In this document: positions 1 to 64,000 of the stretch, one piece after another | How positions within the stretch are numbered: position 1 is the stretch's first letter | How the letters are laid out: the number at the start of each line of letters is the position of its first letter | Assembly: GCA_016934295.1 (NCBI GenBank) | Contig: JAFGTD010000101.1 | Coordinates: forward strand, 12,334 to 76,333 | Length of the DNA stretch: 64,000 nt | Direction of reading: 5' to 3' | DNA from: Acidobacteriota bacterium | GTDB lineage: Bacteria > Acidobacteriota > UBA6911 | Notes under the pieces: generated by a model | What the model was told of the DNA's origin: nothing | The model's input: only the letters and a program-made list of their open reading frames with translations | The model's database searches: none | Made by a program: the position numbers and the translations under genes

Positions 1-723
1 GATCGCCCGCCCGTATTCCGTACCGAAACTGTTGTTCACAACACGGAATTCGGCGACCGATTCCTGCGGAGGCGTAGCGCGCTGAACGCCGCTGATTGAA
101 TTAATAAAGTCGGCACCATCCACGGTAATGATGTTGCTGAATGAACGCTGGCCTCCGAAAGATATCTGTGTAACCTCAAACTCCGTAACCACCGTTCCCA
201 GACTGGTGCGGCCGGAAGCGACACCGGGCGTCAACAGAGCGAAGTCCGTAAAAAGCCGTCCGCTTACCGGGAGGGATTCGATCTGTTCCGTGCCGATTAC
301 CAGACTTATCTCAGTCCGGGTCGGCTCGATCAGGGGCATCTCCTCGGTAACCGTCACCATCTCTTCGGTGCCGGCCACATTCAGTATGATATTGACCGTC
401 GCGGTCTGACCTACTCTCAAATCAATCAGGCTTATGTAATCGGAAAATCCGGGGTATGAAACGGTCATTTCATACTTGCCCGGGGACAAATTCGGCACAA
501 TATAGGATCCGGACTCGTTGGATTCGGCATTGTAAGTCCGGTTGGTGCCGGTATTGCGCACGGCAATCTCAGCCCCTACGATTATCTGTTCACTGGGATC
601 CAGAACGGTCCCGTTAAGCTGAGCGTAACTCAAAGTGGCTTGAGCGACGACTGTTTGAGGAAAAATCACAGCCAATAAAACCGCGCACATGAGTGTAACC
701 AACGCGTATCTGACAGTAGCCAT
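1..723 (-). CDS. TonB-dependent-receptor-like outer-membrane protein, N-terminal part with carboxypeptidase-regulatory-like (CarbD) beta-sandwich domain; gene continues beyond window start (partial)
   Basis: Manual minus-strand translation from ATG at 723-721: MATVRYALVTLMCAVLLAVIFPQTVVAQA (signal peptide) then LNGTVLDPSEQIIVGAEIAVRNTGTNRTYNAESNESGSYIVPNLSPGKYEMTVSYPGFS, the typical CarbD / TonB-receptor N-terminus. Frame stays open to position 1. Confidence 0.55.
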   Translation of the reverse strand, partial: MATVRYALVTLMCAVLLAVIFPQTVVAQATLSYAQLNGTVLDPSEQIIVGAEIAVRNTGTNRTYNAESNESGSYIVPNLSPGKYEMTVSYPGFSDYISLIDLRVGQTATVNIILNVAGTEEMVTVTEEMPLIEPTRTEISLVIGTEQIESLPVSGRLFTDFALLTPGVASGRTSLGTVVTEFEVTQISFGGQRSFSNIITVDGADFINSISGVQRATPPQESVAEFRVVNNSFGTEYGRAI

Positions 724-1004
724 AGACCTCCCTACTACAGGCAATTCCCGGTCTAATGGGAATTTCCTGTATATGGTTTGATTCAAAATAGTTAGATCCA
801 TTTCCCTAACTTGATGCGGCTTTATTATCATTCTACTGATTCCCGGTTTCGCATTGCCGGGAAGGATCGAAAGAACTCTCTCTTAAAAACTTAAATGATT
901 AAAATTTTCGGTATGTTAGACCTTTCTGCAATTCAAGTAAATAAAAAATTTATTTGGGTACGGGGTACAGGCAAAAGCATGGATGGCACAATCGGCCATG
1001 CTCT

Positions 1005-1574
1005 TTATCGGCATGATTCAAAAAGCTTCATGACTTCGGCGTTTGTCCACCCCCCGGAGATCAGTACGGACGGATCCGTGGATGCGGCTAACCGACAGGC
1101 GGATTTTTCGCCTGATTCCCCGAATAGATCGTCCAGGACACCGAACTTCAAAGCCTCTCCCGGACACGTTTCGACGCATGCCGGATTCCTGCCCCGCTCC
1201 ATTCTCTCCAGGCACATGTCGCATTTCTGCATGGCTCCGCTGCTGCCGTACTGGGGCACCCCAAACGGGCAGGCGTCCCCGCACGTCCTGCAGCCGACGC
1301 ATTTTTCAGCATCGACCACGACGATACCGTCTTCGCTCCTTTTCGATATGGCCTCTTCCGGGCACACTTCCATACAGGCAGGGCTTGCGCAATGGGCACA
1401 GGCAAACGAGAAGCTTCGGTTCGTAATATCCGGGAACTCTCCATACCATACGTCCATCACTTTTCTCCACCGCAATCCCTGTTCGACCTCCCTGATGGAT
1501 CCACAGGCCAATTCACAGGCATGGCACTGAACGCATCTGTCTGTGAGAAGGTAGAATCCATATTGTTTTCCCAT
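1005..1574 (-). CDS. 4Fe-4S ferredoxin-type beta subunit of a molybdopterin oxidoreductase (DmsB/PsrB-like)
   Basis: 189 aa with four Cys clusters (CVQCHACELAC, CAHCASPACMEVCP, CVGCRTCGDACP, CDMCLERMERGRNPACVETCP). ATG preceded by AGGAG. Starts 8 nt after the stop of the catalytic subunit gene. Confidence 0.75.
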   Translation of the reverse strand: MGKQYGFYLLTDRCVQCHACELACGSIREVEQGLRWRKVMDVWYGEFPDITNRSFSFACAHCASPACMEVCPEEAISKRSEDGIVVVDAEKCVGCRTCGDACPFGVPQYGSSGAMQKCDMCLERMERGRNPACVETCPGEALKFGVLDDLFGESGEKSACRLAASTDPSVLISGGWTNAEVMKLFESCR

Positions 1575-1582
1575 GGTCGCTC

Positions 1583-3751
1583 CTAAGCTTTTTTCACCTC
1601 GACCAGTGTCTGACTAGACATGGCGGTCGTCAGCGGATCGTATGCTTTGCGCGTATCCACGCTGTACATGCTGTTTGTATTCGCGCCTCCGTCAAGCAGA
1701 GGGAATCCCGGCAATTCAAGCTCTTCACACCCTTGCCACCAACCATGCAAAGCCATGACCGTATCCGGACGAATGCCTTCATTCACTTCCGCTTTGATTT
1801 TCATGCTCCCGTGCGGGGACTCGACCGTCACCCAGTCCCCATCGCTAATCCCGCGCTTCAGGGCCGCATCGGGATGTATCTGCAGCGTGGGATAAGGAAG
1901 CACTTCCCGAAGGCACGGCACGTTTCGAAGCCATCCCGCATTGTAGACTTTGGAAGTATGGAAATCGGAAAACACAAGCGGGTACCGCTCGGCAAGCTTG
2001 GGAGTGCCGGTCAGACTCTCGGGCGGCTCAACCCAGACAGGCAGCGGCTCGAATCCATGCTCTTCAAATGTCGTGTTGTAAATCGCCACTTTCCCCTGGG
2101 GCAGGTAAGGCTCCCGGGAGAGGCGGGTGCTGGAACGCGCGAATACCTTTGTATACTTTTCATATACCCGGGGCTTCAAAGGGTAAATAATCCCGGTCGG
2201 GTATTCTCTCAGCTCTTCCATCGTCAACCGAAGGGGCTGAAGCAGGTCATTCATACATGCCTCGATACTGCCGTTCCAGAAATCCTCCCCGTATCCCATT
2301 CTGACGGCCAGGTCGAACCAGAACTCGTAATCCGATTTATAGTCTCCGAGCGGCTCTATGACTTTCCTGCGCGCCATAATCCAGTTGGGGCTGAATTCGA
2401 AAGGGTGATCGGTTTCATACATCGTAGCCACCGGAATCACGATATCGGCATACCGCATATCGGCCGTTTGCATCACATCGACGACAACGTAGAAATCCAG
2501 CTTTTCAAGGGCTTTCAGAACATTGTATGTCCCGCGGGTACTGACTGCAGGCTGTGTTCCCGGCGCAATAATGGTTCTCACCGGGTAGGGCTTCTCCGTT
2601 AGAACGCTTTCGATAATCCGGTAATACGCGGACGACGTTCCCTCCATCCAGGGCTGAAAAGGCTTCGGGAACTCGGGGCCGACCAGTTTCTCCACCCACT
2701 CCGAAGTATACCTGTCCTTCAGGCTCGGACTTTTCGGCCACGGCATGCTGCCGCCTGTCGGGAAAATATCTCCGCCCGGGCGATCCAGATTCCCTGTAAT
2801 CGCCATCAGAATTGCGATAGCCCGCACGGCGTCATTTGAAGAGGGTGCATGTTCCAGCCCGTTCCCGTGATCGATACATGCCGGCTTTGTCGTCGCATAC
2901 AGGCGCGCAAAATCGACAATCTGCTTTTCTGCAATTCCCGTGATCCGCTCCGCCCACGCAGGCGTATATGTCCGGATGTGTTCCGCCAGCCTTTCAAATC
3001 CATACGTCCACCGGGCGACAAACGCATCGTCATAAAGATTCTCTTTAATGACAACGTGAAGAACTGCCAGTGCTAACGCCGCATCCGTCCCCGGACGGAT
3101 GGGAATCCAGAGGTCGGAAAACGCAACATCCGGTTCCATTGTGGGCTTGACGGCAACAATCCTGGCGCCGCGGTCTCTGGCATCCAGCATATCCTTCAGA
3201 TTGCTCCGCGGGCTTCCGGAATAAACAGGCTGTTTTCCCCAGATCACTATAAGGTTGCTTCGGGCAATATCCGGAATCGGAGTTGCGCCCAGGGTGTAGG
3301 AAAAGGCAAAAGCTTTCTGCATGGCGCAAATCCCGCTGTGGCCGTAATTCGGGCTTCCGTGCGCCACCAGAAACCGGTTCATGAAATCGCTGTAGGATCG
3401 CCGGGCCGGGGAAAGAACGGCCAGGGATTCCGGACCGTATTTTTCCTTCTGTTCTTTTAATTTGTCGGCCACTACATCCAATGCATGGTTCCATGAAATC
3501 CGCTCGAATTTGCCTTCGCCTTTTTTGCCCGCTTGTATGAGAGGGTATTTCAGCCGATCCGGGGAATATACCCACTGGGGTGCGGCGTAGGCTTTAGCGC
3601 AGAGCCGGCCCTTGTTCAGCGGAGATTCCTTCATCCCCTCGACGCTTATCAATCTTCCGTCCCGAACATGGGCGTAAATACCGCACCCCGGCCCGGGACC
3701 GCACATGGCGCAAAAAGCGGGAATCGCTTTCTCATCCGAACTCGGTTTCAC
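1583..3751 (-). CDS. molybdopterin (bis-MGD) oxidoreductase catalytic subunit, DMSO-reductase superfamily, no Tat signal (cytoplasmic type)
   Basis: 722 aa. N-terminal FeS-0 motif CAMCGPGPGCG...C. Length and general similarity to MopB-family enzymes. GTG start with GGAGGA RBS. No RR Tat motif at N-terminus. Confidence 0.8.
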   Translation of the reverse strand: MKPSSDEKAIPAFCAMCGPGPGCGIYAHVRDGRLISVEGMKESPLNKGRLCAKAYAAPQWVYSPDRLKYPLIQAGKKGEGKFERISWNHALDVVADKLKEQKEKYGPESLAVLSPARRSYSDFMNRFLVAHGSPNYGHSGICAMQKAFAFSYTLGATPIPDIARSNLIVIWGKQPVYSGSPRSNLKDMLDARDRGARIVAVKPTMEPDVAFSDLWIPIRPGTDAALALAVLHVVIKENLYDDAFVARWTYGFERLAEHIRTYTPAWAERITGIAEKQIVDFARLYATTKPACIDHGNGLEHAPSSNDAVRAIAILMAITGNLDRPGGDIFPTGGSMPWPKSPSLKDRYTSEWVEKLVGPEFPKPFQPWMEGTSSAYYRIIESVLTEKPYPVRTIIAPGTQPAVSTRGTYNVLKALEKLDFYVVVDVMQTADMRYADIVIPVATMYETDHPFEFSPNWIMARRKVIEPLGDYKSDYEFWFDLAVRMGYGEDFWNGSIEACMNDLLQPLRLTMEELREYPTGIIYPLKPRVYEKYTKVFARSSTRLSREPYLPQGKVAIYNTTFEEHGFEPLPVWVEPPESLTGTPKLAERYPLVFSDFHTSKVYNAGWLRNVPCLREVLPYPTLQIHPDAALKRGISDGDWVTVESPHGSMKIKAEVNEGIRPDTVMALHGWWQGCEELELPGFPLLDGGANTNSMYSVDTRKAYDPLTTAMSSQTLVEVKKA

Positions 3752-3798
3752 TGTTCATCCTCCATCCGAGTTTCTAGTAGAACTGTTCGAAGAGCAGG

Positions 3799-5067
3799 CT
3801 AGTAATTATATCGGATCCACTTGACAATCTGGGACCATTTCGGCTTCGTTCCGGTCCGAAGGATGCCTACACGGTAGATTTTACCGGCCAATTTAAAAAT
3901 TATGCAGACCGTAGCGACATTAATGCAGAAAGATAGAATTATCTTCCATACAGCCACATCCGCGACGGTCATTTTTACCGGCATGATCATAATCGATGCA
4001 AACGGCAGAAGGGAGGCGACATTAACCACCGGATTGTCCGGATTATTGAACATGGAAAAAGTCATAAAGAACGGGATCATGATCAGAAGCAGCAGCGGCC
4101 ACACTCCCGATTGTGCATCCTGTTGATTGTCGAAAATGGAACCGACCGCAGCATACAGGCCGACAAAGGTTAGGAGTCCAATGAAGTAATTCAACAGGAA
4201 ATAGAGCAGCAGCCCCGGGCTGACATCGATCGATATCTGGGGTGGCAGTGCAAACCAGGTGGTGGATGCCAGCATAAGGATGGGAGACAGCCAGATCGCC
4301 ATTTGAATAACTCCGGTTATCGATACTCCAAGAATTTTCCCGGCAAGCAATTCCCGGCTGTGCACGGAAGAGAGAAGAATTTCCGATATGCGGCCCGTTT
4401 TTTCGTCCATAACGGTCTGCATCGTCATGGTGCCGATCATGATCAGGCTCAGGTAGAGAAAAAAGGCAAAAATATACGCCAGTATTGTGTTTCCCATCCC
4501 GGTCTCTTCCACCGCTTTCTCTTCCGTCACTTTGAATGTTTTTACATCCACATTCATCCGTGCGTAATTCAAATCTTCATCGGCGATATTTCTTTCCCTG
4601 AAATAAACATCCATTAGGCAGGCGTTTACAAGGCCGGATACTTTTGAAGTGACGGCAAATGCCTTGGGCGTTTTGGAATAATATTCGATAGATTTATCAT
4701 TAATGGCGGACTCGGGTATAAAAACGATGCCGTCGATTTTCCCGGCGCTCAGCGACTTGTTTTTTTCTTCAATATAACCATCCACCTGTGCCCGGGACAT
4801 ATGCCTGTACGACAAAGAGTATTTGGCTTCTTCAATGGATTTGTTTTGCGAGAAGGCGGTCTGCAGTTCTTTCAACAGCGACGGAGATTCCACGATGATT
4901 TCCAATACCGTATTTTTATCGCCCTGAAACTGCATAATCACGCCCTGAACAACGATGATTCCGAGCATGAACAGAGGGATAAGGAATGTCGTTAAAAGAA
5001 ACGACTTGGAAAACAGCTTTTCCTTGAGTTCCCTTTTGACAACGGCAACGATTCTATAATTGATCAT
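3799..5067 (-). CDS. ABC-2 family exporter permease (NatB-like)
   Basis: Multi-TM protein with large extracytoplasmic loop after TM1, typical of ABC-2 permeases. Start is probably the internal Met (MINYRIVAVVKRELK...) immediately after the ATPase gene; the longer ORF reaches 5112. Confidence 0.65.
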   Translation of the reverse strand: MINYRIVAVVKRELKEKLFSKSFLLTTFLIPLFMLGIIVVQGVIMQFQGDKNTVLEIIVESPSLLKELQTAFSQNKSIEEAKYSLSYRHMSRAQVDGYIEEKNKSLSAGKIDGIVFIPESAINDKSIEYYSKTPKAFAVTSKVSGLVNACLMDVYFRERNIADEDLNYARMNVDVKTFKVTEEKAVEETGMGNTILAYIFAFFLYLSLIMIGTMTMQTVMDEKTGRISEILLSSVHSRELLAGKILGVSITGVIQMAIWLSPILMLASTTWFALPPQISIDVSPGLLLYFLLNYFIGLLTFVGLYAAVGSIFDNQQDAQSGVWPLLLLIMIPFFMTFSMFNNPDNPVVNVASLLPFASIMIMPVKMTVADVAVWKIILSFCINVATVCIIFKLAGKIYRVGILRTGTKPKWSQIVKWIRYNY

Positions 5068-5995
5068 GGTGCACCTTGTCGACGACGGATGTGTCGGCCT
5101 CACTGCCTGCAAGTTCTATGAATATTTCATGAAGGGATATTTCATTGGCATTGAACTTTGTAACTCCGACATTATGGTCCACCAGGAGCTTCAGCAGTGT
5201 CTGAATATCCTCCGGCTTTTTCACCCTGATGCCCTTGGAGTTCCCGAAGTCCGATATCTTTTCAACTATAGGGTGACCGTTCAGGAACGAGATATCCCCC
5301 GTATGTTCCAGGCTGATGTTCTGCCGGGAATATTTGGACTTAATATCCTGGAGGGAGCCCTTCAAAATGATTTTCCCGTGATCGATCATTGCAATGTGAT
5401 CGCACAGCTTCTCGGCGAAATCCATCAGGTGCGTCGAAAACAGAATGACTTTGCCCTTTCTTTTCATTTCCAGGATGATTTCTTTCAGAAGGTTGGTATT
5501 GATGGGATCCATGCCCGAGAAGGGCTCGTCCAGGATTATGAAATCCGGATCGTGCAGGACCGTAATAATAAATTGGATTTTCTGCTGATTCCCCTTGGAC
5601 AGATCTTCCAGTTTCGACATTTTCCTGTCGAGCAGATCGAACCGCTCCAGGTATTCTTCCGCGCTGCGATGGATTTCTTTGCCGGTTTTGCCCTTGATTT
5701 CCGCAAAGTACAGGAGCGTATCCAGCACCCTCATTCGCTTGTACAGCCCACGCTCCTCCGGCAAGTACCCGGATTTGCTTCGAAACTCCTGCCCGATGGG
5801 ATTGCCCCTTAACTTTACCTCCCCCCTGTCCGGCATATATATATTCATCAACAATCTGAGAGTGGTTGTTTTTCCGGCGCCGTTCCTGCCTATCAGGCCG
5901 AATATGCATCCGTCAGGCACTTCGAAAGATGCGTCATCCACAGCCGTGATGGTGTTAAAAGTTTTCGTCAGGTGAATCACTTCAAGAGCATTCAT
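5054..5995 (-). CDS. ABC transporter ATP-binding protein (NatA-like)
   Basis: Walker A GRNGAGKTT, signature LSKGNQQK, Walker B ILDEP, H-loop. Likely start at MNALEVIHLTKTF (5995); the ORF-track start at 6148 lacks an RBS. Confidence 0.8.
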   Translation of the reverse strand: MNALEVIHLTKTFNTITAVDDASFEVPDGCIFGLIGRNGAGKTTTLRLLMNIYMPDRGEVKLRGNPIGQEFRSKSGYLPEERGLYKRMRVLDTLLYFAEIKGKTGKEIHRSAEEYLERFDLLDRKMSKLEDLSKGNQQKIQFIITVLHDPDFIILDEPFSGMDPINTNLLKEIILEMKRKGKVILFSTHLMDFAEKLCDHIAMIDHGKIILKGSLQDIKSKYSRQNISLEHTGDISFLNGHPIVEKISDFGNSKGIRVKKPEDIQTLLKLLVDHNVGVTKFNANEISLHEIFIELAGSEADTSVVDKVHHDQL

Positions 5996-6212
5996 AAATC
6001 CCTCTAGGAAAACGGTATCGCGAATCGAACAATCCTGCAGACGGCCGCAAACGAATTCCGCCGATTCATACAGGCGGACATTTCTTAATGAATTCTGCAC
6101 TTCCACCCAATACGGGAACAATTGCTGAATAGTTTCAGTCGAGCGCAATTATTGAAGATATTTTCGTCAGATACCTGTTCCACGGCAATACCTGCATGGG
6201 GAATGTATTTCT

Positions 6213-7319
6213 TTAGAATTCAAGGTCCAGCCCGGGGGCATTCAATTCGTCACACAGTGCCTGCAGGGATTTTTGAACCGCGGGCGGTATTTCTACTCCG
6301 TCCCGTGCTACACGGACTTCATTCCCGTAGGCTTTTTCTCCCGGAGTGTATATCTTTTCTTCCCCGGGAATTTTTCCGGACTCGCGCAGTTCCCTTAGAA
6401 TTTTCCCGGTCGTTTCCCGGAATTGCTTCTGCGGCAGGAAATGGTCGATATTGATTGCCAGAAAAAAATGCCCGATGCGTGAAGGCTGCGGATTCCCGGA
6501 CTTGTCCGAATCGTGCAATTCCGAGAGGAAGGCTCCATTCTGGAAGGCGGCCGAAAAAATCTCGACCGCGGCCGCAAGACCGTACCCTTTATGCCCGCCC
6601 ATCTGTTCTCCGCCGCCGCCAAGCGGCAACAGTGCGGCGTTGCCCCTGTCGATCTCTTCAATCAACCGGCTGCTTTCGGCAGGAAAGGACCCATCCTTCC
6701 CAATAACCCATCCCGGCGGAATGGTTTCTCCGTTGCGGGCGGCCACTTCAAGCCTGCCTCTCGGAACAACCGACGTAGCGGCATCAAAGGTAAATGCAAA
6801 AGCTTCATCGCTTGGTGCGCTGATCGCTATCGGATTCGTGCCCAGTAGAGGTTCCGATCCGAATGTCGGGGCTACGGATGGATGGGCATTGGAGAGGCTC
6901 ATCCCCAACATCCCCTCGTCCGCCGCCATCCGGGTGTAATAACCGGCGACCCCGTAATGACTGGAATTCCTGACGGCAACCGCCCCCAGTCCATTTGCCC
7001 GGGCCTTTCCAATGGCCGTCTTCATCGCGTGGTAACCGGCCACCATGCCCATCCCGTTGCCGCCGTCCATGACCGCGGTCGTCGGCGTTTCATGCACGAG
7101 AACCCAGTGCGTAACGGGCAGCTGCAGACCGGCCTTGATCCGGTCATAGTACATTTTAAGGTGGGCGATCCCGTGCGAGCGAACTCCGTAGAGGTCCGAT
7201 GCAAGAAGAACATCCGCGACAATAATCGCATCCTCACGGGGCACGCCCATTTTAACAAGAGCCCCGATCATGAATTCCGTCAACCGTTTTGCCGGCACGT
7301 ATACGCTTCCATCAGCCAT
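6213..7319 (-). CDS. Ldh_2 family (malate / L-sulfolactate / 2-hydroxyacid) NAD(P)H-dependent dehydrogenase
   Basis: 368 aa. Conserved Ldh_2 motifs (SHGIAHL, AVRNSSHYGVAGYY, GTNPIAISAP). ATG at 7319. Confidence 0.8.
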   Translation of the reverse strand: MADGSVYVPAKRLTEFMIGALVKMGVPREDAIIVADVLLASDLYGVRSHGIAHLKMYYDRIKAGLQLPVTHWVLVHETPTTAVMDGGNGMGMVAGYHAMKTAIGKARANGLGAVAVRNSSHYGVAGYYTRMAADEGMLGMSLSNAHPSVAPTFGSEPLLGTNPIAISAPSDEAFAFTFDAATSVVPRGRLEVAARNGETIPPGWVIGKDGSFPAESSRLIEEIDRGNAALLPLGGGGEQMGGHKGYGLAAAVEIFSAAFQNGAFLSELHDSDKSGNPQPSRIGHFFLAINIDHFLPQKQFRETTGKILRELRESGKIPGEEKIYTPGEKAYGNEVRVARDGVEIPPAVQKSLQALCDELNAPGLDLEF

Positions 7320-7338
7320 AAATTAATTTCCCTAAAAC

Positions 7339-7370
7339 AAATTGGCGCCGATCCGGCCTGTCGCCAATTT
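7339..7370 (-). terminator. stem-loop AAATTGGCG-N14-CGCCAATTT between the glcD-like and Ldh_2 genes (possible attenuator/terminator)
   Basis: Perfect 9-bp inverted repeat seen directly. On the minus strand it is followed by GTTTTAGGG, a weak U-tract. It overlaps the stop codon of the upstream gene. Confidence 0.3.
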
Positions 7371-8751
7371 AATCTTCAAACATTTTGCCCGGATTTAGAA
7401 TATTAAGCGGATCCAGCGCATGCTTGATGCGCCGCTGGACATCCACGGACACCGTTCCCAGCGCATGCTCGAAATACGGGCGCTTGAGAACTCCGACGCC
7501 ATGCTCGCCCGAAAGGGTTCCTCCCACAGAAAGCGCCGCTTCAAAAATCTCACCCATCATCCTTTGGACCTTGGACCACTGCTCCGGGTTTCTTTTATCA
7601 AAAAGAATATTCGGATGCAGGTTTCCATCCCCGGCATGACCGAATATCGCAATCGGGAGACCGTGTTTGGCGCTGATTCCGCGCAGCCGCTCCACAACCT
7701 CCGGGATCGCACTGCGCGGTACCGTGATGTCTTCGCCAAGCTTGTTCGGAGCTTTGCGCGCCAACGATGACCCGACGGAACGGCGCGCTTTCCATAATCC
7801 GTCCCTTTCCTCCCCGGTTTTCGCTACCTTGACCGTCCGGGCGCCGCTCTCCCTGCAGATCCGCCCTATGGCGTCTATTTCCCGAACCACGGTGGATTCG
7901 TCGGACCCGTCCGTTTCTATTATCAGAACAGCTTCGACATCCGTCGCCAGGCCCAGGTGCATGGCTTCCTCGATACAGACAATGGCCGTCTGATCCACAA
8001 GCTCCAGGGTGGCCGGTACGATCCCTTCGGCCAGGATAGCATTCACCGTATGGGACGCGTTTGCCAGAGAATCAAATTCGGCAAGGGCGGTTCTGACTTG
8101 AGTGGGTCGGGCAACCAGGCGGAGTAGCGCCTCCGTGATCAGGCCGAGCGTTCCCTCCGATGAGGCGAACATGGAAGTCAGGTTGTACCCGGTCACATCC
8201 TTGATCGGTTTGCCGCCGGTCTTTAAAATTCTGCCGTCCGCAAGCACAACGGTCAGTCCCAGTAAATAATTGCTTGTAACCCCATATTTCAAACACCGCG
8301 GACCGCCCGCGTTACAGGCGATATTTCCGCCGATTGTGGAATGCCGGATACTCGAAGGGTCGGGAGGGTAAAAAAGACCCTGCTTCTCGACTTCCGCCTG
8401 CAGATCGGCGGTGACGACTCCCGCCTCAGCCTGGACGGTTGCGTTTTGTGCATCTATCTCCAGGATTCTGTTCATCCGGGTGAAGCATATTACAATACTC
8501 TCGCTGTTGATCGGGACCGATCCCGCGGCCAGCCCCGACCCCATCCCGCGGGCAACCAGCGGAATGCGGGCCTCGGCGGCCAGCTTCACTATTTCGCTTG
8601 TCTGACCGGTCGTTTCCGGGAGAACAACCGCCCTGGGAACGCCTTCGGCAAACGTACCGTCGTAGCTGTATACGGCAAGGTCTTCCGGAGTGCAGAGAAC
8701 GCCGTCATAACCCAAAATCTTTGCTAGTTTTTCAATCATTCTGCCGTCCAT
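7369..8751 (-). CDS. FAD-linked oxidase, GlcD / D-lactate dehydrogenase family
   Basis: FAD-binding PCMH domain plus C-terminal FAD-oxidase domain. Start probably MDGRMIEKL, preceded by a G-rich RBS; the ORF track extends to 8772. Overlaps the upstream FeS subunit gene, suggesting translational coupling. Confidence 0.8.
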   Translation of the reverse strand: MDGRMIEKLAKILGYDGVLCTPEDLAVYSYDGTFAEGVPRAVVLPETTGQTSEIVKLAAEARIPLVARGMGSGLAAGSVPINSESIVICFTRMNRILEIDAQNATVQAEAGVVTADLQAEVEKQGLFYPPDPSSIRHSTIGGNIACNAGGPRCLKYGVTSNYLLGLTVVLADGRILKTGGKPIKDVTGYNLTSMFASSEGTLGLITEALLRLVARPTQVRTALAEFDSLANASHTVNAILAEGIVPATLELVDQTAIVCIEEAMHLGLATDVEAVLIIETDGSDESTVVREIDAIGRICRESGARTVKVAKTGEERDGLWKARRSVGSSLARKAPNKLGEDITVPRSAIPEVVERLRGISAKHGLPIAIFGHAGDGNLHPNILFDKRNPEQWSKVQRMMGEIFEAALSVGGTLSGEHGVGVLKRPYFEHALGTVSVDVQRRIKHALDPLNILNPGKMFED

Positions 8752-10012
8752 CCCCACCCCCGTATGCTTCATCCAATAAAGTAACCGGGTGCACGACGCG
8801 CGCCGGTGTTCCGCGCCGCTGCAGGCCGGTTTTCAGCTGCATCCGGCATCCGGGACATCCTGAAGCGATAATGTCCGCTTCCGTTTCCTCAATATTATCA
8901 AGCTTCCTGTCGAGCACCTTCCGGGAAGTGTCATAATGCGTAATCAGCTGGCTCCCTGCAGAGCCGCAGCACCAGTCGGCTTCCGGCATCTCGACAAATT
9001 CCAGGCCGTCTATAAGAGATAAAAGCTTCCTCGGCTCTTTCCACACCTTCTGAGCACGACGAAGGTGACAGGGATCGTGATACGTTACCCTGGCTTCAAT
9101 GCGGCCGGTCGGTTTTTTCAGGGGAATCCCCGCAAGGAATTCGCTTACATCGCGCACTTTACTCCGAAATGCAGCCGCACGATCGGCCCATTCAGGATCC
9201 CGGGCAAAAAGAGAATCATATTCTTTTAAAGTCGAACCGCATGTGGCGCAGTCGGCCACGATCACATCAACATTGAAGCGTTCGAAAACAGCGATATTCT
9301 GTCGTGCCTGGCTCAGCACCAGATCCATGCGTCCGTAGCCGCGAGCAGGCATCCCGCAGCATTCGATATCTTTTGGCGTTATAACGGTGCATCCATTGCG
9401 GGCCAGCACACGCAGGGTTGCGGCGCTCTGTTCCGCAAAAAGCAGGCTCTGCGCACAACCGAGAAAAAACCCAATGCGATATCGTGTCTCGCCATGCGCC
9501 TCGGTTATTTCCGGCAGGACCCGTCGCAACGGCCTCTGCGGAATCCTCGGCAGCATCGCTTCAAGGTCCCGTATTCGATCCGGCAGCAGGCGGTTGAGTC
9601 GTAAAAAGTAAACCAGGCGTCGAATCCCCAGTTTCTCATACAATCGCAACGGCAGCATTGCAAGCTCCAGACGCCCTGCTTTCGACAGCAATCCTTTGAA
9701 AATTACCTCTTTCCACTTTTTCGGCTGCCGCTGCTCCTGGACGTACCGCATTGAAAGTGCGAGGTTTGCGGGCTGGATACCGACGGGACAGATATCATTA
9801 CAGGCCATGCAGGCGAAACAGCCGTACATCTCTTCGATGAGGTTCGGAGAAAGATCCAGTTTCCCTTCCAAACCTTTGCGAGTGAGAGCAACACGCCCCC
9901 GTGGGGAAGCGGTTTCTTTGAGATATTCGCGATACGTCGGACAGACCGCCAGGCATAATCCGCAGCGGATACAGTTGAGATATGTGGATTCTTCCGGCTT
10001 TTCTAGTTCCAA
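8732..10012 (-). CDS. FeS oxidoreductase with two 4Fe-4S motifs and two CCG (HdrD/GlcF-like) domains; partner of the FAD oxidase
   Basis: CIRCGLCLAVCP and CFACMACNDICP ferredoxin motifs. C-terminal Cys-rich CCG repeats (CCGMPA, CCGSAG). TTG start. Confidence 0.75.
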   Translation of the reverse strand: MELEKPEESTYLNCIRCGLCLAVCPTYREYLKETASPRGRVALTRKGLEGKLDLSPNLIEEMYGCFACMACNDICPVGIQPANLALSMRYVQEQRQPKKWKEVIFKGLLSKAGRLELAMLPLRLYEKLGIRRLVYFLRLNRLLPDRIRDLEAMLPRIPQRPLRRVLPEITEAHGETRYRIGFFLGCAQSLLFAEQSAATLRVLARNGCTVITPKDIECCGMPARGYGRMDLVLSQARQNIAVFERFNVDVIVADCATCGSTLKEYDSLFARDPEWADRAAAFRSKVRDVSEFLAGIPLKKPTGRIEARVTYHDPCHLRRAQKVWKEPRKLLSLIDGLEFVEMPEADWCCGSAGSQLITHYDTSRKVLDRKLDNIEETEADIIASGCPGCRMQLKTGLQRRGTPARVVHPVTLLDEAYGGGDGRQND

Positions 10013-10430
10013 AACAATTAATCCTGATACCGGTTAAACCGGTTTTCGAATCGATACATGTATCTGTTGCCCGCAATAATCATGCATCATGATACAAGAA
10101 GCCATTAGTCGGAAGCCAGAAGATCAACAATACCTCCCAAAAACAATAAACATGGACACCCATTGTTTTTGGGCTGTAAAAAGCAATCCTCAAAAATGTG
10201 GACATCCCCGTTTTATTTTCTGTATCTTTTTTATTTTCATATTTTTATGGGAATCGAAGGCTAATAGTCCTTATTCGGTTGAATTATGGGTGTCCAGAAT
10301 TTTTTTATGAAAAATCATACTCTATTTCATTTGATGGAATCTTTTTTCGTAAGGTGAAATATATTTCTTTAAAAGCAGGTTCATTTGGCAACTATCTGGA
10401 TCTGGATATTATTTGCCTATTCGAAAGTGA

Positions 10431-10486
10431 TTGACATAAAGGAGGCTGGTTAGCTATTATGAAACTTTGTTCCGCATAATGGAACA
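10431..10486 (+). promoter_or_regulatory. sigma70-like promoter (TTGACA-18-TATTAT) overlapped by operator ATGAAAC-N13-ATGGAACA containing TTCCGCATAATGGAACA
   Basis: Hexamers seen directly. An almost identical -35/-10/operator arrangement recurs at 17204-17257. Confidence 0.45.
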
Positions 10487-10599
10487 AAATGGTTTCATAA
10501 TACAGCTCTTGTAAGCATTTGCCACTAGGTTTCGCCACCGCTCAGCCGGCAATGCGACGATTACTAATAAGAAATACGGGTGAAGAAGGAGAATTCTAA

Positions 10600-11676
10600 A
10601 TGAGTGGAAAAATCACGTACGAGGCGCTGACGGCCTATACCACGAAAGTCCTGGAAAAACTGGGGTATCCCAAAGCTCAGGCGGAAATAACCGCATGGGT
10701 TCTGGTGGAAGCCGATGCGCGCGGCGTACCGTCCCATGGAGTCGGACGACTTCCTTTCTATGAAACGAACATAAAGAAAAAATTTGTCTTTCCGGATGCG
10801 GAGCCTGAAATTGTCCACGAAACTCCCATTTCCCTGACAGTCGACGGCCACAACGGTATCGGCGGCCATATTTCCAAATTCGCCATGGATCGTATTATAG
10901 AAAAAGCCGGGAATTCCGGCGCCGGATTCGCCGCCGTTCGCAATTCCAGTCATTTTGGAATGGCCGCTCTCTGGGCCGAAATGGCCTCGAAGGAAGGTTT
11001 CATAGGAATGTCCTTCACCAATACCCGGATCTGCTCAATCGTGACTTTCGGACGGGAACGCATCCTTGGAACCAATCCCATCTGCTATTCGATTCCGACA
11101 ACGGGTAAAACCCCATTCACACTGGATATGGCAACGACCACAGTGGCTCACGGAAAAGTTGAGGTTCACGAGCGCAGAAATAAACCGATGCCTATCGGCT
11201 GGTGTGTCGACGAAGAAGGCAACGACACGACAGACATCCATGCGTTCCAGAAAATCTATCGTGAAAGCAATATGGGCGGACACCTCTTCCTCGGCGGCGC
11301 CGGTGAAGAACTCGGCGGGCATAAAGGTTACGGGCTTGGTTTGCTGGTAGATGTTCTCTGCTCCGGGATGTCGATGGGATCATGGTGCCGCGATACCTTC
11401 AGCCCGACCAACGGCTGCGGCGTGACACATTTCTTCGGAGCTCTTAACACCAATCTTTTCGGAGACCCCAAAGCGATCACGGCCCATGTGGAATCCATCC
11501 TTCAGCAGGTGCGTGACAGTGAAAAGGCCCCTGGTCACGACCGGATCTTCATTCATGGAGAAAAAGAGCTGGAAAAACGGGCGGAATCCCTGGCGGAAGG
11601 CGTTCATGTCGACGACGACGAGTTGAATATGCTCGCCGGTTATGCCGAAAAATTCGGGCTGGAGAAACTCCGGTAA
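10600..11676 (+). CDS. Ldh_2 family 2-hydroxyacid dehydrogenase (second copy)
   Basis: 358 aa. Same motif set as 6213-7319 (SHGVGRL, AVRNSSHFGMAALW, GTNPICYSIP). AGGAGAA RBS. Confidence 0.8.
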   Translation: MSGKITYEALTAYTTKVLEKLGYPKAQAEITAWVLVEADARGVPSHGVGRLPFYETNIKKKFVFPDAEPEIVHETPISLTVDGHNGIGGHISKFAMDRIIEKAGNSGAGFAAVRNSSHFGMAALWAEMASKEGFIGMSFTNTRICSIVTFGRERILGTNPICYSIPTTGKTPFTLDMATTTVAHGKVEVHERRNKPMPIGWCVDEEGNDTTDIHAFQKIYRESNMGGHLFLGGAGEELGGHKGYGLGLLVDVLCSGMSMGSWCRDTFSPTNGCGVTHFFGALNTNLFGDPKAITAHVESILQQVRDSEKAPGHDRIFIHGEKELEKRAESLAEGVHVDDDELNMLAGYAEKFGLEKLR

Positions 11677-11703
11677 AAACCCTCACCGCAGAAGAGCAAA
11701 AAA

Positions 11704-11760
11704 CGCAGAGGTTTTCAGAGCTTGAACGCATTACTCTGAGAACCTCTGCGTTTTTTATTT
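11704..11760 (+). terminator. rho-independent terminator
   Basis: CGCAGAGGTTTTCAGAG...CTCTGAGAACCTCTGCG stem followed by TTTTTTATTTT, immediately after the Ldh_2 stop. Confidence 0.8.
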
Positions 11761-11914
11761 TCTGGTCGACAGAAAGAATAAACACCGGTCTTCATATATT
11801 CCCTGCCTATTAGAACAATCCCGGTGATTTCAACAGAATGTGCAAGGCTCGCTAAGCGCTATCGGGATACAGCCTCGCGTGAAATTTGCCGGTCCCGAGG
11901 CTTCTCCTTTATGT

Positions 11915-14389
11915 CTACTGATTGATATGGGCTAAAATGCTTCGTCCGGGATCCAGCAGGACACTGTTCGGGCGCATCGGAAGCTGCACGGTTGTTTTTA
12001 CCGGCCCGGTCCCTACCGTTTTTATGGTTCCAAGGTACGCCAATCCTCCTTCAACCTGTGCATATAAAGGTAAATGCACCCGGAAAGATTCGCCCACATT
12101 CGACTGGGTAAGAGTCATATCAAGTTTTGTCTTCCCGTCCCCGGCATCCGATATCTGATAACTGAAATCATAGGACGGGATACGGGTTCCGTAAACCCAT
12201 TGATCGAAGAACCAGTCCATTGGTTCCCCTATGTGCTTTTCAACCGTTTTCCGGAAATCACCTGTAGAGGCGTTCTTACCTGCGTAGGTTTTCATAAAAT
12301 CCTTCATCATGGTGATAAATCGAGCATCGGGATTCTTTGTGCTTGGGTCGTACATCATCACGCGCAGCATTTCTATAACGTAGGCGCCTTTTTCATAGAT
12401 TATTCTGCTGCTTCCCCCTCTATATGTGTCCAGTTGGGTATTCATCCACAGCGGACCTGCGTCAACCGGTCTGTAGCCGAATCTGTTGTTGGAAAGAAGC
12501 CACTGTCGCTTCATCCCCCAGAATTCGTTCAGGGATCCCGGTTGGAATTGTTTCAGGTACATTGCACAGGAAAATTCTGCAAGCCCTTCGGAAAGCCATT
12601 GGTCATGATAGGTGTTCCATCCAACCAGGTGCCCCCACCACTGGTGCGCCATCTCATGAACTGCGACCGTCTGGTAGAATCCCCGTTCTTCTCCCATGTC
12701 CTGGAGTCCCAAACTGTTTCGCGTTGTCGCATCCAAAAGCGAATCATAGGGCAAAAAAATCAGGTTGGGCCAACTCTGGCCGTAACCCCTGATTGGCTGC
12801 TCCGTAACGGAGATGGTTTTGAAAGGCAGCGGCCCGTATAAAAATTCAAAAAGACTAAAAGCCTGAAAGCTTATGCCTGCAGCGTATTTTACATTTTGGG
12901 CAGTGTTAAATCCGCCGGTCATAATACCCATTTGATTGATTTCCCTGCCATACCCCGCGAGCTCGGCGACCGACAGTTCCATTTCCAGCTGCTTCAATTC
13001 GTTCGGTATTTCTTTTCCGGAATAGGCGGTAACCGTTAAGGATTGAGAGGAATTGGACGATTCAACGAAATCACCGTAGTTAAAACCGAAGACGCCCAAA
13101 GGGATTTCCGATTTCCAGATTGTTACAAGTTCCTTTTTCTTTTTTTCGGATGAAACCAGGGAGCCGCTTGCTAAAAATTTATAGTTTTTCGGTGAATGTG
13201 CTTTTAAGCGAAACATGGTCCTGTCATCGAGGAATTTAAAGCTGGGGAACCATGAAGCACGTGAAGTGACGTAATAAAGCCCTCCGCCTTCCTTGTAGAT
13301 TATCCTGCTGTCGCTGGTGGAATCTTCCTGGTAGGTGATTTTAAGCTTGCCTGTTTCCCCCGGGGTTGATGGCCCCGGTAGAATCAGCCATGGATCGCTG
13401 TCGAGGTCGCGGGCTTCCTGAATAAAACTGAGGGTATTGCCGGTGCTGTCTTCTATTGAGCTTATGCGAAGCACCCCATTGAGATTAAAGGGAAGAACCC
13501 GTACCGGTGCGTCTTTGACAACATACTCCAGGTCCACAACGGCCGAAATCTTTCTATTATTGGGGACCGACAAATCAATGTCCATGGATGAGCAGTGTAC
13601 GAGTGAGCGATTATGATCGGGTCGGGATGTCTCTGCATATTCGGAAGCAAGATGAAATCCGGACATCCACTCATAATAGTCTCCCGGATTGAGGTGAAGT
13701 AGAATGACCTCTTCACCTTTGCTGGAATCCGGAAGCAGGAGGGAGTCCCGATTCCAGCTTATGTGAAAAAGCAGATCGCCCGACTCCTTTCCTTTAAAGT
13801 CAGCCAGGAAAAATCCTTTGCTGGTGCTGTCGGTCAGATCGGCCAGCATGCGTGCGGCCAGGTTTCGCATTGTCGGGTGCCCTTTGCGTCGGTTATTTAT
13901 CCAATCATTATAGTTCTTACTGTAAAACTTCTGTTTCGACGCAATATCGGTTTTATCCTTTTCATTCCGGGATGGCTTGACCTGCAGAATCTTCTTTAAT
14001 TCCACAACCGTATCATCCGTAAAGAAAAAGACCGCTTTGCTGAAAGTATCAACAAGATCCGGCTCTCCGGTAAATCTGGCCATCTGATACTTATGGATAA
14101 ATGTAGGGGGCGTAAGTTCAAATGTACCCTCGCCTTCAAACTGTGCTGCCAGAATGCGTCCTTCTACAGGAGCGGCAAAAGTTAAATGGCCGCTTTTCAA
14201 GGTGAAGGTTGCCGCATCCCGTTTAAATACAACATTTTCCGTGAGTGCAACATCGCCGCTTCCTTGAAGTGACCGTAGTTGCTGGTAAACGGCAAGCAGT
14301 TCTTTTGAGGAAGATTCAGATAAATCCTCGGCAAAAGTACCGATACTGATACCCATAAATCCCATCAGCAGAAAGGCAATACGCTTCAT
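11915..14389 (-). CDS. secreted M1-family zinc aminopeptidase-like metalloprotease
   Basis: HEMAHQWWG...(18 aa)...E gluzincin motif. Signal peptide MKRIAFLLMGFMGISIGTFA. Start set at the internal ATG (14389) with AGGAGG RBS; the ORF track extends to 14590 without an RBS. Confidence 0.75.
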   Translation of the reverse strand: MKRIAFLLMGFMGISIGTFAEDLSESSSKELLAVYQQLRSLQGSGDVALTENVVFKRDAATFTLKSGHLTFAAPVEGRILAAQFEGEGTFELTPPTFIHKYQMARFTGEPDLVDTFSKAVFFFTDDTVVELKKILQVKPSRNEKDKTDIASKQKFYSKNYNDWINNRRKGHPTMRNLAARMLADLTDSTSKGFFLADFKGKESGDLLFHISWNRDSLLLPDSSKGEEVILLHLNPGDYYEWMSGFHLASEYAETSRPDHNRSLVHCSSMDIDLSVPNNRKISAVVDLEYVVKDAPVRVLPFNLNGVLRISSIEDSTGNTLSFIQEARDLDSDPWLILPGPSTPGETGKLKITYQEDSTSDSRIIYKEGGGLYYVTSRASWFPSFKFLDDRTMFRLKAHSPKNYKFLASGSLVSSEKKKKELVTIWKSEIPLGVFGFNYGDFVESSNSSQSLTVTAYSGKEIPNELKQLEMELSVAELAGYGREINQMGIMTGGFNTAQNVKYAAGISFQAFSLFEFLYGPLPFKTISVTEQPIRGYGQSWPNLIFLPYDSLLDATTRNSLGLQDMGEERGFYQTVAVHEMAHQWWGHLVGWNTYHDQWLSEGLAEFSCAMYLKQFQPGSLNEFWGMKRQWLLSNNRFGYRPVDAGPLWMNTQLDTYRGGSSRIIYEKGAYVIEMLRVMMYDPSTKNPDARFITMMKDFMKTYAGKNASTGDFRKTVEKHIGEPMDWFFDQWVYGTRIPSYDFSYQISDAGDGKTKLDMTLTQSNVGESFRVHLPLYAQVEGGLAYLGTIKTVGTGPVKTTVQLPMRPNSVLLDPGRSILAHINQ

Positions 14390-14659
14390 ACAACCTCCTA
14401 ATCGAACAGCATAATCATAGAATGGCGCAAATAGACTATGCGTCCCAATCGAGACAACCTGAATGTTGAAATTTAAGCTTTCTATTAATATAAACGAAAA
14501 CCGAGGGTAGTTGCCTACTAATGTCGTAAAAAATAAAATTTCTAATCTAACGCTTGTAGAAGCAGGAATGGAGCCATCGGCAGACAGCATCGGTGACTCC
14601 TACGACAAAGTTTACGAACTTGGACTGGCAGGCCTTGTCTTTTTCGGAATGAACACGAT

Positions 14660-15649
14660 TTACCAGCTCTGCATATCCAGTAGAGCTTTCATTACTCCTT
14701 CATCATGCCGTTCATACATCCGGTAGGCTTCGGCCGCCTCCCGGACCGGCATCCTGGGAGTTGCCAACGGAGACAGTTCATCTTTGTGCTTCAGATAAAG
14801 GTCCAGCGCCCGTAAAAGGTAATCCGACCAGTCCGGAGTCACCGTAGCCATGAGAAGGGCGTTCTTGCGGAAAAAAACTTCATACTCCAGCGCGTAGACC
14901 GTCTGGTCGGGCACGCCGAATGCGACTACGGTGCCGTATTTGCGCACAAGTTCCAGGCAATCGTTGATCGTGTCCATCTGATGCCCGACGGCTTCGATAC
15001 AGATATCGGGCCGGTTCCATTCTCCCGCTGAAAGACGAGCTGCCTGAACGACCTCGATGCTGCGGCTGCTGATCGTACGGGCGACGCCCAAATTGGCCGC
15101 AATACGGCAGCGTTCCCTGCAGGGATCGATTCCAACAACGGAACCGGCCCCCCTGAAGACCGCATACCAGCAGAGCAACAGTCCCATAGGCCCCAGGCCC
15201 GCGACAGCAATCGATTTTCCCCCGATGTCTCCCAGCCTGTCTATTGCATGCATCACGGTCGACAGCGGTTGTATCAGGCAGGCCGCCCCGAAATCTTCAA
15301 TCTCTTCGGGCAGAACCACCGCCTTGGATGCCCGGGCAAGAAAAATCTCGGCCAACCCTTTGTTCTCGTCCGGTATGGCCAGAACCTTGTCTCCGGGACG
15401 GAAACGATCCGATGCACTCTCTATTACTTCCCCCACGCATTCGTGAATCGGCGCCGCCGGCTCCAGCGGATAGGTCCGGCATCTTTTATTCCCTGCAAAA
15501 AACGCGATATCGCTTCCGCATAAGGCCCCCCAACAGGTCCGCACCAGGATTCCTTCCCCGTCACCGGAAGACAATTGCGGCACGGGTACCTGAATCGGTT
15601 CAAATTCCCTGGGGCGGACAACCTGGAGCGCTTTCATCATCATAGTCAC
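14660..15649 (-). CDS. zinc-dependent medium-chain alcohol/polyol dehydrogenase (MDR family)
   Basis: Catalytic Zn motif around HECVGEV. Rossmann motif GLGPMG. Confidence 0.75.
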   Translation of the reverse strand: MTMMMKALQVVRPREFEPIQVPVPQLSSGDGEGILVRTCWGALCGSDIAFFAGNKRCRTYPLEPAAPIHECVGEVIESASDRFRPGDKVLAIPDENKGLAEIFLARASKAVVLPEEIEDFGAACLIQPLSTVMHAIDRLGDIGGKSIAVAGLGPMGLLLCWYAVFRGAGSVVGIDPCRERCRIAANLGVARTISSRSIEVVQAARLSAGEWNRPDICIEAVGHQMDTINDCLELVRKYGTVVAFGVPDQTVYALEYEVFFRKNALLMATVTPDWSDYLLRALDLYLKHKDELSPLATPRMPVREAAEAYRMYERHDEGVMKALLDMQSW

Positions 15650-15762
15650 TTATCCGTTAATTGCTATTTTCCAATGAGCTAATAATCCGGATTCCATCGC
15701 TGATTTATTCATTGGCATAACAATTGAAGATTAAAGATTGAAAATTAAAAACCGGCCCGCAT

Positions 15763-17049
15763 TCATTCCTGGACAACCGGAAGCGTTAAAAGCGCATGTG
15801 GAACAATCAGAACGTCGCTTGAAAAACCGATTGCTTTGCCCGCTATCCGCAATGCTTCTTCCATGGTAGCGGCGGGAATCATTTTACAATCCGCGACCGC
15901 ATCCGGACATTCACTGCCCACAATAATCACATTCGTTTTTTCCAGGACTTTCGCGATTACAAAAGCACGCTGCTGCCCGGGCGGGTATCCGTTCTTTCGC
16001 GCGTCCTCCAGGATGCACGCAACATCCGGAGCGTCCCGCATCGCCGCATAAAACCTCTGCTCGCCCACGCCGCTCCCCACGCCCTCCCGGCAGGGAGCCG
16101 GGATGATGAAATATCCACCGGGGCGAACGACACAAGTCGGGGCAAAAAACAGATACGACGGAGCCCGGCTTGCCTGGTACAGGTTGCTGTCTTTTGGAAA
16201 GCCCACACCTCCAACTGCTATATCGAATTTGTGCGGAATTGCAACCTCGTAAACCGAACGGGCAAATGCAACCTGTTCACGGAAAGCCTCGTCCGGATCC
16301 CCTGCCGTCACCCGCAGCAGGCGTTTGTCGTCATCAAGGACGACGTTGAGAATAAACCGGAGCCCGGCAAGGCGCGCTGCTTCCGTTACCGCTTCATGAA
16401 ACGGATTGCCTTCGATACATCCCAACCGGGTACCCGGATGATCCACAAAAGCGGGCCCATGGGTATGGGCGATCAAGTCTTCGCCGGCCGCCCCAACAGC
16501 CAGCGTCTTGCGACCGCCGGAATAACCGGCATATTGATGCGGCTCTACAATTCCCGTGGCAATGACAATATCGGATTCAACAACCGTGCGATGCACGGAA
16601 ACAGGAACGCCTCTATTTGTGGTTCCCAGATCCGCCAGTGCCGCCGGATTCTGCGGTTCGTTATCAATCACCCGGTAACACGAAACAATGTCGGCCCCAA
16701 GCTTTGCAATCTTTTCTTCGTGCGTCGAAGGACGGTGCATCCCGACACCGCAGATCAGCGTAATGTCTTCATCCCGCACACCACCTGCCTGCAATTCGGC
16801 AAGCAACGGCGGAACAAGCAGATGATCGGGGCATGCGCGGGTAACATCGGTAAAAACAATACAGGCACGATTCCCTTCCCGAACAGCATGGCGCAAAGGC
16901 GGCATCCCAAGCGGATGTGCCAAGGCCTCTGCAACGGCAGCGCGCTCATCTTCTATCGGCGGTACAGGTTTCGAAACCGCCACTGTAGCCCGCATCCCGG
17001 ACGGAATTGAAAATCGAAGCGATTCTTTCCCATAGGGCACTGAATACAT
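15763..17049 (-). CDS. larA: LarA-like nickel-pincer-dependent lactate (2-hydroxyacid) racemase, DUF2088 family
   Basis: 428 aa. Resemblance to LarA including the EPHQYAGYSGGRK segment (Lys that tethers the NPN cofactor in LarA) and His-rich segments. No larBCE in the window. Confidence 0.6.
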   Translation of the reverse strand: MYSVPYGKESLRFSIPSGMRATVAVSKPVPPIEDERAAVAEALAHPLGMPPLRHAVREGNRACIVFTDVTRACPDHLLVPPLLAELQAGGVRDEDITLICGVGMHRPSTHEEKIAKLGADIVSCYRVIDNEPQNPAALADLGTTNRGVPVSVHRTVVESDIVIATGIVEPHQYAGYSGGRKTLAVGAAGEDLIAHTHGPAFVDHPGTRLGCIEGNPFHEAVTEAARLAGLRFILNVVLDDDKRLLRVTAGDPDEAFREQVAFARSVYEVAIPHKFDIAVGGVGFPKDSNLYQASRAPSYLFFAPTCVVRPGGYFIIPAPCREGVGSGVGEQRFYAAMRDAPDVACILEDARKNGYPPGQQRAFVIAKVLEKTNVIIVGSECPDAVADCKMIPAATMEEALRIAGKAIGFSSDVLIVPHALLTLPVVQE

Positions 17050-17203
17050 ACTTATAAAGATAACATTTATTTACAATGAGTTATAAGCTTATAACAATTT
17101 CACATTGCGAAAGCTTGTTCCGTAGGGCAGAATAAATTCCTATAGACAACTTTGTCAATTTTCAACTATTCCTTAGGATCATATTTCCGATATGCGAAAT
17201 TGA

Positions 17204-17257
17204 TTGACATAGAGTGGAATTTAACTTAATATGGAACGCGATTCCGCATAATGGAAC
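17204..17257 (+). promoter_or_regulatory. sigma70-like promoter (TTGACA-16-TAATAT) overlapped by operator ATGGAAC-N13-ATGGAACA containing TTCCGCATAATGGAACA
   Basis: Same architecture and 17-nt identical core as 10431-10486. Lies upstream of the cupin operon. Confidence 0.45.
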
Positions 17258-17269
17258 AGACTGGAGGAT

Positions 17270-17638
17270 TTGTATATGAGCAAACCGCCTTTTGTAAGGG
17301 CTGCTGATGTGGAAGGCGAATTTCGGAACCCGCCGCGCACTTCTAAGCTTCTTTTGGCTCCCAAATTCGGCGGAGTCAAAAATGTATCGATGGGAATGAA
17401 TATTACAGAGGTCGGAAGCCAGATTCCCGACCATACCCACACAGAATCCGAAGAGGTACTTTTCCTGATCAGCGGGAAGGCACGGATCGTTATGGAAGGT
17501 TCAGAACCCTATGAAATCGGTCCTGAGACCGCTTTCTACTCACCGCTTGGTGTAAAGCACAGGGTTGAGAATATTGGCGACGAACCCTTAAGAATCGTCT
17601 GGTGCTATTGCCCGCCACTACCGCAACACTGTGAATAA
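17270..17638 (+). CDS. cupin-domain protein
   Basis: 122 aa. Two-His cupin motif region (IPDHTHTESEEVLFLISG ... GVKHRVEN). GGAGGA RBS. Confidence 0.6.
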   Translation: MYMSKPPFVRAADVEGEFRNPPRTSKLLLAPKFGGVKNVSMGMNITEVGSQIPDHTHTESEEVLFLISGKARIVMEGSEPYEIGPETAFYSPLGVKHRVENIGDEPLRIVWCYCPPLPQHCE

Positions 17639-17668
17639 ACTACTTTTTTTCTCAAGGAGAATGCAGTC

Positions 17669-18592
17669 ATGATTTTTGAAGAAACCCGTAAAGCATTGAA
17701 GAGACTGGGACTTCCTGAAGGCGACGCTTTCGATCTTCCGTCTTCAGACAAAAGATTCCCTGACGGAGCGCACTTCCGCATTGAATGCCCGACCGTCAAT
17801 TCCGCTGTTGCTATTGAAGCCCTTCTGAACAGATCGCTGGAGATGGGCATCACGATCAACCGTATCACGGAAACTTTCGGTATGTTCCGCCATACGAGAG
17901 AGGAAATCAAAGAAATGTGCAAGCTCTGCCACGACTACGGCTGTGAGCTGCTGCTTTCCACCGGCCCCCGCGCCACCTATGATACCGGCGCCACCGTTCT
18001 GTCCGAACAGGGCGTACGCGTCAGCTATCGTCTTCGCGGCCAGGAACAGCTGATTCGTGCGATCGAAGACATCAAACGCGGCTATGAACTCGGCTGCCGC
18101 GGCTTTCTGATTTATGACGAAGGCATGCTCTGGGTCGTCAATGAAATGCGTAAAAACGGCGATCTTCCCAAGGAAATCATTTTCAAGACCTCGGCCCACC
18201 TCGGCCACTGCAACCCGGCATCCGTAAAGCTCCTGAAAGACCTGGGCGCCGACAGCATCAATCCGATCCGCGATCTGCAGATCCCGATGCATGCCGCCAT
18301 CCGCCAGGCAGCCGGCGACACGCCGCTGGATATTCACACAGACAACCCTCCGGGATCCGGCGGATTCATCCGTACGTACGAAGCGCCCGAAATCGTCCGC
18401 GTAGCGGCTCCTCTGCATTGCAAGACCGGGAACTCCGTTATCGGCGGCCATGGTCAAATGACCGGTGCGACCGAAGGAAAGAGAATGGCGGAACAGGCTG
18501 CCATCATCGTCGAGATGATTAACCGGTACTATCCGGACTTCAAGCAGTCCGGAAAGAACGTAGCAGACATGCGCATTCCCGTCGTCGTTTAA
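17669..18592 (+). CDS. conserved hypothetical protein, function unknown
   Basis: 307-aa ORF with GGAGAA RBS, co-oriented and tightly spaced with the cupin and creatininase-family genes. No family recognised from sequence. Confidence 0.5.
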   Translation: MIFEETRKALKRLGLPEGDAFDLPSSDKRFPDGAHFRIECPTVNSAVAIEALLNRSLEMGITINRITETFGMFRHTREEIKEMCKLCHDYGCELLLSTGPRATYDTGATVLSEQGVRVSYRLRGQEQLIRAIEDIKRGYELGCRGFLIYDEGMLWVVNEMRKNGDLPKEIIFKTSAHLGHCNPASVKLLKDLGADSINPIRDLQIPMHAAIRQAAGDTPLDIHTDNPPGSGGFIRTYEAPEIVRVAAPLHCKTGNSVIGGHGQMTGATEGKRMAEQAAIIVEMINRYYPDFKQSGKNVADMRIPVVV

Positions 18593-18641
18593 GTTCTGAC
18601 CGTAATCTGTGGGCTTCACGCCCGCAAGTAAAGGAGGAATC

Positions 18642-19625
18642 ATGGGTAGTAAATGGGGAGATTGGGGAGAATGGGAACTGCCTCCGAAAGGCGGACTCAT
18701 GGAAACCCCGGGAGTCTATCTCCAGACCATGAATATGACGCAGATCAATGAACGTCTCAAGACAAACGATCTGATCATTATTCCGGTTGGAAGTACCGAA
18801 TGTCACGGGGCGTCTCAACCAATCGGCGAAGACACCTTCCTTGTCACGCGTATGGCCGAGCAGGTCGCCGCGAAGATGGGGTGCACGATCGCGATGCCGG
18901 TGTGGTACGGATCTCATCCGTTCAACCATCTGGGTATGCCGGGCACGGTTGTCGTTCCTGAAGACGCATTCCTGGCGAACCTGCGGGCCATCATCGCCGG
19001 CCTGTGGAACATGGGCTTCAGAAAGCAGATCTTTCTGAACGGCCACGGGCAGGAAGAAGTCATTCCGCTCGCACTCCACCAGTGGGCGAAAAAGTATCAG
19101 GTGCCCTCGGTCCTGATTTCGCTGCACTGGGAGACGGTCATTCATGATCATCTGAGGACCAAGGAGTACGGAGGCCCCTTCGAGACGCAGTTCTCGCATG
19201 CGGACGAAGCGGAAGCGTCTTATTCTCTTGCGCTCTTCCCCGAGTTCTGTGACATGAAACTGGCTGTGGACAACAAACCCTCCGGATTCATTCCCAAGGG
19301 TCACGTGGACGGTGGGGGTGAAGTTTATCACAGACCCATCAGAGGACACGAGCATATCGGCCTGAGCGGTTCGGAAATCAACGTCTATCCGGAAGGAGTC
19401 ATCGGAAGTCCGACACTTGCCAGTGCGGACAAGGCTTTTGCCGGTCTCAATGAGCTTCTCGATTACATGTGCAAGCTCATCAACGACATCATGACCGCCT
19501 TCCCGGCCGGAGAGCTGCCGCCAGCGGATAAAGTCACGCAGCGCGATCCCAAGGAAATTGAGGATCTGCTGAAGGGCCCGCTGAAGGGTGGAAAACATAT
19601 TTATACCCTTTCATATCCACCCTAA
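18642..19625 (+). CDS. creatininase-family amidohydrolase (creatinine amidohydrolase / ArfB / MftE-like)
   Basis: IIIPVGSTECHG motif, the family signature (LxxPxGxxEQHG), plus downstream His/Glu metal ligands. Start at ATG 18642 behind AAGGAGGAAT; the ORF-track GTG start at 18609 is less likely. Confidence 0.7.
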   Translation: MGSKWGDWGEWELPPKGGLMETPGVYLQTMNMTQINERLKTNDLIIIPVGSTECHGASQPIGEDTFLVTRMAEQVAAKMGCTIAMPVWYGSHPFNHLGMPGTVVVPEDAFLANLRAIIAGLWNMGFRKQIFLNGHGQEEVIPLALHQWAKKYQVPSVLISLHWETVIHDHLRTKEYGGPFETQFSHADEAEASYSLALFPEFCDMKLAVDNKPSGFIPKGHVDGGGEVYHRPIRGHEHIGLSGSEINVYPEGVIGSPTLASADKAFAGLNELLDYMCKLINDIMTAFPAGELPPADKVTQRDPKEIEDLLKGPLKGGKHIYTLSYPP

Positions 19626-19686
19626 ACAGCTGTGGTGCCTGACCGGCGGTTTCCGCAGGCGCCACAATGTATTTTACTGAACACCC

Positions 19687-19764
19687 GGAACACGCCGTTG
19701 GGAGGTTTATGCTGCATTCCTTGCGGCGTGTTCCTTACGCCGGCCCGCAAAAGCCGGCTTTTGT
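19687..19764 (+). terminator. tandem stem-loops after the operon (GGAACACGCCG...CGGCGTGTTCC; GCCGGC-N8-GCCGGC-TTTTGT)
   Basis: Perfect 11-bp inverted repeat, then a second GC hairpin followed by a T-tract. Confidence 0.6.
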
Positions 19765-19820
19765 ACATATCCCGCGCAAACGGGTCCTAATAAGAAGCAT
19801 TTCACATAAGGAGGTTCGCT

Positions 19821-20612
19821 TTGTCCCAGTCAGTGCGCGCCGTTGAGAGAGCGCTCGATATCCTCCTCTGCTTCACACGTGAAGAACCCACCCGCTCCCT
19901 GACTCAAATAGCAGAGTCCATTCAAATGTCCAAGACCACGGTGCACCGGCTCCTGGCGACGCTTGAAAGCAAGCGCTTCATTACCCGGGATAAAGTAACC
20001 GGTTTCTACCGCCTCGGTTTCAGGTTTATTGAAATGGCCTCTCTGGTCCTGCAGGACGTGGACCTCCACCGCTGGGCCCATCCCTATCTGGAAAACCTTT
20101 CGGAAGAGTGTGGAGAAACAGTAGACCTGTCGATCCTTGACGATTCCCACGTAATCTACCTGGATGTCATAGAAAGCCCCCAGCGCGTTAAGCTGGCCGC
20201 CGCGATCGGACAACGCCTGCCGGCCTTATTCACGGCATCCGGAAAAGCGCTGCTGGCATATATCCCCGAAGAACAGGTTCTTAAAATAATCGAAAAGAAT
20301 CTGGCCGAAAGCACCGATCGCGAACCGGCGTCCATTCCCGAAATTCTGGCGGACTTAAAGCTGACGGCTGAACGCGGATATGCTATCTCCCAGCAGGAGT
20401 ATGAAAAGGACATCAACGCCGTCGCCGCGCCTATATTCGACGTGAACCATCGTCCGATCGCATCCATCGCAATCGTCGGCCCCTCGTTCCGGTTTACCGA
20501 GGACCGCCTTCCCGCCCTCGGAGAATCCATCCGCAGAATGACCCAGGTCATCGCCGAAGAAGTCGGACTCGTTGCTCTGTCCGCAATCGTCACCCAGACC
20601 CGCAACCGGTAA
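19821..20612 (+). CDS. IclR-family transcriptional regulator
   Basis: N-terminal wHTH (LTQIAESIQMSKTTVHRLLATL) and C-terminal IclR effector domain. GGAGG RBS. Confidence 0.8.
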   Translation: MSQSVRAVERALDILLCFTREEPTRSLTQIAESIQMSKTTVHRLLATLESKRFITRDKVTGFYRLGFRFIEMASLVLQDVDLHRWAHPYLENLSEECGETVDLSILDDSHVIYLDVIESPQRVKLAAAIGQRLPALFTASGKALLAYIPEEQVLKIIEKNLAESTDREPASIPEILADLKLTAERGYAISQQEYEKDINAVAAPIFDVNHRPIASIAIVGPSFRFTEDRLPALGESIRRMTQVIAEEVGLVALSAIVTQTRNR

Positions 20613-21845
20613 CTAATAACCGCCCGACATGAAAAGCATAATGGCAAACGCCGTTAGAAGCTCTTGCTCGGTGAAGGCGCAGTGCCCGTAACGCACCACC
20701 GGTATGTTCAGATGGTACAGCAGGGAACCGCCGAACAAAGTTTTTAAGTTATAGAGGGTCTCATGCCAGTACGGAACGATGGGATCCTGCGTCGTGTGCA
20801 GCGTGACCAGGGGATCGGAAAGTCTTCCCGAGGCCTGGAGACCGCTTTCAATATTATCGAGAGCCTCGGTTTCGGCGCAAAACCGGTCGATGCGCCAGTT
20901 CAAACGCCAGTCATTTCTCGATCCGAAATACCAGCGGCGGCTGTTGTCGTAGGGGCCGCCGTCCAGTTTCACAATGGCATCGTTGGTCGCAAAGATGCCA
21001 TACCAGAGAACTCCCAGAATGGTTTCCTTCGATAAAGGATCGTCGGGGTTCGCCGGCGCGTTTGCGACCCGAAGAAGCTGTCGCTTCGCGGATGGATCTG
21101 ATTGTATCGCCGATACAACCATCGGCGCGACGATTCCATCCCAAACATCCTGATTCACCAGGACATCCGGTATGCCTGCCGGAGTCGGTTTTTCCAGGAC
21201 AAACAGCGGTCCCAGTTCCGGTATTCCCTGAAGTTGGACTTCAACATCTTCCCAGAAATCCGGGAAGAAATAATTGAACAGGACCAGAAAATCCCCAAGG
21301 TAATTGATCTGTTTTCTGAAATTTCCGACGGGGCCGCAGATCGCGAGTCCTCCGTCGAATATACCGGGATTCCTTTCAAGTGCGAGCGCCGTAACCAGCC
21401 CTCCCTCGGAGGCTCCTACCAGATAGATATGGTTGGTCTCAGGATATTGAGTTAAAAAATAATCTGTCAATGCCCTAATATCTTCCACTGCCTGAGGAAT
21501 GGCCAGACCGTTGCTGCTGTAACTCGTGGTTGCAAAGGCATAACCCAAACCGGTCAGGATCTTGGAAACCGTTTGGTTACTACCCGGCGGTATTTCATAG
21601 TCTACAACCATCGGTTTCTTGATTGCGGGGCTTATATATCCGTGAGCAAAAACAACAAGATCATGGTTCCATGGAACTTGGTCAGGCATGACTATAAGGT
21701 TGCAGCTCGTTCCAATTTGATGCATCCCTTCGGGACAAAATGGTTCATCGGCTTTTATCGGCAATGCCGTCATCAGGGAAAGGATCAGGCATGAAAACAT
21801 GATCCCCCCGATCCGAGTTTTTTCATTCTTAGCAATTTGAAGCAT
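20613..21845 (-). CDS. secreted alpha/beta-hydrolase (esterase/lipase-like)
   Basis: Signal peptide. Nucleophile elbow GASEGG. Convergent and abutting the IclR gene. Confidence 0.65.
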   Translation of the reverse strand: MLQIAKNEKTRIGGIMFSCLILSLMTALPIKADEPFCPEGMHQIGTSCNLIVMPDQVPWNHDLVVFAHGYISPAIKKPMVVDYEIPPGSNQTVSKILTGLGYAFATTSYSSNGLAIPQAVEDIRALTDYFLTQYPETNHIYLVGASEGGLVTALALERNPGIFDGGLAICGPVGNFRKQINYLGDFLVLFNYFFPDFWEDVEVQLQGIPELGPLFVLEKPTPAGIPDVLVNQDVWDGIVAPMVVSAIQSDPSAKRQLLRVANAPANPDDPLSKETILGVLWYGIFATNDAIVKLDGGPYDNSRRWYFGSRNDWRLNWRIDRFCAETEALDNIESGLQASGRLSDPLVTLHTTQDPIVPYWHETLYNLKTLFGGSLLYHLNIPVVRYGHCAFTEQELLTAFAIMLFMSGGY

Positions 21846-22468
21846 GACTTCCCTCGCTTTCTATGCAAAAGACCAGCTGAAATCCTGTCCGGCACCGGAT
21901 TCATGTAGTTTCATAACTTCATATTTTTTATGACGGCTGCGGGTCCTTTCCCACGACCCGGTCGTCATAAGGTGTTTCCGTCCAATAGGCTATAATCGAG
22001 TAACTTTTTGAATTATTAAGAACTTATCGCGTGCGGGCCCTGAAATCAAGGGTATGTTGAGGGAACGTTCATAAACGAAATTTTACCGGCGGCGAATATA
22101 GTCCCTGTCGCCTATCCGAAAAGGAAAGGAGCGGATAAGTGGTGCCAACGGCAGCGCTGATTAAAAATTCCACGGAACTCCGGGGCAGTCCGGGGATGCA
22201 TCTTCATCAAGTCCTGTGCCGGGTACCGGCAGAAAATCGGAATCGTAATTACGGTCGTTATCATTAAACAAGGGAAAATAAGACGACAAGCAACGTTTTC
22301 ATAATTGCTCCCCCTATTGTATTGGAATCACTGGACCTGGTTTATCTATAAATATACTCACAGATGTACTTCAAGAAAAGTTTGCTCCGGAATCAAACAT
22401 GTCGCGGGAGGATTGGCGAACAGGACAAGGGGAATTTGGTATGAGGCAGGACTGGTGTCAAATAATAA

Positions 22469-22633
22469 TTAACCGCCGGTGATGTAGGGGAAAAAGCACA
22501 ACCTGGAATCGGATTGCACAAGGTCATCCAGGCTGCTCTGCATTCCATTGATAGTGATAAGACCGATATCGTCCGGATTCAGCCCGATCGTCATTGCGAG
22601 CTCCCGGGCTGTTTCCGGCTTCTGAATTTTCAT
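22469..22633 (-). CDS. MoaD/ThiS-family small sulfur-carrier-like protein (C-terminal Gly-Gly)
   Basis: 54 aa: MKIQKPETARELAMTIGLNPDDIGLITINGMQSSLDDLVQSDSRLCFFPYITGG, ending in GG before TAA. Starts 70 nt downstream of the AOR gene on the same strand. The longer 136-aa ORF in the track is probably an over-extension. Confidence 0.55.
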   Translation of the reverse strand: MKIQKPETARELAMTIGLNPDDIGLITINGMQSSLDDLVQSDSRLCFFPYITGG

Positions 22634-22703
22634 GGCCTGTCTTCGGGGTTTTCCGGGAAGAAGCTGCCCGAAGACTTCAATGTCGACTGCCACCGAATTC
22701 TCC

Positions 22704-24413
22704 CTACAGGGTGTCGAATATCGTATCCAGGTCCGAATCCGGCACATCGAAAACCGCGTTATGGGGCGGCAACGGCTCTTCGCGCATGTATTCCGGAATC
22801 CGATAATCATTTTGGGTGATTCCGGCTCTTCGATTGAATTCCAGTTCCGTACGAAGGACGTCCCGGTTGAACCGGTCATAATCTTCCAGCGTCCAGCCCC
22901 AGCCGTGAATCCCGTTGATCATGTCGAGCATAAGCTGCGGATTGGCAATAATAGGGGGACGGGCGAACAGGCACAATCCGGTGCTGTCGAGCATGGCCGC
23001 GATGATCTGCAGCTTCAGCGAAAGCTCTTTCTGGCCTTCCGTTCCGAGAGGATTGACCTCTTTGCGGGCTCCGAAAGCATTCCCCGCCGTATGGTCCGCG
23101 CCCTGGGGCGAAGTCGCATACGTAACGCCGTTCCCCTTCAAGGTCCGCGGATCGTAGCCCGGCATCGCCTGTCCAAGGGCAACCGGAACACGCCGCACTC
23201 CCAGTACGCGGCCCGTTGTTGCGGCGCCGCATCCCAGGACACGACCGAGAACGGTCCCTTCTCCGATCTGTTTCATAAGTCCGAGAATCCCGTCAATATC
23301 ACCGAATTCAGCCAGTCCGGCTTCGAGCGCCACACCCAGGGCCGCACCGGTCTCAATCGTATCGAGACCGAAATCGTTGCACATGTAATTAATCTCGGCG
23401 ACATCGTCGAGTTTGCCGAGCCCCAGGTTGGATCCGACAAGGGCAATGGTTTCATACTGAACGGATCCGACAACCGGCTTGCCCGTAGGGTCCGCAAACA
23501 GGTTCCGGCATGCAATCACGCAGCCGGGCATGCAGCGCGTCCCGATCTTGCCTTCACGAGCCAGTACGAGTTCACGAAGCTTTTCGCCCCGCAGTTCCGT
23601 GGAGGGTTCGAACTGTCCCTCGGAAAAATTCTTCGTCGGCAGGGATCCCATCTCGTTGACAGCGCCGACAATCGATGCCGTCCCGTAAAGATGCTGCGAT
23701 CCTTTCGTCCCCAGTTTCGGGCTCTGGATCAATTCCTGGGCAAATGCCTTGGAGGCCGCACGGAAAAGCTTCTCATCCTTAAACTCAAATTTACCTTTCG
23801 GCTTTAAAATGACCAGGGCTTTCAGGCCCTTGCTTCCCATCACGGCACCCAGGCCGCCGCGCGCCGCATGATTGCTCCGTTGGTCCTTTTCCCCGGTCGA
23901 AGAAATGCCGGCTCCCGTCATCAGCTGTTCGCCTGCCTGTCCGATGCAGATAACCGTGGAATTAGTCCCGTAGCGCTCCTGCAACGTATCCGTAGTTGCG
24001 TACGTCCCTGTATTCAACAGGTCCTCTGCTGGTACGAGTTCGGCCGAATCGCCGTCAATAACCAGGATAAAAAATCGTTTCGGTTTGCCCTGGCCTTCGA
24101 CAACTATCGCCTTAATTCCCAGTTTCCCCAGGTTATCCCCGCCGGTGCCGCCGGCGTTCGCCTCCTTAATGCCTTTCGTCAAAGGGCTTTTCGCCCCGAC
24201 AGACAACCTTCCGGCTGTCGGCACAACGGCGCCGCCGAGTATTCCGGGGGTAAAGATCAGTTTATTGTGCGGACCGAGTGCGTCACAATCGGGCGGGATT
24301 TCATTCAGTAAAAGCTTTGCAATCAGGGCTCTGCCACCGAGCTGTTCATATTCAGCGGAAACGGGTTCCCAGCGAGCTCCGGCTTCCTTCATATTAACGC
24401 GCAGTATCTTCAC
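22704..24413 (-). CDS. tungsten-type aldehyde:ferredoxin oxidoreductase (AOR family)
   Basis: 569 aa. Canonical AOR N-terminal domain (LRVNMKEAGARWEPV...GGRALIAKLL...KLIFTPGILGG...GRLSVGAKSPLTG) and C-terminal domains. Confidence 0.85.
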   Translation of the reverse strand: MKILRVNMKEAGARWEPVSAEYEQLGGRALIAKLLLNEIPPDCDALGPHNKLIFTPGILGGAVVPTAGRLSVGAKSPLTKGIKEANAGGTGGDNLGKLGIKAIVVEGQGKPKRFFILVIDGDSAELVPAEDLLNTGTYATTDTLQERYGTNSTVICIGQAGEQLMTGAGISSTGEKDQRSNHAARGGLGAVMGSKGLKALVILKPKGKFEFKDEKLFRAASKAFAQELIQSPKLGTKGSQHLYGTASIVGAVNEMGSLPTKNFSEGQFEPSTELRGEKLRELVLAREGKIGTRCMPGCVIACRNLFADPTGKPVVGSVQYETIALVGSNLGLGKLDDVAEINYMCNDFGLDTIETGAALGVALEAGLAEFGDIDGILGLMKQIGEGTVLGRVLGCGAATTGRVLGVRRVPVALGQAMPGYDPRTLKGNGVTYATSPQGADHTAGNAFGARKEVNPLGTEGQKELSLKLQIIAAMLDSTGLCLFARPPIIANPQLMLDMINGIHGWGWTLEDYDRFNRDVLRTELEFNRRAGITQNDYRIPEYMREEPLPPHNAVFDVPDSDLDTIFDTL

Positions 24414-24829
24414 GGACGACCTCCTGGATACATTGAAATAAAACTTTTATCATAATGCCGTTTCCGCTCTGCGTCAATGATTTTCACACTACGGAAACAC
24501 ACTAGCCATAATTACCGGGAATTTCCATCCCGATTCCTGGTAAATATAATCGAATCCTAAGAGAAATATCAGTCTAAATTCGGAATTTCCGGTGTTTATC
24601 CTGCTCAAAAACGAAAAATATATTTAAAGGCGGGGGAATATCGGGAAATCATCGCTTCGAGGTGAGAATTTTTCATCAGCCATATATCCGACACTTCGGT
24701 TTAAAGTTCACAGTACAACCCGGATAGGGTATATTCTTAGTAAGTTCCGGGATAGAACGCCCCCCTCGGAGAATCTTGGATGATTCGATAACCTTTTTCT
24801 TATTCAAGTAGCTTTCGGGAGAAATTGCC

Positions 24830-25354
24830 ATGCACCGGTTTGTAAGGATCGCTCTTTTTTTATCTCTCCTGCATACTGCAGGCCCATTTGCCTTCTCTCA
24901 ACTTCGAAACACCAGTCCATATATGCAGGACCGCATCAATGTAGAAAACACCTGGTTCGTACTATACGACTCCAAAGAAGCCGGCTTTGGCTGGGCTTCG
25001 GAGTGGACACAGGCAACTGCGCGGACACAGGCCGAAAAGACGGCACTGTTCAAATGGCACTTCAAAGACGGTTCCGTCGCCTACGCCCGGCAGGGGGAGT
25101 ACATCGGCGATATAGGCATGTTTCAGCCCTACCTTCTGACCGATGAATCGGAAAAGCTTAAAGATATTCACGGCGATCCGGTCCAGCCGATGACGCTCGC
25201 TAATTATCCGGTGAAAATCGAATTATGGATGGGGCCGGCCGGAGAAAAAAGCGATTTCAAACCGGAAATACTGATCGATTCCATTTGTTACAACGAAGAG
25301 AGTATCGAATACGGCTACGCCTATTACTTCTATGATTGCGGTTATGTAGAGTAA
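24830..25354 (+). CDS. secreted hypothetical protein
   Basis: 174 aa with N-terminal signal peptide (IALFLSLLHTAGPFAFS). No recognisable family. Confidence 0.4.
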   Translation: MHRFVRIALFLSLLHTAGPFAFSQLRNTSPYMQDRINVENTWFVLYDSKEAGFGWASEWTQATARTQAEKTALFKWHFKDGSVAYARQGEYIGDIGMFQPYLLTDESEKLKDIHGDPVQPMTLANYPVKIELWMGPAGEKSDFKPEILIDSICYNEESIEYGYAYYFYDCGYVE

Positions 25355-25387
25355 AAATCCAATGCCTCATTCCAGAATCTTGAATCT

Positions 25388-26428
25388 TCAATTAATTATC
25401 AATCCCCAGGTTCCGGGATCGTCTTTCATGACAACAGCTTTGCCCCTCAATGGCACACAATCGGGCAGTTTCCCACGCAGACCGGCTTCCAGTATCAGTT
25501 CGGCCGGGTTTATCCGGGAAACCTGACGGAGACCGATATAGGAAGTTGTCAGCCTGGGATTGATCTCGACCAGTCGAACGGCATCATCGGTCAGGATCAG
25601 ATCCACTCCCGCATATCCATTGAGACCGGGAATCAATCCAACCGCTTCGCAGGCCAGATCCATGACATTTCGAATTCTCTCATGGATGAAAGGCACCTCG
25701 CAGCCCCGATAACAAAACGGCATGCCGGGCTGAATCAACTGCCGGTTCAGACTCAACGGCAGGCAGCGGTCTCCCGCAACAAGCAAAGAAACACTCACAT
25801 GGAGTCCGTCCAGGAACGGTTGGATCGAAATGCGATCGCGGGACGTGACAGGGCGTATTCTTTCCAAAGCCCCGAAAATATCAGTCCGATTGCCGACAAG
25901 ACAAACGCCCTCACTTCCAAAACCATCGAGAGGTTTGAGAACCAGCGGGAATCCTTTCGCCTCCGCCATTTGTTCCGCACTATCGAATCCTGCAATGCAG
26001 GTTTCAACAGTCGGCAGGCCGGCATCGCGAAAGATCCTGTCGCAGGCTTCTTTATCACCGGCAACGGCGGTTGCCGAAGCACAGGATCCCAACAAAGGAA
26101 TCCCGGCATTCTCGACCTGCAAGGAAAGCCTTGATAAAATACCGTCGGTTTCCGGTGCAACCACCAATGCAGCGTCACAGCGGCTTAATAGAGAGAGGAA
26201 GATTGCATCATGTCCGCCTGGAGATGCACACACCACTTCACCCGCGGGAAGCGTATTCCGGTTCAGTCCCGGGATGCAGTCCTCGAACCGGGGATCCAGG
26301 ACGGTGACGGTACGCACGCCATCCCACTTATTGAAATCGGCCAGAAGCGCCCACAGGATGCCCAGAGCCTCCGCCGCAAGACCGCCCGGCAGTTCCCCGC
26401 CGGGGGAGCCTCCCCCGGAAAAATATTC
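25388..26428 (-). CDS. ATP-grasp ligase of the H4MPT/methanofuran-linked group (MfnD / tyramine-glutamate-ligase-like)
   Basis: ATP-grasp fold motifs (VLKPLDGFGSEGV, LVEINPR). Placed at the internal ATG (MSVPSNIFVYEYFSGGG); the ORF-track TTG start at 26491 would overlap the divergent hisA-like gene. Confidence 0.55.
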   Translation of the reverse strand, partial: EYFSGGGSPGGELPGGLAAEALGILWALLADFNKWDGVRTVTVLDPRFEDCIPGLNRNTLPAGEVVCASPGGHDAIFLSLLSRCDAALVVAPETDGILSRLSLQVENAGIPLLGSCASATAVAGDKEACDRIFRDAGLPTVETCIAGFDSAEQMAEAKGFPLVLKPLDGFGSEGVCLVGNRTDIFGALERIRPVTSRDRISIQPFLDGLHVSVSLLVAGDRCLPLSLNRQLIQPGMPFCYRGCEVPFIHERIRNVMDLACEAVGLIPGLNGYAGVDLILTDDAVRLVEINPRLTTSYIGLRQVSRINPAELILEAGLRGKLPDCVPLRGKAVVMKDDPGTWGLIIN

Positions 26429-26457
26429 ATACACAAATATATTGGACGGCACAGACA

Positions 26458-27197
26458 TGCGATTAATCCCTGTTATAGATTTATTGAACAACCAGGCGGT
26501 CCATGCTGTTAAAGGCGAGCGGAAACATTATAAACCGTTAAAGAGCGTCTTGTGCAGTTCATCCGATCCCCTGGAGATTGCCCGAGCGTTTCGCGATCGC
26601 CTGGGATTGAATGAAATCTACATCGCCGACCTGGACGCCATCCAGAATTCAAACCCGACAAAACACCGGGAATTGATTGTATACCTCTCTTCCAGTGAAA
26701 AAATCCGCATTCTCCTGGATGCCGGAATTTCGGATGCCGCGCAGGCCCGGATCCGGCTCGACACAGGCATCCATAAAGTGATTATTGGAGCAGAAACCCT
26801 TAAAAGCCGGGATGCCCTGAAAGGACTCCCCTGCGACATCGATCCTGCCCGCCTGATATTCAGCCTCGATTGCCGCAATGGAAAAATTCTTTCAAGGTGC
26901 TCCGACCTGGTGAAACTGGCCCCGATGAAAGCTCTGGAATGCCTGCAATCCTCGGGCTGGCGGGAGATAATTTTGCTGGATCTTGCGCGAGTGGGAAGCG
27001 GCCGTGGTATAGACCGCTCATTGATTATTCAGGCACGGGCAAATTTTCCCGAGCTGACACTTCTTGCCGGTGGGGGAATCACCGGTCCACATGAAGCAAA
27101 CGAACTGAACTCCATGGGTATTGAAGGTGCACTCTTGGCAACCGCTCTCCATAATGGCAGCATCGGCCCGCAACACATCCCCGAGTTAAAAACATAA
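26458..27197 (+). CDS. HisA/HisF-like (beta/alpha)8-barrel protein of the H4MPT-linked C1 gene set
   Basis: 246 aa. MRLIPVIDLLNNQAVHAVKG N-terminus and C-terminal GGGI phosphate-binding motif, typical of the HisA/HisF family. Confidence 0.7.
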
Positions 27198-27202
27198 CGC
27201 GA

Positions 27203-27300
27203 AGACGCAAGACCTCAAAGACGCAGAGAAAAATAAATTATTTGATGCAATTTATTTTGGACTCTGCGTTCTCTGCGTCTCTGCGGTGAATTTTTTTATC
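27203..27300. terminator. large imperfect hairpin between convergent hisA-like and fae genes, built from AAGACGCA / CTCTGCGT tandem octamers around an AT-rich palindromic loop, followed by T7
   Basis: GAAGACGCAAGACCTCAAAGACGCAGAG ... CTCTGCGTTCTCTGCGTCTCTGCGG then TGAATTTTTTTATC. Confidence 0.6.
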
Positions 27301-27308
27301 GGCAATGC

Positions 27309-27821
27309 CTACTGATGCGCCGCGAAAGGATGGGCCGCTTCGCCTTTCTTTGCAACAACTTCAGCGGCTTTCGGTTCGCCTGCTACGGCACGCTTTATGG
27401 CAAGCTTGGTCGCTTCGTAATTGAAATCCTGAATCTTGGTGTCGTCCTTGGCTTCCCAATGGATGAAAACACCGACGAGGATATATACATCATCAGCTTC
27501 TCCGGCCGGAATCGTGCCGTCTTCGACACAATCGGCAACGGCCATGCCAACGGCGCGTTGAGCCGGGCCGAACATCTGGACCGCCTGGGTGGCGTTCTTG
27601 ATGGTGACCTTATTGAACATTACCGTGGAAGGTTTGCACGGCAGGTTCGGAGCGACAACAGCCAGCAGGGAAGTAAATCCGTCTTTGTTATTGGCAAGTG
27701 TATTGCAGAAAGCAGCCTCGGCGGCGCTCCCCCGTGGGCCCAGTATCAGATCGATATGGGCGATTTCGTTTCCGTCTCCAACCAGTGCTTCTCCAACCAT
27801 AACTCGATCAATCTTTGCCAT
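27309..27821 (-). CDS. fae: formaldehyde-activating enzyme (5,6,7,8-tetrahydromethanopterin hydro-lyase)
   Basis: 170 aa, near-collinear with Fae of methylotrophs ([61 protein letters not shown]...[10 protein letters not shown]...[13 protein letters not shown]...NYEATKL.I.RAV.GEPKA...HPFAA). Confidence 0.9.
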
Positions 27822-27974
27822 TTCAATCCTCCTGATATTTATTCCGCAACCGGGAAAAATAGGGCTGAATTAGACCAGCGAATTTTAAGACCAGCAATTT
27901 TCTATCCGACTGAGACCTCGATCTATATATCGATGCACCTGTTTTGTCAACACGAATCCGGCAAGAAATGCGGG

Positions 27975-29129
27975 CTAGAAGAAGCGAAGATACCCGCTTG
28001 CCTTCTTCAGGCGGAGGGAAGGCCTTCCGAGGGCGTCGATGCTCCAGATTCTGCCTGTTTTTCTCTGTTCGAGAATCCGGTTTACGGTTATCTCACCCAG
28101 GCCGGGAACACGCAGAAGCTGGTATTTGGGGGCTTTATTTATATCAAGGGGGAAATATTCGGGATGAAGCATTGCCCAGTGCTCTTTGGGATCGATATCG
28201 AGCGAAAGATTTCCCGTCCTGTCAAAACAGATATCCGATTCGGTGAATCCGTATTTGCGCATCAGGAAATCAACCTGGTACAGGCGATGCTCTCGCATAA
28301 ACACATCGCCCGGATTCTGCCCCTTATATTCATCCATAGCGGTATGCCCTAAATCCTTCTGGTAAGCGCTGAAGTAAATCCTTTTGAGATGGAGCCGGTC
28401 GTACAGTCCCCACATATAACGAACAATTTCCGAATCCGTCTCCTCCGCCGCGCCGACGACAAACTGGGTGGTCTGTTTGACCCTTTCGTATTTGTTGCCC
28501 CGGCCGGTCAGCCGGCTTATCAGTTTGATAGGTTCGGCAATATCCTCGATGAACCGCTTGCGGGATGACAGCTTGGCCAGATGCCCGGCACCGGGAGTTT
28601 CGATATTCAGGGAGACTGCCGTCGACAGGGAAACGGCCTCTTCAATGGCTGCGGCGCTTGCACCGGGTATGATCTTCAGATGAATGTATCCCCTGAAATC
28701 GCGTTTGCAGCGAAGAATTCGCGCTATACGGTTCAGTCGCTCCATTGTCGCATCGGGTGTGCCGAGTACGCCGGAAGTAAGAAACAGTCCGAAAACTTCC
28801 CGGCGGTTGAAATAATCCAGGAAGGCATTGACGGTTTCCTCCTCGCTTAGCGTGCATCGGCGAACATCCTGGTCGGCCCTCAGCGGGCAGTATCTGCAGT
28901 CGCTGGAACATACATTGGAAATGAGGGTTTTAAAGAGAACGCTCGTTCCTCCATTAGGCAGGGTTACGGGATAAATCCATTTATCCTGCTTGCCTCGCCT
29001 TCGGTGGCCGCCCTCATTAGTGCCGCACGCGCAGGCCAGATCGTACTGGGCGTCTGCACTGAGTATTTCAAGTTTCTGCTGCGTATCCGGCTTGCTGATT
29101 ATGGCGGTCATTAATATCCCGGGAGTCAA
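27975..29129 (-). CDS. radical SAM protein with C-terminal helix-hairpin-helix (resembles the putative DNA modification/repair radical-SAM family)
   Basis: CSSDCRYC (Cx3Cx2C) motif. C-terminal LLRVPGLGEITVNRILEQRK HhH-like segment. 384 aa. Confidence 0.6.
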   Translation of the reverse strand: MTPGILMTAIISKPDTQQKLEILSADAQYDLACACGTNEGGHRRRGKQDKWIYPVTLPNGGTSVLFKTLISNVCSSDCRYCPLRADQDVRRCTLSEEETVNAFLDYFNRREVFGLFLTSGVLGTPDATMERLNRIARILRCKRDFRGYIHLKIIPGASAAAIEEAVSLSTAVSLNIETPGAGHLAKLSSRKRFIEDIAEPIKLISRLTGRGNKYERVKQTTQFVVGAAEETDSEIVRYMWGLYDRLHLKRIYFSAYQKDLGHTAMDEYKGQNPGDVFMREHRLYQVDFLMRKYGFTESDICFDRTGNLSLDIDPKEHWAMLHPEYFPLDINKAPKYQLLRVPGLGEITVNRILEQRKTGRIWSIDALGRPSLRLKKASGYLRFF

Positions 29130-29237
29130 TCAACCCAAAACTCATCTACATGCAATTTTACTTCGAAATCATACTATGGGAAAAAATAATAGCCACTCCC
29201 TGTTTCGATGCGATCCCCATGATTCTGTGATGGGTCG

Positions 29238-30131
29238 TTATTCCAGTCCGGTTTCTTCTTCAAGCAATGCGAGGAAGATTGCGGCTGCGGTCAGGTCCGC
29301 GGTCGTGCCGGGATTCAACTTGTGGGCTTCGTCGCGCAAAGCACGATCCATTTCCTGAAGTTTCGCCCGGCCTTGAGGCGTAAAAACACCCCCCTGCAGA
29401 AGAACCTCCTGTGCCGAATTTGAAACCTGGCGGGAAACCTCCACACCGTTTTTTCTGGCAACCAGAGAGTCCGGCACTCGACCCAGGATTGTAAGAAATG
29501 CCTGGACAACAGCATCGGAGCAGGTCACTCCCCTAGCGAGGGCATCTTTCAGGGCCGGCAGCGCGGTACCAAAAGTGATCTCAAAGCCTGTAATATATTC
29601 CGATGCAATGGAATCCCGATCTTTCGCCAGATCCATTGCTTCCAGCAAAGTCATTGACGGCTCTTCGGAAACATCCTGCGCAGCGGCTCGGCCCAGGCCT
29701 CCGGGATTTGCCGCCCGGATAGCCTCATAAGCCAGCCTGGCGTCCTCAACCGTAAGCGCACCCAACACGTCGCCCAGGTCTTTTCGTATTTTCCCAATAT
29801 CCTCCATCGGTTTCCCGATATCGACCAGGCAGGCTTTTGCAAGCGGGGCCAGAAGCAGGATAATTCCGAGGTTGGTATTGTTCCCTACCAGCTTCCGACT
29901 GTCATTTACTGCATGCAGAATAGTCCGGCCTACACTTGAATGCCCGGATTTCTCGAATGCGGGACCGATCGCAACGGCGCTGAGCAGGAAATCCTCAAAG
30001 CAGGCGTCGGTAAAATCGTGATGCCTGCTCACATTGCCCGGTTTTGGGGCGCAAACCTCCCGGATGCAGGCTTCCTGAACCATTTGTGCGATCCGCTTTC
30101 CTTTATCCTCTTTCATGATACAATCAAACAC
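29238..30131 (-). CDS. triphosphoribosyl-dephospho-CoA synthase (CitG/MdcB)-like protein of the H4MPT/MFR cofactor-biosynthesis gene set
   Basis: 297 aa with CitG-family resemblance (PKPGNVSRHHDF...NTNLGIILL). Such homologues sit among H4MPT-linked genes in methylotrophs. Confidence 0.5.
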   Translation of the reverse strand: MFDCIMKEDKGKRIAQMVQEACIREVCAPKPGNVSRHHDFTDACFEDFLLSAVAIGPAFEKSGHSSVGRTILHAVNDSRKLVGNNTNLGIILLLAPLAKACLVDIGKPMEDIGKIRKDLGDVLGALTVEDARLAYEAIRAANPGGLGRAAAQDVSEEPSMTLLEAMDLAKDRDSIASEYITGFEITFGTALPALKDALARGVTCSDAVVQAFLTILGRVPDSLVARKNGVEVSRQVSNSAQEVLLQGGVFTPQGRAKLQEMDRALRDEAHKLNPGTTADLTAAAIFLALLEEETGLE

Positions 30132-30268
30132 TGTATTTTGATTCGCCGATTGATATCGGAAAGACCTGAAATTTGTACGGCCCTGTTCGATTCATTGGCT
30201 TAAATACAAACCGTTTATAAGTTTTTTTCATAATATCCCAATCCGAATCCGAATCAACAGGGGGAATC

Positions 30269-30796
30269 ATGAATGATTTACGCTATCCCATCGGTACTTT
30301 ACAAAGGGAAGACAAAATCACCAGTGAGAAGCGGCATCAATATATCGATCAATTTGCAGAAACACCGTCAAAGCTCCTTGAGGCGGTAAGCGGCCTGTCC
30401 TCCTCTCAACTGGATACACCCTATCGCCCCGAAGGGTGGACGATCCGGCAGGTGGTCCATCACCTGGCAGACAGTCATCTCAATGCGTATGTCCGATTTA
30501 AACTGGCGCTTACCGAGGAAATCCCGACCGCCAAATCGTACGATCAGAAGAGCTGGTCTGAACTCGAGGATTCCCGCACTGCACCGGTCGAAGCTTCGCT
30601 TTCAGTATTTGAAGGATTGTATCAACGCTGGTCTATCCTGTTACGTTCCTTGAGCCCTGAAGGCTTCGCCAGAACATTACATCATCCGGATTGGGGCATC
30701 ATCAGTCTCGACAGTTATCTCGGTATGTGTGTGTGGCATGGGCTGCATCACATCGCCCATATCACGGAACTGCGGCAACGCATGCACTGGCAATAA
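30269..30796 (+). CDS. DinB_2 / YfiT-like metal-dependent hydrolase family protein
   Basis: Three-His motif positions (HHLADSHLNAY...WHGLHHIAHI). 175 aa. Own RBS GGGGGAA. Confidence 0.65.
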   Translation: MNDLRYPIGTLQREDKITSEKRHQYIDQFAETPSKLLEAVSGLSSSQLDTPYRPEGWTIRQVVHHLADSHLNAYVRFKLALTEEIPTAKSYDQKSWSELEDSRTAPVEASLSVFEGLYQRWSILLRSLSPEGFARTLHHPDWGIISLDSYLGMCVWHGLHHIAHITELRQRMHWQ

Positions 30797-30872
30797 AAGC
30801 TCTCGGTAATCACTTAACGGATTAATTATACTGAAGTGAAGAACGCTGAGATTCCCGAAGTAATTAAATAAT

Positions 30873-31772
30873 TCATTTATCCCGTGTTTGCGCCTTCGCG
30901 TTAGTCTTTTCAAGGACGTGATCGACAATCCTACCTGGGATGTCTACATCAGTGATCTTCTGCAGGCCTCTCCATCCGGGAATGCTGTTAATCTCTATCA
31001 CATACGTCCTGCCGTCTTCCGACTGCATCAGGTCCACGCCCGCATAATTCAATCCTATCGTTCGAACGGCCTCCAACGCCAGCTCCTCCATACGCTGACC
31101 TAATTCAACCGGTGCCAATTCAGCTCCCTTGGAGTAGTTGGTCTTCCATCCTTTTCCATTCCGCTGCATTGCGGCAACAACTTCGTTTCCTATGACAAAC
31201 GCCCGAATGTCTTTTTGAAAATGCGGCAGATATTCCTGAATGTAAAAAATATACCGGTTCAGTTCCCAGGCCCGCAGCACCCGGTAGGCAGTCTCTTCAT
31301 CCGAGGTCCGGACAATCCCCTTCCCTTCGGAGCCGAAAAGGGGCTTGATCACGACATCTCCCATATCATTGCAGGCATTCAAAGCCGTCTCGAAATCCTC
31401 GGTTACCAGGGAACGGGGAGTCGGAATACCTGCGTCCGCAAGAAGAAAAGACGTGTAGTATTTGTCCACCGTTCGCTCTATCGCCGAACCGGAATTGACA
31501 ACAGGAATCCCCAGCTTTTCCAGGCGGTGCAGAACGTCCATGCGGAAAATTATCTGTTCAAGGGATCCTGTCGGAATGGTGCGCACCAGCAGAGCCCGGC
31601 AACCATCCAGGCGCTCTCCACGCACCTCGACACCGGGACTGTCGCCGATCCGTCCCGCCAGGCGGGTAATGTTAAAAAAAACCGGTTCGCAGTCCCTGCT
31701 GCGCACGGCCTCTTCAAGAGCCAGCGCGTGATAGCCCCTTTGGGAGGACAGGATTCCTATTCTTGCGGACAT
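30873..31772 (-). CDS. RimK-family ATP-grasp alpha-L-glutamate ligase (MptN-like, tetrahydromethanopterin:glutamate ligase family)
   Basis: 299 aa. RimK-type ATP-grasp (VIKPLFGSEGKGI, YVIEINSIPGW). Directly downstream of mch in the same operon. Confidence 0.6.
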   Translation of the reverse strand: MSARIGILSSQRGYHALALEEAVRSRDCEPVFFNITRLAGRIGDSPGVEVRGERLDGCRALLVRTIPTGSLEQIIFRMDVLHRLEKLGIPVVNSGSAIERTVDKYYTSFLLADAGIPTPRSLVTEDFETALNACNDMGDVVIKPLFGSEGKGIVRTSDEETAYRVLRAWELNRYIFYIQEYLPHFQKDIRAFVIGNEVVAAMQRNGKGWKTNYSKGAELAPVELGQRMEELALEAVRTIGLNYAGVDLMQSEDGRTYVIEINSIPGWRGLQKITDVDIPGRIVDHVLEKTNAKAQTRDK

Positions 31773-31775
31773 ACC

Positions 31776-32747
31776 TCAGTCTTCCAGAAGTGAGCTTCTC
31801 AGAAGCGCGGGGTTGATACTCCCGGAGCGGAATGTGCGCCCCGAATTCATGTTACTGATTGCAACACGGGCGGGGCTGAAAAGCATGGGATCGATCTGGT
31901 AAAAGTCCCCGTTATAGCGCCGGAACAGTTCATAGAACGGCGTGCCGTAATCCCGGGATCCCGCGGAGGGAATCCTGTCGATCAGGAAAGCCAGTTCCTC
32001 ATCCTCCGCAGCAACCGCAAAGAAAGCCTGGCTTCCGTACAGGATGGCGTCGTTGGTTCTGCCGATTGCGTGCAGATCGTCCGCCGCAACAGGTGCCAGC
32101 GGGCAAACGCCGGAAGCCGCCTTAACTTTACGGACGTCAAATCCGAGCTCCGCCAGCTTGTGCATTCCGGTCTCGGCCGACCGTGCGGCGATTTGAATCG
32201 ATCCCACAAGGGATGCCGTCGGCGCAATCAGCAGACAGACATGATCCGGCTTGACCCCGCATTTTTCAGCAACAAAAGCGGCCAGGTCCTCATCCGGCAT
32301 CCGGCGCCCCTCCAGCATCAGAACAGCCGTATCGAACTGATCTTTATATTCCAGTTTCCGGAAGATTTCTTCATCCGCGAACAGCGCCCGCGCAGGGCCC
32401 GACCCCATGGCGAAAAACTGATCCTGTTTCACGGCCCAACCGGCATACTGCGAAGCCATGCAGGCGATATGGGGAGAACTGACGCTGACCTCCACCGTTG
32501 GAAGCCAGAACGAACCTCCGTCCGAATCCCGAAGGTGATAGCTTTTATCGCTGAAACCGACCTGCGCCAGCCCGCCCAGGCAGGCGCAGGAAAAGAGCCG
32601 GCCGGCCTCCAGGCTGCCGGAAACCTCAATCCCGGCATCCAAAACGTTAGCACCGTTTTTTAAACGTTTTACACTGATATCGAGCGCTTCACACTCTTGG
32701 ATCATCTGAACCACAATCGATGCAGCCCGTTGGTTAACGCTGATCAT
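31776..32747 (-). CDS. mch: methenyl-tetrahydromethanopterin cyclohydrolase
   Basis: 323 aa. N-terminus SVNQRAASIVVQMIQECEALDISVKRLKNGANVLDAGIEVSGSLEAGRLFSCACLGGLAQV matches the Mch family pattern. Confidence 0.8.
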   Translation of the reverse strand: MISVNQRAASIVVQMIQECEALDISVKRLKNGANVLDAGIEVSGSLEAGRLFSCACLGGLAQVGFSDKSYHLRDSDGGSFWLPTVEVSVSSPHIACMASQYAGWAVKQDQFFAMGSGPARALFADEEIFRKLEYKDQFDTAVLMLEGRRMPDEDLAAFVAEKCGVKPDHVCLLIAPTASLVGSIQIAARSAETGMHKLAELGFDVRKVKAASGVCPLAPVAADDLHAIGRTNDAILYGSQAFFAVAAEDEELAFLIDRIPSAGSRDYGTPFYELFRRYNGDFYQIDPMLFSPARVAISNMNSGRTFRSGSINPALLRSSLLED

Positions 32748-33543
32748 AAACCAGGATTTCTCCTTTCCCCAACCGGTTGAAATCCCCGCTGTAACGCCGG
32801 TAGCAGCCGGTTATGTATTCTTCGGAAATCGACAGACCCTGGAGGCGGAGATCCCGAAGGATGAGCTTCAGAAAACTCGGAGAATAACTGCAGTCATAGC
32901 AGAAAGTGGGCAGCAGTTCCGGTTGATTGAAAGTAACAAGGGTGCCGCGCAACAGTCCGGCACCCGCACGAATTCCCAGTTTCCCGAAAACCATAAGGGT
33001 ACCGGCTATCATAAAGGCTCCGGCGAAATCCCCCGCATTCCCTGCAACTACTATTAATCCCCGTCGCATTACGGCACCCGCTTCATTTCCGGCGTTGCCT
33101 TCGACGATAATCATACCCCGGTTCATACCCCGGCGGCTGCCCCGGTATGCGCCGCCCAGGCCGTGTCCCGCATTTCCATGTATATGGATTTTGCCGCCCT
33201 TCATTTCCGATCCGGCCCAGTCGCCGACATTGCCGTAGACATTGATTACACCCCCGCGCATTTCCGATCCAAGATGCATGCCTGCATCTCCGTGGACCGT
33301 GATCTTCCCCCGAGTCATTCCGGCGGCTATATTTTTTACGCGGCCAAGGTCGCCTTCCAGGACAATCTCCGTCGATCCGGCCCCGGCTACCTTAAAAAAA
33401 TCCCCCAGACAGGCGGCTTCATTGCCATAGGTAACCGGCATCCCGGCAACAGCCGCGACCGAATTGCCGGCAAACCGGTCCGGTACGATGACTCCCGCCT
33501 CCAGAGGTGCCTGCAGCTGCGATTTAAGCGTCAGTACGGTCAT
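32734..33543 (-). CDS. fwdC: formylmethanofuran dehydrogenase subunit C-like (FwdC/FhcC)
   Basis: Repeated Gly-rich beta-helix turns (GNAGHGLGGAYRGS, GNAGNEAGAVMRRG, GNAGDFAGAFMIAG) typical of FwdC/GltB-C-terminal-like proteins. Confidence 0.8.
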   Translation of the reverse strand: MTVLTLKSQLQAPLEAGVIVPDRFAGNSVAAVAGMPVTYGNEAACLGDFFKVAGAGSTEIVLEGDLGRVKNIAAGMTRGKITVHGDAGMHLGSEMRGGVINVYGNVGDWAGSEMKGGKIHIHGNAGHGLGGAYRGSRRGMNRGMIIVEGNAGNEAGAVMRRGLIVVAGNAGDFAGAFMIAGTLMVFGKLGIRAGAGLLRGTLVTFNQPELLPTFCYDCSYSPSFLKLILRDLRLQGLSISEEYITGCYRRYSGDFNRLGKGEILVYDQR

Positions 33544-34438
33544 TCCGCCGAGTCTCTTCCATTATTTTCTGCAGGTAAAACTTGAACTTCCCCAGGTTGC
33601 CCCCGTAGTTTCCCGCCGAGATCCGACGGATGCCCGGAATACAGGCAGCCTGTATTCCCTCACATGTTGCCTTTTCAATAGACTGCACATCCAGCCCGTT
33701 AATAACAATTTCCAATACGGAGTTGACGCCTTCCGGAAGATCCGTATCCGCAACACCGCGCAGGCTCGGACAGAATGCATCGTTTGTACTGGCCTTTAAA
33801 AATTTATACCGGGACCCGACCTTGCTGCCGCTGCGTACGATCCCGCCCGGAAAGGGCATTATAACTCCAGGAACGTGCTGCATCGCCTCCACGGCCAGTT
33901 CCGCCGCCTGCAGCGTCACCCCCGGGTCGCTTCCAAGAATCAGGAAATTCCCACCCGCCACAGCCGGCTGAACACCGAACTTGTCCTCCACCAGGAACTC
34001 GCCTTCCATGACAGGAATACGCCAGTACCGGCAACCGGCGATCACCTTGCTGCTCTGGTACCCATCTCCGAAAAACCTCAACTGTCCACCGACCGAAACC
34101 TTATCCCCTGCATCCAAACCGTTGAAGCAGGCGGTTGTCGGGCACGTCAACACACATTGCCCGATACGATCAATCAATTGCTGCGCCAGGGAATCCTTTG
34201 AAAACCCGAAGAAAAGGACGCTTACACCCGGTCTCCCATCGGGCGTCTGCTTCAGATCGAGTTCGATGGCGCCTTCACAGTGACAGCGGATAACGGAAGT
34301 GGCGAAGCCGGTCATCTTGGAAGCCGCTTCTCGCGCCCATTTTCGATTCACGGCCGTAATAATCACCCGCGAACCCCACATGCCGAAGGCTTCCGCGAAA
34401 GTGTCTTCGATTTCTACTCCATTGATGGAATGCGTCAT
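33524..34438 (-). CDS. ftr: formylmethanofuran:tetrahydromethanopterin N-formyltransferase (Ftr / FhcD)
   Basis: N-terminus INGVEIEDTFAEAFGMWGSRVIITA...KWAREAASKMTGFATSVI matches Ftr closely. 304 aa. Confidence 0.85.
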   Translation of the reverse strand: MTHSINGVEIEDTFAEAFGMWGSRVIITAVNRKWAREAASKMTGFATSVIRCHCEGAIELDLKQTPDGRPGVSVLFFGFSKDSLAQQLIDRIGQCVLTCPTTACFNGLDAGDKVSVGGQLRFFGDGYQSSKVIAGCRYWRIPVMEGEFLVEDKFGVQPAVAGGNFLILGSDPGVTLQAAELAVEAMQHVPGVIMPFPGGIVRSGSKVGSRYKFLKASTNDAFCPSLRGVADTDLPEGVNSVLEIVINGLDVQSIEKATCEGIQAACIPGIRRISAGNYGGNLGKFKFYLQKIMEETRRNDRTDA

Positions 34439-34445
34439 AGGATTA

Positions 34446-34480
34446 AAGGTTCATCGTTCAAGGTTCAGGGTTCAAGGTTA
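34446..34480. repeat. tandem heptanucleotide repeat (AAGGTTCA TCGTTCA AGGTTCA GGGTTCA AGGTTA) in the ftr-fwdA spacer
   Basis: 7-nt periodicity seen directly. Related to the repeats at 37446-37497 and 39978-40036. Confidence 0.6.
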
Positions 34481-34529
34481 AAAATCAAGCTGCAAAAGAT
34501 CGGCGAATAAAATTCAACCGAAAACATCC

Positions 34530-36161
34530 TTACGAATCACCGGTTGTTGCGACTTCCCGGGGGCGCGGCAGATAGTGCTCCAGCTGCACCGGGTAATTCT
34601 CAAATTCGATTGTGTAATATTTCCTGAAGTACTCCCGGATATCTTTTTCGACGGCCGTGTCGTACACGGGCGCGACATACAGGGTTTTCCCGAATGTTTC
34701 CCGACGGATGGATCCGTCCTCCACTAAAACCTCGCCTTCTTTAATCACATAGCGGGGGACGGAGAACATCTTTTCCGCGTCATCGCATTTATCATAGATC
34801 GTAACATCGGCATCGGCGCCGATGCCCAGATGGCCCTTATGCTTCAGTCCCAGGATTCGGGCCGGGGCGGCCCGCGTTATAATAGCGATCTCAAAAAGGG
34901 AATATTCCCTGTCCAGATCCGGCAGCGCCGTTTTGGCGACCGCCTTCGGGTTCACTTTTTTGATGGCCTCCCGCCGAAACTCGCGGTCCATCAGCAGGCG
35001 GATGACCTGCGGGTACGAGACGAACGACGCCCCATTCGGATGATCCGTCGACAATGCAATCCGCCAGGGATCGTTCACCATCAGGTACCATTCCAAACCG
35101 ACGGCCCACTGGGTCGTGTGCATGTGGCTTTTATCCTTGTATTCGATCGGGACAATCCCGCAGCCGCACTCATTTTCTACATCCACATTCACCCATTTTC
35201 GCCCCGTCACCTGATGCAGCATGTGTGCCAGGGGCCCGTCCCCGGTCATGGAGGTCGTATCCCCGAACAGTATCTGCCCGACATCCACCGTCAGGTTCGG
35301 GTGTGTATTCACATATTCCGCCAGTTCCGGAACCCTGGAAACAAACATGCCTCCCGGATCGCCGCCATAGCTGTGGAACTGAACGTGAGCCAGGTGCCCC
35401 CGCACTCCGTCCAGAGTCTTCATTGTCTCCAGGGTGGTTTCCCAGTTTCCGGCAACCCCCAATTCATTACAGTGTATATGTACCGGGTGCGGCAGGTGCA
35501 ATTCCATACCGGCTTCGGCAAGGGATCGTATGATTCCCCGCGGAGTGACCCCGAATCCGACCACTTCCTCATCAAGCGTGTGCGTATTCCCCAGGGATTT
35601 CCACATTTCGACACCTCCCGGGTTCACCATCTTTATCGCATACCCCTTCGTCGCCTGCAGCAGCCAGGCCACGTAGTCGCGCATGCGCCCGCGCTCCCCG
35701 GCGGCTATCTGCTGCATGATGTATTCGTTATTGCCCATCAGGACAAAGAAGCCCTTGTCGACTACGGGAATATCGGAAAATTCCTCATGGGCATGGCGGG
35801 CTGCAATGGGAGGAACCGCGGCATCGAAGGCAGTCGTGTACCCCATTGCCGCATAGCGATACCCCGTCGCGAAAGTTGAGGGTACCGACTTGCCGACTCC
35901 CGAACGCGTCAGGGATGTCCGGGGGACTGGATCCAGCCGGTGATCTTCCGGGCGCATTTTGCGCGCGGTATTCACCTTCGGTCCGGCGATGTGGGCATGC
36001 ATGTCCACGCCGCCCGGCATGACGATCATCCCGGACGCATCGATCGTGCGGCCGCCTTCAACCGAATCTACAACCTTCCCGTCATCGATACAGACATCGC
36101 GCACTTCCCCGTCGATATTATTGGCGGGATCGTAGACTGCCCCGTTCACGATTTTCAGCAT
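34530..36161 (-). CDS. fwdA: formylmethanofuran dehydrogenase subunit A-like amidohydrolase (FwdA/FhcA)
   Basis: 543 aa. Amidohydrolase metal-site HxH (GGVDMHAHIAGPKVN). FwdA-like length and context. Confidence 0.85.
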   Translation of the reverse strand: MLKIVNGAVYDPANNIDGEVRDVCIDDGKVVDSVEGGRTIDASGMIVMPGGVDMHAHIAGPKVNTARKMRPEDHRLDPVPRTSLTRSGVGKSVPSTFATGYRYAAMGYTTAFDAAVPPIAARHAHEEFSDIPVVDKGFFVLMGNNEYIMQQIAAGERGRMRDYVAWLLQATKGYAIKMVNPGGVEMWKSLGNTHTLDEEVVGFGVTPRGIIRSLAEAGMELHLPHPVHIHCNELGVAGNWETTLETMKTLDGVRGHLAHVQFHSYGGDPGGMFVSRVPELAEYVNTHPNLTVDVGQILFGDTTSMTGDGPLAHMLHQVTGRKWVNVDVENECGCGIVPIEYKDKSHMHTTQWAVGLEWYLMVNDPWRIALSTDHPNGASFVSYPQVIRLLMDREFRREAIKKVNPKAVAKTALPDLDREYSLFEIAIITRAAPARILGLKHKGHLGIGADADVTIYDKCDDAEKMFSVPRYVIKEGEVLVEDGSIRRETFGKTLYVAPVYDTAVEKDIREYFRKYYTIEFENYPVQLEHYLPRPREVATTGDS

Positions 36162-37444
36162 GCCTTCAGCTCCTTCACCCCGGCCAGCAGACGGTCGAGC
36201 ACTTCTTCATCCGACGGATAGGACGAGTCCATCACCTTGCGCAAATGAATGGGGATGTTGTCCATGCGATATACCGTTCCTTCAGCGTGAATCCCCGCAG
36301 TAGAGGTCGTAAACGCGATCCGGGCGCTGCGCGTCGTTTCGCTGTCGTGCGTATCCAGGGAGACAAGAGGGATTTCCGCCAGCCGTCGAGCAGCTTTCCC
36401 CGGAAGGCTTGAAATCGGGTCCGCGGCAACGACCAGAGCCGCGTCTGCCTCCCCCCGGCTGAGCAGATCGACAACGGTGTATTCGCCCGGATTGAACCGC
36501 GGATATCCCAGGCTGAAATTAACCCCGAAAGGGTATCCGGTCTGCCAGGCAAGTACGTTGTCGATACCGGTGACGTTCCCGTGCCCGCGCATGGGAATCA
36601 GGGCAAATTTGACATGCCGATTGAGAGCGCGCACCAGCAGAAATACGGCCGAAGTATTGAAATGTTTGCCCCGTGTCTGTGTCAGCCCCTGCCCGACAAA
36701 TATAACGCCGAATTTACAGTGCATCATCCGGTCGGCCAATCCGGTCAATTGTTCATAGGTCAGGCCGGTATTCTCAATGGATATTTCATCCGGTTTTTGA
36801 CCGTTCGCCAGTGCCTGAAGAGCCCAAAGAACCTCAAAATCCTTGCCCGGCTTGATCTGCAGGAAGATGTCCGCGGCGCGCGCACTGGGCGTGCGTCTCA
36901 CGTCGATCAAAACAACCGTTCTTCCTTTTCGTCCGTCAGGTACAAACATGCCTTTAGGGGTCACGGCATAGCGCGCCATATGGCGTGGATGGGATTCTGC
37001 GGGATTGGATCCCCAATAGATAATAAGGTCGGCGCGGTTTTTCACCTCGCCCAGGGTGCAGGTCGGCTCCCCGACGCCCTGCAGCGCCATCCCGGAGGGA
37101 CCGTGACAGACCGACGTGCAGCAGTCGATACATCCCCCGAGAACTTCCGCCAGGGCGACCGCCTTCCGTTGCGCTTCACAGGAGGTGCTGCTTAATCCGT
37201 AGATAAGAGGGTACCGGGCATTCGCTAGACAACGGGCGGCCTCTTCAATCCCTCGATCCAGGCTGACCGGCTTCCCTTCGATCCTCGCAACCGGAAGATC
37301 CGAAGGGGTGCCATGACTTAAAAACCAGGACTTGCCCAGGACACATGCATTTTTTGCCTTTGTGATACGGTCGCCTTCTACAGTGACGCTGATGTCGTCG
37401 CAAACACAGCCGCAGAATGCACAAACCACATGATCGACTTGCAT
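36155..37444 (-). CDS. fwdB: formylmethanofuran dehydrogenase subunit B (molybdopterin-binding), retaining the active-site Cys
   Basis: N-terminal 4Fe-4S motif CAFCGCVC. TSVCHGPSG segment equivalent to the (Se)Cys-HGPS metal-ligand motif of formate-dehydrogenase-type enzymes. 429 aa. Confidence 0.8.
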   Translation of the reverse strand: MQVDHVVCAFCGCVCDDISVTVEGDRITKAKNACVLGKSWFLSHGTPSDLPVARIEGKPVSLDRGIEEAARCLANARYPLIYGLSSTSCEAQRKAVALAEVLGGCIDCCTSVCHGPSGMALQGVGEPTCTLGEVKNRADLIIYWGSNPAESHPRHMARYAVTPKGMFVPDGRKGRTVVLIDVRRTPSARAADIFLQIKPGKDFEVLWALQALANGQKPDEISIENTGLTYEQLTGLADRMMHCKFGVIFVGQGLTQTRGKHFNTSAVFLLVRALNRHVKFALIPMRGHGNVTGIDNVLAWQTGYPFGVNFSLGYPRFNPGEYTVVDLLSRGEADAALVVAADPISSLPGKAARRLAEIPLVSLDTHDSETTRSARIAFTTSTAGIHAEGTVYRMDNIPIHLRKVMDSSYPSDEEVLDRLLAGVKELKAC

Positions 37445-37445
37445 A

Positions 37446-37497
37446 AAAAACCGTTTCCCGTTTCCCGTTCCCCGTTTCCCGTTGAATACAACGGGAA
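37446..37497. repeat. tandem heptamers (CCGTTTC x4.5) followed by hairpin CCCGTT-gaatac-AACGGG in the fwdD-fwdB spacer
   Basis: AAAAAACCGTTTCCCGTTTCCCGTTCCCCGTTTCCCGTTGAATACAACGGGAACC seen directly. Confidence 0.6.
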
Positions 37498-37498
37498 C

Positions 37499-37840
37499 CT
37501 AAAAGAGCAACGGTTTTATTTCGACCTCAAGGTGTTTGGAGTCCGGCATGCCGGACGCGTAGGTTTCGTCTCCAACCAGGCGGTTGCAGGCCGGTCCGAA
37601 GGGAATAAAAGCCAATCCTTCCGGCATATCGCCTTTAAAACATTTGACGGATGCTTCCCCGAATTCAGACTTCAAAACTACAGAATCCCCGTCGTGCAAT
37701 CCAAAATGCAGCATATCCGAAAGATTCATCTCAACCGCGTTCGTAGCCTCCTGATACTCCGGGCCTTCCTTGCCGGTGGATATTCCGGTTCCCTGCTTCG
37801 TGGATCGCCCTGAAATCAAAATTAGCCGAGTTTTATCCAT
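37499..37840 (-). CDS. fwdD: formylmethanofuran dehydrogenase subunit D-like (molybdopterin-dinucleotide-binding beta-barrel domain)
   Basis: 113 aa. Resembles the small MopB C-terminal-domain-type subunit (ISTGKEGPEY...EASVKCFKGDMPEGLAFIPFGPACN). Confidence 0.6.
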   Translation of the reverse strand: MDKTRLILISGRSTKQGTGISTGKEGPEYQEATNAVEMNLSDMLHFGLHDGDSVVLKSEFGEASVKCFKGDMPEGLAFIPFGPACNRLVGDETYASGMPDSKHLEVEIKPLLF

Positions 37841-38993
37841 AAATCTCTTCTTTGAGCTCTTCCGCGAAACGAATCAATTCCGCAAGGGTTTCCTCCCTGT
37901 CCGGCCGGTCTCGCAGAATCGTACATATCGGACCACCCCTGGGGATCGTTTCTCCGGATGCGGGAATATCCCGGATGCCCCTGCCCTTCCAGTTCCGGGT
38001 GTCCGGCACCGTCGCATCCTTCCCGGCAAAAAGGATGCTCTTCCCGAAACACTTCCCGGTATTTAATGCGCTTTCCAGCCTGAAATCCGGAAGTTCCCCA
38101 TGAAGCGCTGCTCTTACATGCAGATGGAAAATTGGAAGCCCGTAAGACTGTTCTATCAACTCCATGGAAGCCGAATAACGGGGATTCACCTCAAGCAGGT
38201 ATATTCGATCACCAGAGAGTATGAAGTCAATTCCATTCACACCCATTAATCCATATTCAGATGTCAGGAATGCGGCCAATCTCTTCAGCTGGTCCAGAAT
38301 TGCCTTTCCGGTATCAGGATCCATGACTTCCGGTAAAGGCAGAAGGTTACCGCAATAACGGAACCCTTGAGAGCCAAATTCCTTTATGCCGATCAACTGC
38401 TCGGTGATTCCGAGAACGACAGCTTCCTTGCCATTCGCTACAAAGGAGACGGAACACGGTCTGCCGGAAATATATTCCTGGAGCATTGAATCCGGAACGC
38501 CATGCATCCTCTCTCTTCCAGGCAATGATTCTGTCCAAAAAGAAATCCCATGTCCTCCCCCGCTCAGCAGCGGTTTCAGCAGCCAGCGGCATTGGGAATC
38601 AACCGGCCGTGTTTCATTGTTAAAGACCATTTTCGGCACGGGAAAACCCGCGCGTCCGAGCCTGTCGAACAGGTCGGACCAGCTGCGCACGGCAGCGACA
38701 ACCCGGGATGAATTTCCGATAATCCTGTGTCCTTCGCCGAATCGGGCAAGTATCCCGGGATAGTTTTCAATGTTGGATGTATAGGCAACGGCGTCAAAAT
38801 TCATCTTCCGGCTGGCTTTAAAGAGTGCCCCGGGGCTGTATCCGGTATGGAAATCGCGACGCAGGGAGTAGGATTCCGTTAATTCCTTCAGATCCCGGTC
38901 GCCGAAGGCATCCAGGGCAATCACGGCATATCCGCTGCGTACAGCGGATTCGGCCATTGCCCGCACGCTTATTCCTATGACAAGAACCTTCAT
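37833..38993 (-). CDS. ATP-grasp domain protein of the H4MPT-linked C1-transfer gene set
   Basis: 386 aa. ATP-grasp signature (IYLLEVNPRYSASMELIE). Overlaps fwdD by 8 nt, suggesting translational coupling. Confidence 0.55.
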   Translation of the reverse strand: MKVLVIGISVRAMAESAVRSGYAVIALDAFGDRDLKELTESYSLRRDFHTGYSPGALFKASRKMNFDAVAYTSNIENYPGILARFGEGHRIIGNSSRVVAAVRSWSDLFDRLGRAGFPVPKMVFNNETRPVDSQCRWLLKPLLSGGGHGISFWTESLPGRERMHGVPDSMLQEYISGRPCSVSFVANGKEAVVLGITEQLIGIKEFGSQGFRYCGNLLPLPEVMDPDTGKAILDQLKRLAAFLTSEYGLMGVNGIDFILSGDRIYLLEVNPRYSASMELIEQSYGLPIFHLHVRAALHGELPDFRLESALNTGKCFGKSILFAGKDATVPDTRNWKGRGIRDIPASGETIPRGGPICTILRDRPDREETLAELIRFAEELKEEIYG

Positions 38994-39030
38994 CCTTTAT
39001 CCGTGGAAAGGAAGCAAATCCAGGTTGACT

Positions 39031-39945
39031 TTATATAATCTCTTTGGCGATGGCGTAGACGCTTTCGGTGTCCAGCACAAGATCGTTGTATTCAAACAAT
39101 TTGGCGATGCAGGCTTTATGCACTTTCATTTTGGGATTCCCGACGGCCAGCGCTCCCAATGCAAATTTGCCGTCATACCCGGCAAAATCATCCCCCGGCT
39201 TGACGCCCTCAATACCCAACGGCTCCACGAGATTAAAATCGATCAGCCATTTCAAACCGGGTCTGGCCGACCAGGAGGCCGACGGCAGCAGGCGCAATCC
39301 CGCAGGTCCGGCCGAAACCAGAATTTCGGTCTCATCCAGTAAATTTTCAAGCTCCGCGTCATCGGCGGGATCGCTCACCTGAATTGTTCCGCCGGAAGCG
39401 GCAGAGGGATTATGAGAGAATGTTTCCGCCGTCGCTCTTCCGCTTTTAAGCGTTTGTTGCGCCAGGTCTTTATTAAAACGGTCCCCCAGCAATCCGGGAA
39501 GAATGGACACAACCCGCACCCGGCATCCCTCTGCAGCCATTAAAACAGCGGCGCGCAAGCCTACAGGGCCCGGTCCCATCACCAGCGCACTCTTCCCTTG
39601 AAGATCCGTCTGCCGGGCCAGCTTGGCAATTGCCGTGGAGGCGGTGGTATTGCAGCCGTTGGAATCGAGCATGAGGGATATTTGAAACGGTCCGAAAAAT
39701 ACCCGGCGGGCTTCAGCCAGCATTTGTTCCCCCCTATCCACATCGGAACCGCCTATCCATACCGCAATGCTTTTCAGATCCGGTATGCCGCGGGTAAAGA
39801 TGGCTCCCTGGACCAAACCGCGTATGTCCGACGGCTTCACTCCTCCGTAACTCAGCACAACATCCGCGCCTGAATCCTGTGCAACAATACTATCGAAGGT
39901 ACTGGCGAATTTATCGCTGTCCAATTGAATAAGAATCTTTTTCAT
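39031..39945 (-). CDS. NAD(P)-dependent methylene-tetrahydromethanopterin dehydrogenase (MtdA/MtdB family)
   Basis: 304 aa. Strong family motifs RVFFGPFQISLMLDSNGCNTTA and HKACIAKLFEYNDLVLDTESVYAIAKE. Confidence 0.85.
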   Translation of the reverse strand: MKKILIQLDSDKFASTFDSIVAQDSGADVVLSYGGVKPSDIRGLVQGAIFTRGIPDLKSIAVWIGGSDVDRGEQMLAEARRVFFGPFQISLMLDSNGCNTTASTAIAKLARQTDLQGKSALVMGPGPVGLRAAVLMAAEGCRVRVVSILPGLLGDRFNKDLAQQTLKSGRATAETFSHNPSAASGGTIQVSDPADDAELENLLDETEILVSAGPAGLRLLPSASWSARPGLKWLIDFNLVEPLGIEGVKPGDDFAGYDGKFALGALAVGNPKMKVHKACIAKLFEYNDLVLDTESVYAIAKEII

Positions 39946-39977
39946 ACTGTGTCCTTTCGAAAAAACCAGGGGGACCT

Positions 39978-40036
39978 AAGGTTAATTCCGTTCAGCGTTT
40001 CCCGTTTCCCGTTTCCCGTTCAGGGTTCAGGGTTAT
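39978..40036. repeat. tandem heptamers (CGTTTCC x3 then CGTTCAGG GTTCAGG) in the mptG-like / mtd spacer
   Basis: AAGGTTAATTCCGTTCAGCGTTTCCCGTTTCCCGTTTCCCGTTCAGGGTTCAGGGTT seen directly. Confidence 0.6.
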
Positions 40037-40103
40037 AAAAACCCACACGACCTGAACTAGCCCGCAATAATCTCAATGAATTAAAATTTTGGAAATAAGT
40101 CTA

Positions 40104-41141
40104 TTACCGGAATTCGATTATTCGGGCGCCGCGGTTCTGGGGCCGGACCAGGAATGATTCGCCTCCACCGAGGCTGTCGAGATAAGCCTGCGTTTGATCG
40201 AGTAGCTTTTGCGCTTCAGCCTTTCCCTGGATCAGGCCATAGACGGTCGGCCCCCAGGAGCTCTGCCCGATGCCGGCGGCTCCGCGACCCATCATAAATT
40301 CCACAATCTTTTCCGAAACGGGATTGGCGAAACGACCTCCCTGGACGGAGGCAAAACAGTCCCCGACCATGCACTGGATACCGGTCAAGGCACAACCGAA
40401 ATTTTCTATATCCTTTTCCACCAGGGCCGGCAGCATCCGGATCAACAGCTCCCGGCTTATTTTCTCCACCAGGCCGGACGGCGCCCGGGGCAGTTTTATG
40501 AAGGCATTGTCCTCCTTCTTACCGTTCAATCCCTTTTGGGTTTTAGGAATAACTGTTACAAAGATCCAGTCCCTGGGCACTGCATGGTGAAACAGAACAG
40601 GGGGAACATGGTTTTTCTCCACCGCCCGGGCCGAACCATTCTTAAATCCGGCTTCGCTCGAGCCGAATCTTCGATTCGGCCGGGCTGCGCCGGAAAGATC
40701 CGTGAGAACACGATGACCGCCATCCAGGACAAATCCGCCATGTTGGAAAGTGGAAATGCCGATCCCGGAATGCACGCCCCTTCCCACCGCCAATGCAATT
40801 TCCTGAATACTGAGTCTGCGACCGGACAGCCGCGCCAGCGCCGCGCCGACGGCCAGAGCCAGCTGGGTTCCGGAACCCAATCCGACATGCGCCTGGATAT
40901 GGCTTATCAGATTCAGATGCGCCCCTGAGGGGAAGCCGTAACGCCGCATGAACCGCCGTGCATAGGTTGCAACCCGCCGTCGCTCCAGTCCCTCAACCTG
41001 CAGTGTCTTCGCCGTCCGCGCCCGCAGAACGAGTTTCGGCCGATCCACCGCCAATCCCACACTTCCGTACAAGCGTCCCAGTCCGCCGTTATTGTCCAGC
41101 AAACCCAGATGCAAACGCGCACAGGTTCGTACTTCAATCAT
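40104..41141 (-). CDS. GHMP-kinase-fold protein resembling beta-ribofuranosylaminobenzene 5'-phosphate synthase (MptG-like, methanopterin biosynthesis)
   Basis: 345 aa. N-terminus CARLHLGLLDNNGGLGRLYGSVGLAV like beta-RFAP synthases. GHMP motif region. Confidence 0.55.
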   Translation of the reverse strand: MIEVRTCARLHLGLLDNNGGLGRLYGSVGLAVDRPKLVLRARTAKTLQVEGLERRRVATYARRFMRRYGFPSGAHLNLISHIQAHVGLGSGTQLALAVGAALARLSGRRLSIQEIALAVGRGVHSGIGISTFQHGGFVLDGGHRVLTDLSGAARPNRRFGSSEAGFKNGSARAVEKNHVPPVLFHHAVPRDWIFVTVIPKTQKGLNGKKEDNAFIKLPRAPSGLVEKISRELLIRMLPALVEKDIENFGCALTGIQCMVGDCFASVQGGRFANPVSEKIVEFMMGRGAAGIGQSSWGPTVYGLIQGKAEAQKLLDQTQAYLDSLGGGESFLVRPQNRGARIIEFR

Positions 41142-41695
41142 TCCTTCCCCGCTTTCCGGATATAATCCCGAACCACTTGCAGCGCCTGTTTTTCCGTTGC
41201 CCCGCCTGTCTTCTCCACGATCTCCGCGAAACCAAATATCTTCTCATCTACGATTTTTCGATCGTAGAAAGCCAGCCGGGTCGCCAGGATAATCGCTTCA
41301 ATCACGGCACCTGCAGCCCGGCAGAAACCAGGAAAATCCTTCCGCTCTTCCGTGTGCACGACCCGGCACTTCACTTCCGCCCGGGCTTCGGAACCTTCAC
41401 TGAAAATCACCTCCAGTTCCCGCCACGCACATGTCCCTTCAAAAACAATCCCCGGAATCTTCCTTGCCGGGAAATTCGGCAGAATATCACCGTTCAAGGC
41501 ACATCGTGCATACGCCAGCACATCGTCGGCAATATTCGCCACACCATATCCGGTGGAAAGAAGATTTCGACACGTGTCGGTATTCCGAAACGGTCGCACG
41601 GTAACAATATCATCCGCCCACAAGACGCCCATCGGGGCGAAATTCGGCTTGCCACCTTCATCAATAGTTGAAAAGATCGTCTCAACAATCATCAA
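41138..41695 (-). CDS. DUF447-family protein (H4MPT-biosynthesis-associated)
   Basis: 185 aa. Family membership inferred from general resemblance and context only. Confidence 0.45.
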   Translation of the reverse strand: MMIVETIFSTIDEGGKPNFAPMGVLWADDIVTVRPFRNTDTCRNLLSTGYGVANIADDVLAYARCALNGDILPNFPARKIPGIVFEGTCAWRELEVIFSEGSEARAEVKCRVVHTEERKDFPGFCRAAGAVIEAIILATRLAFYDRKIVDEKIFGFAEIVEKTGGATEKQALQVVRDYIRKAGKE

Positions 41696-41716
41696 AGTAG
41701 TTAATATGCAAACAGA

Positions 41717-41790
41717 AAAAAACTCACCGCCGAGGCGCAGAGAACGCAGAGGATTTTAAAATAACTCTGTGTCTCTGAAGTGAGTTTTTA
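41717..41790 (-). terminator. long imperfect hairpin (AAAAAACTCAC...GTGAGTTTTT with inner CAGAG/CTCTG) between the DHPS-like and DUF447 genes
   Basis: Inverted repeat seen directly. On the minus strand the stem is followed by an A/T-rich tract. Confidence 0.35.
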
Positions 41791-43107
41791 TTCAGATAAA
41801 TACCCCCAACGCAAGTCCTCTTCCTGTTCATATTTTTTTCCGAGTTTCAGAGCCAGAGACGCTTTCTGCAGCTCCCGCCCCAGGTAAAAGGCCTCTGCGG
41901 CATTCCTGATATTCAAGTGATTGAATATCGACTGAACATCGTTGTCTCTAATGAAAATCTTATTATTAAACACATAAACGGAATCACGGTCTATAAAGAT
42001 GCGATAGTTACGATCCCGCACTTTTTCCTGCATCCCGCGCAGCTCTTCTTCAGAGAATGCTTCAAAAGGAGGATCCTTGATTGTGATCAAGCCGTCATCG
42101 AGATGCTTGGGCAGTATCCTGTGATGACAGGCATAATGCATCAGCCGCCGGGCAACATCGAACTCCCGGACTGCGCCTCGGGCCCAGCTGATCACCTCGG
42201 TAGTCAACACATAATCTATTTCCAGTTCGGTTACAACTCCCGCCATCACCGCACTCATCCCCGTCGTATCCGCGTCCGTCAGTTCGGTGAGATTTCCCGA
42301 TCCCAGGAGCATTTCGGCCTTCGGATGATTCCTTCGGGTTGTAATAAATTCGCCGATCGATTCGGTAAAACCGAATCCGATCGGCCTTAAAACCGGGTCG
42401 ATGATATAGGGAACGCCCCAGGCTTCCAGTTGAGAGATATTGCGCTCCAGCGATTCCAGCCCCTGTTCGAAATCCGGGACAACCACGACCTTGCAGTGCA
42501 GACGCGGCACTACTTCCATATTCCTGGAATTGACACTGAGAAGGAAATCGACATGGGCTTCATCCGCCTTCAGGATATCTTCCTTGCTGAACGAATCCAC
42601 ACTGACCAGGTATCCATCGGATTTCAGAGCTTTCACCACCCTGTCGATGTTCGGGAATCCCCCTTCAACCGGGCAGCCCAGATCTATGACATCGGCGCCG
42701 TTGGCTCTGTAATAGGAAGCCCGCTCCATTATCGCCTCCATACCAAGCCGGTAGGCGTCGACGATCTCGGCGAAAATTCTAACTTTGTGGGCGCCGTATC
42801 CTTCCAGTGCACGGGCTTTCCCGAAGTAGCCGGGAATATCCTTCAGGCACCTGGGGCCGCAAATAACTTCAACTCCCAGTTTGTCCTCTATTATTCCGGG
42901 ATCCGCTGAACACAAACCCGGAATCATGACCTTATCGCAACCCATGGCGCTGGTCAGGTGCTTCGCGACAAACCGTGCATCCATTAATGCCGCGACCGAA
43001 ATGGGAAGAACGGCACACTCATATTTCAGGCCTCTACCCATCCCTTCCAGTGTCTTCTGGAGGAACGGACCGGCCAGTTTGCCGGTTACAAATAGGTAGC
43101 GAGACAT
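41788..43107 (-). CDS. dihydropteroate-synthase-like (pterin-binding) protein of the methanopterin biosynthesis type
   Basis: 439 aa. Pterin-binding TIM-barrel resemblance (GADVIDLGC ... ADEAHVDFLLSVNS). Overlaps the downstream flavoprotein gene. Confidence 0.55.
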   Translation of the reverse strand: MSRYLFVTGKLAGPFLQKTLEGMGRGLKYECAVLPISVAALMDARFVAKHLTSAMGCDKVMIPGLCSADPGIIEDKLGVEVICGPRCLKDIPGYFGKARALEGYGAHKVRIFAEIVDAYRLGMEAIMERASYYRANGADVIDLGCPVEGGFPNIDRVVKALKSDGYLVSVDSFSKEDILKADEAHVDFLLSVNSRNMEVVPRLHCKVVVVPDFEQGLESLERNISQLEAWGVPYIIDPVLRPIGFGFTESIGEFITTRRNHPKAEMLLGSGNLTELTDADTTGMSAVMAGVVTELEIDYVLTTEVISWARGAVREFDVARRLMHYACHHRILPKHLDDGLITIKDPPFEAFSEEELRGMQEKVRDRNYRIFIDRDSVYVFNNKIFIRDNDVQSIFNHLNIRNAAEAFYLGRELQKASLALKLGKKYEQEEDLRWGYLSE

Positions 43108-43613
43108 TTTGTCAATTCCTCCCGGCTCCCGACAACGTTCGTTCCCGCCAGCCTTCTGAGTTTTCCGGTATTCTCAAGATCAATCGGTCTCGGATACACT
43201 TTTAACGGTTCCCGGTGAGGTCCGAAGGACAACGTCTCGGGAGCCAGGTCGGTCGGGTACACAATGATCGGCACCCTGGATTTGCCGGCCTGAGCAAACA
43301 GGTTGGTCACAAGGGTGTCCGAGATGCCGTGCACGAATTTAGCGACTGAATTGGAGGTGGCGGGTGCTATTATTAATAGTTTGTACCTGCCGCCGTAAAA
43401 CCGCGCCGCCACCGGGGCGCTCTTCCCTTCATCCCGGCAAATCGACATGCCGGATGCCTGAAGGCGGGAGTATAAACCGTACATCTTCAGAACCTCTTCT
43501 GCCGCCCGGGACAGGAATAGATCGATCTTTTTCCGTTCCATAATCATGCCTATACATTCTTCCAAAGCATGCCCCGCGCCGGTAATCGCCCATGCGATTC
43601 TTTTTTTATCCAT
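43086..43613 (-). CDS. archaeal-flavoprotein-like FMN protein (DmrA/AfpA family, dihydromethanopterin reductase-like)
   Basis: 175 aa flavoprotein fold (WAITGAGHALEECIGMI ... LLIIAPATSNSVAKF). Confidence 0.55.
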   Translation of the reverse strand: MDKKRIAWAITGAGHALEECIGMIMERKKIDLFLSRAAEEVLKMYGLYSRLQASGMSICRDEGKSAPVAARFYGGRYKLLIIAPATSNSVAKFVHGISDTLVTNLFAQAGKSRVPIIVYPTDLAPETLSFGPHREPLKVYPRPIDLENTGKLRRLAGTNVVGSREELTKCLATYL

Positions 43614-43877
43614 ATCGGATCCCTTAGAGTGAACGGTTGAACTCAGACCGAGAATGGCATAAAGTCCCGGGATTTTTCCACCCGAAAGACATTTATTTTT
43701 CTCCCACCCGTCCCTTTAACCTGGATTATTCATGAAGCTTCTTCTGCGGCAGCCTGCTAAGCGAAGCGACCGGATCCGGATTAAATCCCGACATGGCGTA
43801 TTTGTTGATGACAGGATATTACATTGACCTGTACGATAGGTATTATTGAAAGGCACCCGTGGTAGTGACCGGGAGAT

Positions 43878-44966
43878 TTGCACCTCAGGAACGGATATGC
43901 CATGCCGGGAAAAAACCTTCAGTATGCTAACAATAATGCCCAGCGTCTCCTGGACTTTCTCTCCAAGCGGCGGGACTCTCTTTCTCCCTTGTTGATTCTG
44001 ACGCACGACTATCCGGATCCGGACGCGCTGGCGGCGGCGATGGCTCTCAGCCATCTGGCTCAGCAGTACTTCAATATCGCCACAAGAATCACCTACGGCG
44101 GAGTCATCGGAAGAAGCGAAAACAAGGCTATGGTGCGAATCCTGAAAATACCGATACACAAGATTCGGCCGGAATATTTCAAGAAATACCGAAATATCGC
44201 CCTCGTTGACACCCAGCCGAAATTCAAGAACAACTCATTCCCGGAAAAACGTAAAGCGACGATCATTCTTGACCAGCACACCTCCAACTTCAAACCTTCG
44301 GCCGAATTGTCCATTATCGATACGGAATGCGGCGCCACCTGCGTTATTGTCGCTCAGGCGCTGTTGCTGCAGGGAAGTCCTATTCCGTCCCGGATCGCCA
44401 CCGCCCTGGTCTACGGAATTCTTTCAGACACACTGGATCTGTATCGGGCTCATCGGGAGGATGTCATTAAGACTTACCTCGATATCATATCCCATTGTGA
44501 TCTGAAAATGCTGGCCCAGATTCAGAATCCAACCAGATCAAGAAGATTTTTCGTCACACTTCACCGGGCATTGAACCGCGCGATTGTCTATAGACATCTG
44601 CTGGTTTCGCACCTGGGCTTTGTGGAAAATCCCGATCTGGTATCGCAAATGGCCGAGTTCCTTCTTACCTATGAAAAGGTGCAATGGTCTTTCTGCACCG
44701 GCCGCTATCACGGGAGACTGTATGTTTCTCTGCGCACATCGTTGTCAAACGTCCATGCCGGCGAAACACTGCGCTCTATTTTTGACAATCCCAAAAATGC
44801 CGGCGGCCATGCCGCCATAGCCGGCGGAAGCATGAAAATCGCCGGCGAGCCCACCGATAAATTATGGCAGGAAACCGAACAAACACTTCAGCACAGGCTT
44901 TTCAGGAAGCTGCGACGCTCCGTCAATGCAAAATTTCAGAAACCCTTCCAGGGCGGCCAGTCGTGA
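43878..44966 (+). CDS. DHH/DHHA1 family phosphoesterase (NrnA-like)
   Basis: DHH motif region (LTHDYPDPDALAAAMAL, DQH) and C-terminal DHHA1 (GGHAAIAGGS). Confidence 0.7.
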   Translation: MHLRNGYAMPGKNLQYANNNAQRLLDFLSKRRDSLSPLLILTHDYPDPDALAAAMALSHLAQQYFNIATRITYGGVIGRSENKAMVRILKIPIHKIRPEYFKKYRNIALVDTQPKFKNNSFPEKRKATIILDQHTSNFKPSAELSIIDTECGATCVIVAQALLLQGSPIPSRIATALVYGILSDTLDLYRAHREDVIKTYLDIISHCDLKMLAQIQNPTRSRRFFVTLHRALNRAIVYRHLLVSHLGFVENPDLVSQMAEFLLTYEKVQWSFCTGRYHGRLYVSLRTSLSNVHAGETLRSIFDNPKNAGGHAAIAGGSMKIAGEPTDKLWQETEQTLQHRLFRKLRRSVNAKFQKPFQGGQS

Positions 44967-45100
44967 TGTTATCGACCACTCCTTGAATTGAAAAGATAAA
45001 CTATATTTCCTTTCTTCGGCCGGGGGCAACGTCCCACTTCATTGCTGAATGGACTTGGTGAATAATTTCGAGGTTATGGTGACTGTCACCGAAATTTACG

Positions 45101-46876
45101 CTAAAAGGGCCATAGGAGGGGAATAACGAGGGATGAAACGATCCAGACGCCTAGGGACAGCGGGATGCCGAGTTTCAGGTAATCCTTGAAAACATACCCG
45201 CCCGGCCCATATACGAGAAGGTTGGTTTGATAGCCGATAGGCGTCGCATAGCAGGCGGATGCCCCGAAACACAAGCCGATTACAAACGCCCTCGGATCCA
45301 CATTGAGAGCCGCCGCGGTAGACAGGGCAATAGGCATTAACAGGACCGCAGTTGAATTATTACTCAGAAAAAGACTCAACAGGCTGGTCAGCAGGATAAA
45401 CGCACTCAAAACAATATAGGGACTCATGCCCACAAGGGGCTTCAACAGGATTCTCGTATAGAGATCCGCCGCCCCGGTTATAGACAATGCATTCCCAAGC
45501 GCGATAGTCCCGATAATAAGAATCAGCACCTTGGAATCGATGGAACGATACGCTTCCCGGAGACTGATGCAGCCCGTCAGTATCATCAGAAGCATCGCCG
45601 TCATGGCGGAAACAAGAATGTCCGCAACTCCAAATGTCGTCGCAAGAATCATCATTAAAAAGATGCCCATCGCCAGCGGCGCTTTTTTCCGGTTCACGAT
45701 CGATTTGTGCACGTCTTCGATAACAATCAATTCTTCGGCCGAACGAATCTGTTCCAGATGATCCAAAGGCGACTGTACCAGGATAATGTCCCCCAGTGCC
45801 AGTCTGAGGTTCCGGACTTTTCCGGCAGGGTAGTGCTTCCAGTGCCGATTGACTCCCAGAACTTTGATATGCGCATCCAAGGATGCGATGAACCGGTTAA
45901 GTGATTGTCCGACGGCGTTGGAATTGGGATGCACCAGCAGTTCCACAATCCTGAAATTGCTGTCGTGAGGCCGTGTCGCCGATTCGCTGTCTTCATGGGG
46001 CAGGACTGCATGGCGGCTGTCCAGTATCTGCGTCAGATGCTGCGCCGAAGCCTTCACCAGGATTTCATCTCCCTGTCGTAAAATGACCCGATCCCGGACC
46101 GGATCGAGGATCGCGTAATTACGGAAAACCTGGAAGAGTTCGATATCCGACGACCGCTCCTCGAAAAATTGTGCCGCGTTCTGTCCCACCAGCGGGCTGT
46201 TTTCGGGGATTATCAAATCGGATATGTACCGGTTTTTCCCCCGGTTCTTTACCTCTCCTATCGGCTCTTTATGGGCGGGTAGCATGCGGGATGAAAAGAA
46301 GTATAAAAAAACAGCTCCGGCCATTGCCATGGGAATTCCCAAAGCGGAAAGTTCGAACATGGCGATGGGGGCCATGCCGTTCTGAACCGCCAGATCGCTG
46401 ACGATGATGTTGGTGGAAGTTCCGATTAGCGTACTCGTACCCGCCAGGATTGAAACAAAAGAAATCGGCATCAGAAACTTGGACGGACTCAGCGAATACT
46501 CGCTGCATACGGCGATGGTTATGGAGATGAACAACACAACCACAGGTGTGTTGTTCAGGAAAGAAGAAAAGCCGCCCACAAGAAACAGGCTTAAGAAAAG
46601 CAACCGCTTGGGATTTCCTTTTGAAAATTTCATCACCGACGCCGTGATGAAATCGAGCGCCCCGCTTCGGACAAGGGCGCGGCTGACCACGAAAAGAACC
46701 GCGACAGTAACAATGGCCGGATTGGAAAATCCGATCAGGGCCTCTGAGGGAGTTATTATCCCGGCCACCATAAGAACGACGATAATCCCGATCGCAGTCA
46801 GGTCCGTGGAGAATTTCTCACTGACAAGCAGTATGATCGCTGCAAACAGAATTAGGGTTACGGCAATAATGGCCAT
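45101..46876 (-). CDS. SLC13/DASS-type anion permease with two central TrkA-C (RCK_C) domains
   Basis: 591 aa. Hydrophobic N- and C-terminal halves flanking a hydrophilic region with two TrkA-C-like repeats. Confidence 0.7.
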   Translation of the reverse strand: MAIIAVTLILFAAIILLVSEKFSTDLTAIGIIVVLMVAGIITPSEALIGFSNPAIVTVAVLFVVSRALVRSGALDFITASVMKFSKGNPKRLLFLSLFLVGGFSSFLNNTPVVVLFISITIAVCSEYSLSPSKFLMPISFVSILAGTSTLIGTSTNIIVSDLAVQNGMAPIAMFELSALGIPMAMAGAVFLYFFSSRMLPAHKEPIGEVKNRGKNRYISDLIIPENSPLVGQNAAQFFEERSSDIELFQVFRNYAILDPVRDRVILRQGDEILVKASAQHLTQILDSRHAVLPHEDSESATRPHDSNFRIVELLVHPNSNAVGQSLNRFIASLDAHIKVLGVNRHWKHYPAGKVRNLRLALGDIILVQSPLDHLEQIRSAEELIVIEDVHKSIVNRKKAPLAMGIFLMMILATTFGVADILVSAMTAMLLMILTGCISLREAYRSIDSKVLILIIGTIALGNALSITGAADLYTRILLKPLVGMSPYIVLSAFILLTSLLSLFLSNNSTAVLLMPIALSTAAALNVDPRAFVIGLCFGASACYATPIGYQTNLLVYGPGGYVFKDYLKLGIPLSLGVWIVSSLVIPLLWPF

Positions 46877-46968
46877 TCTTCTTTAAAATCCTGCCTGGAA
46901 AATAATTATTTTCAGACTAAGCGTTTATCCATATTACTTAATAAAACTCCGGTTTCATGCATACAATA

Positions 46969-48069
46969 TTATCTCAGGACAATCATCGTATCTTCGGACA
47001 AATTTCCCAACAATAAGCGGTGACGAACATTCCCACGACTGTCCCGAACCTGTTCCAGGGTACCGGATGCCATGACGCGATCCCCATTCCGCGCCTGCTC
47101 GCAAAACCTGCCCCGGAAGGATACTATTTCACCCGGTTCCGGCACCCGTTGTCCCTCGACGTTTTTAACCCCGGACAACAGGTAACGGCAGGGAGTAAAA
47201 ATCGCCTCCGCATCATCTGCAACCGACGCATGGACTCTTGTACGCCCAAGCGCTTTATACCGGCAGCTTCCATACCTTTCCTTTGTTTCACCCGGCTCCT
47301 TAATAAAGCGGACAAACCAGGTCCTTCCCCGGAATCGGCCCTGGTTCGCCTTATGATTCTCCAGATCCGCAAACTCCCGAAAACCCATTTTGGTATCGAC
47401 GACTCTTTGGGCGTAAAGCTCTTCCATGCCCTCGGCGTCCAATCGGATCAGGTTTTCTTCTCCTCCATCCTTGAGCAGACCCCTCAAAGCCCGATGCACC
47501 CTTTTGCAGCTACGCTCCCCGAACACGGCCACATCCATATCGGAATTCTCTGTATGCATGCCGATGAGCACGGAACCGGTAATCCCCAGCGAAGATACAG
47601 GCACCTCAGCCTTTTTCTGTAATACAGAAAGAAAAGACACGACATCCTCCTCGAGGGCGCTTTTATCGGACCTCTGCATCAATCTTTGAAATTGCCGCCG
47701 GGGGCTGTAAATGCGTCGCACCCTGTTTCGGGGTACGCCTTGCAGCATCACTCCAAAAACCGGATCGTACTCTCTGTACCGCGGGCATGTTTCCTCTATC
47801 CAATGTTCCTGTTCCGCAAAACGGTACAGCCGGCGGCAGGTTATTCCGTTTTTTTCGCGGTCTCCCATCACCGGATCGGGCACGTATCTCAGAACGGCAA
47901 TCCAGCGATCTGGAGGATGCTCCAGTCCCTTGACCGCAAAAAATAATCCCTCCATGGTTTCGAGATAATAGCTTTCAACCACTTCATGCGCGGTAATATC
48001 CTCCGGAGCATATGCAGATTCCACCACTGAATTGCCTTCCGGTTGTTCCATCGTATTCCGCTCGTTCAA
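46969..48069 (-). CDS. predicted Pol-beta-superfamily nucleotidyltransferase with long N- and C-terminal extensions
   Basis: 366 aa. Central GITGSVLIGMHTENSDMDVAVFG = [GS]-x9-SD-x-D nucleotidyltransferase signature. Rest unassigned. Confidence 0.45.
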   Translation of the reverse strand: MNERNTMEQPEGNSVVESAYAPEDITAHEVVESYYLETMEGLFFAVKGLEHPPDRWIAVLRYVPDPVMGDREKNGITCRRLYRFAEQEHWIEETCPRYREYDPVFGVMLQGVPRNRVRRIYSPRRQFQRLMQRSDKSALEEDVVSFLSVLQKKAEVPVSSLGITGSVLIGMHTENSDMDVAVFGERSCKRVHRALRGLLKDGGEENLIRLDAEGMEELYAQRVVDTKMGFREFADLENHKANQGRFRGRTWFVRFIKEPGETKERYGSCRYKALGRTRVHASVADDAEAIFTPCRYLLSGVKNVEGQRVPEPGEIVSFRGRFCEQARNGDRVMASGTLEQVRDSRGNVRHRLLLGNLSEDTMIVLR

Positions 48070-48117
48070 TCGGGCTAAAGTTTATTTAAATCCTATAAAT
48101 ATTCAACTTAAGCATTA

Positions 48118-48909
48118 TTGCTTTTCAGGAAGGACTTCAATGTAACCGGCAGCCGCATCCTCGCTTTTGTCAGGAAAACCCTCCAGGCGGATTTCATCTC
48201 CGGGACGCAGGGCAATGCCGGTCACCACACGACGGGTGGAAGAGGTGCCGTCCGGTTCGGTCCGGCGAGTCGGAAGCGTATCGTCGGCGATCCAGGCATC
48301 GACAAGCTGGCCCGCTTAAAAAAGATGGAACCTTGCGGAACCTTGAGCGTAATCAAAGTATCGGATCTTGAAATTATACCATCCGGGATCTCCTTTGAAG
48401 ATAAATCGTGCGGTGCACCGTCCCTCCGGGCACCGCACAGCTGTTTCCCCGGACGCTGTTTCAAAATGTATGACCGGTTGTGAAATATAGCCTTCCAACA
48501 GCATCGATTCGGCTTCAATCCGGCCCGGATAGACTCCTACCCGTACCTTTTCGTCGGCAATTCCGGAAGTTTAAAAAAACCAGCCCGCAACGGCATCCCG
48601 CCAGAGTTCGGCGGCCCCCGCCTGATATTGAAGGGATTGCAGAATTTCACGATACCGTTGTTCATCGACGCGGCCTGAAAGCGATTGCCAGTCCCGCACA
48701 TAGCCTTCAGCCGATTCCGCACCGTCATAGTGGAAATCGTAAATATACTGGATCACGGTTTTCCCGGAATGCAGACTGTGCATATACGGCACATGATGCA
48801 TAAAAAGAGCCAGATCGTCGGGACAGGTTTCGAGAGACTCGTAAACTGCGGCAACTTCAGGAGGATACTGCCCGATGAAACCGGTGCCTGTGGCTACGGT
48901 ACGGTCCAT
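48118..48909 (-). pseudogene. frameshifted C-terminal remnant of a glycoside-hydrolase-like gene (weak resemblance to alpha-glucuronidase C-terminal domain)
   Basis: Three consecutive minus-strand ORF pieces in different frames (48571-48909, 48316-48504, 48222-48518) with no N-terminal catalytic part. The upstream space is occupied by the AOR gene. Confidence 0.35.
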
Positions 48910-49006
48910 TCCGAATCCGCCTTCATTACAAAACCGGCCAGATCCGGAATCACGTCATAGACGCCTTTGTGTTATATTTTTACCCGGCTACTCCCAGATT
49001 TCGGAA

Positions 49007-51055
49007 TCAGCCCAGCCTGCCTTTTTTCTCGAGCGCGGCCGCAACTTTCCCAAGATTCATCTTCTCGAGAGTGGCTCGCGTCGGATAGCCGTTTTCGTGA
49101 TTGTAGCCTTCGAATTTATAGAACCTGGTCTTGAAGTCTTCGACTTTTGCCCGATCCAGCTTGCGGCCGGCACCCGTGTCGTACTTCCACTTGCCGTCTA
49201 TATACATTGTCATATCGTGCCCCCTGGTCGGCCTGTCATAGATGTAGTCCGGGTAGACCTCCATATCCCGATGCCTTCCCTGCAACACCCAGATGGACCG
49301 GTCCAGGGTATAGATCTTGTGTCCGATTTCCATGTAGTCGGCAAAGGTAAGATTGTTACCGGTAACAGCGTTCCAGAATTTCTCTTCAGCCCGAGGCGTC
49401 GGGCCTCTCCTGTCGGCTGTATTGTTGGTGATGCACATCGGCCATCGCCAGCCGCAGAAACCTCCGGCTCCGACCCAGAATTTTTCATAGTGCTTGATCC
49501 ACGCGACCTGCTTGACCTTGGAATCGGAGTAGATCCCCGTCGGCCCGTCACTGTGATCCACCATGAACGGATCCCCCTGGTAGGGCTCCATTGCGTCCGT
49601 ATACAGCTTAGCCGTTTCTTCGGCCGTCAGGTACGGATCTCCCGACCAGGCCATCCAGTGTATAGGATAGTTGGACATCATGTGCAGCATGAGATCCCTT
49701 TCTCCCAACAGGGACCCGAACCCCCATTCCGCCTCTATGACCGGATCGTAATGGTTGGCCGTTCCATAGTAAGCCAGACTCAGTTCTCCGCTGTTGACAT
49801 CCTCCTCGTACCGACCGATTTTTTCCGCAAATCTGGCACAAGCCTCGGACAAATCATTGCCGATTCCCTCGCGCAGGGCGATCTGCCTCATGAGGGTATC
49901 GGCGTATCCGAACGTTCCATTCCGGTCCAGGGGAAGGTCGGTGTCGATCTGTTTCCCCTTCCCCAGAATTCCTTTCCGGTAAAGCGTCTGTACATAGCCC
50001 ATGAGAGGTATCAACTGCCAGTGGCCCAAGCCGTATTTCTGCATCAAATCGTTGCCCTGGCGGGTGAACTTCGTGGATCCCTGAACCGTGATCGTCATCG
50101 TACCGCCGCAGACCGACTCGTTGCTGTCACTCGTCGCCAGTCTCATGCGGCACCCTCGCGGACACGAAGCGCAGGCGGCCGCACGAGCCGGAGTGAGTGG
50201 GATATCACGATTGAGGGTATTGCCGCCGCTGGGCCGGCCGCTGATCAGGGCATAGGGCCCCCCAGTACCGAACCTTTCAGCCTCCCGGGGATTGTCCACA
50301 TCCCACTGGAACCGGCGGTACCATAGTCTGGCATCCATAAATGCCTTTGGATCGGCAATGGGAACATCGCTGGTCCCGATAGCGCTGATCGCCTTCAGCT
50401 TCTTGGAGCCGAACACGCCTCCGAAACCGCAAAGCGCCGCTTGAGAACCGGGACCATGCAACAGCGCCCCCAGTCGGCTCTTATTTTCGCCCGCCGGGCC
50501 GCAGCAGACAACGGCAGGTATCTGTGTCGTAAAGCAGTTCTCCGCCAGCTCGGCCCATTCGCCGTACTTAAGGTCGGGTACGACGCGCCTGGAGATTTCT
50601 TCCTGGGTGTCCCAGGTATCCATCCCCCAGATTCCGTTGGCACTTTCAATCTTGACCTTGTCGTTGACAATATTGATCCATACGGGCTCATCGGAGGCAC
50701 CTTCCACCACAATACCGTCCCATCCGGCAAACTTCAGCTGGGCCGTGAAACGTCCTCCAAAGTTACTGTGCCCGAACCATTCAATCGGATACAGCATCGG
50801 CCCGAGGCCCTGGACCTCGCATCTGCCGGAGCCCGGCATAAAAGTACCGGAGAACGGGGAAGCCATCATGATGATGCAGTTTCTGGGATCGAAGGCATCA
50901 AACGGCAGCTGATCGCCGACCAGGTCGAAAAAGACTGCGGAGCCTATGCCGTGGCCGCCACCGAACTCTTCATACTTCGCCGTATCGATCGTGCCGATTG
51001 TCTTTGTAGTCAAGTTGACTCTTAATATTTTTCCGGTGTATCCGCCTTTCATCAT
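49007..51055 (-). CDS. tungsten-type aldehyde:ferredoxin oxidoreductase family enzyme (long form, 682 aa)
   Basis: AOR N-terminal domain (GKILRVNLTTKTIG...EEFGGGHGIGSAVFFDL...) and C-terminal domains. Overlaps the upstream FeS-subunit gene by 4 nt. Confidence 0.85.
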   Translation of the reverse strand: MMKGGYTGKILRVNLTTKTIGTIDTAKYEEFGGGHGIGSAVFFDLVGDQLPFDAFDPRNCIIMMASPFSGTFMPGSGRCEVQGLGPMLYPIEWFGHSNFGGRFTAQLKFAGWDGIVVEGASDEPVWINIVNDKVKIESANGIWGMDTWDTQEEISRRVVPDLKYGEWAELAENCFTTQIPAVVCCGPAGENKSRLGALLHGPGSQAALCGFGGVFGSKKLKAISAIGTSDVPIADPKAFMDARLWYRRFQWDVDNPREAERFGTGGPYALISGRPSGGNTLNRDIPLTPARAAACASCPRGCRMRLATSDSNESVCGGTMTITVQGSTKFTRQGNDLMQKYGLGHWQLIPLMGYVQTLYRKGILGKGKQIDTDLPLDRNGTFGYADTLMRQIALREGIGNDLSEACARFAEKIGRYEEDVNSGELSLAYYGTANHYDPVIEAEWGFGSLLGERDLMLHMMSNYPIHWMAWSGDPYLTAEETAKLYTDAMEPYQGDPFMVDHSDGPTGIYSDSKVKQVAWIKHYEKFWVGAGGFCGWRWPMCITNNTADRRGPTPRAEEKFWNAVTGNNLTFADYMEIGHKIYTLDRSIWVLQGRHRDMEVYPDYIYDRPTRGHDMTMYIDGKWKYDTGAGRKLDRAKVEDFKTRFYKFEGYNHENGYPTRATLEKMNLGKVAAALEKKGRLG

Positions 51056-51834
51056 TCCTCACCTCCCGGCAGTATCCGCCACGTGAGATCCATTTTCGGC
51101 ACAACCGTACTGTTGTCCACCAGGCCGAGATTCAGCCAGTGATCGTTCCGAAGATTCACATCGTAGCCTTCGGTCTCTTTCTGCTCGGGCATTACGGCGA
51201 CAAATTTGATTGCCTTCATCGGGCAGGTTTCGACGCAGGCCTGTTTTCCGCCGGGGCCCCCTTTCTCATTCCAGTAGGGCGTGTCCAGGCACAAATCGCA
51301 CTTGGAAGATTTTCCTTTGCCGTCAATGACAACCCATACGGTCCGGTGAGGCTGTTGCGGACACATTTTCAGACAGGTCCTGCAGCCGATGCATTTGCTG
51401 CTGTCGATCCTTCGAACATTGCCGTTTTCAGTATCCACAAAGGCTGCGCCAACCGGGCAGTTCTGAACGCAGACCGGAGTCTTGCACTGCCGGCAGGGCG
51501 CCATTTGGATATCGTTGGGAAATTTGCCGAAGGAATCCTGGATAATCTGAATGCGGGAACGCGACAGATTCTGGACTCCATAATGAACCAGCGAGCAGCT
51601 GAGCATGCACGTCGTGCAGCCCGCGCATTTCTTACTGTCGTACACCAGATAGCCTTCGGACGCGGGATACGTCGTTGCAGCGGCCGGCGGCGAGGGTGTG
51701 GCTGCCTTCGCGGGGGTTGATGCAATGAGGGCATCCACGGCGGCAACCGTTCCTCCGGCGACTAGAAAGTCGCGCCTTGATAATCCCTTTTTGACATTAG
51801 ATTCTTTGTTTCCGGCCTTTTTATCTCCAGGCAT
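51052..51834 (-). CDS. Tat-signal 4x[4Fe-4S] ferredoxin-type subunit, partner of the AOR
   Basis: Twin-arginine motif SRRDFLVAGG followed by AxA-like cleavage region. Four CxxCxxCxxxCP-type clusters. AAGGAG RBS before ATG at 51834; the ORF track extends to 51864. Confidence 0.75.
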   Translation of the reverse strand: MPGDKKAGNKESNVKKGLSRRDFLVAGGTVAAVDALIASTPAKAATPSPPAAATTYPASEGYLVYDSKKCAGCTTCMLSCSLVHYGVQNLSRSRIQIIQDSFGKFPNDIQMAPCRQCKTPVCVQNCPVGAAFVDTENGNVRRIDSSKCIGCRTCLKMCPQQPHRTVWVVIDGKGKSSKCDLCLDTPYWNEKGGPGGKQACVETCPMKAIKFVAVMPEQKETEGYDVNLRNDHWLNLGLVDNSTVVPKMDLTWRILPGGEE

Positions 51835-52484
51835 ACATAACTCCTTTTCCCTCTTAATCCTCACCCCTCACACCATTCCGCCGATGCGCCGACCTGAAGC
51901 AGTGCACAGCAGCGCGGCTGCGCCGACACAGTAAAAATCATGCGGGAAGTGCGGATTAAGCACCCGCCCGGCCAGGCGGCCGACGGGAATTATTTTTGGG
52001 ATCAAATCCGTCATATTCGGAATCTTATAGCATCCCTTTTGAAAAATAAAAACCCTATTAAATTGAAACACGATCGCTCCATGGGACGGGAACAGAACCG
52101 TCAACTGCAGCTGCATGGTTCCAGCGTGGAAGGTGCGCCAGACGGAGTATCAATTTTATGGAGAATGGAAAAGACAGGGGGAAAAACAAGCAGGCGCATG
52201 CTCGGAAAATACGGCTATCCAGGCTCTCACCGGAAAATTCCAGCCGGATTATTACAGGTGGAAAACGGACGTTCCGGTTCTATATTTCTCGGCGACGGCG
52301 ACCATGTGCGATCGCGGCCGAAGTCTTAATGGAGTTGAAATAATGGGAACCTATTCTCATTTCCTGAAAATAATACAGTCTTCCTCTTGCGGACGGTATC
52401 GTCCCCATCGTATCGGCAAACCGCCTGAAGGGCAGACCGGCGGTAGAGGATAATCAAATATTACCAACCGGTTACCGGTCGTAT

Positions 52485-52889
52485 TTAAGGACAGCTTTCA
52501 AGCCACTTCTTGGCTTCGTCAATATTCGAGAAAAAACGGGTCTCAACACCCCGAGCGGTATATTTTTCAGCCAGCTTTTTTAAGGTAATCTGGCCGATAG
52601 CCTTTTCCGGAGTAAGGATAGCCCAGTATTTCCAACCGCACAAAGCCACGCGGGGAAACCAGTCCTTGTCGCCCCACTCCAGGTCTTCCTGGGCAAAGGC
52701 GGAGACTTTCCTGTCATCGGACAGCCACTTCTTGGCCCCGTATTTCTGGAAAACTTCCACACCCTTATTCATGATATCGCGGAATTCCTGACCGAAAAAA
52801 AACTGATGCATTTCGTGATGCAGAATTTTGCTGTCCGGATAGTACTTCATAGTGACATTTTTATTGTCCAAAACCATAATTTCTGCCAT
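52485..52889 (-). CDS. hypothetical protein (weak resemblance to STAS/SpoIIAA-like DUF3478-type domains)
   Basis: 134-aa ORF. No confident family assignment. Confidence 0.35.
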   Translation of the reverse strand: MAEIMVLDNKNVTMKYYPDSKILHHEMHQFFFGQEFRDIMNKGVEVFQKYGAKKWLSDDRKVSAFAQEDLEWGDKDWFPRVALCGWKYWAILTPEKAIGQITLKKLAEKYTARGVETRFFSNIDEAKKWLESCP

Positions 52890-53242
52890 TGCTCGTTTCT
52901 CCTTGAGCTTTAATTAATAATCGAAGAGGGTAGGCCGATACATTTCACCCATCATAGAATCATTATCGGCAAAAATTACTAGTCAATTAGAAGGATCGCC
53001 TCGAATTTACGGCACAAAAATGCCTCTATTCTTTCCAACAAATTACAACGATTGATTGCCGATTGAAGCTTGAAGATTACAGATTGGGGATGACTTGAGT
53101 AGTTACCTTGTTAGTATTATTTGTACAGTTTTTTAGTTTTGAGAGGATTTAATTTCCCAACTTATGCTCCTGTTACAATGAACCCCGCAAACATGGTGAA
53201 TCCAGACCGACAGTTTATAATCTTCAATATTTAATTTTCAAT

Positions 53243-54802
53243 TTATTTCATCCATGCCGGCATCCCGTCCAGGGAGATGCCCCATACCGGAACGATCCAG
53301 AAATATATGAAGGCGGTAATGAATATCACCGTAATCAGGTTCAGCAGGAATCCGGTTTTGGCCATGCGGTCGAGGCTGACACGCCCGCTTGCAAACACGA
53401 TGGCATTGGGAGGCGTTCCGATAGGAAGCATGAATGCGCAGGAAGCGGCCATTGTGGCGGGCAGCATCAACAGGAGCGGGTTAATGTTTAAAGCTTCGGC
53501 TGTAGCCACCAGTATGGGAAGCAGCATTTGAGTGGAAGCGGTATTGGAGGTGACTTCCGTTAAAAAAGTCATCATTAGAGCGATTGCCGCAATCAAAACC
53601 GGAACCGGAACGTCCTGAAGAACCGCGAGCTGGGCGCCCACCCACTCCGTCAATCCCGACTCCTCGAATCCGGCGGCAATGGCGAATCCACCGCCGAACA
53701 GCAGCAGAATGCCCCACGGCGCCTGCTTGGCATGCTTCCAGTCAAGAAGATAAACGTGTTTTTTCATGTCCACGGGCAGAATAAAACAGAGTATCCCCAT
53801 CCCCATTGCAACCGTGGAATCGTGTACATACTCGTCGACGCCTAAAAGACCGGCCCAACCGCGGATCGTGATATTGCCCAGGTTAATATCGCTGCGAAAT
53901 ATCCAAAGAAGTGCGGTCACTATAAATACTGCAAGAATCATTTCTTCGCCCCGATTCATTTTCCCCAGTTTTTCCGTTTCCACCCGGATGACCTCGTCGG
54001 CGTTCTCAAGAACCTGCCCTCTTGTCGGGAGAGCAATCTTGATCATATAGATCCACATGAGCGGCACGAGAATAGCCGTGAAAGGCAGGCCGATTTTGAG
54101 CCATTCAATAAAGGTAATGGCCGGCGCACTCGGAAATTGGTTCTCGAAAATCCCTGCGAAGACAAGGTTGGGAAAGGTGCCTATCAGGGTTCCCACGCCG
54201 CCGATATTGGCGGCATAAGCGATGCCCAACATCATACACATACCGAAATTCATGACGTTCGGGAGGGGATTTTTTCCCTGCAGTTCCTCTGTCTTGACGA
54301 TGATTCCCAGACCGATGGGCATCATCATCATGCAGGTGGCGCTGTTTGAAATCCACATGGACAAAAAAGCTGAAGCTATCATGAATCCCAAGATCAATCG
54401 CGGCGCACTGGTGCCGACAAGATTGATGATCCAAAACGCGATACGCGTGTGAAGGTTCCAGCGCTGCATGCTTATGGCTATGAAAAAACCGCCCAGCAGA
54501 AGAAAAACGAAATGGTTTGTGTAGTTGGGCGCTACCAGGCTGTATGGCATGATTTTAAGCAGAGGGAATGCGACAAGCGGAATCAGTGCCGTAACGCCCA
54601 GGGGCATGGACTCGCCTATCCACCAGCAGCACATCAGAACAACGGTGGCGGCCATGAACTTCGCCTCCGGCATCATTCCCTCAGGTGTCGGGCCGAGCGC
54701 AACCAGGCCAAAAAGAGCAATTCCAAGCCAGAATCCCGCAGTTTTCCGCCAATGGGTAGGCGACGCCATTTTAACGGAAGGATCGGAAGATAAAGTATCC
54801 AT
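53243..54802 (-). CDS. DASS/SLC13 family Na+-coupled anion (dicarboxylate/sulfate) permease
   Basis: 519 aa, about 13 predicted TM segments, typical DASS architecture. Confidence 0.75.
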   Translation of the reverse strand: MDTLSSDPSVKMASPTHWRKTAGFWLGIALFGLVALGPTPEGMMPEAKFMAATVVLMCCWWIGESMPLGVTALIPLVAFPLLKIMPYSLVAPNYTNHFVFLLLGGFFIAISMQRWNLHTRIAFWIINLVGTSAPRLILGFMIASAFLSMWISNSATCMMMMPIGLGIIVKTEELQGKNPLPNVMNFGMCMMLGIAYAANIGGVGTLIGTFPNLVFAGIFENQFPSAPAITFIEWLKIGLPFTAILVPLMWIYMIKIALPTRGQVLENADEVIRVETEKLGKMNRGEEMILAVFIVTALLWIFRSDINLGNITIRGWAGLLGVDEYVHDSTVAMGMGILCFILPVDMKKHVYLLDWKHAKQAPWGILLLFGGGFAIAAGFEESGLTEWVGAQLAVLQDVPVPVLIAAIALMMTFLTEVTSNTASTQMLLPILVATAEALNINPLLLMLPATMAASCAFMLPIGTPPNAIVFASGRVSLDRMAKTGFLLNLITVIFITAFIYFWIVPVWGISLDGMPAWMK

Positions 54803-55075
54803 GCACTATTCCAGCCGGCAGTTCGCTCAAAGCTCCTGCTGCAGGCAGTACTCAAACACAATGAATTGACCCGTTAGTATAGGCCTATGATGCCAAGAGT
54901 GCGTGTGAATTGAAAAGAAAAAACTAAAATTAGCCGGGAGTCAGGCTCAGCCTACGGTGCCAATGAAGGCAAGCAGATTAAGAATGCAACGTCCATAATC
55001 CAAAAAACCCGGGATCCCTTTTTACATTAAGGCTCCGGTTTGAATAATTTAAGATGCCTTATTCCCGGGCAGGCT

Positions 55076-56824
55076 TTATTTCTCAATCTTAATCGCCTGA
55101 ATAAGTCCGATGAAATCCTCGTCGAAGGCCGTGACGTATTCAATCTCCACCTGACAGTCTTGAAGATCCCGGCAGGGATCGAATTCCTCCTCTCCGGAGA
55201 GCTCGGGTCCCCAATATCCGACCTCGTAATAGTTCCGGGCCCGCAACATCTGCCGTTTATTACCGGATTCCAGCGTTATGTCCATAACCGCGGGGTATTC
55301 GCAACCGACAGAACGGATGATTCCCCTGATCTTAGACTTCGGACCGGTTCGAACCGGGCGTTTGGATTCATCAATCCGCCGATTCAGCTCCTGCCATTGC
55401 ATGGACTGGTCACCGGACAGTTCGTCCGTTGCCGAATTATTCGCCGTTGACTCATCCGTCATGAACCCACCCATGGAAGAGTCATCGGCTTCAGTGAGAT
55501 CCCCGGACGGGGAGTCCGGCTTTGAATTACGGATACGATTCTCCCATTCCTTTTTTTCGCGTTCCGCCCTTAGTCTGTTCTCCTTGTTTTGGAGTATATT
55601 CTTCAAAAAATCACGGCTTGCCTTGTCTTCGGGATTCATTGCAACGGCTTTTTGCATGTACTCTTCTGCTTTATCGAGGTCCGAATCCCGCTTTAACGCC
55701 GCTTCAGCGGCAAAAAAATAGGACAGGTAGCTTTGCCCGCCAAGATCGGCTGCCGTTGCATAGTGCTCTCCGGCTTTTGCGCGGTCGCCCTGACGTAGAA
55801 ACAGCATCCCCATGCCCTCGTGGGCGGCCGGATTATCAGGATCCAGCTGCAGGGCTTTATTCAGCATTCTTTCGGACTGTTCCATCTGACGATTCGCAAA
55901 CAGGACTCCGCCGCGAACCGCCAGGGATTCGCTTTCAGACAGAACGCGGATCGGGTATTCGTCCTCTTTAGTTTCAAGTTCGATCTGGATGCGCATGTGT
56001 TTCATCGACAGGTTTCCGTAGCGATTGATTTCCAATCTCAGGTTTTCAAAATCCCCGAAGATTTGCCGGGCTGCGTCCGTCGACGAAACACCGCTCCGCA
56101 CCTTGCTAAGGTAGGCATTCAGCTTGCCGCTGTTCTCCTTATCCCCCAGCTGCATATAATGAACCAGCCCCCAGCACTGCGCATAAAACATTTCGTGCCT
56201 GGTCCTGTCTCCGGCATATGCGGATCCGTCGGTGTCGGAAAATAGGACTTCCCACGGAAGCATGCGGCGGTTTCTCAGGTAATAGAGGAATGCTTCATGG
56301 GGCAATCCGATAAAAGCGTTTTTGTCGGAACATTTCGCTTCGCCGTAAAATTCCGACAATCCTATGGCAAGCCAGCGCGGCAGAGTCCTGATGTTGAGCT
56401 GTAGAATCCGGCTGACATAGCCCTTGTATATAATCGGATAGGCCTGGTCCACATGGACGTCCGTTTGAAGAATGACGTAATCCCTGTCCGTAGCATTGGC
56501 AAAAAATCCCACCGGCACCATCCGGCCGGGAGGATCGTTTTCACCGAAAAGCAACCGTTTCATGCTGTTCCCGTTGTGCGCGGCAACAACGACCAGCGAT
56601 CTTCCGCCTTCGATTTTGTATTTCGGAAAAGCTGTCTCCATAACTTTGCGGAACTGTTCCAGACGGTGTGCCGTCTGCCGGGCTCTTTTTTCAGAGGAAT
56701 CGCTGAAAACATTAAAATGGGGACTTCGGGCTTCAATCCATTTCCGTTCCTTTGCATGACCCGGAAGGGAGCAGGCCAGAAATCCAAGGATAAACAGGCT
56801 GTATACATAGCGGCGGTTCGTCAT
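55076..56824 (-). CDS. secreted TPR-repeat protein
   Basis: Signal peptide. Multiple TPR-like repeats in the central part. Acidic/K-rich linker then C-terminal domain. Confidence 0.55.
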   Translation of the reverse strand: MTNRRYVYSLFILGFLACSLPGHAKERKWIEARSPHFNVFSDSSEKRARQTAHRLEQFRKVMETAFPKYKIEGGRSLVVVAAHNGNSMKRLLFGENDPPGRMVPVGFFANATDRDYVILQTDVHVDQAYPIIYKGYVSRILQLNIRTLPRWLAIGLSEFYGEAKCSDKNAFIGLPHEAFLYYLRNRRMLPWEVLFSDTDGSAYAGDRTRHEMFYAQCWGLVHYMQLGDKENSGKLNAYLSKVRSGVSSTDAARQIFGDFENLRLEINRYGNLSMKHMRIQIELETKEDEYPIRVLSESESLAVRGGVLFANRQMEQSERMLNKALQLDPDNPAAHEGMGMLFLRQGDRAKAGEHYATAADLGGQSYLSYFFAAEAALKRDSDLDKAEEYMQKAVAMNPEDKASRDFLKNILQNKENRLRAEREKKEWENRIRNSKPDSPSGDLTEADDSSMGGFMTDESTANNSATDELSGDQSMQWQELNRRIDESKRPVRTGPKSKIRGIIRSVGCEYPAVMDITLESGNKRQMLRARNYYEVGYWGPELSGEEEFDPCRDLQDCQVEIEYVTAFDEDFIGLIQAIKIEK

Positions 56825-56890
56825 CTTTGCCTCTGGATTGTATATATTTCTAAAGGACGTTCCTGTACCGCTGGTGCGGCATGCTCTCTC

Positions 56891-58192
56891 CTATTGCCGG
56901 TCGTCGGGCATCTTCGCTAACATCTCATGCATTTCCGCCACGAGGATTTCGGCATTGCGTACGGGAGACAGGTTATATTTCCACCAAGGATCGTTATCGT
57001 TGGGAGACTTGCCGACCGGCAGTTCAAAGATGCGCTCAATCCCCAGCAGGGCGCCCTCGGAATCGTTTCTGATGCGGGCAAGCTGGCTCAGCCCGAAAAG
57101 AGGAGATTGTGCATTCGGGTAAAGCATGGCAGCGCGTTCGTAATGATTCCGCGCCTCTCTGAAACGGGAAATCATTGCAAATTCACGGCCCTGATAGAGT
57201 GCGATGTAGTATTTGAGTTGTGGATCCTTAATAAACTCGGATGCCTTTTGCAGTTCCGCAATTGCTTTGCGATGGTCCCCAAGGAGTCCATAGACTCTCC
57301 CAAGCCGCAGACGCGCTTCAGCAAAATCAGGATTCACTTCTATCGCCTTGAGGAATAATTTTCTCGCCTTTTTCAATTCTGATTTCTTTGATCCGTAAGA
57401 CCCTGAGCTTCCCGGAGGCAACTGGGCATTTTGATGGGAAGGGGCCGCCTGGGTTTCATGCAATACACCGGTATAAAAAAGGATCCTGTCGTCTGAAGGG
57501 TATATTTCTTTCGCGCTTTCGAGGTTAGGCTTGGCATCTGCCAGATGGCCGCGACTCAACATGTAGGCTGTCGTTGCAATATACCACTGCCTTGCCGTCT
57601 CATCCTGTGAAGGGGATGGAGCGATTGCGTCAATCAGCCTGCGGGCAAAAGGCCAATGGAATTTCCGGGGAATGGGGATAACGCGACCGTCTACAAATAT
57701 GCCTACTCCGTCATTTCTGTCGGGATATGCATCCGTTTCCAGGTCCAGCAAAGCGATATCCGTGTGCAACAGGGCGCCTTCTTTCAGTATGCGATTCAAG
57801 TCTCCCTGCTGGATTTCCTGTGTCGTAACGCCCAGCCTTCGCCGAATCGGTGCTTTGGACAATGTACGACTTATGGATTTCTTCGATTTACCCGCCAGAT
57901 CGGTGACAAAATCTATTACGATTTCACAATCCGCGGGATTCCATTGGCCTATCGTTGCCGCCGCCGTGTCGGGTTTCCCGGCCGCATGTTGTTCGGCTGC
58001 TTCCCGCCACTCCATCACTTTCTGCAGGATGTAGTTGGTATCGTTTCTTCTGTCGTCTTCCTGCCGCCCCGGAGACGGCGGCAGTGGCCCGGGAGATCCA
58101 TGCAAAGATATCGCCCCACCTATCGTGACAGCGCAGAACAGAATCGTTCCGGCTGCCAGGTTCTGCAGTCTACGGACTGAAGGATGCTTCAT
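56891..58192 (-). CDS. secreted TPR-repeat protein
   Basis: Signal peptide and TPR repeats in the C-terminal half. Confidence 0.55.
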   Translation of the reverse strand: MKHPSVRRLQNLAAGTILFCAVTIGGAISLHGSPGPLPPSPGRQEDDRRNDTNYILQKVMEWREAAEQHAAGKPDTAAATIGQWNPADCEIVIDFVTDLAGKSKKSISRTLSKAPIRRRLGVTTQEIQQGDLNRILKEGALLHTDIALLDLETDAYPDRNDGVGIFVDGRVIPIPRKFHWPFARRLIDAIAPSPSQDETARQWYIATTAYMLSRGHLADAKPNLESAKEIYPSDDRILFYTGVLHETQAAPSHQNAQLPPGSSGSYGSKKSELKKARKLFLKAIEVNPDFAEARLRLGRVYGLLGDHRKAIAELQKASEFIKDPQLKYYIALYQGREFAMISRFREARNHYERAAMLYPNAQSPLFGLSQLARIRNDSEGALLGIERIFELPVGKSPNDNDPWWKYNLSPVRNAEILVAEMHEMLAKMPDDRQ

Positions 58193-58398
58193 TTCACCCT
58201 CCCAACGGCTGCAATTCCTGACGGGCCTATCATAAAACTCACCAATGTATTCTTATAAAATATATAATGCAGTATAAGGTTGAATCTATTCTAAATCTGC
58301 AAAAATAATATAAACCATTGTATTATAAAGAAATTCCGGGAAAGTTTGATAGAGCCCATGAGTTTCAAACAGCCTGCATCCTCTATTAGGAACCGCTG

Positions 58399-60804
58399 AT
58401 GAAAAAACGTCCTTTATATTTTGCCACTGCTCTGATTCTATGCTGTATCCCTCTTATTTCCGCCCAGTATGACGGAACCGAACCGGAGCCGCAAGAGTCC
58501 GGAGAACCTTCAAAAATAAAAGTTGAAATCGAACTGATGGAAGTTCAGGCCATTGTGACGGACCGCGAGGGCCGGGCTGTGGAAGATCTCGGGAAAGAAG
58601 ATTTTGAACTTCAGGAAAACGGCGTGCCGCAGGAGATCAGCTTTTTTACCGTTTCAAAGATTGAAGCCGGCAGCATCCGGCCTGAATCGGTTGAAGCAGA
58701 ACGGGAAAAAGGATCCGATGACGCGGGGGAAGCCGCGAATGGATCCGCCATCGGTCAGGAGGCGGAGGCCACCGTGCGAAGCGCTCCGGCGCATTTGAGA
58801 GAACCGCCCGTTCGAACCACCCTGCTGTATGTGGATAACCTGCACATGTCCTTTTCAAGCCTAAACTGGGTGAAACAGGCGCTGCATCGTTTCATAAACG
58901 AGCAGATGACCGAACAGGATGTGGTCGCACTGGCTGCCAGCCACACCCTCGGCGTCTCACAGCAGTTTACGCGAGACAGGCAGCTTCTGCATTACGCGGT
59001 CGAGCAAATGCGATTCGGGTCCCAAAACAGCAGTAGTTATTTTACCCCGAATATTGCTGCAGGCGTCCTGGACGAACGCCAGGACGCGCTCAGGCTTGCG
59101 GTGGATATCGTGCGAATAGAAGATAAAATCGAATGTCCCTGCTCTCTGCTGTTGCAGCTCGCAAGAACCAGGGCCCGGCAGATTCTTTCACAGACAACCA
59201 ATACCAGGAGGAATACTCTCGCGATTCTCGGGGATTATGCTGGACGCATGGTCGATCTTCCCGGAAAGCGAATGATCGTGGTATTTTCCGACGGTTTCAC
59301 CATGCGCGACAGCATGGGTGGAGTGAACCAGGATGCACTTCATTCCGCCATAAACCGCGCCGTCCGTTCGGGTGTCGTGATCTATTCCATCGATGCGGCC
59401 GGAGTGCATCTTCCACCGACAGTGGACGCCAGCCGCAGTCGTCCCGCACAGGGTTTCAGTGACGAGGGCCTGATGAGCTGTTATAGGGAGTGCGAACATG
59501 GATCATCCCCCTTTATTGAGGAGTGTATAGAGCAGGGAGCGGGCGGTGCAGATCCTAGACTATGCTGCATGAAAAAGTGTATGGAGAAGTTCCCCGGTAC
59601 TTCCTGTCCTGAGGATAAAAATGCGGGCCCGAATCCACTCTGCTTTTCCCCGGGGGCCGGGATGCTGGAAGTGTACGCAAGCGAATTTGAGCAGGAGCAG
59701 CTTAACGGGCTTCATAGGATGGCGGAGGAAACCGGCGGTAAAATGTACAGCGGCACCAACAATCTCAATAAAGTACTGGGGCAGGCATTCGATGCCAACG
59801 GCTACTATTACGTCCTTTCCTACTACCCGCCGGAAAGGGACGACAGGGACAGGTTTAGAGACATCAAAGTGCGTGTTCCCAATCACCCCGAATACACCAT
59901 CCGGGCACCCAGAGGTTTTCGTCTGTCGGATACAAAAATTGAGTTTACAGCCGCAGAGGAAGACACGCCTCAACGGCGTCTTCTCACGGCAATGCAGGCG
60001 CCTTTGCCCATAACCGATCTGGGGGTTTCCGCTCAGGCGGATTTCATTGAAACCGAGAGGGACGGCAACCGGGTATCCCTCACTGTTTACTTTGAAGGCG
60101 ACCGGTTTCAGTACCGGTCGCTGGAACGGCGCAATGCCTTCAAACTCGAAATTCTGTCGGTCTTCTATGATTCTTCCGGAAAGCAGGTGGAAGGAATCTC
60201 CGCGCAGGTGGAAGGAAAATTGACCCAGTATGGCATGGAACAGGCCAGGAAGAGCGGTTACCGGTTTTGCCGACGCTTGCCGCTGGAGCCGGGTGTTTAT
60301 CAGGCACGCATCGGCGTCCGTGAGGAAGGAACGGATCGCATTGGAACGGCCTCAACTTGGGTCGAGGTGCCGGAAATCTCCGATGACAGGCTGGAAATGA
60401 GCAGCCTGATACTCTGCAATCCTCTCGATGCCGATCCTATCGGGGAAGAGGGTATCCGGGTGGGCAAACTGGAACAGGTCAAAATGGTGCAGGGAGTTCC
60501 AATGTATGAGAGGGACGATATTTTCTATTATATTTTCCGCATCCACCGGGCCATGGATGCTCAAGCCGGTTCAGGGATTCAATGGATGTGGGAAGTGCTG
60601 CAGGGCGGCCATCCGATTATGCAGGTGCCGTGGACTGAGATAACGGAGGAAGAACTGGATACGGACAGCAAAGGATGGGCCGATCTGGACGGCGAGGTGG
60701 ATATCCGCGAATTCGATACCGGCGTCTACGAACTGCGCGTCAGTGTGAAGGATATCGAATCAAACAGGACAGTTACGCGTACGGCATCCTTTGGGATACT
60801 GTAA
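58399..60804 (+). CDS. VWA-domain protein with N-terminal VWFA-related (TIGR03436-type, Acidobacteria-associated) domain and a Cys-rich insertion
   Basis: Signal peptide. IKVEIELMEVQAIVTDREGRAVEDLGKEDFELQENGVPQEISFF matches the TIGR03436 N-terminus. VWA region (MIVVFSDG). Insert with 9 Cys (CYRECEHG...CIEQG...LCCMKKCMEKFPGTSCPEDK...LCF). Confidence 0.6.
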   Translation: MKKRPLYFATALILCCIPLISAQYDGTEPEPQESGEPSKIKVEIELMEVQAIVTDREGRAVEDLGKEDFELQENGVPQEISFFTVSKIEAGSIRPESVEAEREKGSDDAGEAANGSAIGQEAEATVRSAPAHLREPPVRTTLLYVDNLHMSFSSLNWVKQALHRFINEQMTEQDVVALAASHTLGVSQQFTRDRQLLHYAVEQMRFGSQNSSSYFTPNIAAGVLDERQDALRLAVDIVRIEDKIECPCSLLLQLARTRARQILSQTTNTRRNTLAILGDYAGRMVDLPGKRMIVVFSDGFTMRDSMGGVNQDALHSAINRAVRSGVVIYSIDAAGVHLPPTVDASRSRPAQGFSDEGLMSCYRECEHGSSPFIEECIEQGAGGADPRLCCMKKCMEKFPGTSCPEDKNAGPNPLCFSPGAGMLEVYASEFEQEQLNGLHRMAEETGGKMYSGTNNLNKVLGQAFDANGYYYVLSYYPPERDDRDRFRDIKVRVPNHPEYTIRAPRGFRLSDTKIEFTAAEEDTPQRRLLTAMQAPLPITDLGVSAQADFIETERDGNRVSLTVYFEGDRFQYRSLERRNAFKLEILSVFYDSSGKQVEGISAQVEGKLTQYGMEQARKSGYRFCRRLPLEPGVYQARIGVREEGTDRIGTASTWVEVPEISDDRLEMSSLILCNPLDADPIGEEGIRVGKLEQVKMVQGVPMYERDDIFYYIFRIHRAMDAQAGSGIQWMWEVLQGGHPIMQVPWTEITEEELDTDSKGWADLDGEVDIREFDTGVYELRVSVKDIESNRTVTRTASFGIL

Positions 60805-61125
60805 AAACCCGGGTCAAGCCCGGTGCTCCATTTCCCTTAAAGAGAATCCTTTCGATTTCAGCAGATTCGCAACTTTAATTCCGCACCACATACGAATCTT
60901 TTATTATTATAAGATAATCTAATGCTATTTTTAATTAATTTTAGTTGAATGCATACCTGTAACGAATACCATCGTCGTGGCGCGGCAAGGTACGAGAACA
61001 TTAATGACAGCGGAAAAATTCTTATGGAATGTGTTAAATGCACCTCTTGGAGAGCACGGTGAATGCTTTCAGGCAGGAATGAAGTCAAGGTGGATGTTTA
61101 AGACTATGTGAAGAAGGAGATGTTT

Positions 61126-63045
61126 ATGAGTATGGGTTTTCGTACAAGATGGTCGCGGGTATTGATTGTTTTAATGGTAATGGCTCTTGTTAATCTGTCA
61201 GGCTGCGGGTGGTTTTTTTCGGACGAGGACGACGAAGAGGATCCCATTGAAGAAACCGTATCTTATACCCTGACGGTCCAGACTGTAGGCACGGGTACCG
61301 GCACGACCACTCCTGGTGCCGGAGTGCATGCGTATGATGAAGGAACCGTAGTGGACATCAGTGCTGGTGCCTCGGCTTCCTCGGTTTTCAGCGGATGGAG
61401 CGGCGATGTGGATGCGGGCGGAAATACAGTTACAATGGACGGCGACAAAACGATAACCGCAACTTTTACCCTTAAGACTTTTACCATAGTCGCAACTGAC
61501 GGTGAAAACGGAACTGTCGATCCAAACGGCAGTGTCACGGTGAACTACGGCAGCGACCGGAGCTTTATCCTTACCCCGGATGTGGATTACGAAGTGGATA
61601 CGGTTACCGTGGACGGTCAGCCCGTTAACATTACAGGAAATTCCTATACCTTTACGAATGTTACGGCCGACCACACAATTGATGTGACTTTCAGGGCTTC
61701 AGTGGTAGAAACGGCCTGGTCCAAAACCTATGGTCACGCCGACTGGGATGTCGAATACCACACCTATGGATTGGATGTTACGGATGACGGGGGTTATGTT
61801 TTCGTTTCCCAGCAATCCGATACCCTGACGACGAGTTACGCTTACGACTTCTGGGTAGTCCGGCTGGACGCCAACGGAAACATCCTTTGGGAGAAGGGCA
61901 TCGGCAGCACGGAATCCGATGGAGACGATCAACCTTATGCGGTGCACCAGACGTCCGACGGCGGCTTTATTGTGGCCGGTGAAACCTATTCTTTCGAAAC
62001 CGGCGGCCATTATAATGATGCCTGGGTAATCAAATTAACAAGTTCCGGGAATATCGAGTGGCAGTATACCTACGGCGACACCGGAGCCGATGCAGCCAGG
62101 GATCTGAAGGAGACTTTCAACAGTCAGGGCGATTCCACGGGATTTCTGTTTGTCGGATATACAAATTCCTTCGGAGCCGGCGGGCGCGATGTCTGGCTCG
62201 TAAAGCTCAACAACTCAGGCATTGTGGAAAAGGAGTATGCCCTTGGAGGCGGCGGCGATGAATACGGCCGGGCTTTTTCCGTCACGCTGGACGGAGGATT
62301 CGTTCTAGTGGCGGACACCCAGTCGTTCGGCGCCGGGGAACGGGATGTCTGGGTCGTTAAGTTTGACAGCTCTTACAGCGTACAGTGGGAAAAGACTTTC
62401 GGCGGATTGCAAAGAGAAATGCCCACTTCTATCGAATGTACCGATGATGGCGGTTATGTGGTGGGTGCCTATTCGGAATCTTTTGGCGCCGGTGAATATG
62501 ATTTCTGGGCGTTTAAGCTGGATTCCGCGGGCGATGTGGTCTGGCAGTACAGCTACGGCGGATCCGATACCGATACGGCACAGGACCTGGCAAAGACCGA
62601 TGACGGCGGATACATCATGACCGGCTGGACATTGTCGTTCGATGTGGATTCCTATGATGCATGGGTTGTCAAACTCGACGATGACGGCCTGATTCAATGG
62701 CAGAAGAGCTACAATGTCGTTTACGATGACGGCGCTGCCTACGACGGCAATGAATGGGCTTATAGAATTGTTCAGGCACCGGACGGCGGATATGCGGTTT
62801 CCGGAGACAGCGGCGACCTGAGTGTCCGCCAGGAAGATGTTTGGATTTTCAAGACCGATTCCACAGGTGCCCTTGGTAGTGGTATGACGACGGATACCAC
62901 CGCGACTGAAAATGCAACGGCTACGACTGCCGGCGACACCTTCGGATTATCCTCCCTGGCAGCAACCAGTGCAGTCAGGGCCGCCACCCCATGTATCGGG
63001 TATGATGTTACTCCCGACGTAAATACCCAGTATGAGGTGCCGTAG
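61126..63045 (+). CDS. lipoprotein with two InlB-B-repeat-like Ig domains followed by about 7 SBBP-type beta-propeller repeats
   Basis: Lipobox LVNLSGC. Repeated W-x-x-YGG-x-x-D-x-A ... DGGY ... G-x-T-x-SFGAG-x-x-D-x-W-x-x-KL units. Start at MSMGF behind AAGGAG; the track start at 61108 is 6 codons upstream. Confidence 0.6.
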   Translation: MSMGFRTRWSRVLIVLMVMALVNLSGCGWFFSDEDDEEDPIEETVSYTLTVQTVGTGTGTTTPGAGVHAYDEGTVVDISAGASASSVFSGWSGDVDAGGNTVTMDGDKTITATFTLKTFTIVATDGENGTVDPNGSVTVNYGSDRSFILTPDVDYEVDTVTVDGQPVNITGNSYTFTNVTADHTIDVTFRASVVETAWSKTYGHADWDVEYHTYGLDVTDDGGYVFVSQQSDTLTTSYAYDFWVVRLDANGNILWEKGIGSTESDGDDQPYAVHQTSDGGFIVAGETYSFETGGHYNDAWVIKLTSSGNIEWQYTYGDTGADAARDLKETFNSQGDSTGFLFVGYTNSFGAGGRDVWLVKLNNSGIVEKEYALGGGGDEYGRAFSVTLDGGFVLVADTQSFGAGERDVWVVKFDSSYSVQWEKTFGGLQREMPTSIECTDDGGYVVGAYSESFGAGEYDFWAFKLDSAGDVVWQYSYGGSDTDTAQDLAKTDDGGYIMTGWTLSFDVDSYDAWVVKLDDDGLIQWQKSYNVVYDDGAAYDGNEWAYRIVQAPDGGYAVSGDSGDLSVRQEDVWIFKTDSTGALGSGMTTDTTATENATATTAGDTFGLSSLAATSAVRAATPCIGYDVTPDVNTQYEVP

Positions 63046-63135
63046 GGATCTCCTCATCGGGCACGCAACAATAACAAACCGTTCGTCCAGGCCCGACTTG
63101 CTGCGAAAAACGGATTAATCTCTGGAGGATCCTGT

Positions 63136-63579
63136 ATGAAAGTGCCGCAATACATCACGGTTGAAGAAGTCAGGAGTGTTTGCAGGGAATTGAAAATCAG
63201 AGACTGGACAAAACTCAAGGAAGCCCGAGTCCTTCCCCGGGAGGCTAAAACAATTTTGGCTCTGGTGAACAAATCGAAGATGAAAATAGATCTCGACGAT
63301 TTCCGTTCAGGGCTGGAGGTCGAACTGGAACATGGCTGTACGTTCAAGGATGCCAACGTCACCAATAATCATCCAATCCTTACGGGACTCATCGTGATGG
63401 CGCATTTCAAGGAATCCCTGGACTACTATAAACTTCTCGAAGTGGCGGAACTGGAAGGCGATCTTGTGAAGGCGGTCCGTGCAGGCAATACCTCAAAAAT
63501 TAAAAAATATTACAAGAAACTGTCTGCGGCAAGAATCGTCTTGAGTCAGGCGGAGCTGAAACGGTTGGGAGCAAAGTAG
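63136..63579 (+). CDS. hypothetical protein
   Basis: 147-aa ORF with GGAGGA RBS. No family recognised. Confidence 0.4.
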   Translation: MKVPQYITVEEVRSVCRELKIRDWTKLKEARVLPREAKTILALVNKSKMKIDLDDFRSGLEVELEHGCTFKDANVTNNHPILTGLIVMAHFKESLDYYKLLEVAELEGDLVKAVRAGNTSKIKKYYKKLSAARIVLSQAELKRLGAK

Positions 63580-63712
63580 GAAGCTGTATCGACACTCCCG
63601 GGCATTCCGGCAACCATGCGGGGGAGAAGTGCATCCCGGCCCATTCCGCCACGGTGCGGAATCCTGTGAATTCCGGGGCTGCGTAAATCAGGGAAAATGC
63701 GGTCGCCCCCCA

Positions 63713-64000
63713 TTACCTGCGCCAGAATGCGCGCGTGAAAATCACCAGTACCGCATAGAACTCCAGCCGGCCGGCGAGCATACACAGGCTCAATACCCAC
63801 TTCGCAAGCATCGGCAGGTTCCCGTAATGGAACGCCGGTCCCACTTGCTCGAGTCCGGGGCCTACATTGAACATGCATGCCGCGACGGCGGAGATGCCGG
63901 TAAAAACATCAATCCCCGAAAGAGACAGCAGCAGGCAGGAAACAAAATTCGTAATGAAGGCCAGATATACCAGATTCAAAAGGCTCTGGATGGTCTGTTC
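63713..64000 (-). CDS. trkH: TrkH/KtrB-family K+ transporter, C-terminal part (gene starts beyond window end; partial)
   Basis: C-terminal sequence ...NVGPGLEQVGPAFHYGNLPMLAKWVLSLCMLAGRLEFYAVLVIFTRAFWRR matches the TrkH C-terminus (...NLGPGLG...KW.L...ML.GRLE...LVLFTP.FWR). Confidence 0.7.
   Translation of the reverse strand, partial: EQTIQSLLNLVYLAFITNFVSCLLLSLSGIDVFTGISAVAACMFNVGPGLEQVGPAFHYGNLPMLAKWVLSLCMLAGRLEFYAVLVIFTRAFWRR

Follow-up and report, generated by a model that had tools for sequence, protein, structure and literature searches.

The closest described systems to the locus presented here are the archaeal formylmethanofuran dehydrogenase, FwdABCD(FG), and its metal-free counterpart in methylotrophs, FhcABCD. 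FhcB carries a set of non-redox traits: Ser takes the place of Cys118, the residues His119 and Arg288 and the N-terminal FeS domain are lost, and no FwdD accompanies the complex (Hemmann et al. 2019, PMC6926001). The C-terminal helix-loop-helix of the Fhc C subunit docks the formyltransferase, whereas archaeal FwdC has a hairpin (PMC6926001). Redox-type components have also been published from bacterial genomes, including fwdD within bacterial H4MPT clusters (PMC5020050), an actinobacterial fwdDBA-ftr-fwdC operon with Cys118 and the FeS domain (PMC7325909), and the Cys/Sec FmdB of Planctomycetes, with Acidobacteria in the same tree and Sec in a Rhodopirellula FmdB (PMC4807772). In a paper on UBA6911 Acidobacteria, the nearest lineage with a name, formate is drawn as the end product of the H4MPT route, and the formate dehydrogenases are separate. 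The bacterial redox-type enzyme is not new as a kind: it is widespread and already described from genomes of Actinobacteria, Planctomycetes, and NC10. To our knowledge, no bacterial member of the redox-competent Fwd type has been purified or assayed.

The window, as we call the whole 64-kb stretch of acidobacterial DNA analysed here, appears from its sequence to encode a redox-competent bacterial formylmethanofuran dehydrogenase, a reading to which we assign a probability of about 0.8. The genes form a single operon in the order fwdD-fwdB-fwdA-ftr-fwdC-mch:

37499..37840, reverse strand: fwdD, 113-aa molybdopterin-dinucleotide-binding cap subunit (domain IV of the formate-dehydrogenase module)
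36155..37444, reverse strand: fwdB, 429-aa catalytic subunit, assigned on PDB, TIGR03129, and alignment evidence
34530..36161, reverse strand: fwdA, 543-aa amidohydrolase subunit (formyl-methanofuran hydrolysis/condensation)
33524..34438, reverse strand: ftr (fhcD), formylmethanofuran:H4MPT formyltransferase (NF002554, 441 bits; TIGR03119, 428 bits)
32734..33543, reverse strand: fwdC, 269-aa beta-helix scaffold subunit (TIGR03122, 266 bits, over the cut-off)
31776..32747, reverse strand: mch, methenyl-H4MPT cyclohydrolase (Pfam MCH, E = 1.3e-123)

Genes of the operon overlap: the ATP-grasp gene upstream runs 8 nt into the start of fwdD, the start of fwdA overlaps the stop of fwdB by 7 nt, and mch overlaps the stop of fwdC by 14 nt. 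Promoter and terminator scans of positions 29000-44500 gave counts not above those of shuffled sequence and leave the operon ends undefined.

FwdB, which is already annotated as such by NCBI, begins with MQVDHVVCAFCGCVCDD and also contains TSVCHGPSG. In phmmer searches of the PDB, the protein aligns end-to-end with 8rja_B (E = 2.9e-123) and, over query residues 3-428, with residues 4-430 of M. wolfeii 5t5i_B (E = 4.6e-123), whereas the match to M. extorquens FhcB, 6s6y_B, covers only query residues 54-151 (98 residues, E = 3e-11). By BLASTP, 46.3% of 432 aligned columns are identical between the protein and its counterpart in the tungsten enzyme of Methanothermobacter wolfeii, and the TIGR03129 score is 528 bits against a cut-off of 328 bits. 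Judged by these comparisons, the similarity of FwdB is whole-protein homology and not a chance motif. The alignment places Cys113-His114 in register with Cys118-His119 of 5t5i_B, within an identical SVCHGPS string, and Arg286 (PMRGH) in register with M. wolfeii Arg288; the FeS ligands Cys8, Cys11, Cys15, and Cys34 (CxxCxxxC...C) match the M. wolfeii motif in a four-way alignment. FhcB was represented by Azospirillum and Azoarcus proteins taken from plasmid records, together with the published M. extorquens residue list, and in these plasmid-borne FhcB proteins the metal-ligand, catalytic, and FeS residues are missing in the same alignment. An AF2 model of FwdB built with 42 close homologues has a pLDDT of 65 and a pTM of 0.60 and was kept out of the fold comparison and the inspection of the pterin pocket because its low-confidence stretches, 109-137 and 285-316, include the active-site loops. 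FwdD, encoded just upstream of fwdB, matches A. fulgidus FwdD (2ki8_A, E = 5e-18), M. wolfeii FwdD (5t5i_D, E = 6.5e-17), and the Pfam family Molydop_binding (PF01568, E = 5.6e-12); its score against the NCBIfam FwdD model NF042908 (E = 7.6e-24) is 84 bits, under that model's 175-bit cut-off.

The remaining subunits combine archaeal and Fhc features. FwdA scores 768 bits against TIGR03121 (cut-off 393 bits) and matches 8rja_A (E = 7e-166), 5t5i_A (E = 7e-157), and FhcA 6s6y_A (E = 1e-104); its candidate metal ligands, H55, H57, K177, H228/H230, H259, and D373, are kept in relatives. Ftr matches 1m5s_A (E = 6e-95) and FhcD 6s6y_D (E = 8e-92), and its gene is flanked by fwdA and fwdC, like its counterpart in Fhc operons, an order A-ftr-C that recurs in 48 of 63 relatives. 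FwdC aligns end-to-end with FhcC 6s6y_C (6-265), whereas its alignments to the archaeal FwdC chains 5t5i_C, 8rja_C, and 9sw6_K stop at about residue 215. In an AF2 model of FwdC (pLDDT 94), helices are predicted at 223-234 and 241-245, and by alignment and model this C-terminus (residues about 223-245) is a helix-loop-helix of the Fhc type. The model superposes best on 6s6y_C (TM-score 0.91, rmsd 1.9 A), a modest gap over archaeal FwdC (TM 0.87), and the Foldseek E-value puts 5t5i_C first. Given the position of ftr within the operon and the Fhc-type C-terminus of FwdC, the overall architecture of the complex is probably that of Fhc (A, B, C, and Ftr), with the dehydrogenase module that Fhc lost still in place. 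Ftr may dock on the C-terminus of FwdC; the same segment is also present in relatives with an ftr-less operon and is therefore a clade marker for bacteria, not proof of docking.

A preliminary description of this DNA had placed the N-terminal FeS motif and TSVCHGPSG in FwdB, with the Cys of CHGPS at the metal-ligand position and an FwdD-like 113-aa MGD-binding subunit just upstream, and had taken the enzyme for a true dehydrogenase, not a metal-free Fhc. The motifs, the alignment of Cys113 with Cys118 of M. wolfeii FwdB, and the FwdD matches bear this out, and the reading as a true dehydrogenase gains support from the sequence comparison, in which no Fhc-type loss applies. What it missed is the departure of the enzyme from a purely archaeal type, seen in ftr within the operon and in the Fhc-type C-terminus of FwdC, and the novelty it implied was overstated, as such bacterial loci had been described (PMC5020050, PMC7325909, PMC4807772).

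The operon is surrounded by genes of the H4MPT pathway and of cofactor biosynthesis:

27309..27821, reverse strand: fae, formaldehyde-activating enzyme, the pathway entry (Pfam Fae, E = 5e-70; TIGR03126, 257 bits, cut-off 118)
30873..31772, reverse strand: RimK-family glutamate ligase, MptN/MyfB-like (Pfam RimK; NF040720 MptN, E = 8.5e-88, 294 bits, under the 350-bit cut-off)
37833..38993, reverse strand: ATP-grasp ligase, directly upstream of fwdD (Pfam ATP-grasp_3, E = 1.3e-27)
39031..39945, reverse strand: MtdB-like methylene-H4MPT dehydrogenase (Pfam Mpt_N, E = 5e-29)
40104..43613, reverse strand: H4MPT biosynthesis genes at the operon head (NCBIfam and Pfam matches)

The genes at the operon head encode an AfpA-like dihydromethanopterin reductase, a dihydropteroate-synthase-like protein, a DUF447 protein, and a beta-RFAP synthase, with matches to the NCBIfam models TIGR02700/TIGR02699, TIGR00284, and NF040726/TIGR00144 and to the Pfam DUF447, Flavoprotein, and GHMP kinase domains. 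The MtdB-like protein shares 31% identity (E = 1.5e-28) with an Azospirillum protein annotated as NAD(P)-dependent MtdB. The ATP-grasp ligase has a weak MfnD match (E = 3e-9) and is 28% identical (E = 2.5e-29) to the Azospirillum ATP-grasp protein encoded beside mtdB; its gene position is conserved among relatives and is the one that an ATP-grasp gene occupies next to mtdB in the clusters of proteobacteria, making it a candidate methylofuran glutamate ligase of the MyfA/OrfY type. Indirectly, the presence of both the MptN/MyfB-like ligase and the ATP-grasp ligase at the OrfY position makes polyglutamylated methylofuran a candidate prosthetic swinging arm here (PMC8141765).

In the proposed mechanism, the complex would carry out the last step in H4MPT-linked formaldehyde oxidation. 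Fae would yield methylene-H4MPT, the MtdB-like enzyme and Mch would convert it to formyl-H4MPT, and Ftr would transfer the formyl group to a methanofuran-type carrier. FwdA, a predicted binuclear-metal amidohydrolase, would release formate into an internal cavity, with FwdC as a putative scaffold. FwdB and FwdD would form a formate-dehydrogenase-type module with one [4Fe-4S] cluster and a Mo- or W-bis-pyranopterin center ligated by Cys113, the cofactor occupancy being presumed, and would oxidize formate to CO2, with two low-potential electrons leaving by way of the FwdB cluster for a soluble acceptor, most likely ferredoxin, if the enzyme runs in the presumed oxidative direction.

The formyl-MFR/CO2 couple, at about -0.53 V, suffices to reduce ferredoxin. 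As the preliminary description had stated, no FwdF/G polyferredoxin is nearby: no ferredoxin-motif (CxxCxxCxxxC) ORF lies within 8 kb of fwdB, and a dedicated electron module (FwdF/FwdG polyferredoxin or equivalent) was found neither in those 8 kb nor in the 64-kb window, where the only three ferredoxin-motif ORFs each sit beside a different oxidoreductase. An FwdF/FwdG-type module is part of the structurally characterized archaeal complexes, yet it is absent from some archaeal operons. Among acidobacterial relatives, no electron-transfer partner was found within 8 kb. A gene for a 7Fe FdxA-type ferredoxin directly follows fwdC in about 20 gammaproteobacterial loci, and genes for a ferredoxin and an FprA-like reductase lie just before fwdD in a Gemmatimonadales locus. 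The gaps inside related operons, checked for electron carriers, hold one ferredoxin/FNR pair (L055); their other contents are an SDR gene (Chloroflexia) and unrelated inserts, with no further electron carrier. The AfpA-like flavoprotein (43086-43613) was rejected as an electron partner, as it belongs to the dihydromethanopterin reductase family and serves cofactor synthesis. The two AOR loci of the preliminary description are real genes (22704-24413 and 49007-51055), and its suggestion of tungsten as a plausible metal draws on these genes, which lie elsewhere in the window; the sequence of the enzyme itself fits W or Mo. No genes for the pterin cofactor or for tungstate or molybdate uptake were identified in the 64-kb window. 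With its two AORs and CCG/FeS enzymes, the organism looks anaerobic.

The same genes would also serve a true dehydrogenase run reductively. As in methanogens, an H4MPT-based pathway of the Wood-Ljungdahl type would then begin with the enzyme loading CO2 onto the furan carrier. We consider this unlikely. The archaeal homologues are reversible, a reductive role was weighed for the identical operon in Hakuba Actinobacteria (PMC7325909), and the anaerobic look of the organism would suit such a route. However, fae and the NAD(P)-type MtdB-like gene, hallmarks of formaldehyde oxidation, share the cluster, mer, mtr, and CODH/ACS genes were not found in the 64-kb window, and the operon has no linked source of electrons at -0.5 V in the form of an electron-bifurcating or polyferredoxin module.

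It is still less probable that the complex acts as Fhc does, hydrolysing the formyl carrier to free formate, with FwdB and FwdD as mere scaffolds whose ancestral residues have not decayed. The operon order B-A-ftr-C and the C-terminus of FwdC do resemble Fhc, and formate is where the UBA6911 paper ends the H4MPT route. The window also encodes a 722-aa cytoplasmic Mo/W-pterin oxidoreductase (1583-3751), a possible formate dehydrogenase for such a route; it scores below every formate-dehydrogenase family cut-off, is unlinked, and was rejected as a partner formate dehydrogenase. Against scaffolding stands the conservation of the site among relatives, of which 248 FwdB sequences were confirmed in reference genomes and 80 loci with conserved synteny kept for comparison. 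The closest come from UBA6911 Acidobacteriota (91% identity), and Ca. Hakubella (L074) is present at 55-56% identity. All twelve ligand and catalytic positions checked are identical in 53 of the 80 loci, down to about 51% identity, and 19 more differ solely by Ser/Thr at position 117 or by a TGA at 113. This in-frame TGA, read as selenocysteine, falls exactly at the Cys position in 11 relatives. Exchange between Cys and Sec is typical of catalytic metal ligands, and selenocysteine is hard to explain at a purely structural position. The N-terminal FeS motif is kept in 78 of 80 loci, one of the other two being cut at a contig end. Of the 72 relatives with an fwdD gene, 58 have it directly upstream of fwdB. 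Retention and loss of FwdD go hand in hand with those of the Cys/Sec-His pair across the bacterial relatives: both are present in 72 of 76 assessable loci, none has FwdD with a degenerate site, and both are gone in three (L017, L066, and L073; counts 72/1/0/3, Fisher p = 5.7e-5 with phylogeny ignored, the three co-losses amounting to ~2 independent events). Most of the closest bacterial relatives recovered have the redox-competent form, under MAG labels of Acidobacteriota, Chloroflexota, Planctomycetota, Gamma- and Alphaproteobacteria, Gemmatimonadales, Actinomycetota, and Bacillota; the metal-free Fhc, though well studied, is the derived exception. Chance resemblance of motifs or mis-called ORFs is refuted by E-values of 1e-123 (FwdB) and 1e-17 (FwdD) against solved structures, by the 248 relatives, and by synteny in 80 loci.

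Beyond redox competence, we tentatively propose that the enzyme of the window and those of a large bacterial clade could be five-subunit Ftr-FwdABCD machines that convert formyl-H4MPT directly to CO2 and reduced ferredoxin, with a polyglutamylated furan cofactor swinging between Ftr and FwdA and formate tunnelled to the Mo/W center. Such machines would be the living Fwd-Fhc intermediate inferred by Hemmann et al., with L017-like lineages now losing FwdD and the active-site His. If the dehydrogenase is active, anaerobic Acidobacteria would oxidize formaldehyde-level carbon to CO2 with no formate released and gain electrons of very low potential (about -0.53 V) able to reduce ferredoxin, energy that is not captured by the route through Fhc and an NAD-linked formate dehydrogenase, and the "truncated C1 machinery" of the lineage would have to be redrawn in metabolic reconstructions. 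A polyferredoxin-free Cys-type enzyme from a mesophile would also be an attractive minimal model for CO2/formyl chemistry.

Similar to archaeal FwdABCD(FG), as visualized in M. wolfeii (5T5I) and Ca. Ethanoperedens (8RJA), the locus encodes A, B, C, and D subunits with full-length homology to solved chains and shares the FeS domain of FwdB, the equivalents of Cys118, His119, and Arg288, the separate FwdD cap, and the metal ligands of FwdA. The main differences are that the window locus is without the FwdF/FwdG polyferredoxin or an F420-reducing module, that its operon has ftr inside, that its FwdC ends in the Fhc-type helix-loop-helix rather than a hairpin, and that it belongs to a bacterium whose fae and MtdB-like genes imply that the enzyme is used oxidatively. 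With FhcABCD of Methylorubrum extorquens (6S6Y), the locus shares the order B-A-ftr(fhcD)-C, the C-terminus of FwdC/FhcC, and an "archaeal-like" H4MPT/methylofuran cluster with fae, mtd, mch, and ATP-grasp glutamate ligases, whereas every dehydrogenase feature missing from FhcB is kept in FwdB and FwdD of the window. The fwdDBA-ftr-fwdC and fmdDBAC operons reported from Ca. Hakubella, Rhodopirellula sp. P2 and other Planctomycetes, Ca. Methylomirabilis (NC10), Firmicutes, and Synergistetes have in common with the window the operon itself, the FeS domain, Cys or Sec at position 118, and the absence of fwdEFG. Compared with these, the host is a member of the Acidobacteriota, and its operon is joined to a full cluster for the steps from fae to mch and for cofactor biosynthesis.

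The fwdB gene and the smaller open reading frame upstream of it are members of a long co-directional gene run, in which most joints are short overlaps or small gaps, with overlaps of 7–20 nt at ATP-grasp/fwdD, fwdB/fwdA, ftr/fwdC, and fwdC/mch. The genes, with the run in transcription order, are as follows:

37499–37840, minus strand: fwdD, 113 aa
36155–37444, minus strand: fwdB, 429 aa, adjoining fwdD
Run, genes 1–4, minus strand: AfpA-like flavoprotein, dihydropteroate-synthase-like protein, DUF447 protein, β-RFAP synthase
Run, genes 5–6, minus strand: MtdB-like dehydrogenase, ATP-grasp ligase
Run, genes 7–11, minus strand: fwdD, fwdB, fwdA, ftr, fwdC
Run, genes 12–13, minus strand: mch, RimK/MptN-like ligase
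Beyond the run, minus strand: CitG-like gene, fae, MfnD-like ligase
Amid these last three genes, plus strand: HisA/F-like gene
30269–30796, plus strand: DinB-family gene, flanked by the RimK-like and CitG-like genes, where it breaks the otherwise co-directional H4MPT cluster

The source of the window is an Acidobacteria MAG. NCBI has an identical FwdB under the title "formylmethanofuran dehydrogenase subunit B", and the closest reference genome is that of Acidobacteria bacterium UBA6911 (91% identity).

In a search of all PDB sequences, five solved FwdB chains match the 429-aa protein over its full length (E = 1e-99 to 1e-123), whereas Methylorubrum extorquens FhcB matches it over residues 54–151 only (E = 3e-11). 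The pairwise alignment with Methanothermobacter wolfeii FwdB (432 columns, 11 of them gap positions; 46.3% identity) places Cys113-His114 on Cys118-His119, within an SVCHGPS string common to both proteins, and Arg286 (of PMRGH) on Arg288. Cys8, Cys11, Cys15, and Cys34 fit the archaeal [4Fe-4S] motif. For the 113-aa protein, the matches are to solved chains of FwdD (E = 5e-18 and 6.5e-17) and to the Pfam molybdopterin-dinucleotide-binding domain. In FhcB, the marks of a non-redox subunit are Ser62 in place of Cys118, unconserved His119 and Arg288, loss of the FeS domain, and the lack of an FwdD (PMC6926001). A four-way alignment that included the FhcB proteins of Azospirillum and Azoarcus plasmids, both without fwdD upstream, shows SDGLYRN/PLAGH and GDALMHS/CLGGG in these two proteins versus SVCHGPS/PMRGH in the window and M. 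wolfeii proteins; the Cys is in register and the degeneracy of FhcB is absent from the window protein. The preliminary description had placed the CHGPS Cys at the metal-ligand position, recognized an N-terminal FeS motif, and called the upstream frame FwdD-like, and all three observations are confirmed. The window complex lacks the defining loss-of-dehydrogenase features of Fhc and has every sequence-testable feature of Fwd, apart from a polyferredoxin module linked to the operon.

Scanning a single genome for each GTDB species yielded 248 confirmed relatives, the best 80 of which were analyzed as loci. Among these 80, the labels are Acidobacteriota, Chloroflexota, Thermodesulfobacteriota, Planctomycetota, Gamma- and Alphaproteobacteria (including one Methylococcaceae MAG and two Thiothrix), Gemmatimonadales, Actinomycetota (Ca. 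Hakubella), and Bacillota. In 58 loci, fwdD lies directly upstream of fwdB, and the fwdA-ftr-fwdC order is kept in 48 of 63. Of the 80 loci, 53 are identical at all 12 tracked ligand and catalytic positions of FwdB, and in a further 19 the sole deviation is Ser/Thr at position 117 or TGA at position 113. In 11 loci, the codon that aligns with Cys113 is an in-frame TGA (context SL*HGPT): ten from Planctomycetota (L058, L059, L060, L063, L065, L067, L069, L072, L076, and L078) and one labeled Vicinamibacterales (Acidobacteriota; L075). This codon is read as a putative selenocysteine in a bacterial FwdB.

The FwdB site is degenerate in four loci, all without fwdD. In three of these, from Planctomycetia (L066, L068, and L073), the Cys is replaced by Asp or Lys. 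The fourth, L017, is from an Acidobacteriota MAG (CAZDMR010000008.1, fwdB at 10001–11287) with an FwdB that is 72% identical to that of the window; His114 is replaced by Gln and the GH after Arg286 by DR, and Cys113 and the FeS cysteines are kept. No fwdD match is found between the ATP-grasp gene and fwdB of L017, which adjoin directly, and this locus looks like an early stage of a Fwd-to-Fhc transition. Among the 76 assessable loci, fwdD is present in 72 and absent from one with an intact Cys/Sec-His pair, and present in none and absent from three with a degenerate pair (Fisher p = 5.7e-5, uncorrected for phylogeny and reflecting approximately two independent co-loss events). Interchange of Cys and Sec and the joint loss of the cap subunit and the ligand are expected from a working metal center, and neither would be predicted if FwdB and FwdD were leftover scaffolds within an Fhc-like complex. 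Together, the retained ligands, the presence of FwdD, and co-retention across relatives support the proposal that the complex is a redox-competent dehydrogenase rather than a metal-free Fhc.

The Methylococcaceae MAG (L062) has an intact Cys-His FwdB (1957–3231) and a fwdD at ~6770, after fwdC; thus, the generalization that methylotrophs have only the metal-free Fhc fails across Proteobacteria. In two Chloroflexota loci (L023, ~12.9–13.65 kb; L033, ~12.9–13.6 kb), an SDR gene, frameshifted in L033, lies between fwdA and ftr, and two loci labeled Chloroflexia (L020 and L027) have a gap of equal size.

The other subunits combine Fwd-like and Fhc-like characters. Window FwdA keeps its metal ligands and resembles archaeal FwdA (E = 1e-157 to 1e-166) more closely than it does FhcA (1e-105); Ftr is equally distant from archaeal Ftr and FhcD. 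The alignment of FwdC with archaeal FwdC ends at approximately residue 215, whereas that with M. extorquens FhcC spans residues 6–265. Residues 216–246 of FhcC form a helix-loop-helix where archaeal FwdC has a hairpin, and serve as the formyltransferase platform (Hemmann et al., PMC6926001). An AF2 model of window FwdC (pLDDT 94) has predicted helices at 223–234 and 241–245; by Foldseek, its best TM-score is to M. extorquens FhcC (6s6y_C, 0.91, rmsd 1.9 Å; M. wolfeii 5t5i_C, 0.87, 3.1 Å), although 5t5i_C ranks first by E-value. The length of the C-terminal segment is constant across almost all of the bacterial relatives, even where the operon has no ftr; this segment is therefore a clade character that is only suggestive of Ftr docking on the helix-loop-helix. 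MptN/MyfB-like and OrfY-position ATP-grasp ligases are also present in the cluster. With an in-operon ftr, an Fhc-type FwdC end, and both ligases, the most parsimonious view is of a complex shaped like Fhc in which the dehydrogenase was never lost.

The clustering of fae and mch with an MtdB-like gene points to oxidation of formaldehyde-level carbon, and mer, mtr, and CODH/ACS were not found in the 64-kb window. The complex would turn formyl-H4MPT into CO2. Since the formyl-MFR/CO2 couple lies at approximately −0.53 V (PMC11656701), ferredoxin would be the natural acceptor. As the preliminary description had stated, no FwdF/G polyferredoxin is nearby: no ferredoxin-motif frame lies within 8 kb of fwdB in the window or in any acidobacterial relative examined, and the three in the whole window each lie beside another oxidoreductase. 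Approximately 20 Gammaproteobacteria-labeled loci have a 7Fe FdxA-type ferredoxin gene (~100 aa) directly after fwdC. Ferredoxin genes in the relatives are located as follows:

L035, L038–L040, L042–L052, L056, L061: ~14.7–15.3 kb in 21-kb loci, shifted in shorter ones
L054: 7726–8028
L055 (Gemmatimonadales): 7752–9519, ferredoxin and FprA-like ferredoxin/NADP reductase just upstream of fwdD

These neighbors support a soluble ferredoxin as partner of the bacterial enzyme family, indirectly for the window organism, and the FdxA-type ferredoxins and FprA-like reductase are candidate electron partners of the family.

Other loci in the window are the following:

1005–3751, minus strand: cytoplasmic 722-aa Mo/W-bis-PGD oxidoreductase with its own Fe4S4 domain, under all NCBIfam cut-offs (best partial matches PhsA and Fdh-alpha), and an adjoining 189-aa protein with two ferredoxin motifs
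6213–17049: two Ldh_2-family dehydrogenases, GlcD-like FAD oxidase with a CCG/4Fe-4S subunit, LarA-like lactate racemase homologue, and zinc alcohol dehydrogenase; may be a hydroxy-acid utilization locus
18609–19625, plus strand: strong IolN 3-dehydro-scyllo-inosose hydrolase match (496 bits versus a 245-bit cut-off), adjoining an IclR regulator; hints at inositol catabolism
22704–24413, minus strand: aldehyde:ferredoxin oxidoreductase (AOR)-family gene
49007–51864, minus strand: second AOR-family gene, followed by a 270-aa 4Fe-4S dicluster protein

Both AOR-family genes score far under the AOR equivalog cut-off. Their presence is the one basis for the idea of tungsten as the metal, and we know of no sequence criterion that tells W from Mo enzymes of the FwdB type.

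As judged from its genes, the window enzyme is of a kind already described from genomes. Homologues of fwdD were noted in bacterial H4MPT clusters of Synergistetes, Firmicutes, and NC10 by Chistoserdova (PMC5020050). In 2016, a selenocysteine FmdB in an fmdD-B-A-C operon was reported from Rhodopirellula, with a tree in which Cys and Sec forms are marked and Acidobacteria are included (PMC4807772). The exact fwdDBA-ftr-fwdC operon is known since 2020 from Hakuba Actinobacteria, where fwdEFG are absent and FwdB has the FeS domain and Cys118 (PMC7325909). For UBA6911 Acidobacteria, the closest named lineage, the H4MPT route has been noted, drawn as ending in formate, and termed truncated C1 machinery whose value is unclear. 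In a 2024 review of formylmethanofuran dehydrogenases, bacterial Fhc is mentioned solely as a distant homologue, and no redox-active enzyme from bacteria is discussed. The Sec form of FwdB, published for one Rhodopirellula, is predicted here in many Planctomycetota and one Vicinamibacterales-labeled locus. To these accounts, the present analysis makes a modest addition of co-retention statistics, the Fhc-type FwdC terminus, and ferredoxin neighbors in relatives, which together amount to a concrete model, open to testing, of a complex that would take formyl-H4MPT to CO2.

Follow-up and report, generated by a model that had tools for sequence, protein, structure and literature searches.

A two-gene AOR/WOR-family operon in Acidobacteriota whose polyferredoxin subunit carries a conserved Tat-type leader: a probable soluble periplasmic oxidoreductase of the Cys-ligated branch

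We found in a stretch of Acidobacteriota DNA of 64,000 nucleotides (the whole of which is called the window below) a coupled pair of genes encoding an AOR/WOR-family catalytic subunit (L) and a polyferredoxin subunit (S) that bears a Tat-type leader. The leader on S probably takes L out of the cytoplasm as a hitch-hiker, yielding a soluble periplasmic oxidoreductase of the Cys-ligated branch of the superfamily; we infer both the complex and its export.

The initial annotation had described a 682-aa AOR gene overlapping by 4 nt the gene of a 4x[4Fe-4S] protein, and this was confirmed by the open reading frames and their ATGA junction (Table 1), from which the two genes are predicted to be translationally coupled. 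The open reading frame encoding S starts from a GTG (51052..51864, minus strand), and the ATG at 51834 gives a product of 260 aa. A GGAGG sequence (51065..51061) is located 5 nt upstream of the L ATG (51055), and the gap from S to L in related loci is mostly -7 to +15 nt. The hairpin following the upstream STAS-like gene suggests, if weakly, that the pair is a separate bicistronic unit; the promoter/terminator scan gave no more hits than shuffled sequence did. Between 44 and 56 kb, the Rfam search (E<=0.1) returned zero matches, and thus no Moco riboswitch.

Table 1. Features of the S-L gene pair (window coordinates)
Feature	Coordinates	Strand	Description	Basis
worL-like (L)	49007..51055	-	682-aa AOR/WOR-family catalytic subunit	ORF list and AFOR_N/AFOR_C
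worS-like (S)	51052..51834	-	260-aa precursor, 4x[4Fe-4S] polyferredoxin, N-terminal Tat-type leader	
Predicted Tat signal peptide, S residues 1-44	51703..51834	-		RR conservation, ATG/SD, AxA alignment
Shine-Dalgarno sequence of S, AAGGAG	51841..51846	-	6 nt 5' of the ATG at 51834	Read from sequence
ATGA overlap, 4 nt	51052..51055	-	S stop TGA (51054..51052) shares bases with the L ATG	
C295-x2-C298-x3-C302	50150..50173	-	With C534 (49454..49456), four predicted [4Fe-4S] ligands of L	
Cys316 codon, motif E313-S-V-C316	50108..50110	-	Putative W/Mo ligand	Alignment
Terminator-like hairpin after the upstream STAS-like gene	52465..52481	-		Consensus scan

The leader of S is composed of a Lys-rich n-region, the segment S19-R20-R21-D-F-L-V25, an h-region with Asp34, and a c-region with A42-K43-A44, after which (before A45) it is probably cleaved. 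Both RR positions are Arg in 60 of 60 related loci, with five to six different codons used at each, and this retention of Arg despite synonymous codon variation marks the leader, as judged from the alignments, as real coding sequence under protein-level selection. An ATG with a Shine-Dalgarno-like motif lies 16 to 20 codons upstream of the RR in all 59 of the 59 related loci, and the RR is present in 118 of 120 database homologues at a median position of 20, the two exceptions being truncated gene calls. The true start of S is therefore upstream of the RR, which disposes of the concern, raised in the initial annotation, that the start codon might lie downstream of it. The segment S19-R20-R21-D-F-L-V25, located downstream of the true start, fits the S/T-R-R-x-F-L-K consensus.

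The same segment had been called a textbook twin-arginine leader. It is a real and conserved RR leader but not quite a textbook one: Asp34 splits the h-region and leaves only 11 uncharged residues after RRD, and the score against the Pfam TAT_signal model is 18.7 bits, below the gathering cut-off of 22.7. This Asp-limited uncharged run is shared by 140 of the 178 leaders of the family; the leader of the L001 orthologue scores 26.7 bits, above the cut-off, and E. coli YdhX gives no match at all to the model. The sub-threshold score and the acidic residue in the h-region might be read as signs of a leader that is vestigial or needed for assembly only, binding a chaperone during cofactor insertion while the enzyme stays cytoplasmic, a situation that we take to be comparable to the Tat-like remnant on NarG. 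The E. coli WorS homologue YdhY, with a degenerate T-R-L-E-F-L at the aligned position, would fit such a reading. However, homologues strictly retain both Arg residues, the Phe, the AxA motif, and a basic c-region, orthologues without the Asp exceed the Pfam threshold, and no NarJ/TorD-type chaperone gene is linked to the pair. We consider this the least probable of the readings weighed here.

It is also unlikely that the leader stays uncleaved as an N-terminal signal-anchor and tethers L-S at the periplasmic face of the membrane, as the membrane-facing electron module proposed earlier would have it. Such a tether could make up for the missing anchor gene (82 loci), and the report on Class V WORs describes these enzymes as membrane-associated through a WorS that has a Tat signal, a TM domain, or both (PMC13328260). 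Nevertheless, the h-region is only moderately hydrophobic (mean KD, 1.42; KD-19 maximum, 1.49, under the TM threshold used) and holds Asp34, and homologues share an aligned small-x-small motif (AKA, AQA, ASA, or ANA) with an Ala/Pro linker of variable length behind it, as expected of a signal peptidase I site. No TM segment was found in L or in mature S.

Mature S would be a protein of about 216 aa. The precursor contains 16 Cys residues in four groups with canonical spacing (C70/73/76/80, C114/117/122/126, C148/151/154/158, and C179/182/200/204), which would be enough for four [4Fe-4S] clusters, and a domain search detected Fer4 dicluster domains, including Fer4_11 and Fer4_7. The top NCBIfam matches were NrfC, DsrO, TtrB, and HmcB, all of them FeS proteins exported by Tat, with alignments beginning at residues 18-20, i.e., at the RR; the match to the NrfC model reached 96.7 bits, far under its equivalog cut-off of 377.6. 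No membrane partner of the NrfD, DmsC, or cytochrome b type, as used by NrfC/DmsB-type subunits, is linked to S. In the comparison with solved structures, S came closest to the small subunits of AORs (9mqx_E, 8c0z_C, and 6x6u_B), the alignments starting near residue 61, and mature S is homologous to the WorS/AorA small subunits, which bind the large subunit in solved complexes. A C-terminal tail of about 45 residues (E220-V239) is conserved and lies outside the alignments to these solved subunits. An AF2 model of S from a 21-sequence alignment had a pLDDT of 33 and was unusable.

The S gene is found directly upstream of the L gene in 67 of the 82 loci (contig ends account for 4 of the 15 exceptions), a pairing that far exceeds what chance would give. 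Apart from the two closest genomes, the loci have unrelated genes on their flanks. The STAS-like protein, a nucleotidyltransferase, and the DASS and CitMHS transporters were considered as parts of the system and rejected, being syntenic only in the two closest MAGs. In loci L043, L045, and L051, a Tat-bearing S also adjoins a relative of L with 39-42% identity. About 11 L paralogues (67-78% identity) are without an adjacent S gene, so the location may differ among paralogues. These paralogues imply that a cis-encoded S may not be strictly needed, and S by itself resembles NrfC-type proteins serving other enzymes; hence the thought that only S is exported, to serve another periplasmic system, and that L remains cytoplasmic with a different redox partner. 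We regard this as very unlikely: the 4-nt overlap and the adjacency are retained even where the surroundings have nothing else in common, the proteins of solved structure nearest to S are small subunits dedicated to AORs and seen in complex with their L, and no gene for another periplasmic partner is linked.

Within +/-7 kb of the 82 loci we detected no conserved third gene, membrane anchor, or cytochrome. Homologues of YdhU (cytochrome b), YdhW, and YdhT, as well as neighbors with two or more CxxCH motifs, were likewise absent from the 82 loci, and the few polytopic neighbors are unrelated transporters or glycosyltransferase-like proteins. The 64-kb window has no c-type cytochrome gene and no second RR-leader ORF, and neither a Tat chaperone nor Tat machinery is linked to the S-L pair.

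As for L, both family domains were detected above their cut-offs (AFOR_N, PF02730, 169.5 bits, 1e-49; AFOR_C, PF01314, 102.2 bits, 4.5e-29). Its top NCBIfam match was the YdhV model (PRK09849), at 240.6 bits, which is below the equivalog cut-off of 868. E. coli YdhV is the closest named relative (27-31% identity, about 29%, over the full length), and L falls into a clade separate from it in a rough NJ tree. The AF2 model of L (pLDDT, 82; pTM, 0.89), in which the cofactor loop 270-317 is of low confidence, predicts the three-domain AOR fold, and the sole significant Foldseek matches of this model were nine AOR-family chains (query-normalised TM-score, 0.61-0.70). The initial annotation had left it to be checked whether the AOR subunit has a signal peptide of its own; it has none, and L aligns to cytoplasmic AORs from residue 2-5. 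Four Cys residues (C295, C298, C302, and C534) are invariant in the family alignments and conserved in 96 to 98 of 99 relatives, and the CxxCxxxC of L aligns with the motif of 1aor and 4z3w; these residues are the predicted ligands of a [4Fe-4S] cluster.

A further residue, Cys316, is also invariant in the family alignments (Cys in 96 of 99 relatives) and shares an alignment column with YdhV Cys336 and BamB Cys322, both of which are metal ligands (PMC12096430). Cys316 is thus a putative protein ligand to the W/Mo ion. The neighboring Glu313 aligns with the Glu of the 'ESVW' segment of Pyrococcus furiosus AOR, and the canonical His position falls in an unaligned region; one canonical AOR second-shell residue (Glu313) seems to be retained in L. 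The shared ligand column assigns L, at the level of alignment, to the Cys-ligated branch with BamB and YdhV and not to the classical aldehyde-oxidising AORs. The description of L as a tungsten-type aldehyde oxidoreductase was therefore not supported, and the sequence by itself reveals neither which metal is bound nor which substrate is used. YdhV prefers Mo, and the single tested Class V enzyme gave no aldehyde oxidation (PMC13328260; PMC12096430). The first AOR of the window (22704..24413) was considered as a paralogue of L and rejected: it is a canonical stand-alone enzyme with 21-27% identity, and it has a gap in place of Cys at the 316 column.

An exported AOR-family enzyme had been thought to lack a well-described precedent, whether by hitch-hiker export or as a membrane-facing module. 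This does not hold, given that the catalytic subunit of E. coli YdhYVWXUT was called predicted periplasmic in 2014 (PMC4257093) and that 'Class V WORs', defined in 2026 as WorL plus a WorS bearing a Tat signal, make up >10% of the family according to their description (PMC13328260). The L-S layout is already known as that of a Class V WOR, and what we describe here is a minimal, anchor-less form of it. Judged by that description, the Class V enzymes (clade 41, e.g., Cetobacterium somerae CsWOR41-LSW) resemble our pair in having a Tat signal on the polyferredoxin S and none on L, in a periplasmic orientation that is inferred, and in not being demonstrably aldehyde oxidoreductases; the conserved S-R-R-D-F-L-V leader corresponds to the WorS Tat signal. 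According to the same paper, every Class V enzyme includes one or more additional subunits and is membrane-associated, and the class is confined to clade 41 (PMC13328260). In contrast to the Class V enzymes as presented there, just L and S are linked here; neither the window nor the 82 loci contain a third conserved gene, and no sign of membrane association was found. The hosts differ as well, being uncultured Acidobacteriota and Desulfatiglans-like bacteria.

The E. coli Ydh system (YdhV Mo-bis-MPT) is alike in that YdhV outscores all other named families against L and has the extra Cys, C336, in the same column, and in that S shares 27-30% identity with its homologues YdhY and YdhX. It is unlike our pair in the low identity, the sub-cut-off score, and the separate clade described above for L and YdhV. 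Besides, YdhY has T-R-L at the RR site and a second FeS protein, YdhX, has the RR, whereas here there is one S with a true RR. YdhX is reported to depend on Tat, and the ydh operon was the subject of a 2008 paper; a literature search joining YdhV, YdhX, and Tat gave no match.

Among solved structures, BamB of the class II benzoyl-CoA reductase of Geobacter metallireducens (4z3w) has the AOR fold and gave the top TM-score (0.70); its W ligand Cys322 aligns with Cys316, and BamB, too, has an FeS partner subunit, BamC. Its similarity to L is low (89.6 bits by phmmer, in the N-terminal domain only). BamBC is, moreover, cytoplasmic, part of the large Bam complex, and active on a CoA thioester, unlike the present pair with its Tat leader on the partner, and there are no bamCDEFGHI genes near S-L that would link it to a class II benzoyl-CoA reductase. 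Aromatoleum AorABC (8c0z), Pyrococcus WOR5 (6x6u), and the bifurcating WOR (9mqx) share the principle of L-S wiring and include the nearest solved relatives of S; however, their small subunits have no leader, the C-terminal tail of S falls outside the alignments with them, and their L subunits are aldehyde-oxidising and without the Cys. Outside the superfamily, the two-subunit W/Mo formate dehydrogenases of Desulfovibrio are soluble and periplasmic, and the predicted product would resemble them as an anchor-less soluble periplasmic metalloenzyme exchanging electrons with a soluble carrier. The small and large subunits of [NiFe] hydrogenase are hitch-hiker Tat substrates (Rodrigue et al. 1999, as cited in PMC6295475), in which the signal on one subunit carries a cofactor-loaded partner across, as proposed for S and L. 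These enzymes are of unrelated families, and the analogy is mechanistic only.

Taken together, the leader on S only, an L without a signal, the coupling of the genes, and the homology of S to L-binding subunits make hitch-hiker export, which the initial annotation had offered as one of two options, the most economical and the best reading. According to this reading, the bicistronic operon would encode an L-S oxidoreductase of the AOR/WOR superfamily, either a heterodimer or a larger assembly, in which L would hold one [4Fe-4S] cluster and a W or Mo ion on a bis-pyranopterin, and S, as a four-cluster polyferredoxin, would carry electrons between the active site and a redox partner outside the complex. 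Cofactor insertion and L-S assembly would take place in the cytoplasm; the S-R-R-D-F-L-V leader would then take the folded complex, with L as hitch-hiker, through the Tat translocase, and signal peptidase would probably cut S after A42-K43-A44. The end product would be a soluble periplasmic enzyme that swaps electrons with a carrier, presumably encoded elsewhere, given that the pair lacks a linked gene for a membrane anchor or cytochrome.

The L-S lineage was encountered only in genomes of uncultured Acidobacteriota and Desulfatiglans-like bacteria, which hold several paralogues each. It is highly conserved between phyla, with 83-87% identity between Acidobacteriota and Desulfatiglans-like MAGs, and it occurs abundantly in metagenomes from peat, sediment, and digesters. 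Genes of secreted lipoproteins are found beside many of the paralogues. It is conceivable, although we hold it to be doubtful, that these pairs represent a large, soluble, anchor-less, periplasmic lineage of Cys-ligated W/Mo-bis-pyranopterin enzymes, distinct from the YdhV clade, known from uncultured organisms only, present as at least four paralogues per genome in anaerobic Acidobacteriota and Desulfatiglans-like bacteria, catalyzing in the periplasm a redox reaction of a non-aldehyde substrate new to the AOR family, and cooperating in many loci with a secreted U-x-x-C selenoprotein lipoprotein.

AOR/WOR enzymes are the textbook case of cytoplasmic, ferredoxin-linked catalysts. The names 'aldehyde:ferredoxin oxidoreductase' and 'NrfC', under which the members of the S-L pair would be annotated, are misleading. 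The definition of the Tat-linked Class V group is very recent, and the locus described here presents the Tat-linked design in its simplest form, that of L plus S. With only two genes, the module would lend itself readily to heterologous expression, through which the function of the Cys-ligated periplasmic branch, and the metal that it uses, may be approached.

The initial annotation had described an AOR gene overlapping that of an FeS protein, and this was borne out by the open reading frames, their ATGA overlap, and their AFOR and 4Fe-4S domains. From the sequence, ATGA joins the stop codon of the small FeS subunit (S) and the start codon of the large AOR/WOR-family subunit (L), and each ATG is preceded by a Shine-Dalgarno sequence (AAGGAG, 6 nt 5' of S; GGAGG, 5 nt 5' of L). 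Domain search identified AFOR_N and AFOR_C in L, and S carries 4Fe-4S dicluster domains with 16 cysteines in four canonical groups. A terminator-like hairpin lies 3' of the upstream STAS-like gene. S and L were adjacent in 67 of 82 loci; the 15 exceptions comprise 4 at contig ends and about 11 L paralogues (67 to 78% identity) without a neighboring S gene. These paralogues, which had no FeS gene within several kilobases and no N-terminal signal on the AOR, may be cytoplasmic or may borrow an S subunit from elsewhere in the genome. They are found in the related loci L029, L061, L067, L072, and L074 to L080, with the AOR mostly at about 7001 to 9080, and some still adjoin a putative selenoprotein.

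Coordinates of the S-L pair and of other features in the window and in related loci (L032, L043) from other genomes
Feature	Position	Strand	Description
S	51834 (ATG) to 51052 (stop)	-	ORF reading, 260 aa
L	51055 (ATG) to 49007 (stop)	-	ORF reading, 682 aa
Short ORF	48571..48909	-	112 aa, 97 nt 3' of the AOR stop
First AOR	22704..24413	-	Canonical, stand-alone, 569 aa; AFOR_N 199 bits, AFOR_C 213 bits
IclR-type regulator	19821..20612	+	About 2 kb from the first AOR
Second pterin enzyme pair	1005..3751	-	722-aa molybdopterin (DMSO-reductase-family) oxidoreductase with N-terminal Fe4S4 domain, then 189-aa four-cluster FeS protein
C1 module, part 1	29238..43613	-	CitG-like, RimK/MptN-like ATP-grasp, Mch, FhcC (GXGXG), Ftr/FhcD
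C1 module, part 2	29238..43613	-	FhcA (amidohydrolase), FhcB (molybdopterin-like), second ATP-grasp, MtdB-like (Mpt_N)
C1 module, part 3	29238..43613	-	GHMP kinase, DUF447, DUF6513/pterin-binding protein, flavoprotein
Tandem Tat-FeS/AOR pairs	L043:5982-12107		Also in L045 and L051
TGA-split ORF pair, example	L032:3889-5643	+	

S begins with M-PGDKKAGNKESNVKKGL-S-R-R-D-F-L-V-AGGTVAAVDALIASTP-A-K-A, with cleavage predicted before the following A (A44/A45). Among 60 related loci from species-representative genomes, both RR positions were invariably Arg (60/60), encoded by five to six different codons, the leader Phe was likewise present in 60 of 60, and an ATG with an SD-like motif was located 16 to 20 codons 5' of RR in 59 of 59. 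Furthermore, 118 of 120 database homologues of S have the RR motif (median position, 20), the other two being N-terminally truncated gene calls, and NCBIfam alignments to Tat-exported NrfC, DsrO, TtrB, and HmcB start at S residues 18 to 20 and thus include RR. The conserved Arg residues with varied codons, the ATG with its SD-like motif, and the homologues argue that the leader is under protein-level selection and that translation does not start 3' of RR, a possibility raised in the initial annotation. In the homologue alignment, a small-x-small motif follows the h-region and precedes an Ala/Pro linker of variable length and the conserved mature N terminus YPASKGYLVYDSKKC. The nearest solved relatives of S are AOR-complex small subunits (9mqx_E, AorA 8c0z_C, and WOR5-S 6x6u_B), whose alignments to S begin only at about residue 61, indicating that the leader and linker, together some 60 residues, are a predicted addition to a WorS-type protein. 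The C-terminal tail of S (E220 to V239) is strongly conserved beyond these alignments, and S has no C-terminal transmembrane helix.

Eleven uncharged residues follow R-R-D in the leader, and D34 (codon 51733..51735) lies in the middle of the h-region. A conserved acidic residue in the h-region was present in 140 of 178 family leaders (about 78%; context, V-A-V-D-A-L-I), and Desulfatiglans-type orthologue leaders are without this Asp. Tat signals do not usually contain such a residue, which may depress the scores that predictors assign. With the Pfam TAT_signal HMM (gathering score, 22.7), the window leader scored 18.7 bits, the leader of the L001 orthologue, which has no Asp, 26.7 bits, and that of a more distant paralogue 22.3 bits. 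The leader of YdhX, an FeS protein of E. coli YdhYVWXUT, is an experimentally tested Tat signal and had no match to this HMM; thus, the model is not very sensitive.

L has no signal peptide of its own: there is no N-terminal extension, with alignment to cytoplasmic AORs beginning at residues 2 to 5, and no hydrophobic segment was found. No conserved polytopic protein or multiheme cytochrome was found near the pair in the neighborhoods of related loci. We consider it most likely, with reasonable confidence, that a cofactor-loaded L-S complex would form in the cytoplasm, be exported by the Tat pathway through the leader on S, which would then be cleaved, and act as a soluble periplasmic oxidoreductase whose electron partner would be encoded in trans.

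The AF2 model of L (pLDDT, 82; pTM, 0.89) matched only nine solved AOR-family chains (TMq, 0.61 to 0.70), BamB (4z3w) giving the top query-normalized TM-score. C295, C298, C302, and C534 are conserved [4Fe-4S] ligands, and an extra invariant Cys316 shares its column with Cys336 of YdhV, the catalytic subunit of YdhYVWXUT, and Cys322 of BamB, both of which PMC12096430 assigns as metal-coordinating protein ligands confined to the BamB and YdhV clades. Among 99 relatives drawn from a library clustered at 50% identity, 96 had Cys in this column, which was a gap in the first AOR of the window. Around Cys316, L reads E-S-V-C where Pyrococcus furiosus AOR reads E-S-V-W, so that one canonical active-site residue may be retained. 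The label "tungsten-type aldehyde oxidoreductase" was unsupported in both metal and name: according to PMC13328260, YdhV prefers Mo, and CsWOR41 of Cetobacterium somerae prefers W and did not oxidize aldehydes.

As for other pterin and C1 genes in the window, the first AOR has no FeS partner gene, no RR leader was seen on either protein of the second pterin enzyme pair, and the tetrahydromethanopterin-linked C1 module of this Acidobacteriota genome is apparently complete.

The window derives from a UBA6911-like Acidobacteriota MAG, whose L shares 95% identity with that of DKBB01000200. All 80 listed genome loci are MAGs or single-cell genomes, and no cultured host was seen among them. Several copies may occur per genome (four loci each in OY761556.1 and MAG JAAYAM01), and the flank synteny of the window locus is kept only with L002 and L003. 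L identity is 83 to 87% between Acidobacteriota and Desulfatiglans/Desulfobacterales MAGs (window versus L015 to L023), and the GC content of the pair (49007..51834) is 0.57 versus 0.47 to 0.53 in flanking 2-kb windows, which is consistent with lateral spread of the two-gene module between phyla. The match of the short downstream ORF is confined to the C-terminal half of glycoside hydrolase family 67 (positions 101 to 210 of the 223 in the profile), and L003 has about 1.9 kb extra between the AOR and its family 67 piece; the window copy thus appears to be a pseudogene or what is left after a deletion.

Many AOR paralogues are adjoined by two ORFs in one frame, one of 118 to 167 aa with a leader of the signal or lipoprotein type and the other of about 445 aa, split by a single TGA within a conserved G-[TGA]-x-x-C (19/19 cases). 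Besides L032, these loci are L023, L029 (two copies), L031, L033, L044, L047, L049, L056, L058, L060, L062, L063, L065, L067, L076, L077, and L080. The shared frame, the single TGA, and the leader imply that the two ORFs would encode one secreted selenoprotein (U-x-x-C; about 580 aa). At 12 to 15 nt 3' of the TGA lies a hairpin (UCGGC-CGUGA-GCCGA) with compensatory changes, as in a SECIS element. The sole family match is weak (UGSC_fam, 27.8 bits; cutoff, 125), and the window itself lacks this protein.

Among named families, L matched the YdhV model best (240.6 bits versus a cutoff of 868; 27 to 31% identity to E. coli YdhV), and homologues of YdhU, YdhW, and YdhT were not found in the 82 loci. 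In the 50% library, the close L family is one representative, followed by about 25 full-length clusters at 38 to 47% identity and a broad set near 30%. A rough NJ tree, distance based and star-like at depth and hence only indicative of placement, set the window lineage apart from a small YdhV clade, the Cys being common to all. In the tandem loci, which have xanthine-dehydrogenase-family genes upstream, the AOR of the first pair is 70% identical to L and that of the second 39 to 42%, the second FeS leader reading V-L-R-R-D-F-L-T-G-S-G. Since this 39 to 42% relative (L043, L045, and L051) has its own Tat-bearing S, the predicted Tat link reaches beyond the close L family.

The initial annotation regarded the arrangement as not well described. 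However, PMC13328260 (2026) divides the AOR/WOR family into five classes, of which Class V consists of WorL and a WorS bearing a Tat signal or TM domain. In that paper, Class V is restricted to clade 41, makes up more than 10% of the family, has no assigned function, and is membrane associated, invariably with one or more additional subunits. Hydrogenases are an established example of hitch-hiker export (Rodrigue et al. 1999, cited in PMC6295475). The window pair would work like a Class V WOR: it has the defining Tat-WorS feature, lacks the further subunit and membrane feature, and may belong to clade 41. The arrangement of a Tat-signal WorS with WorL had thus already been described before the window locus.
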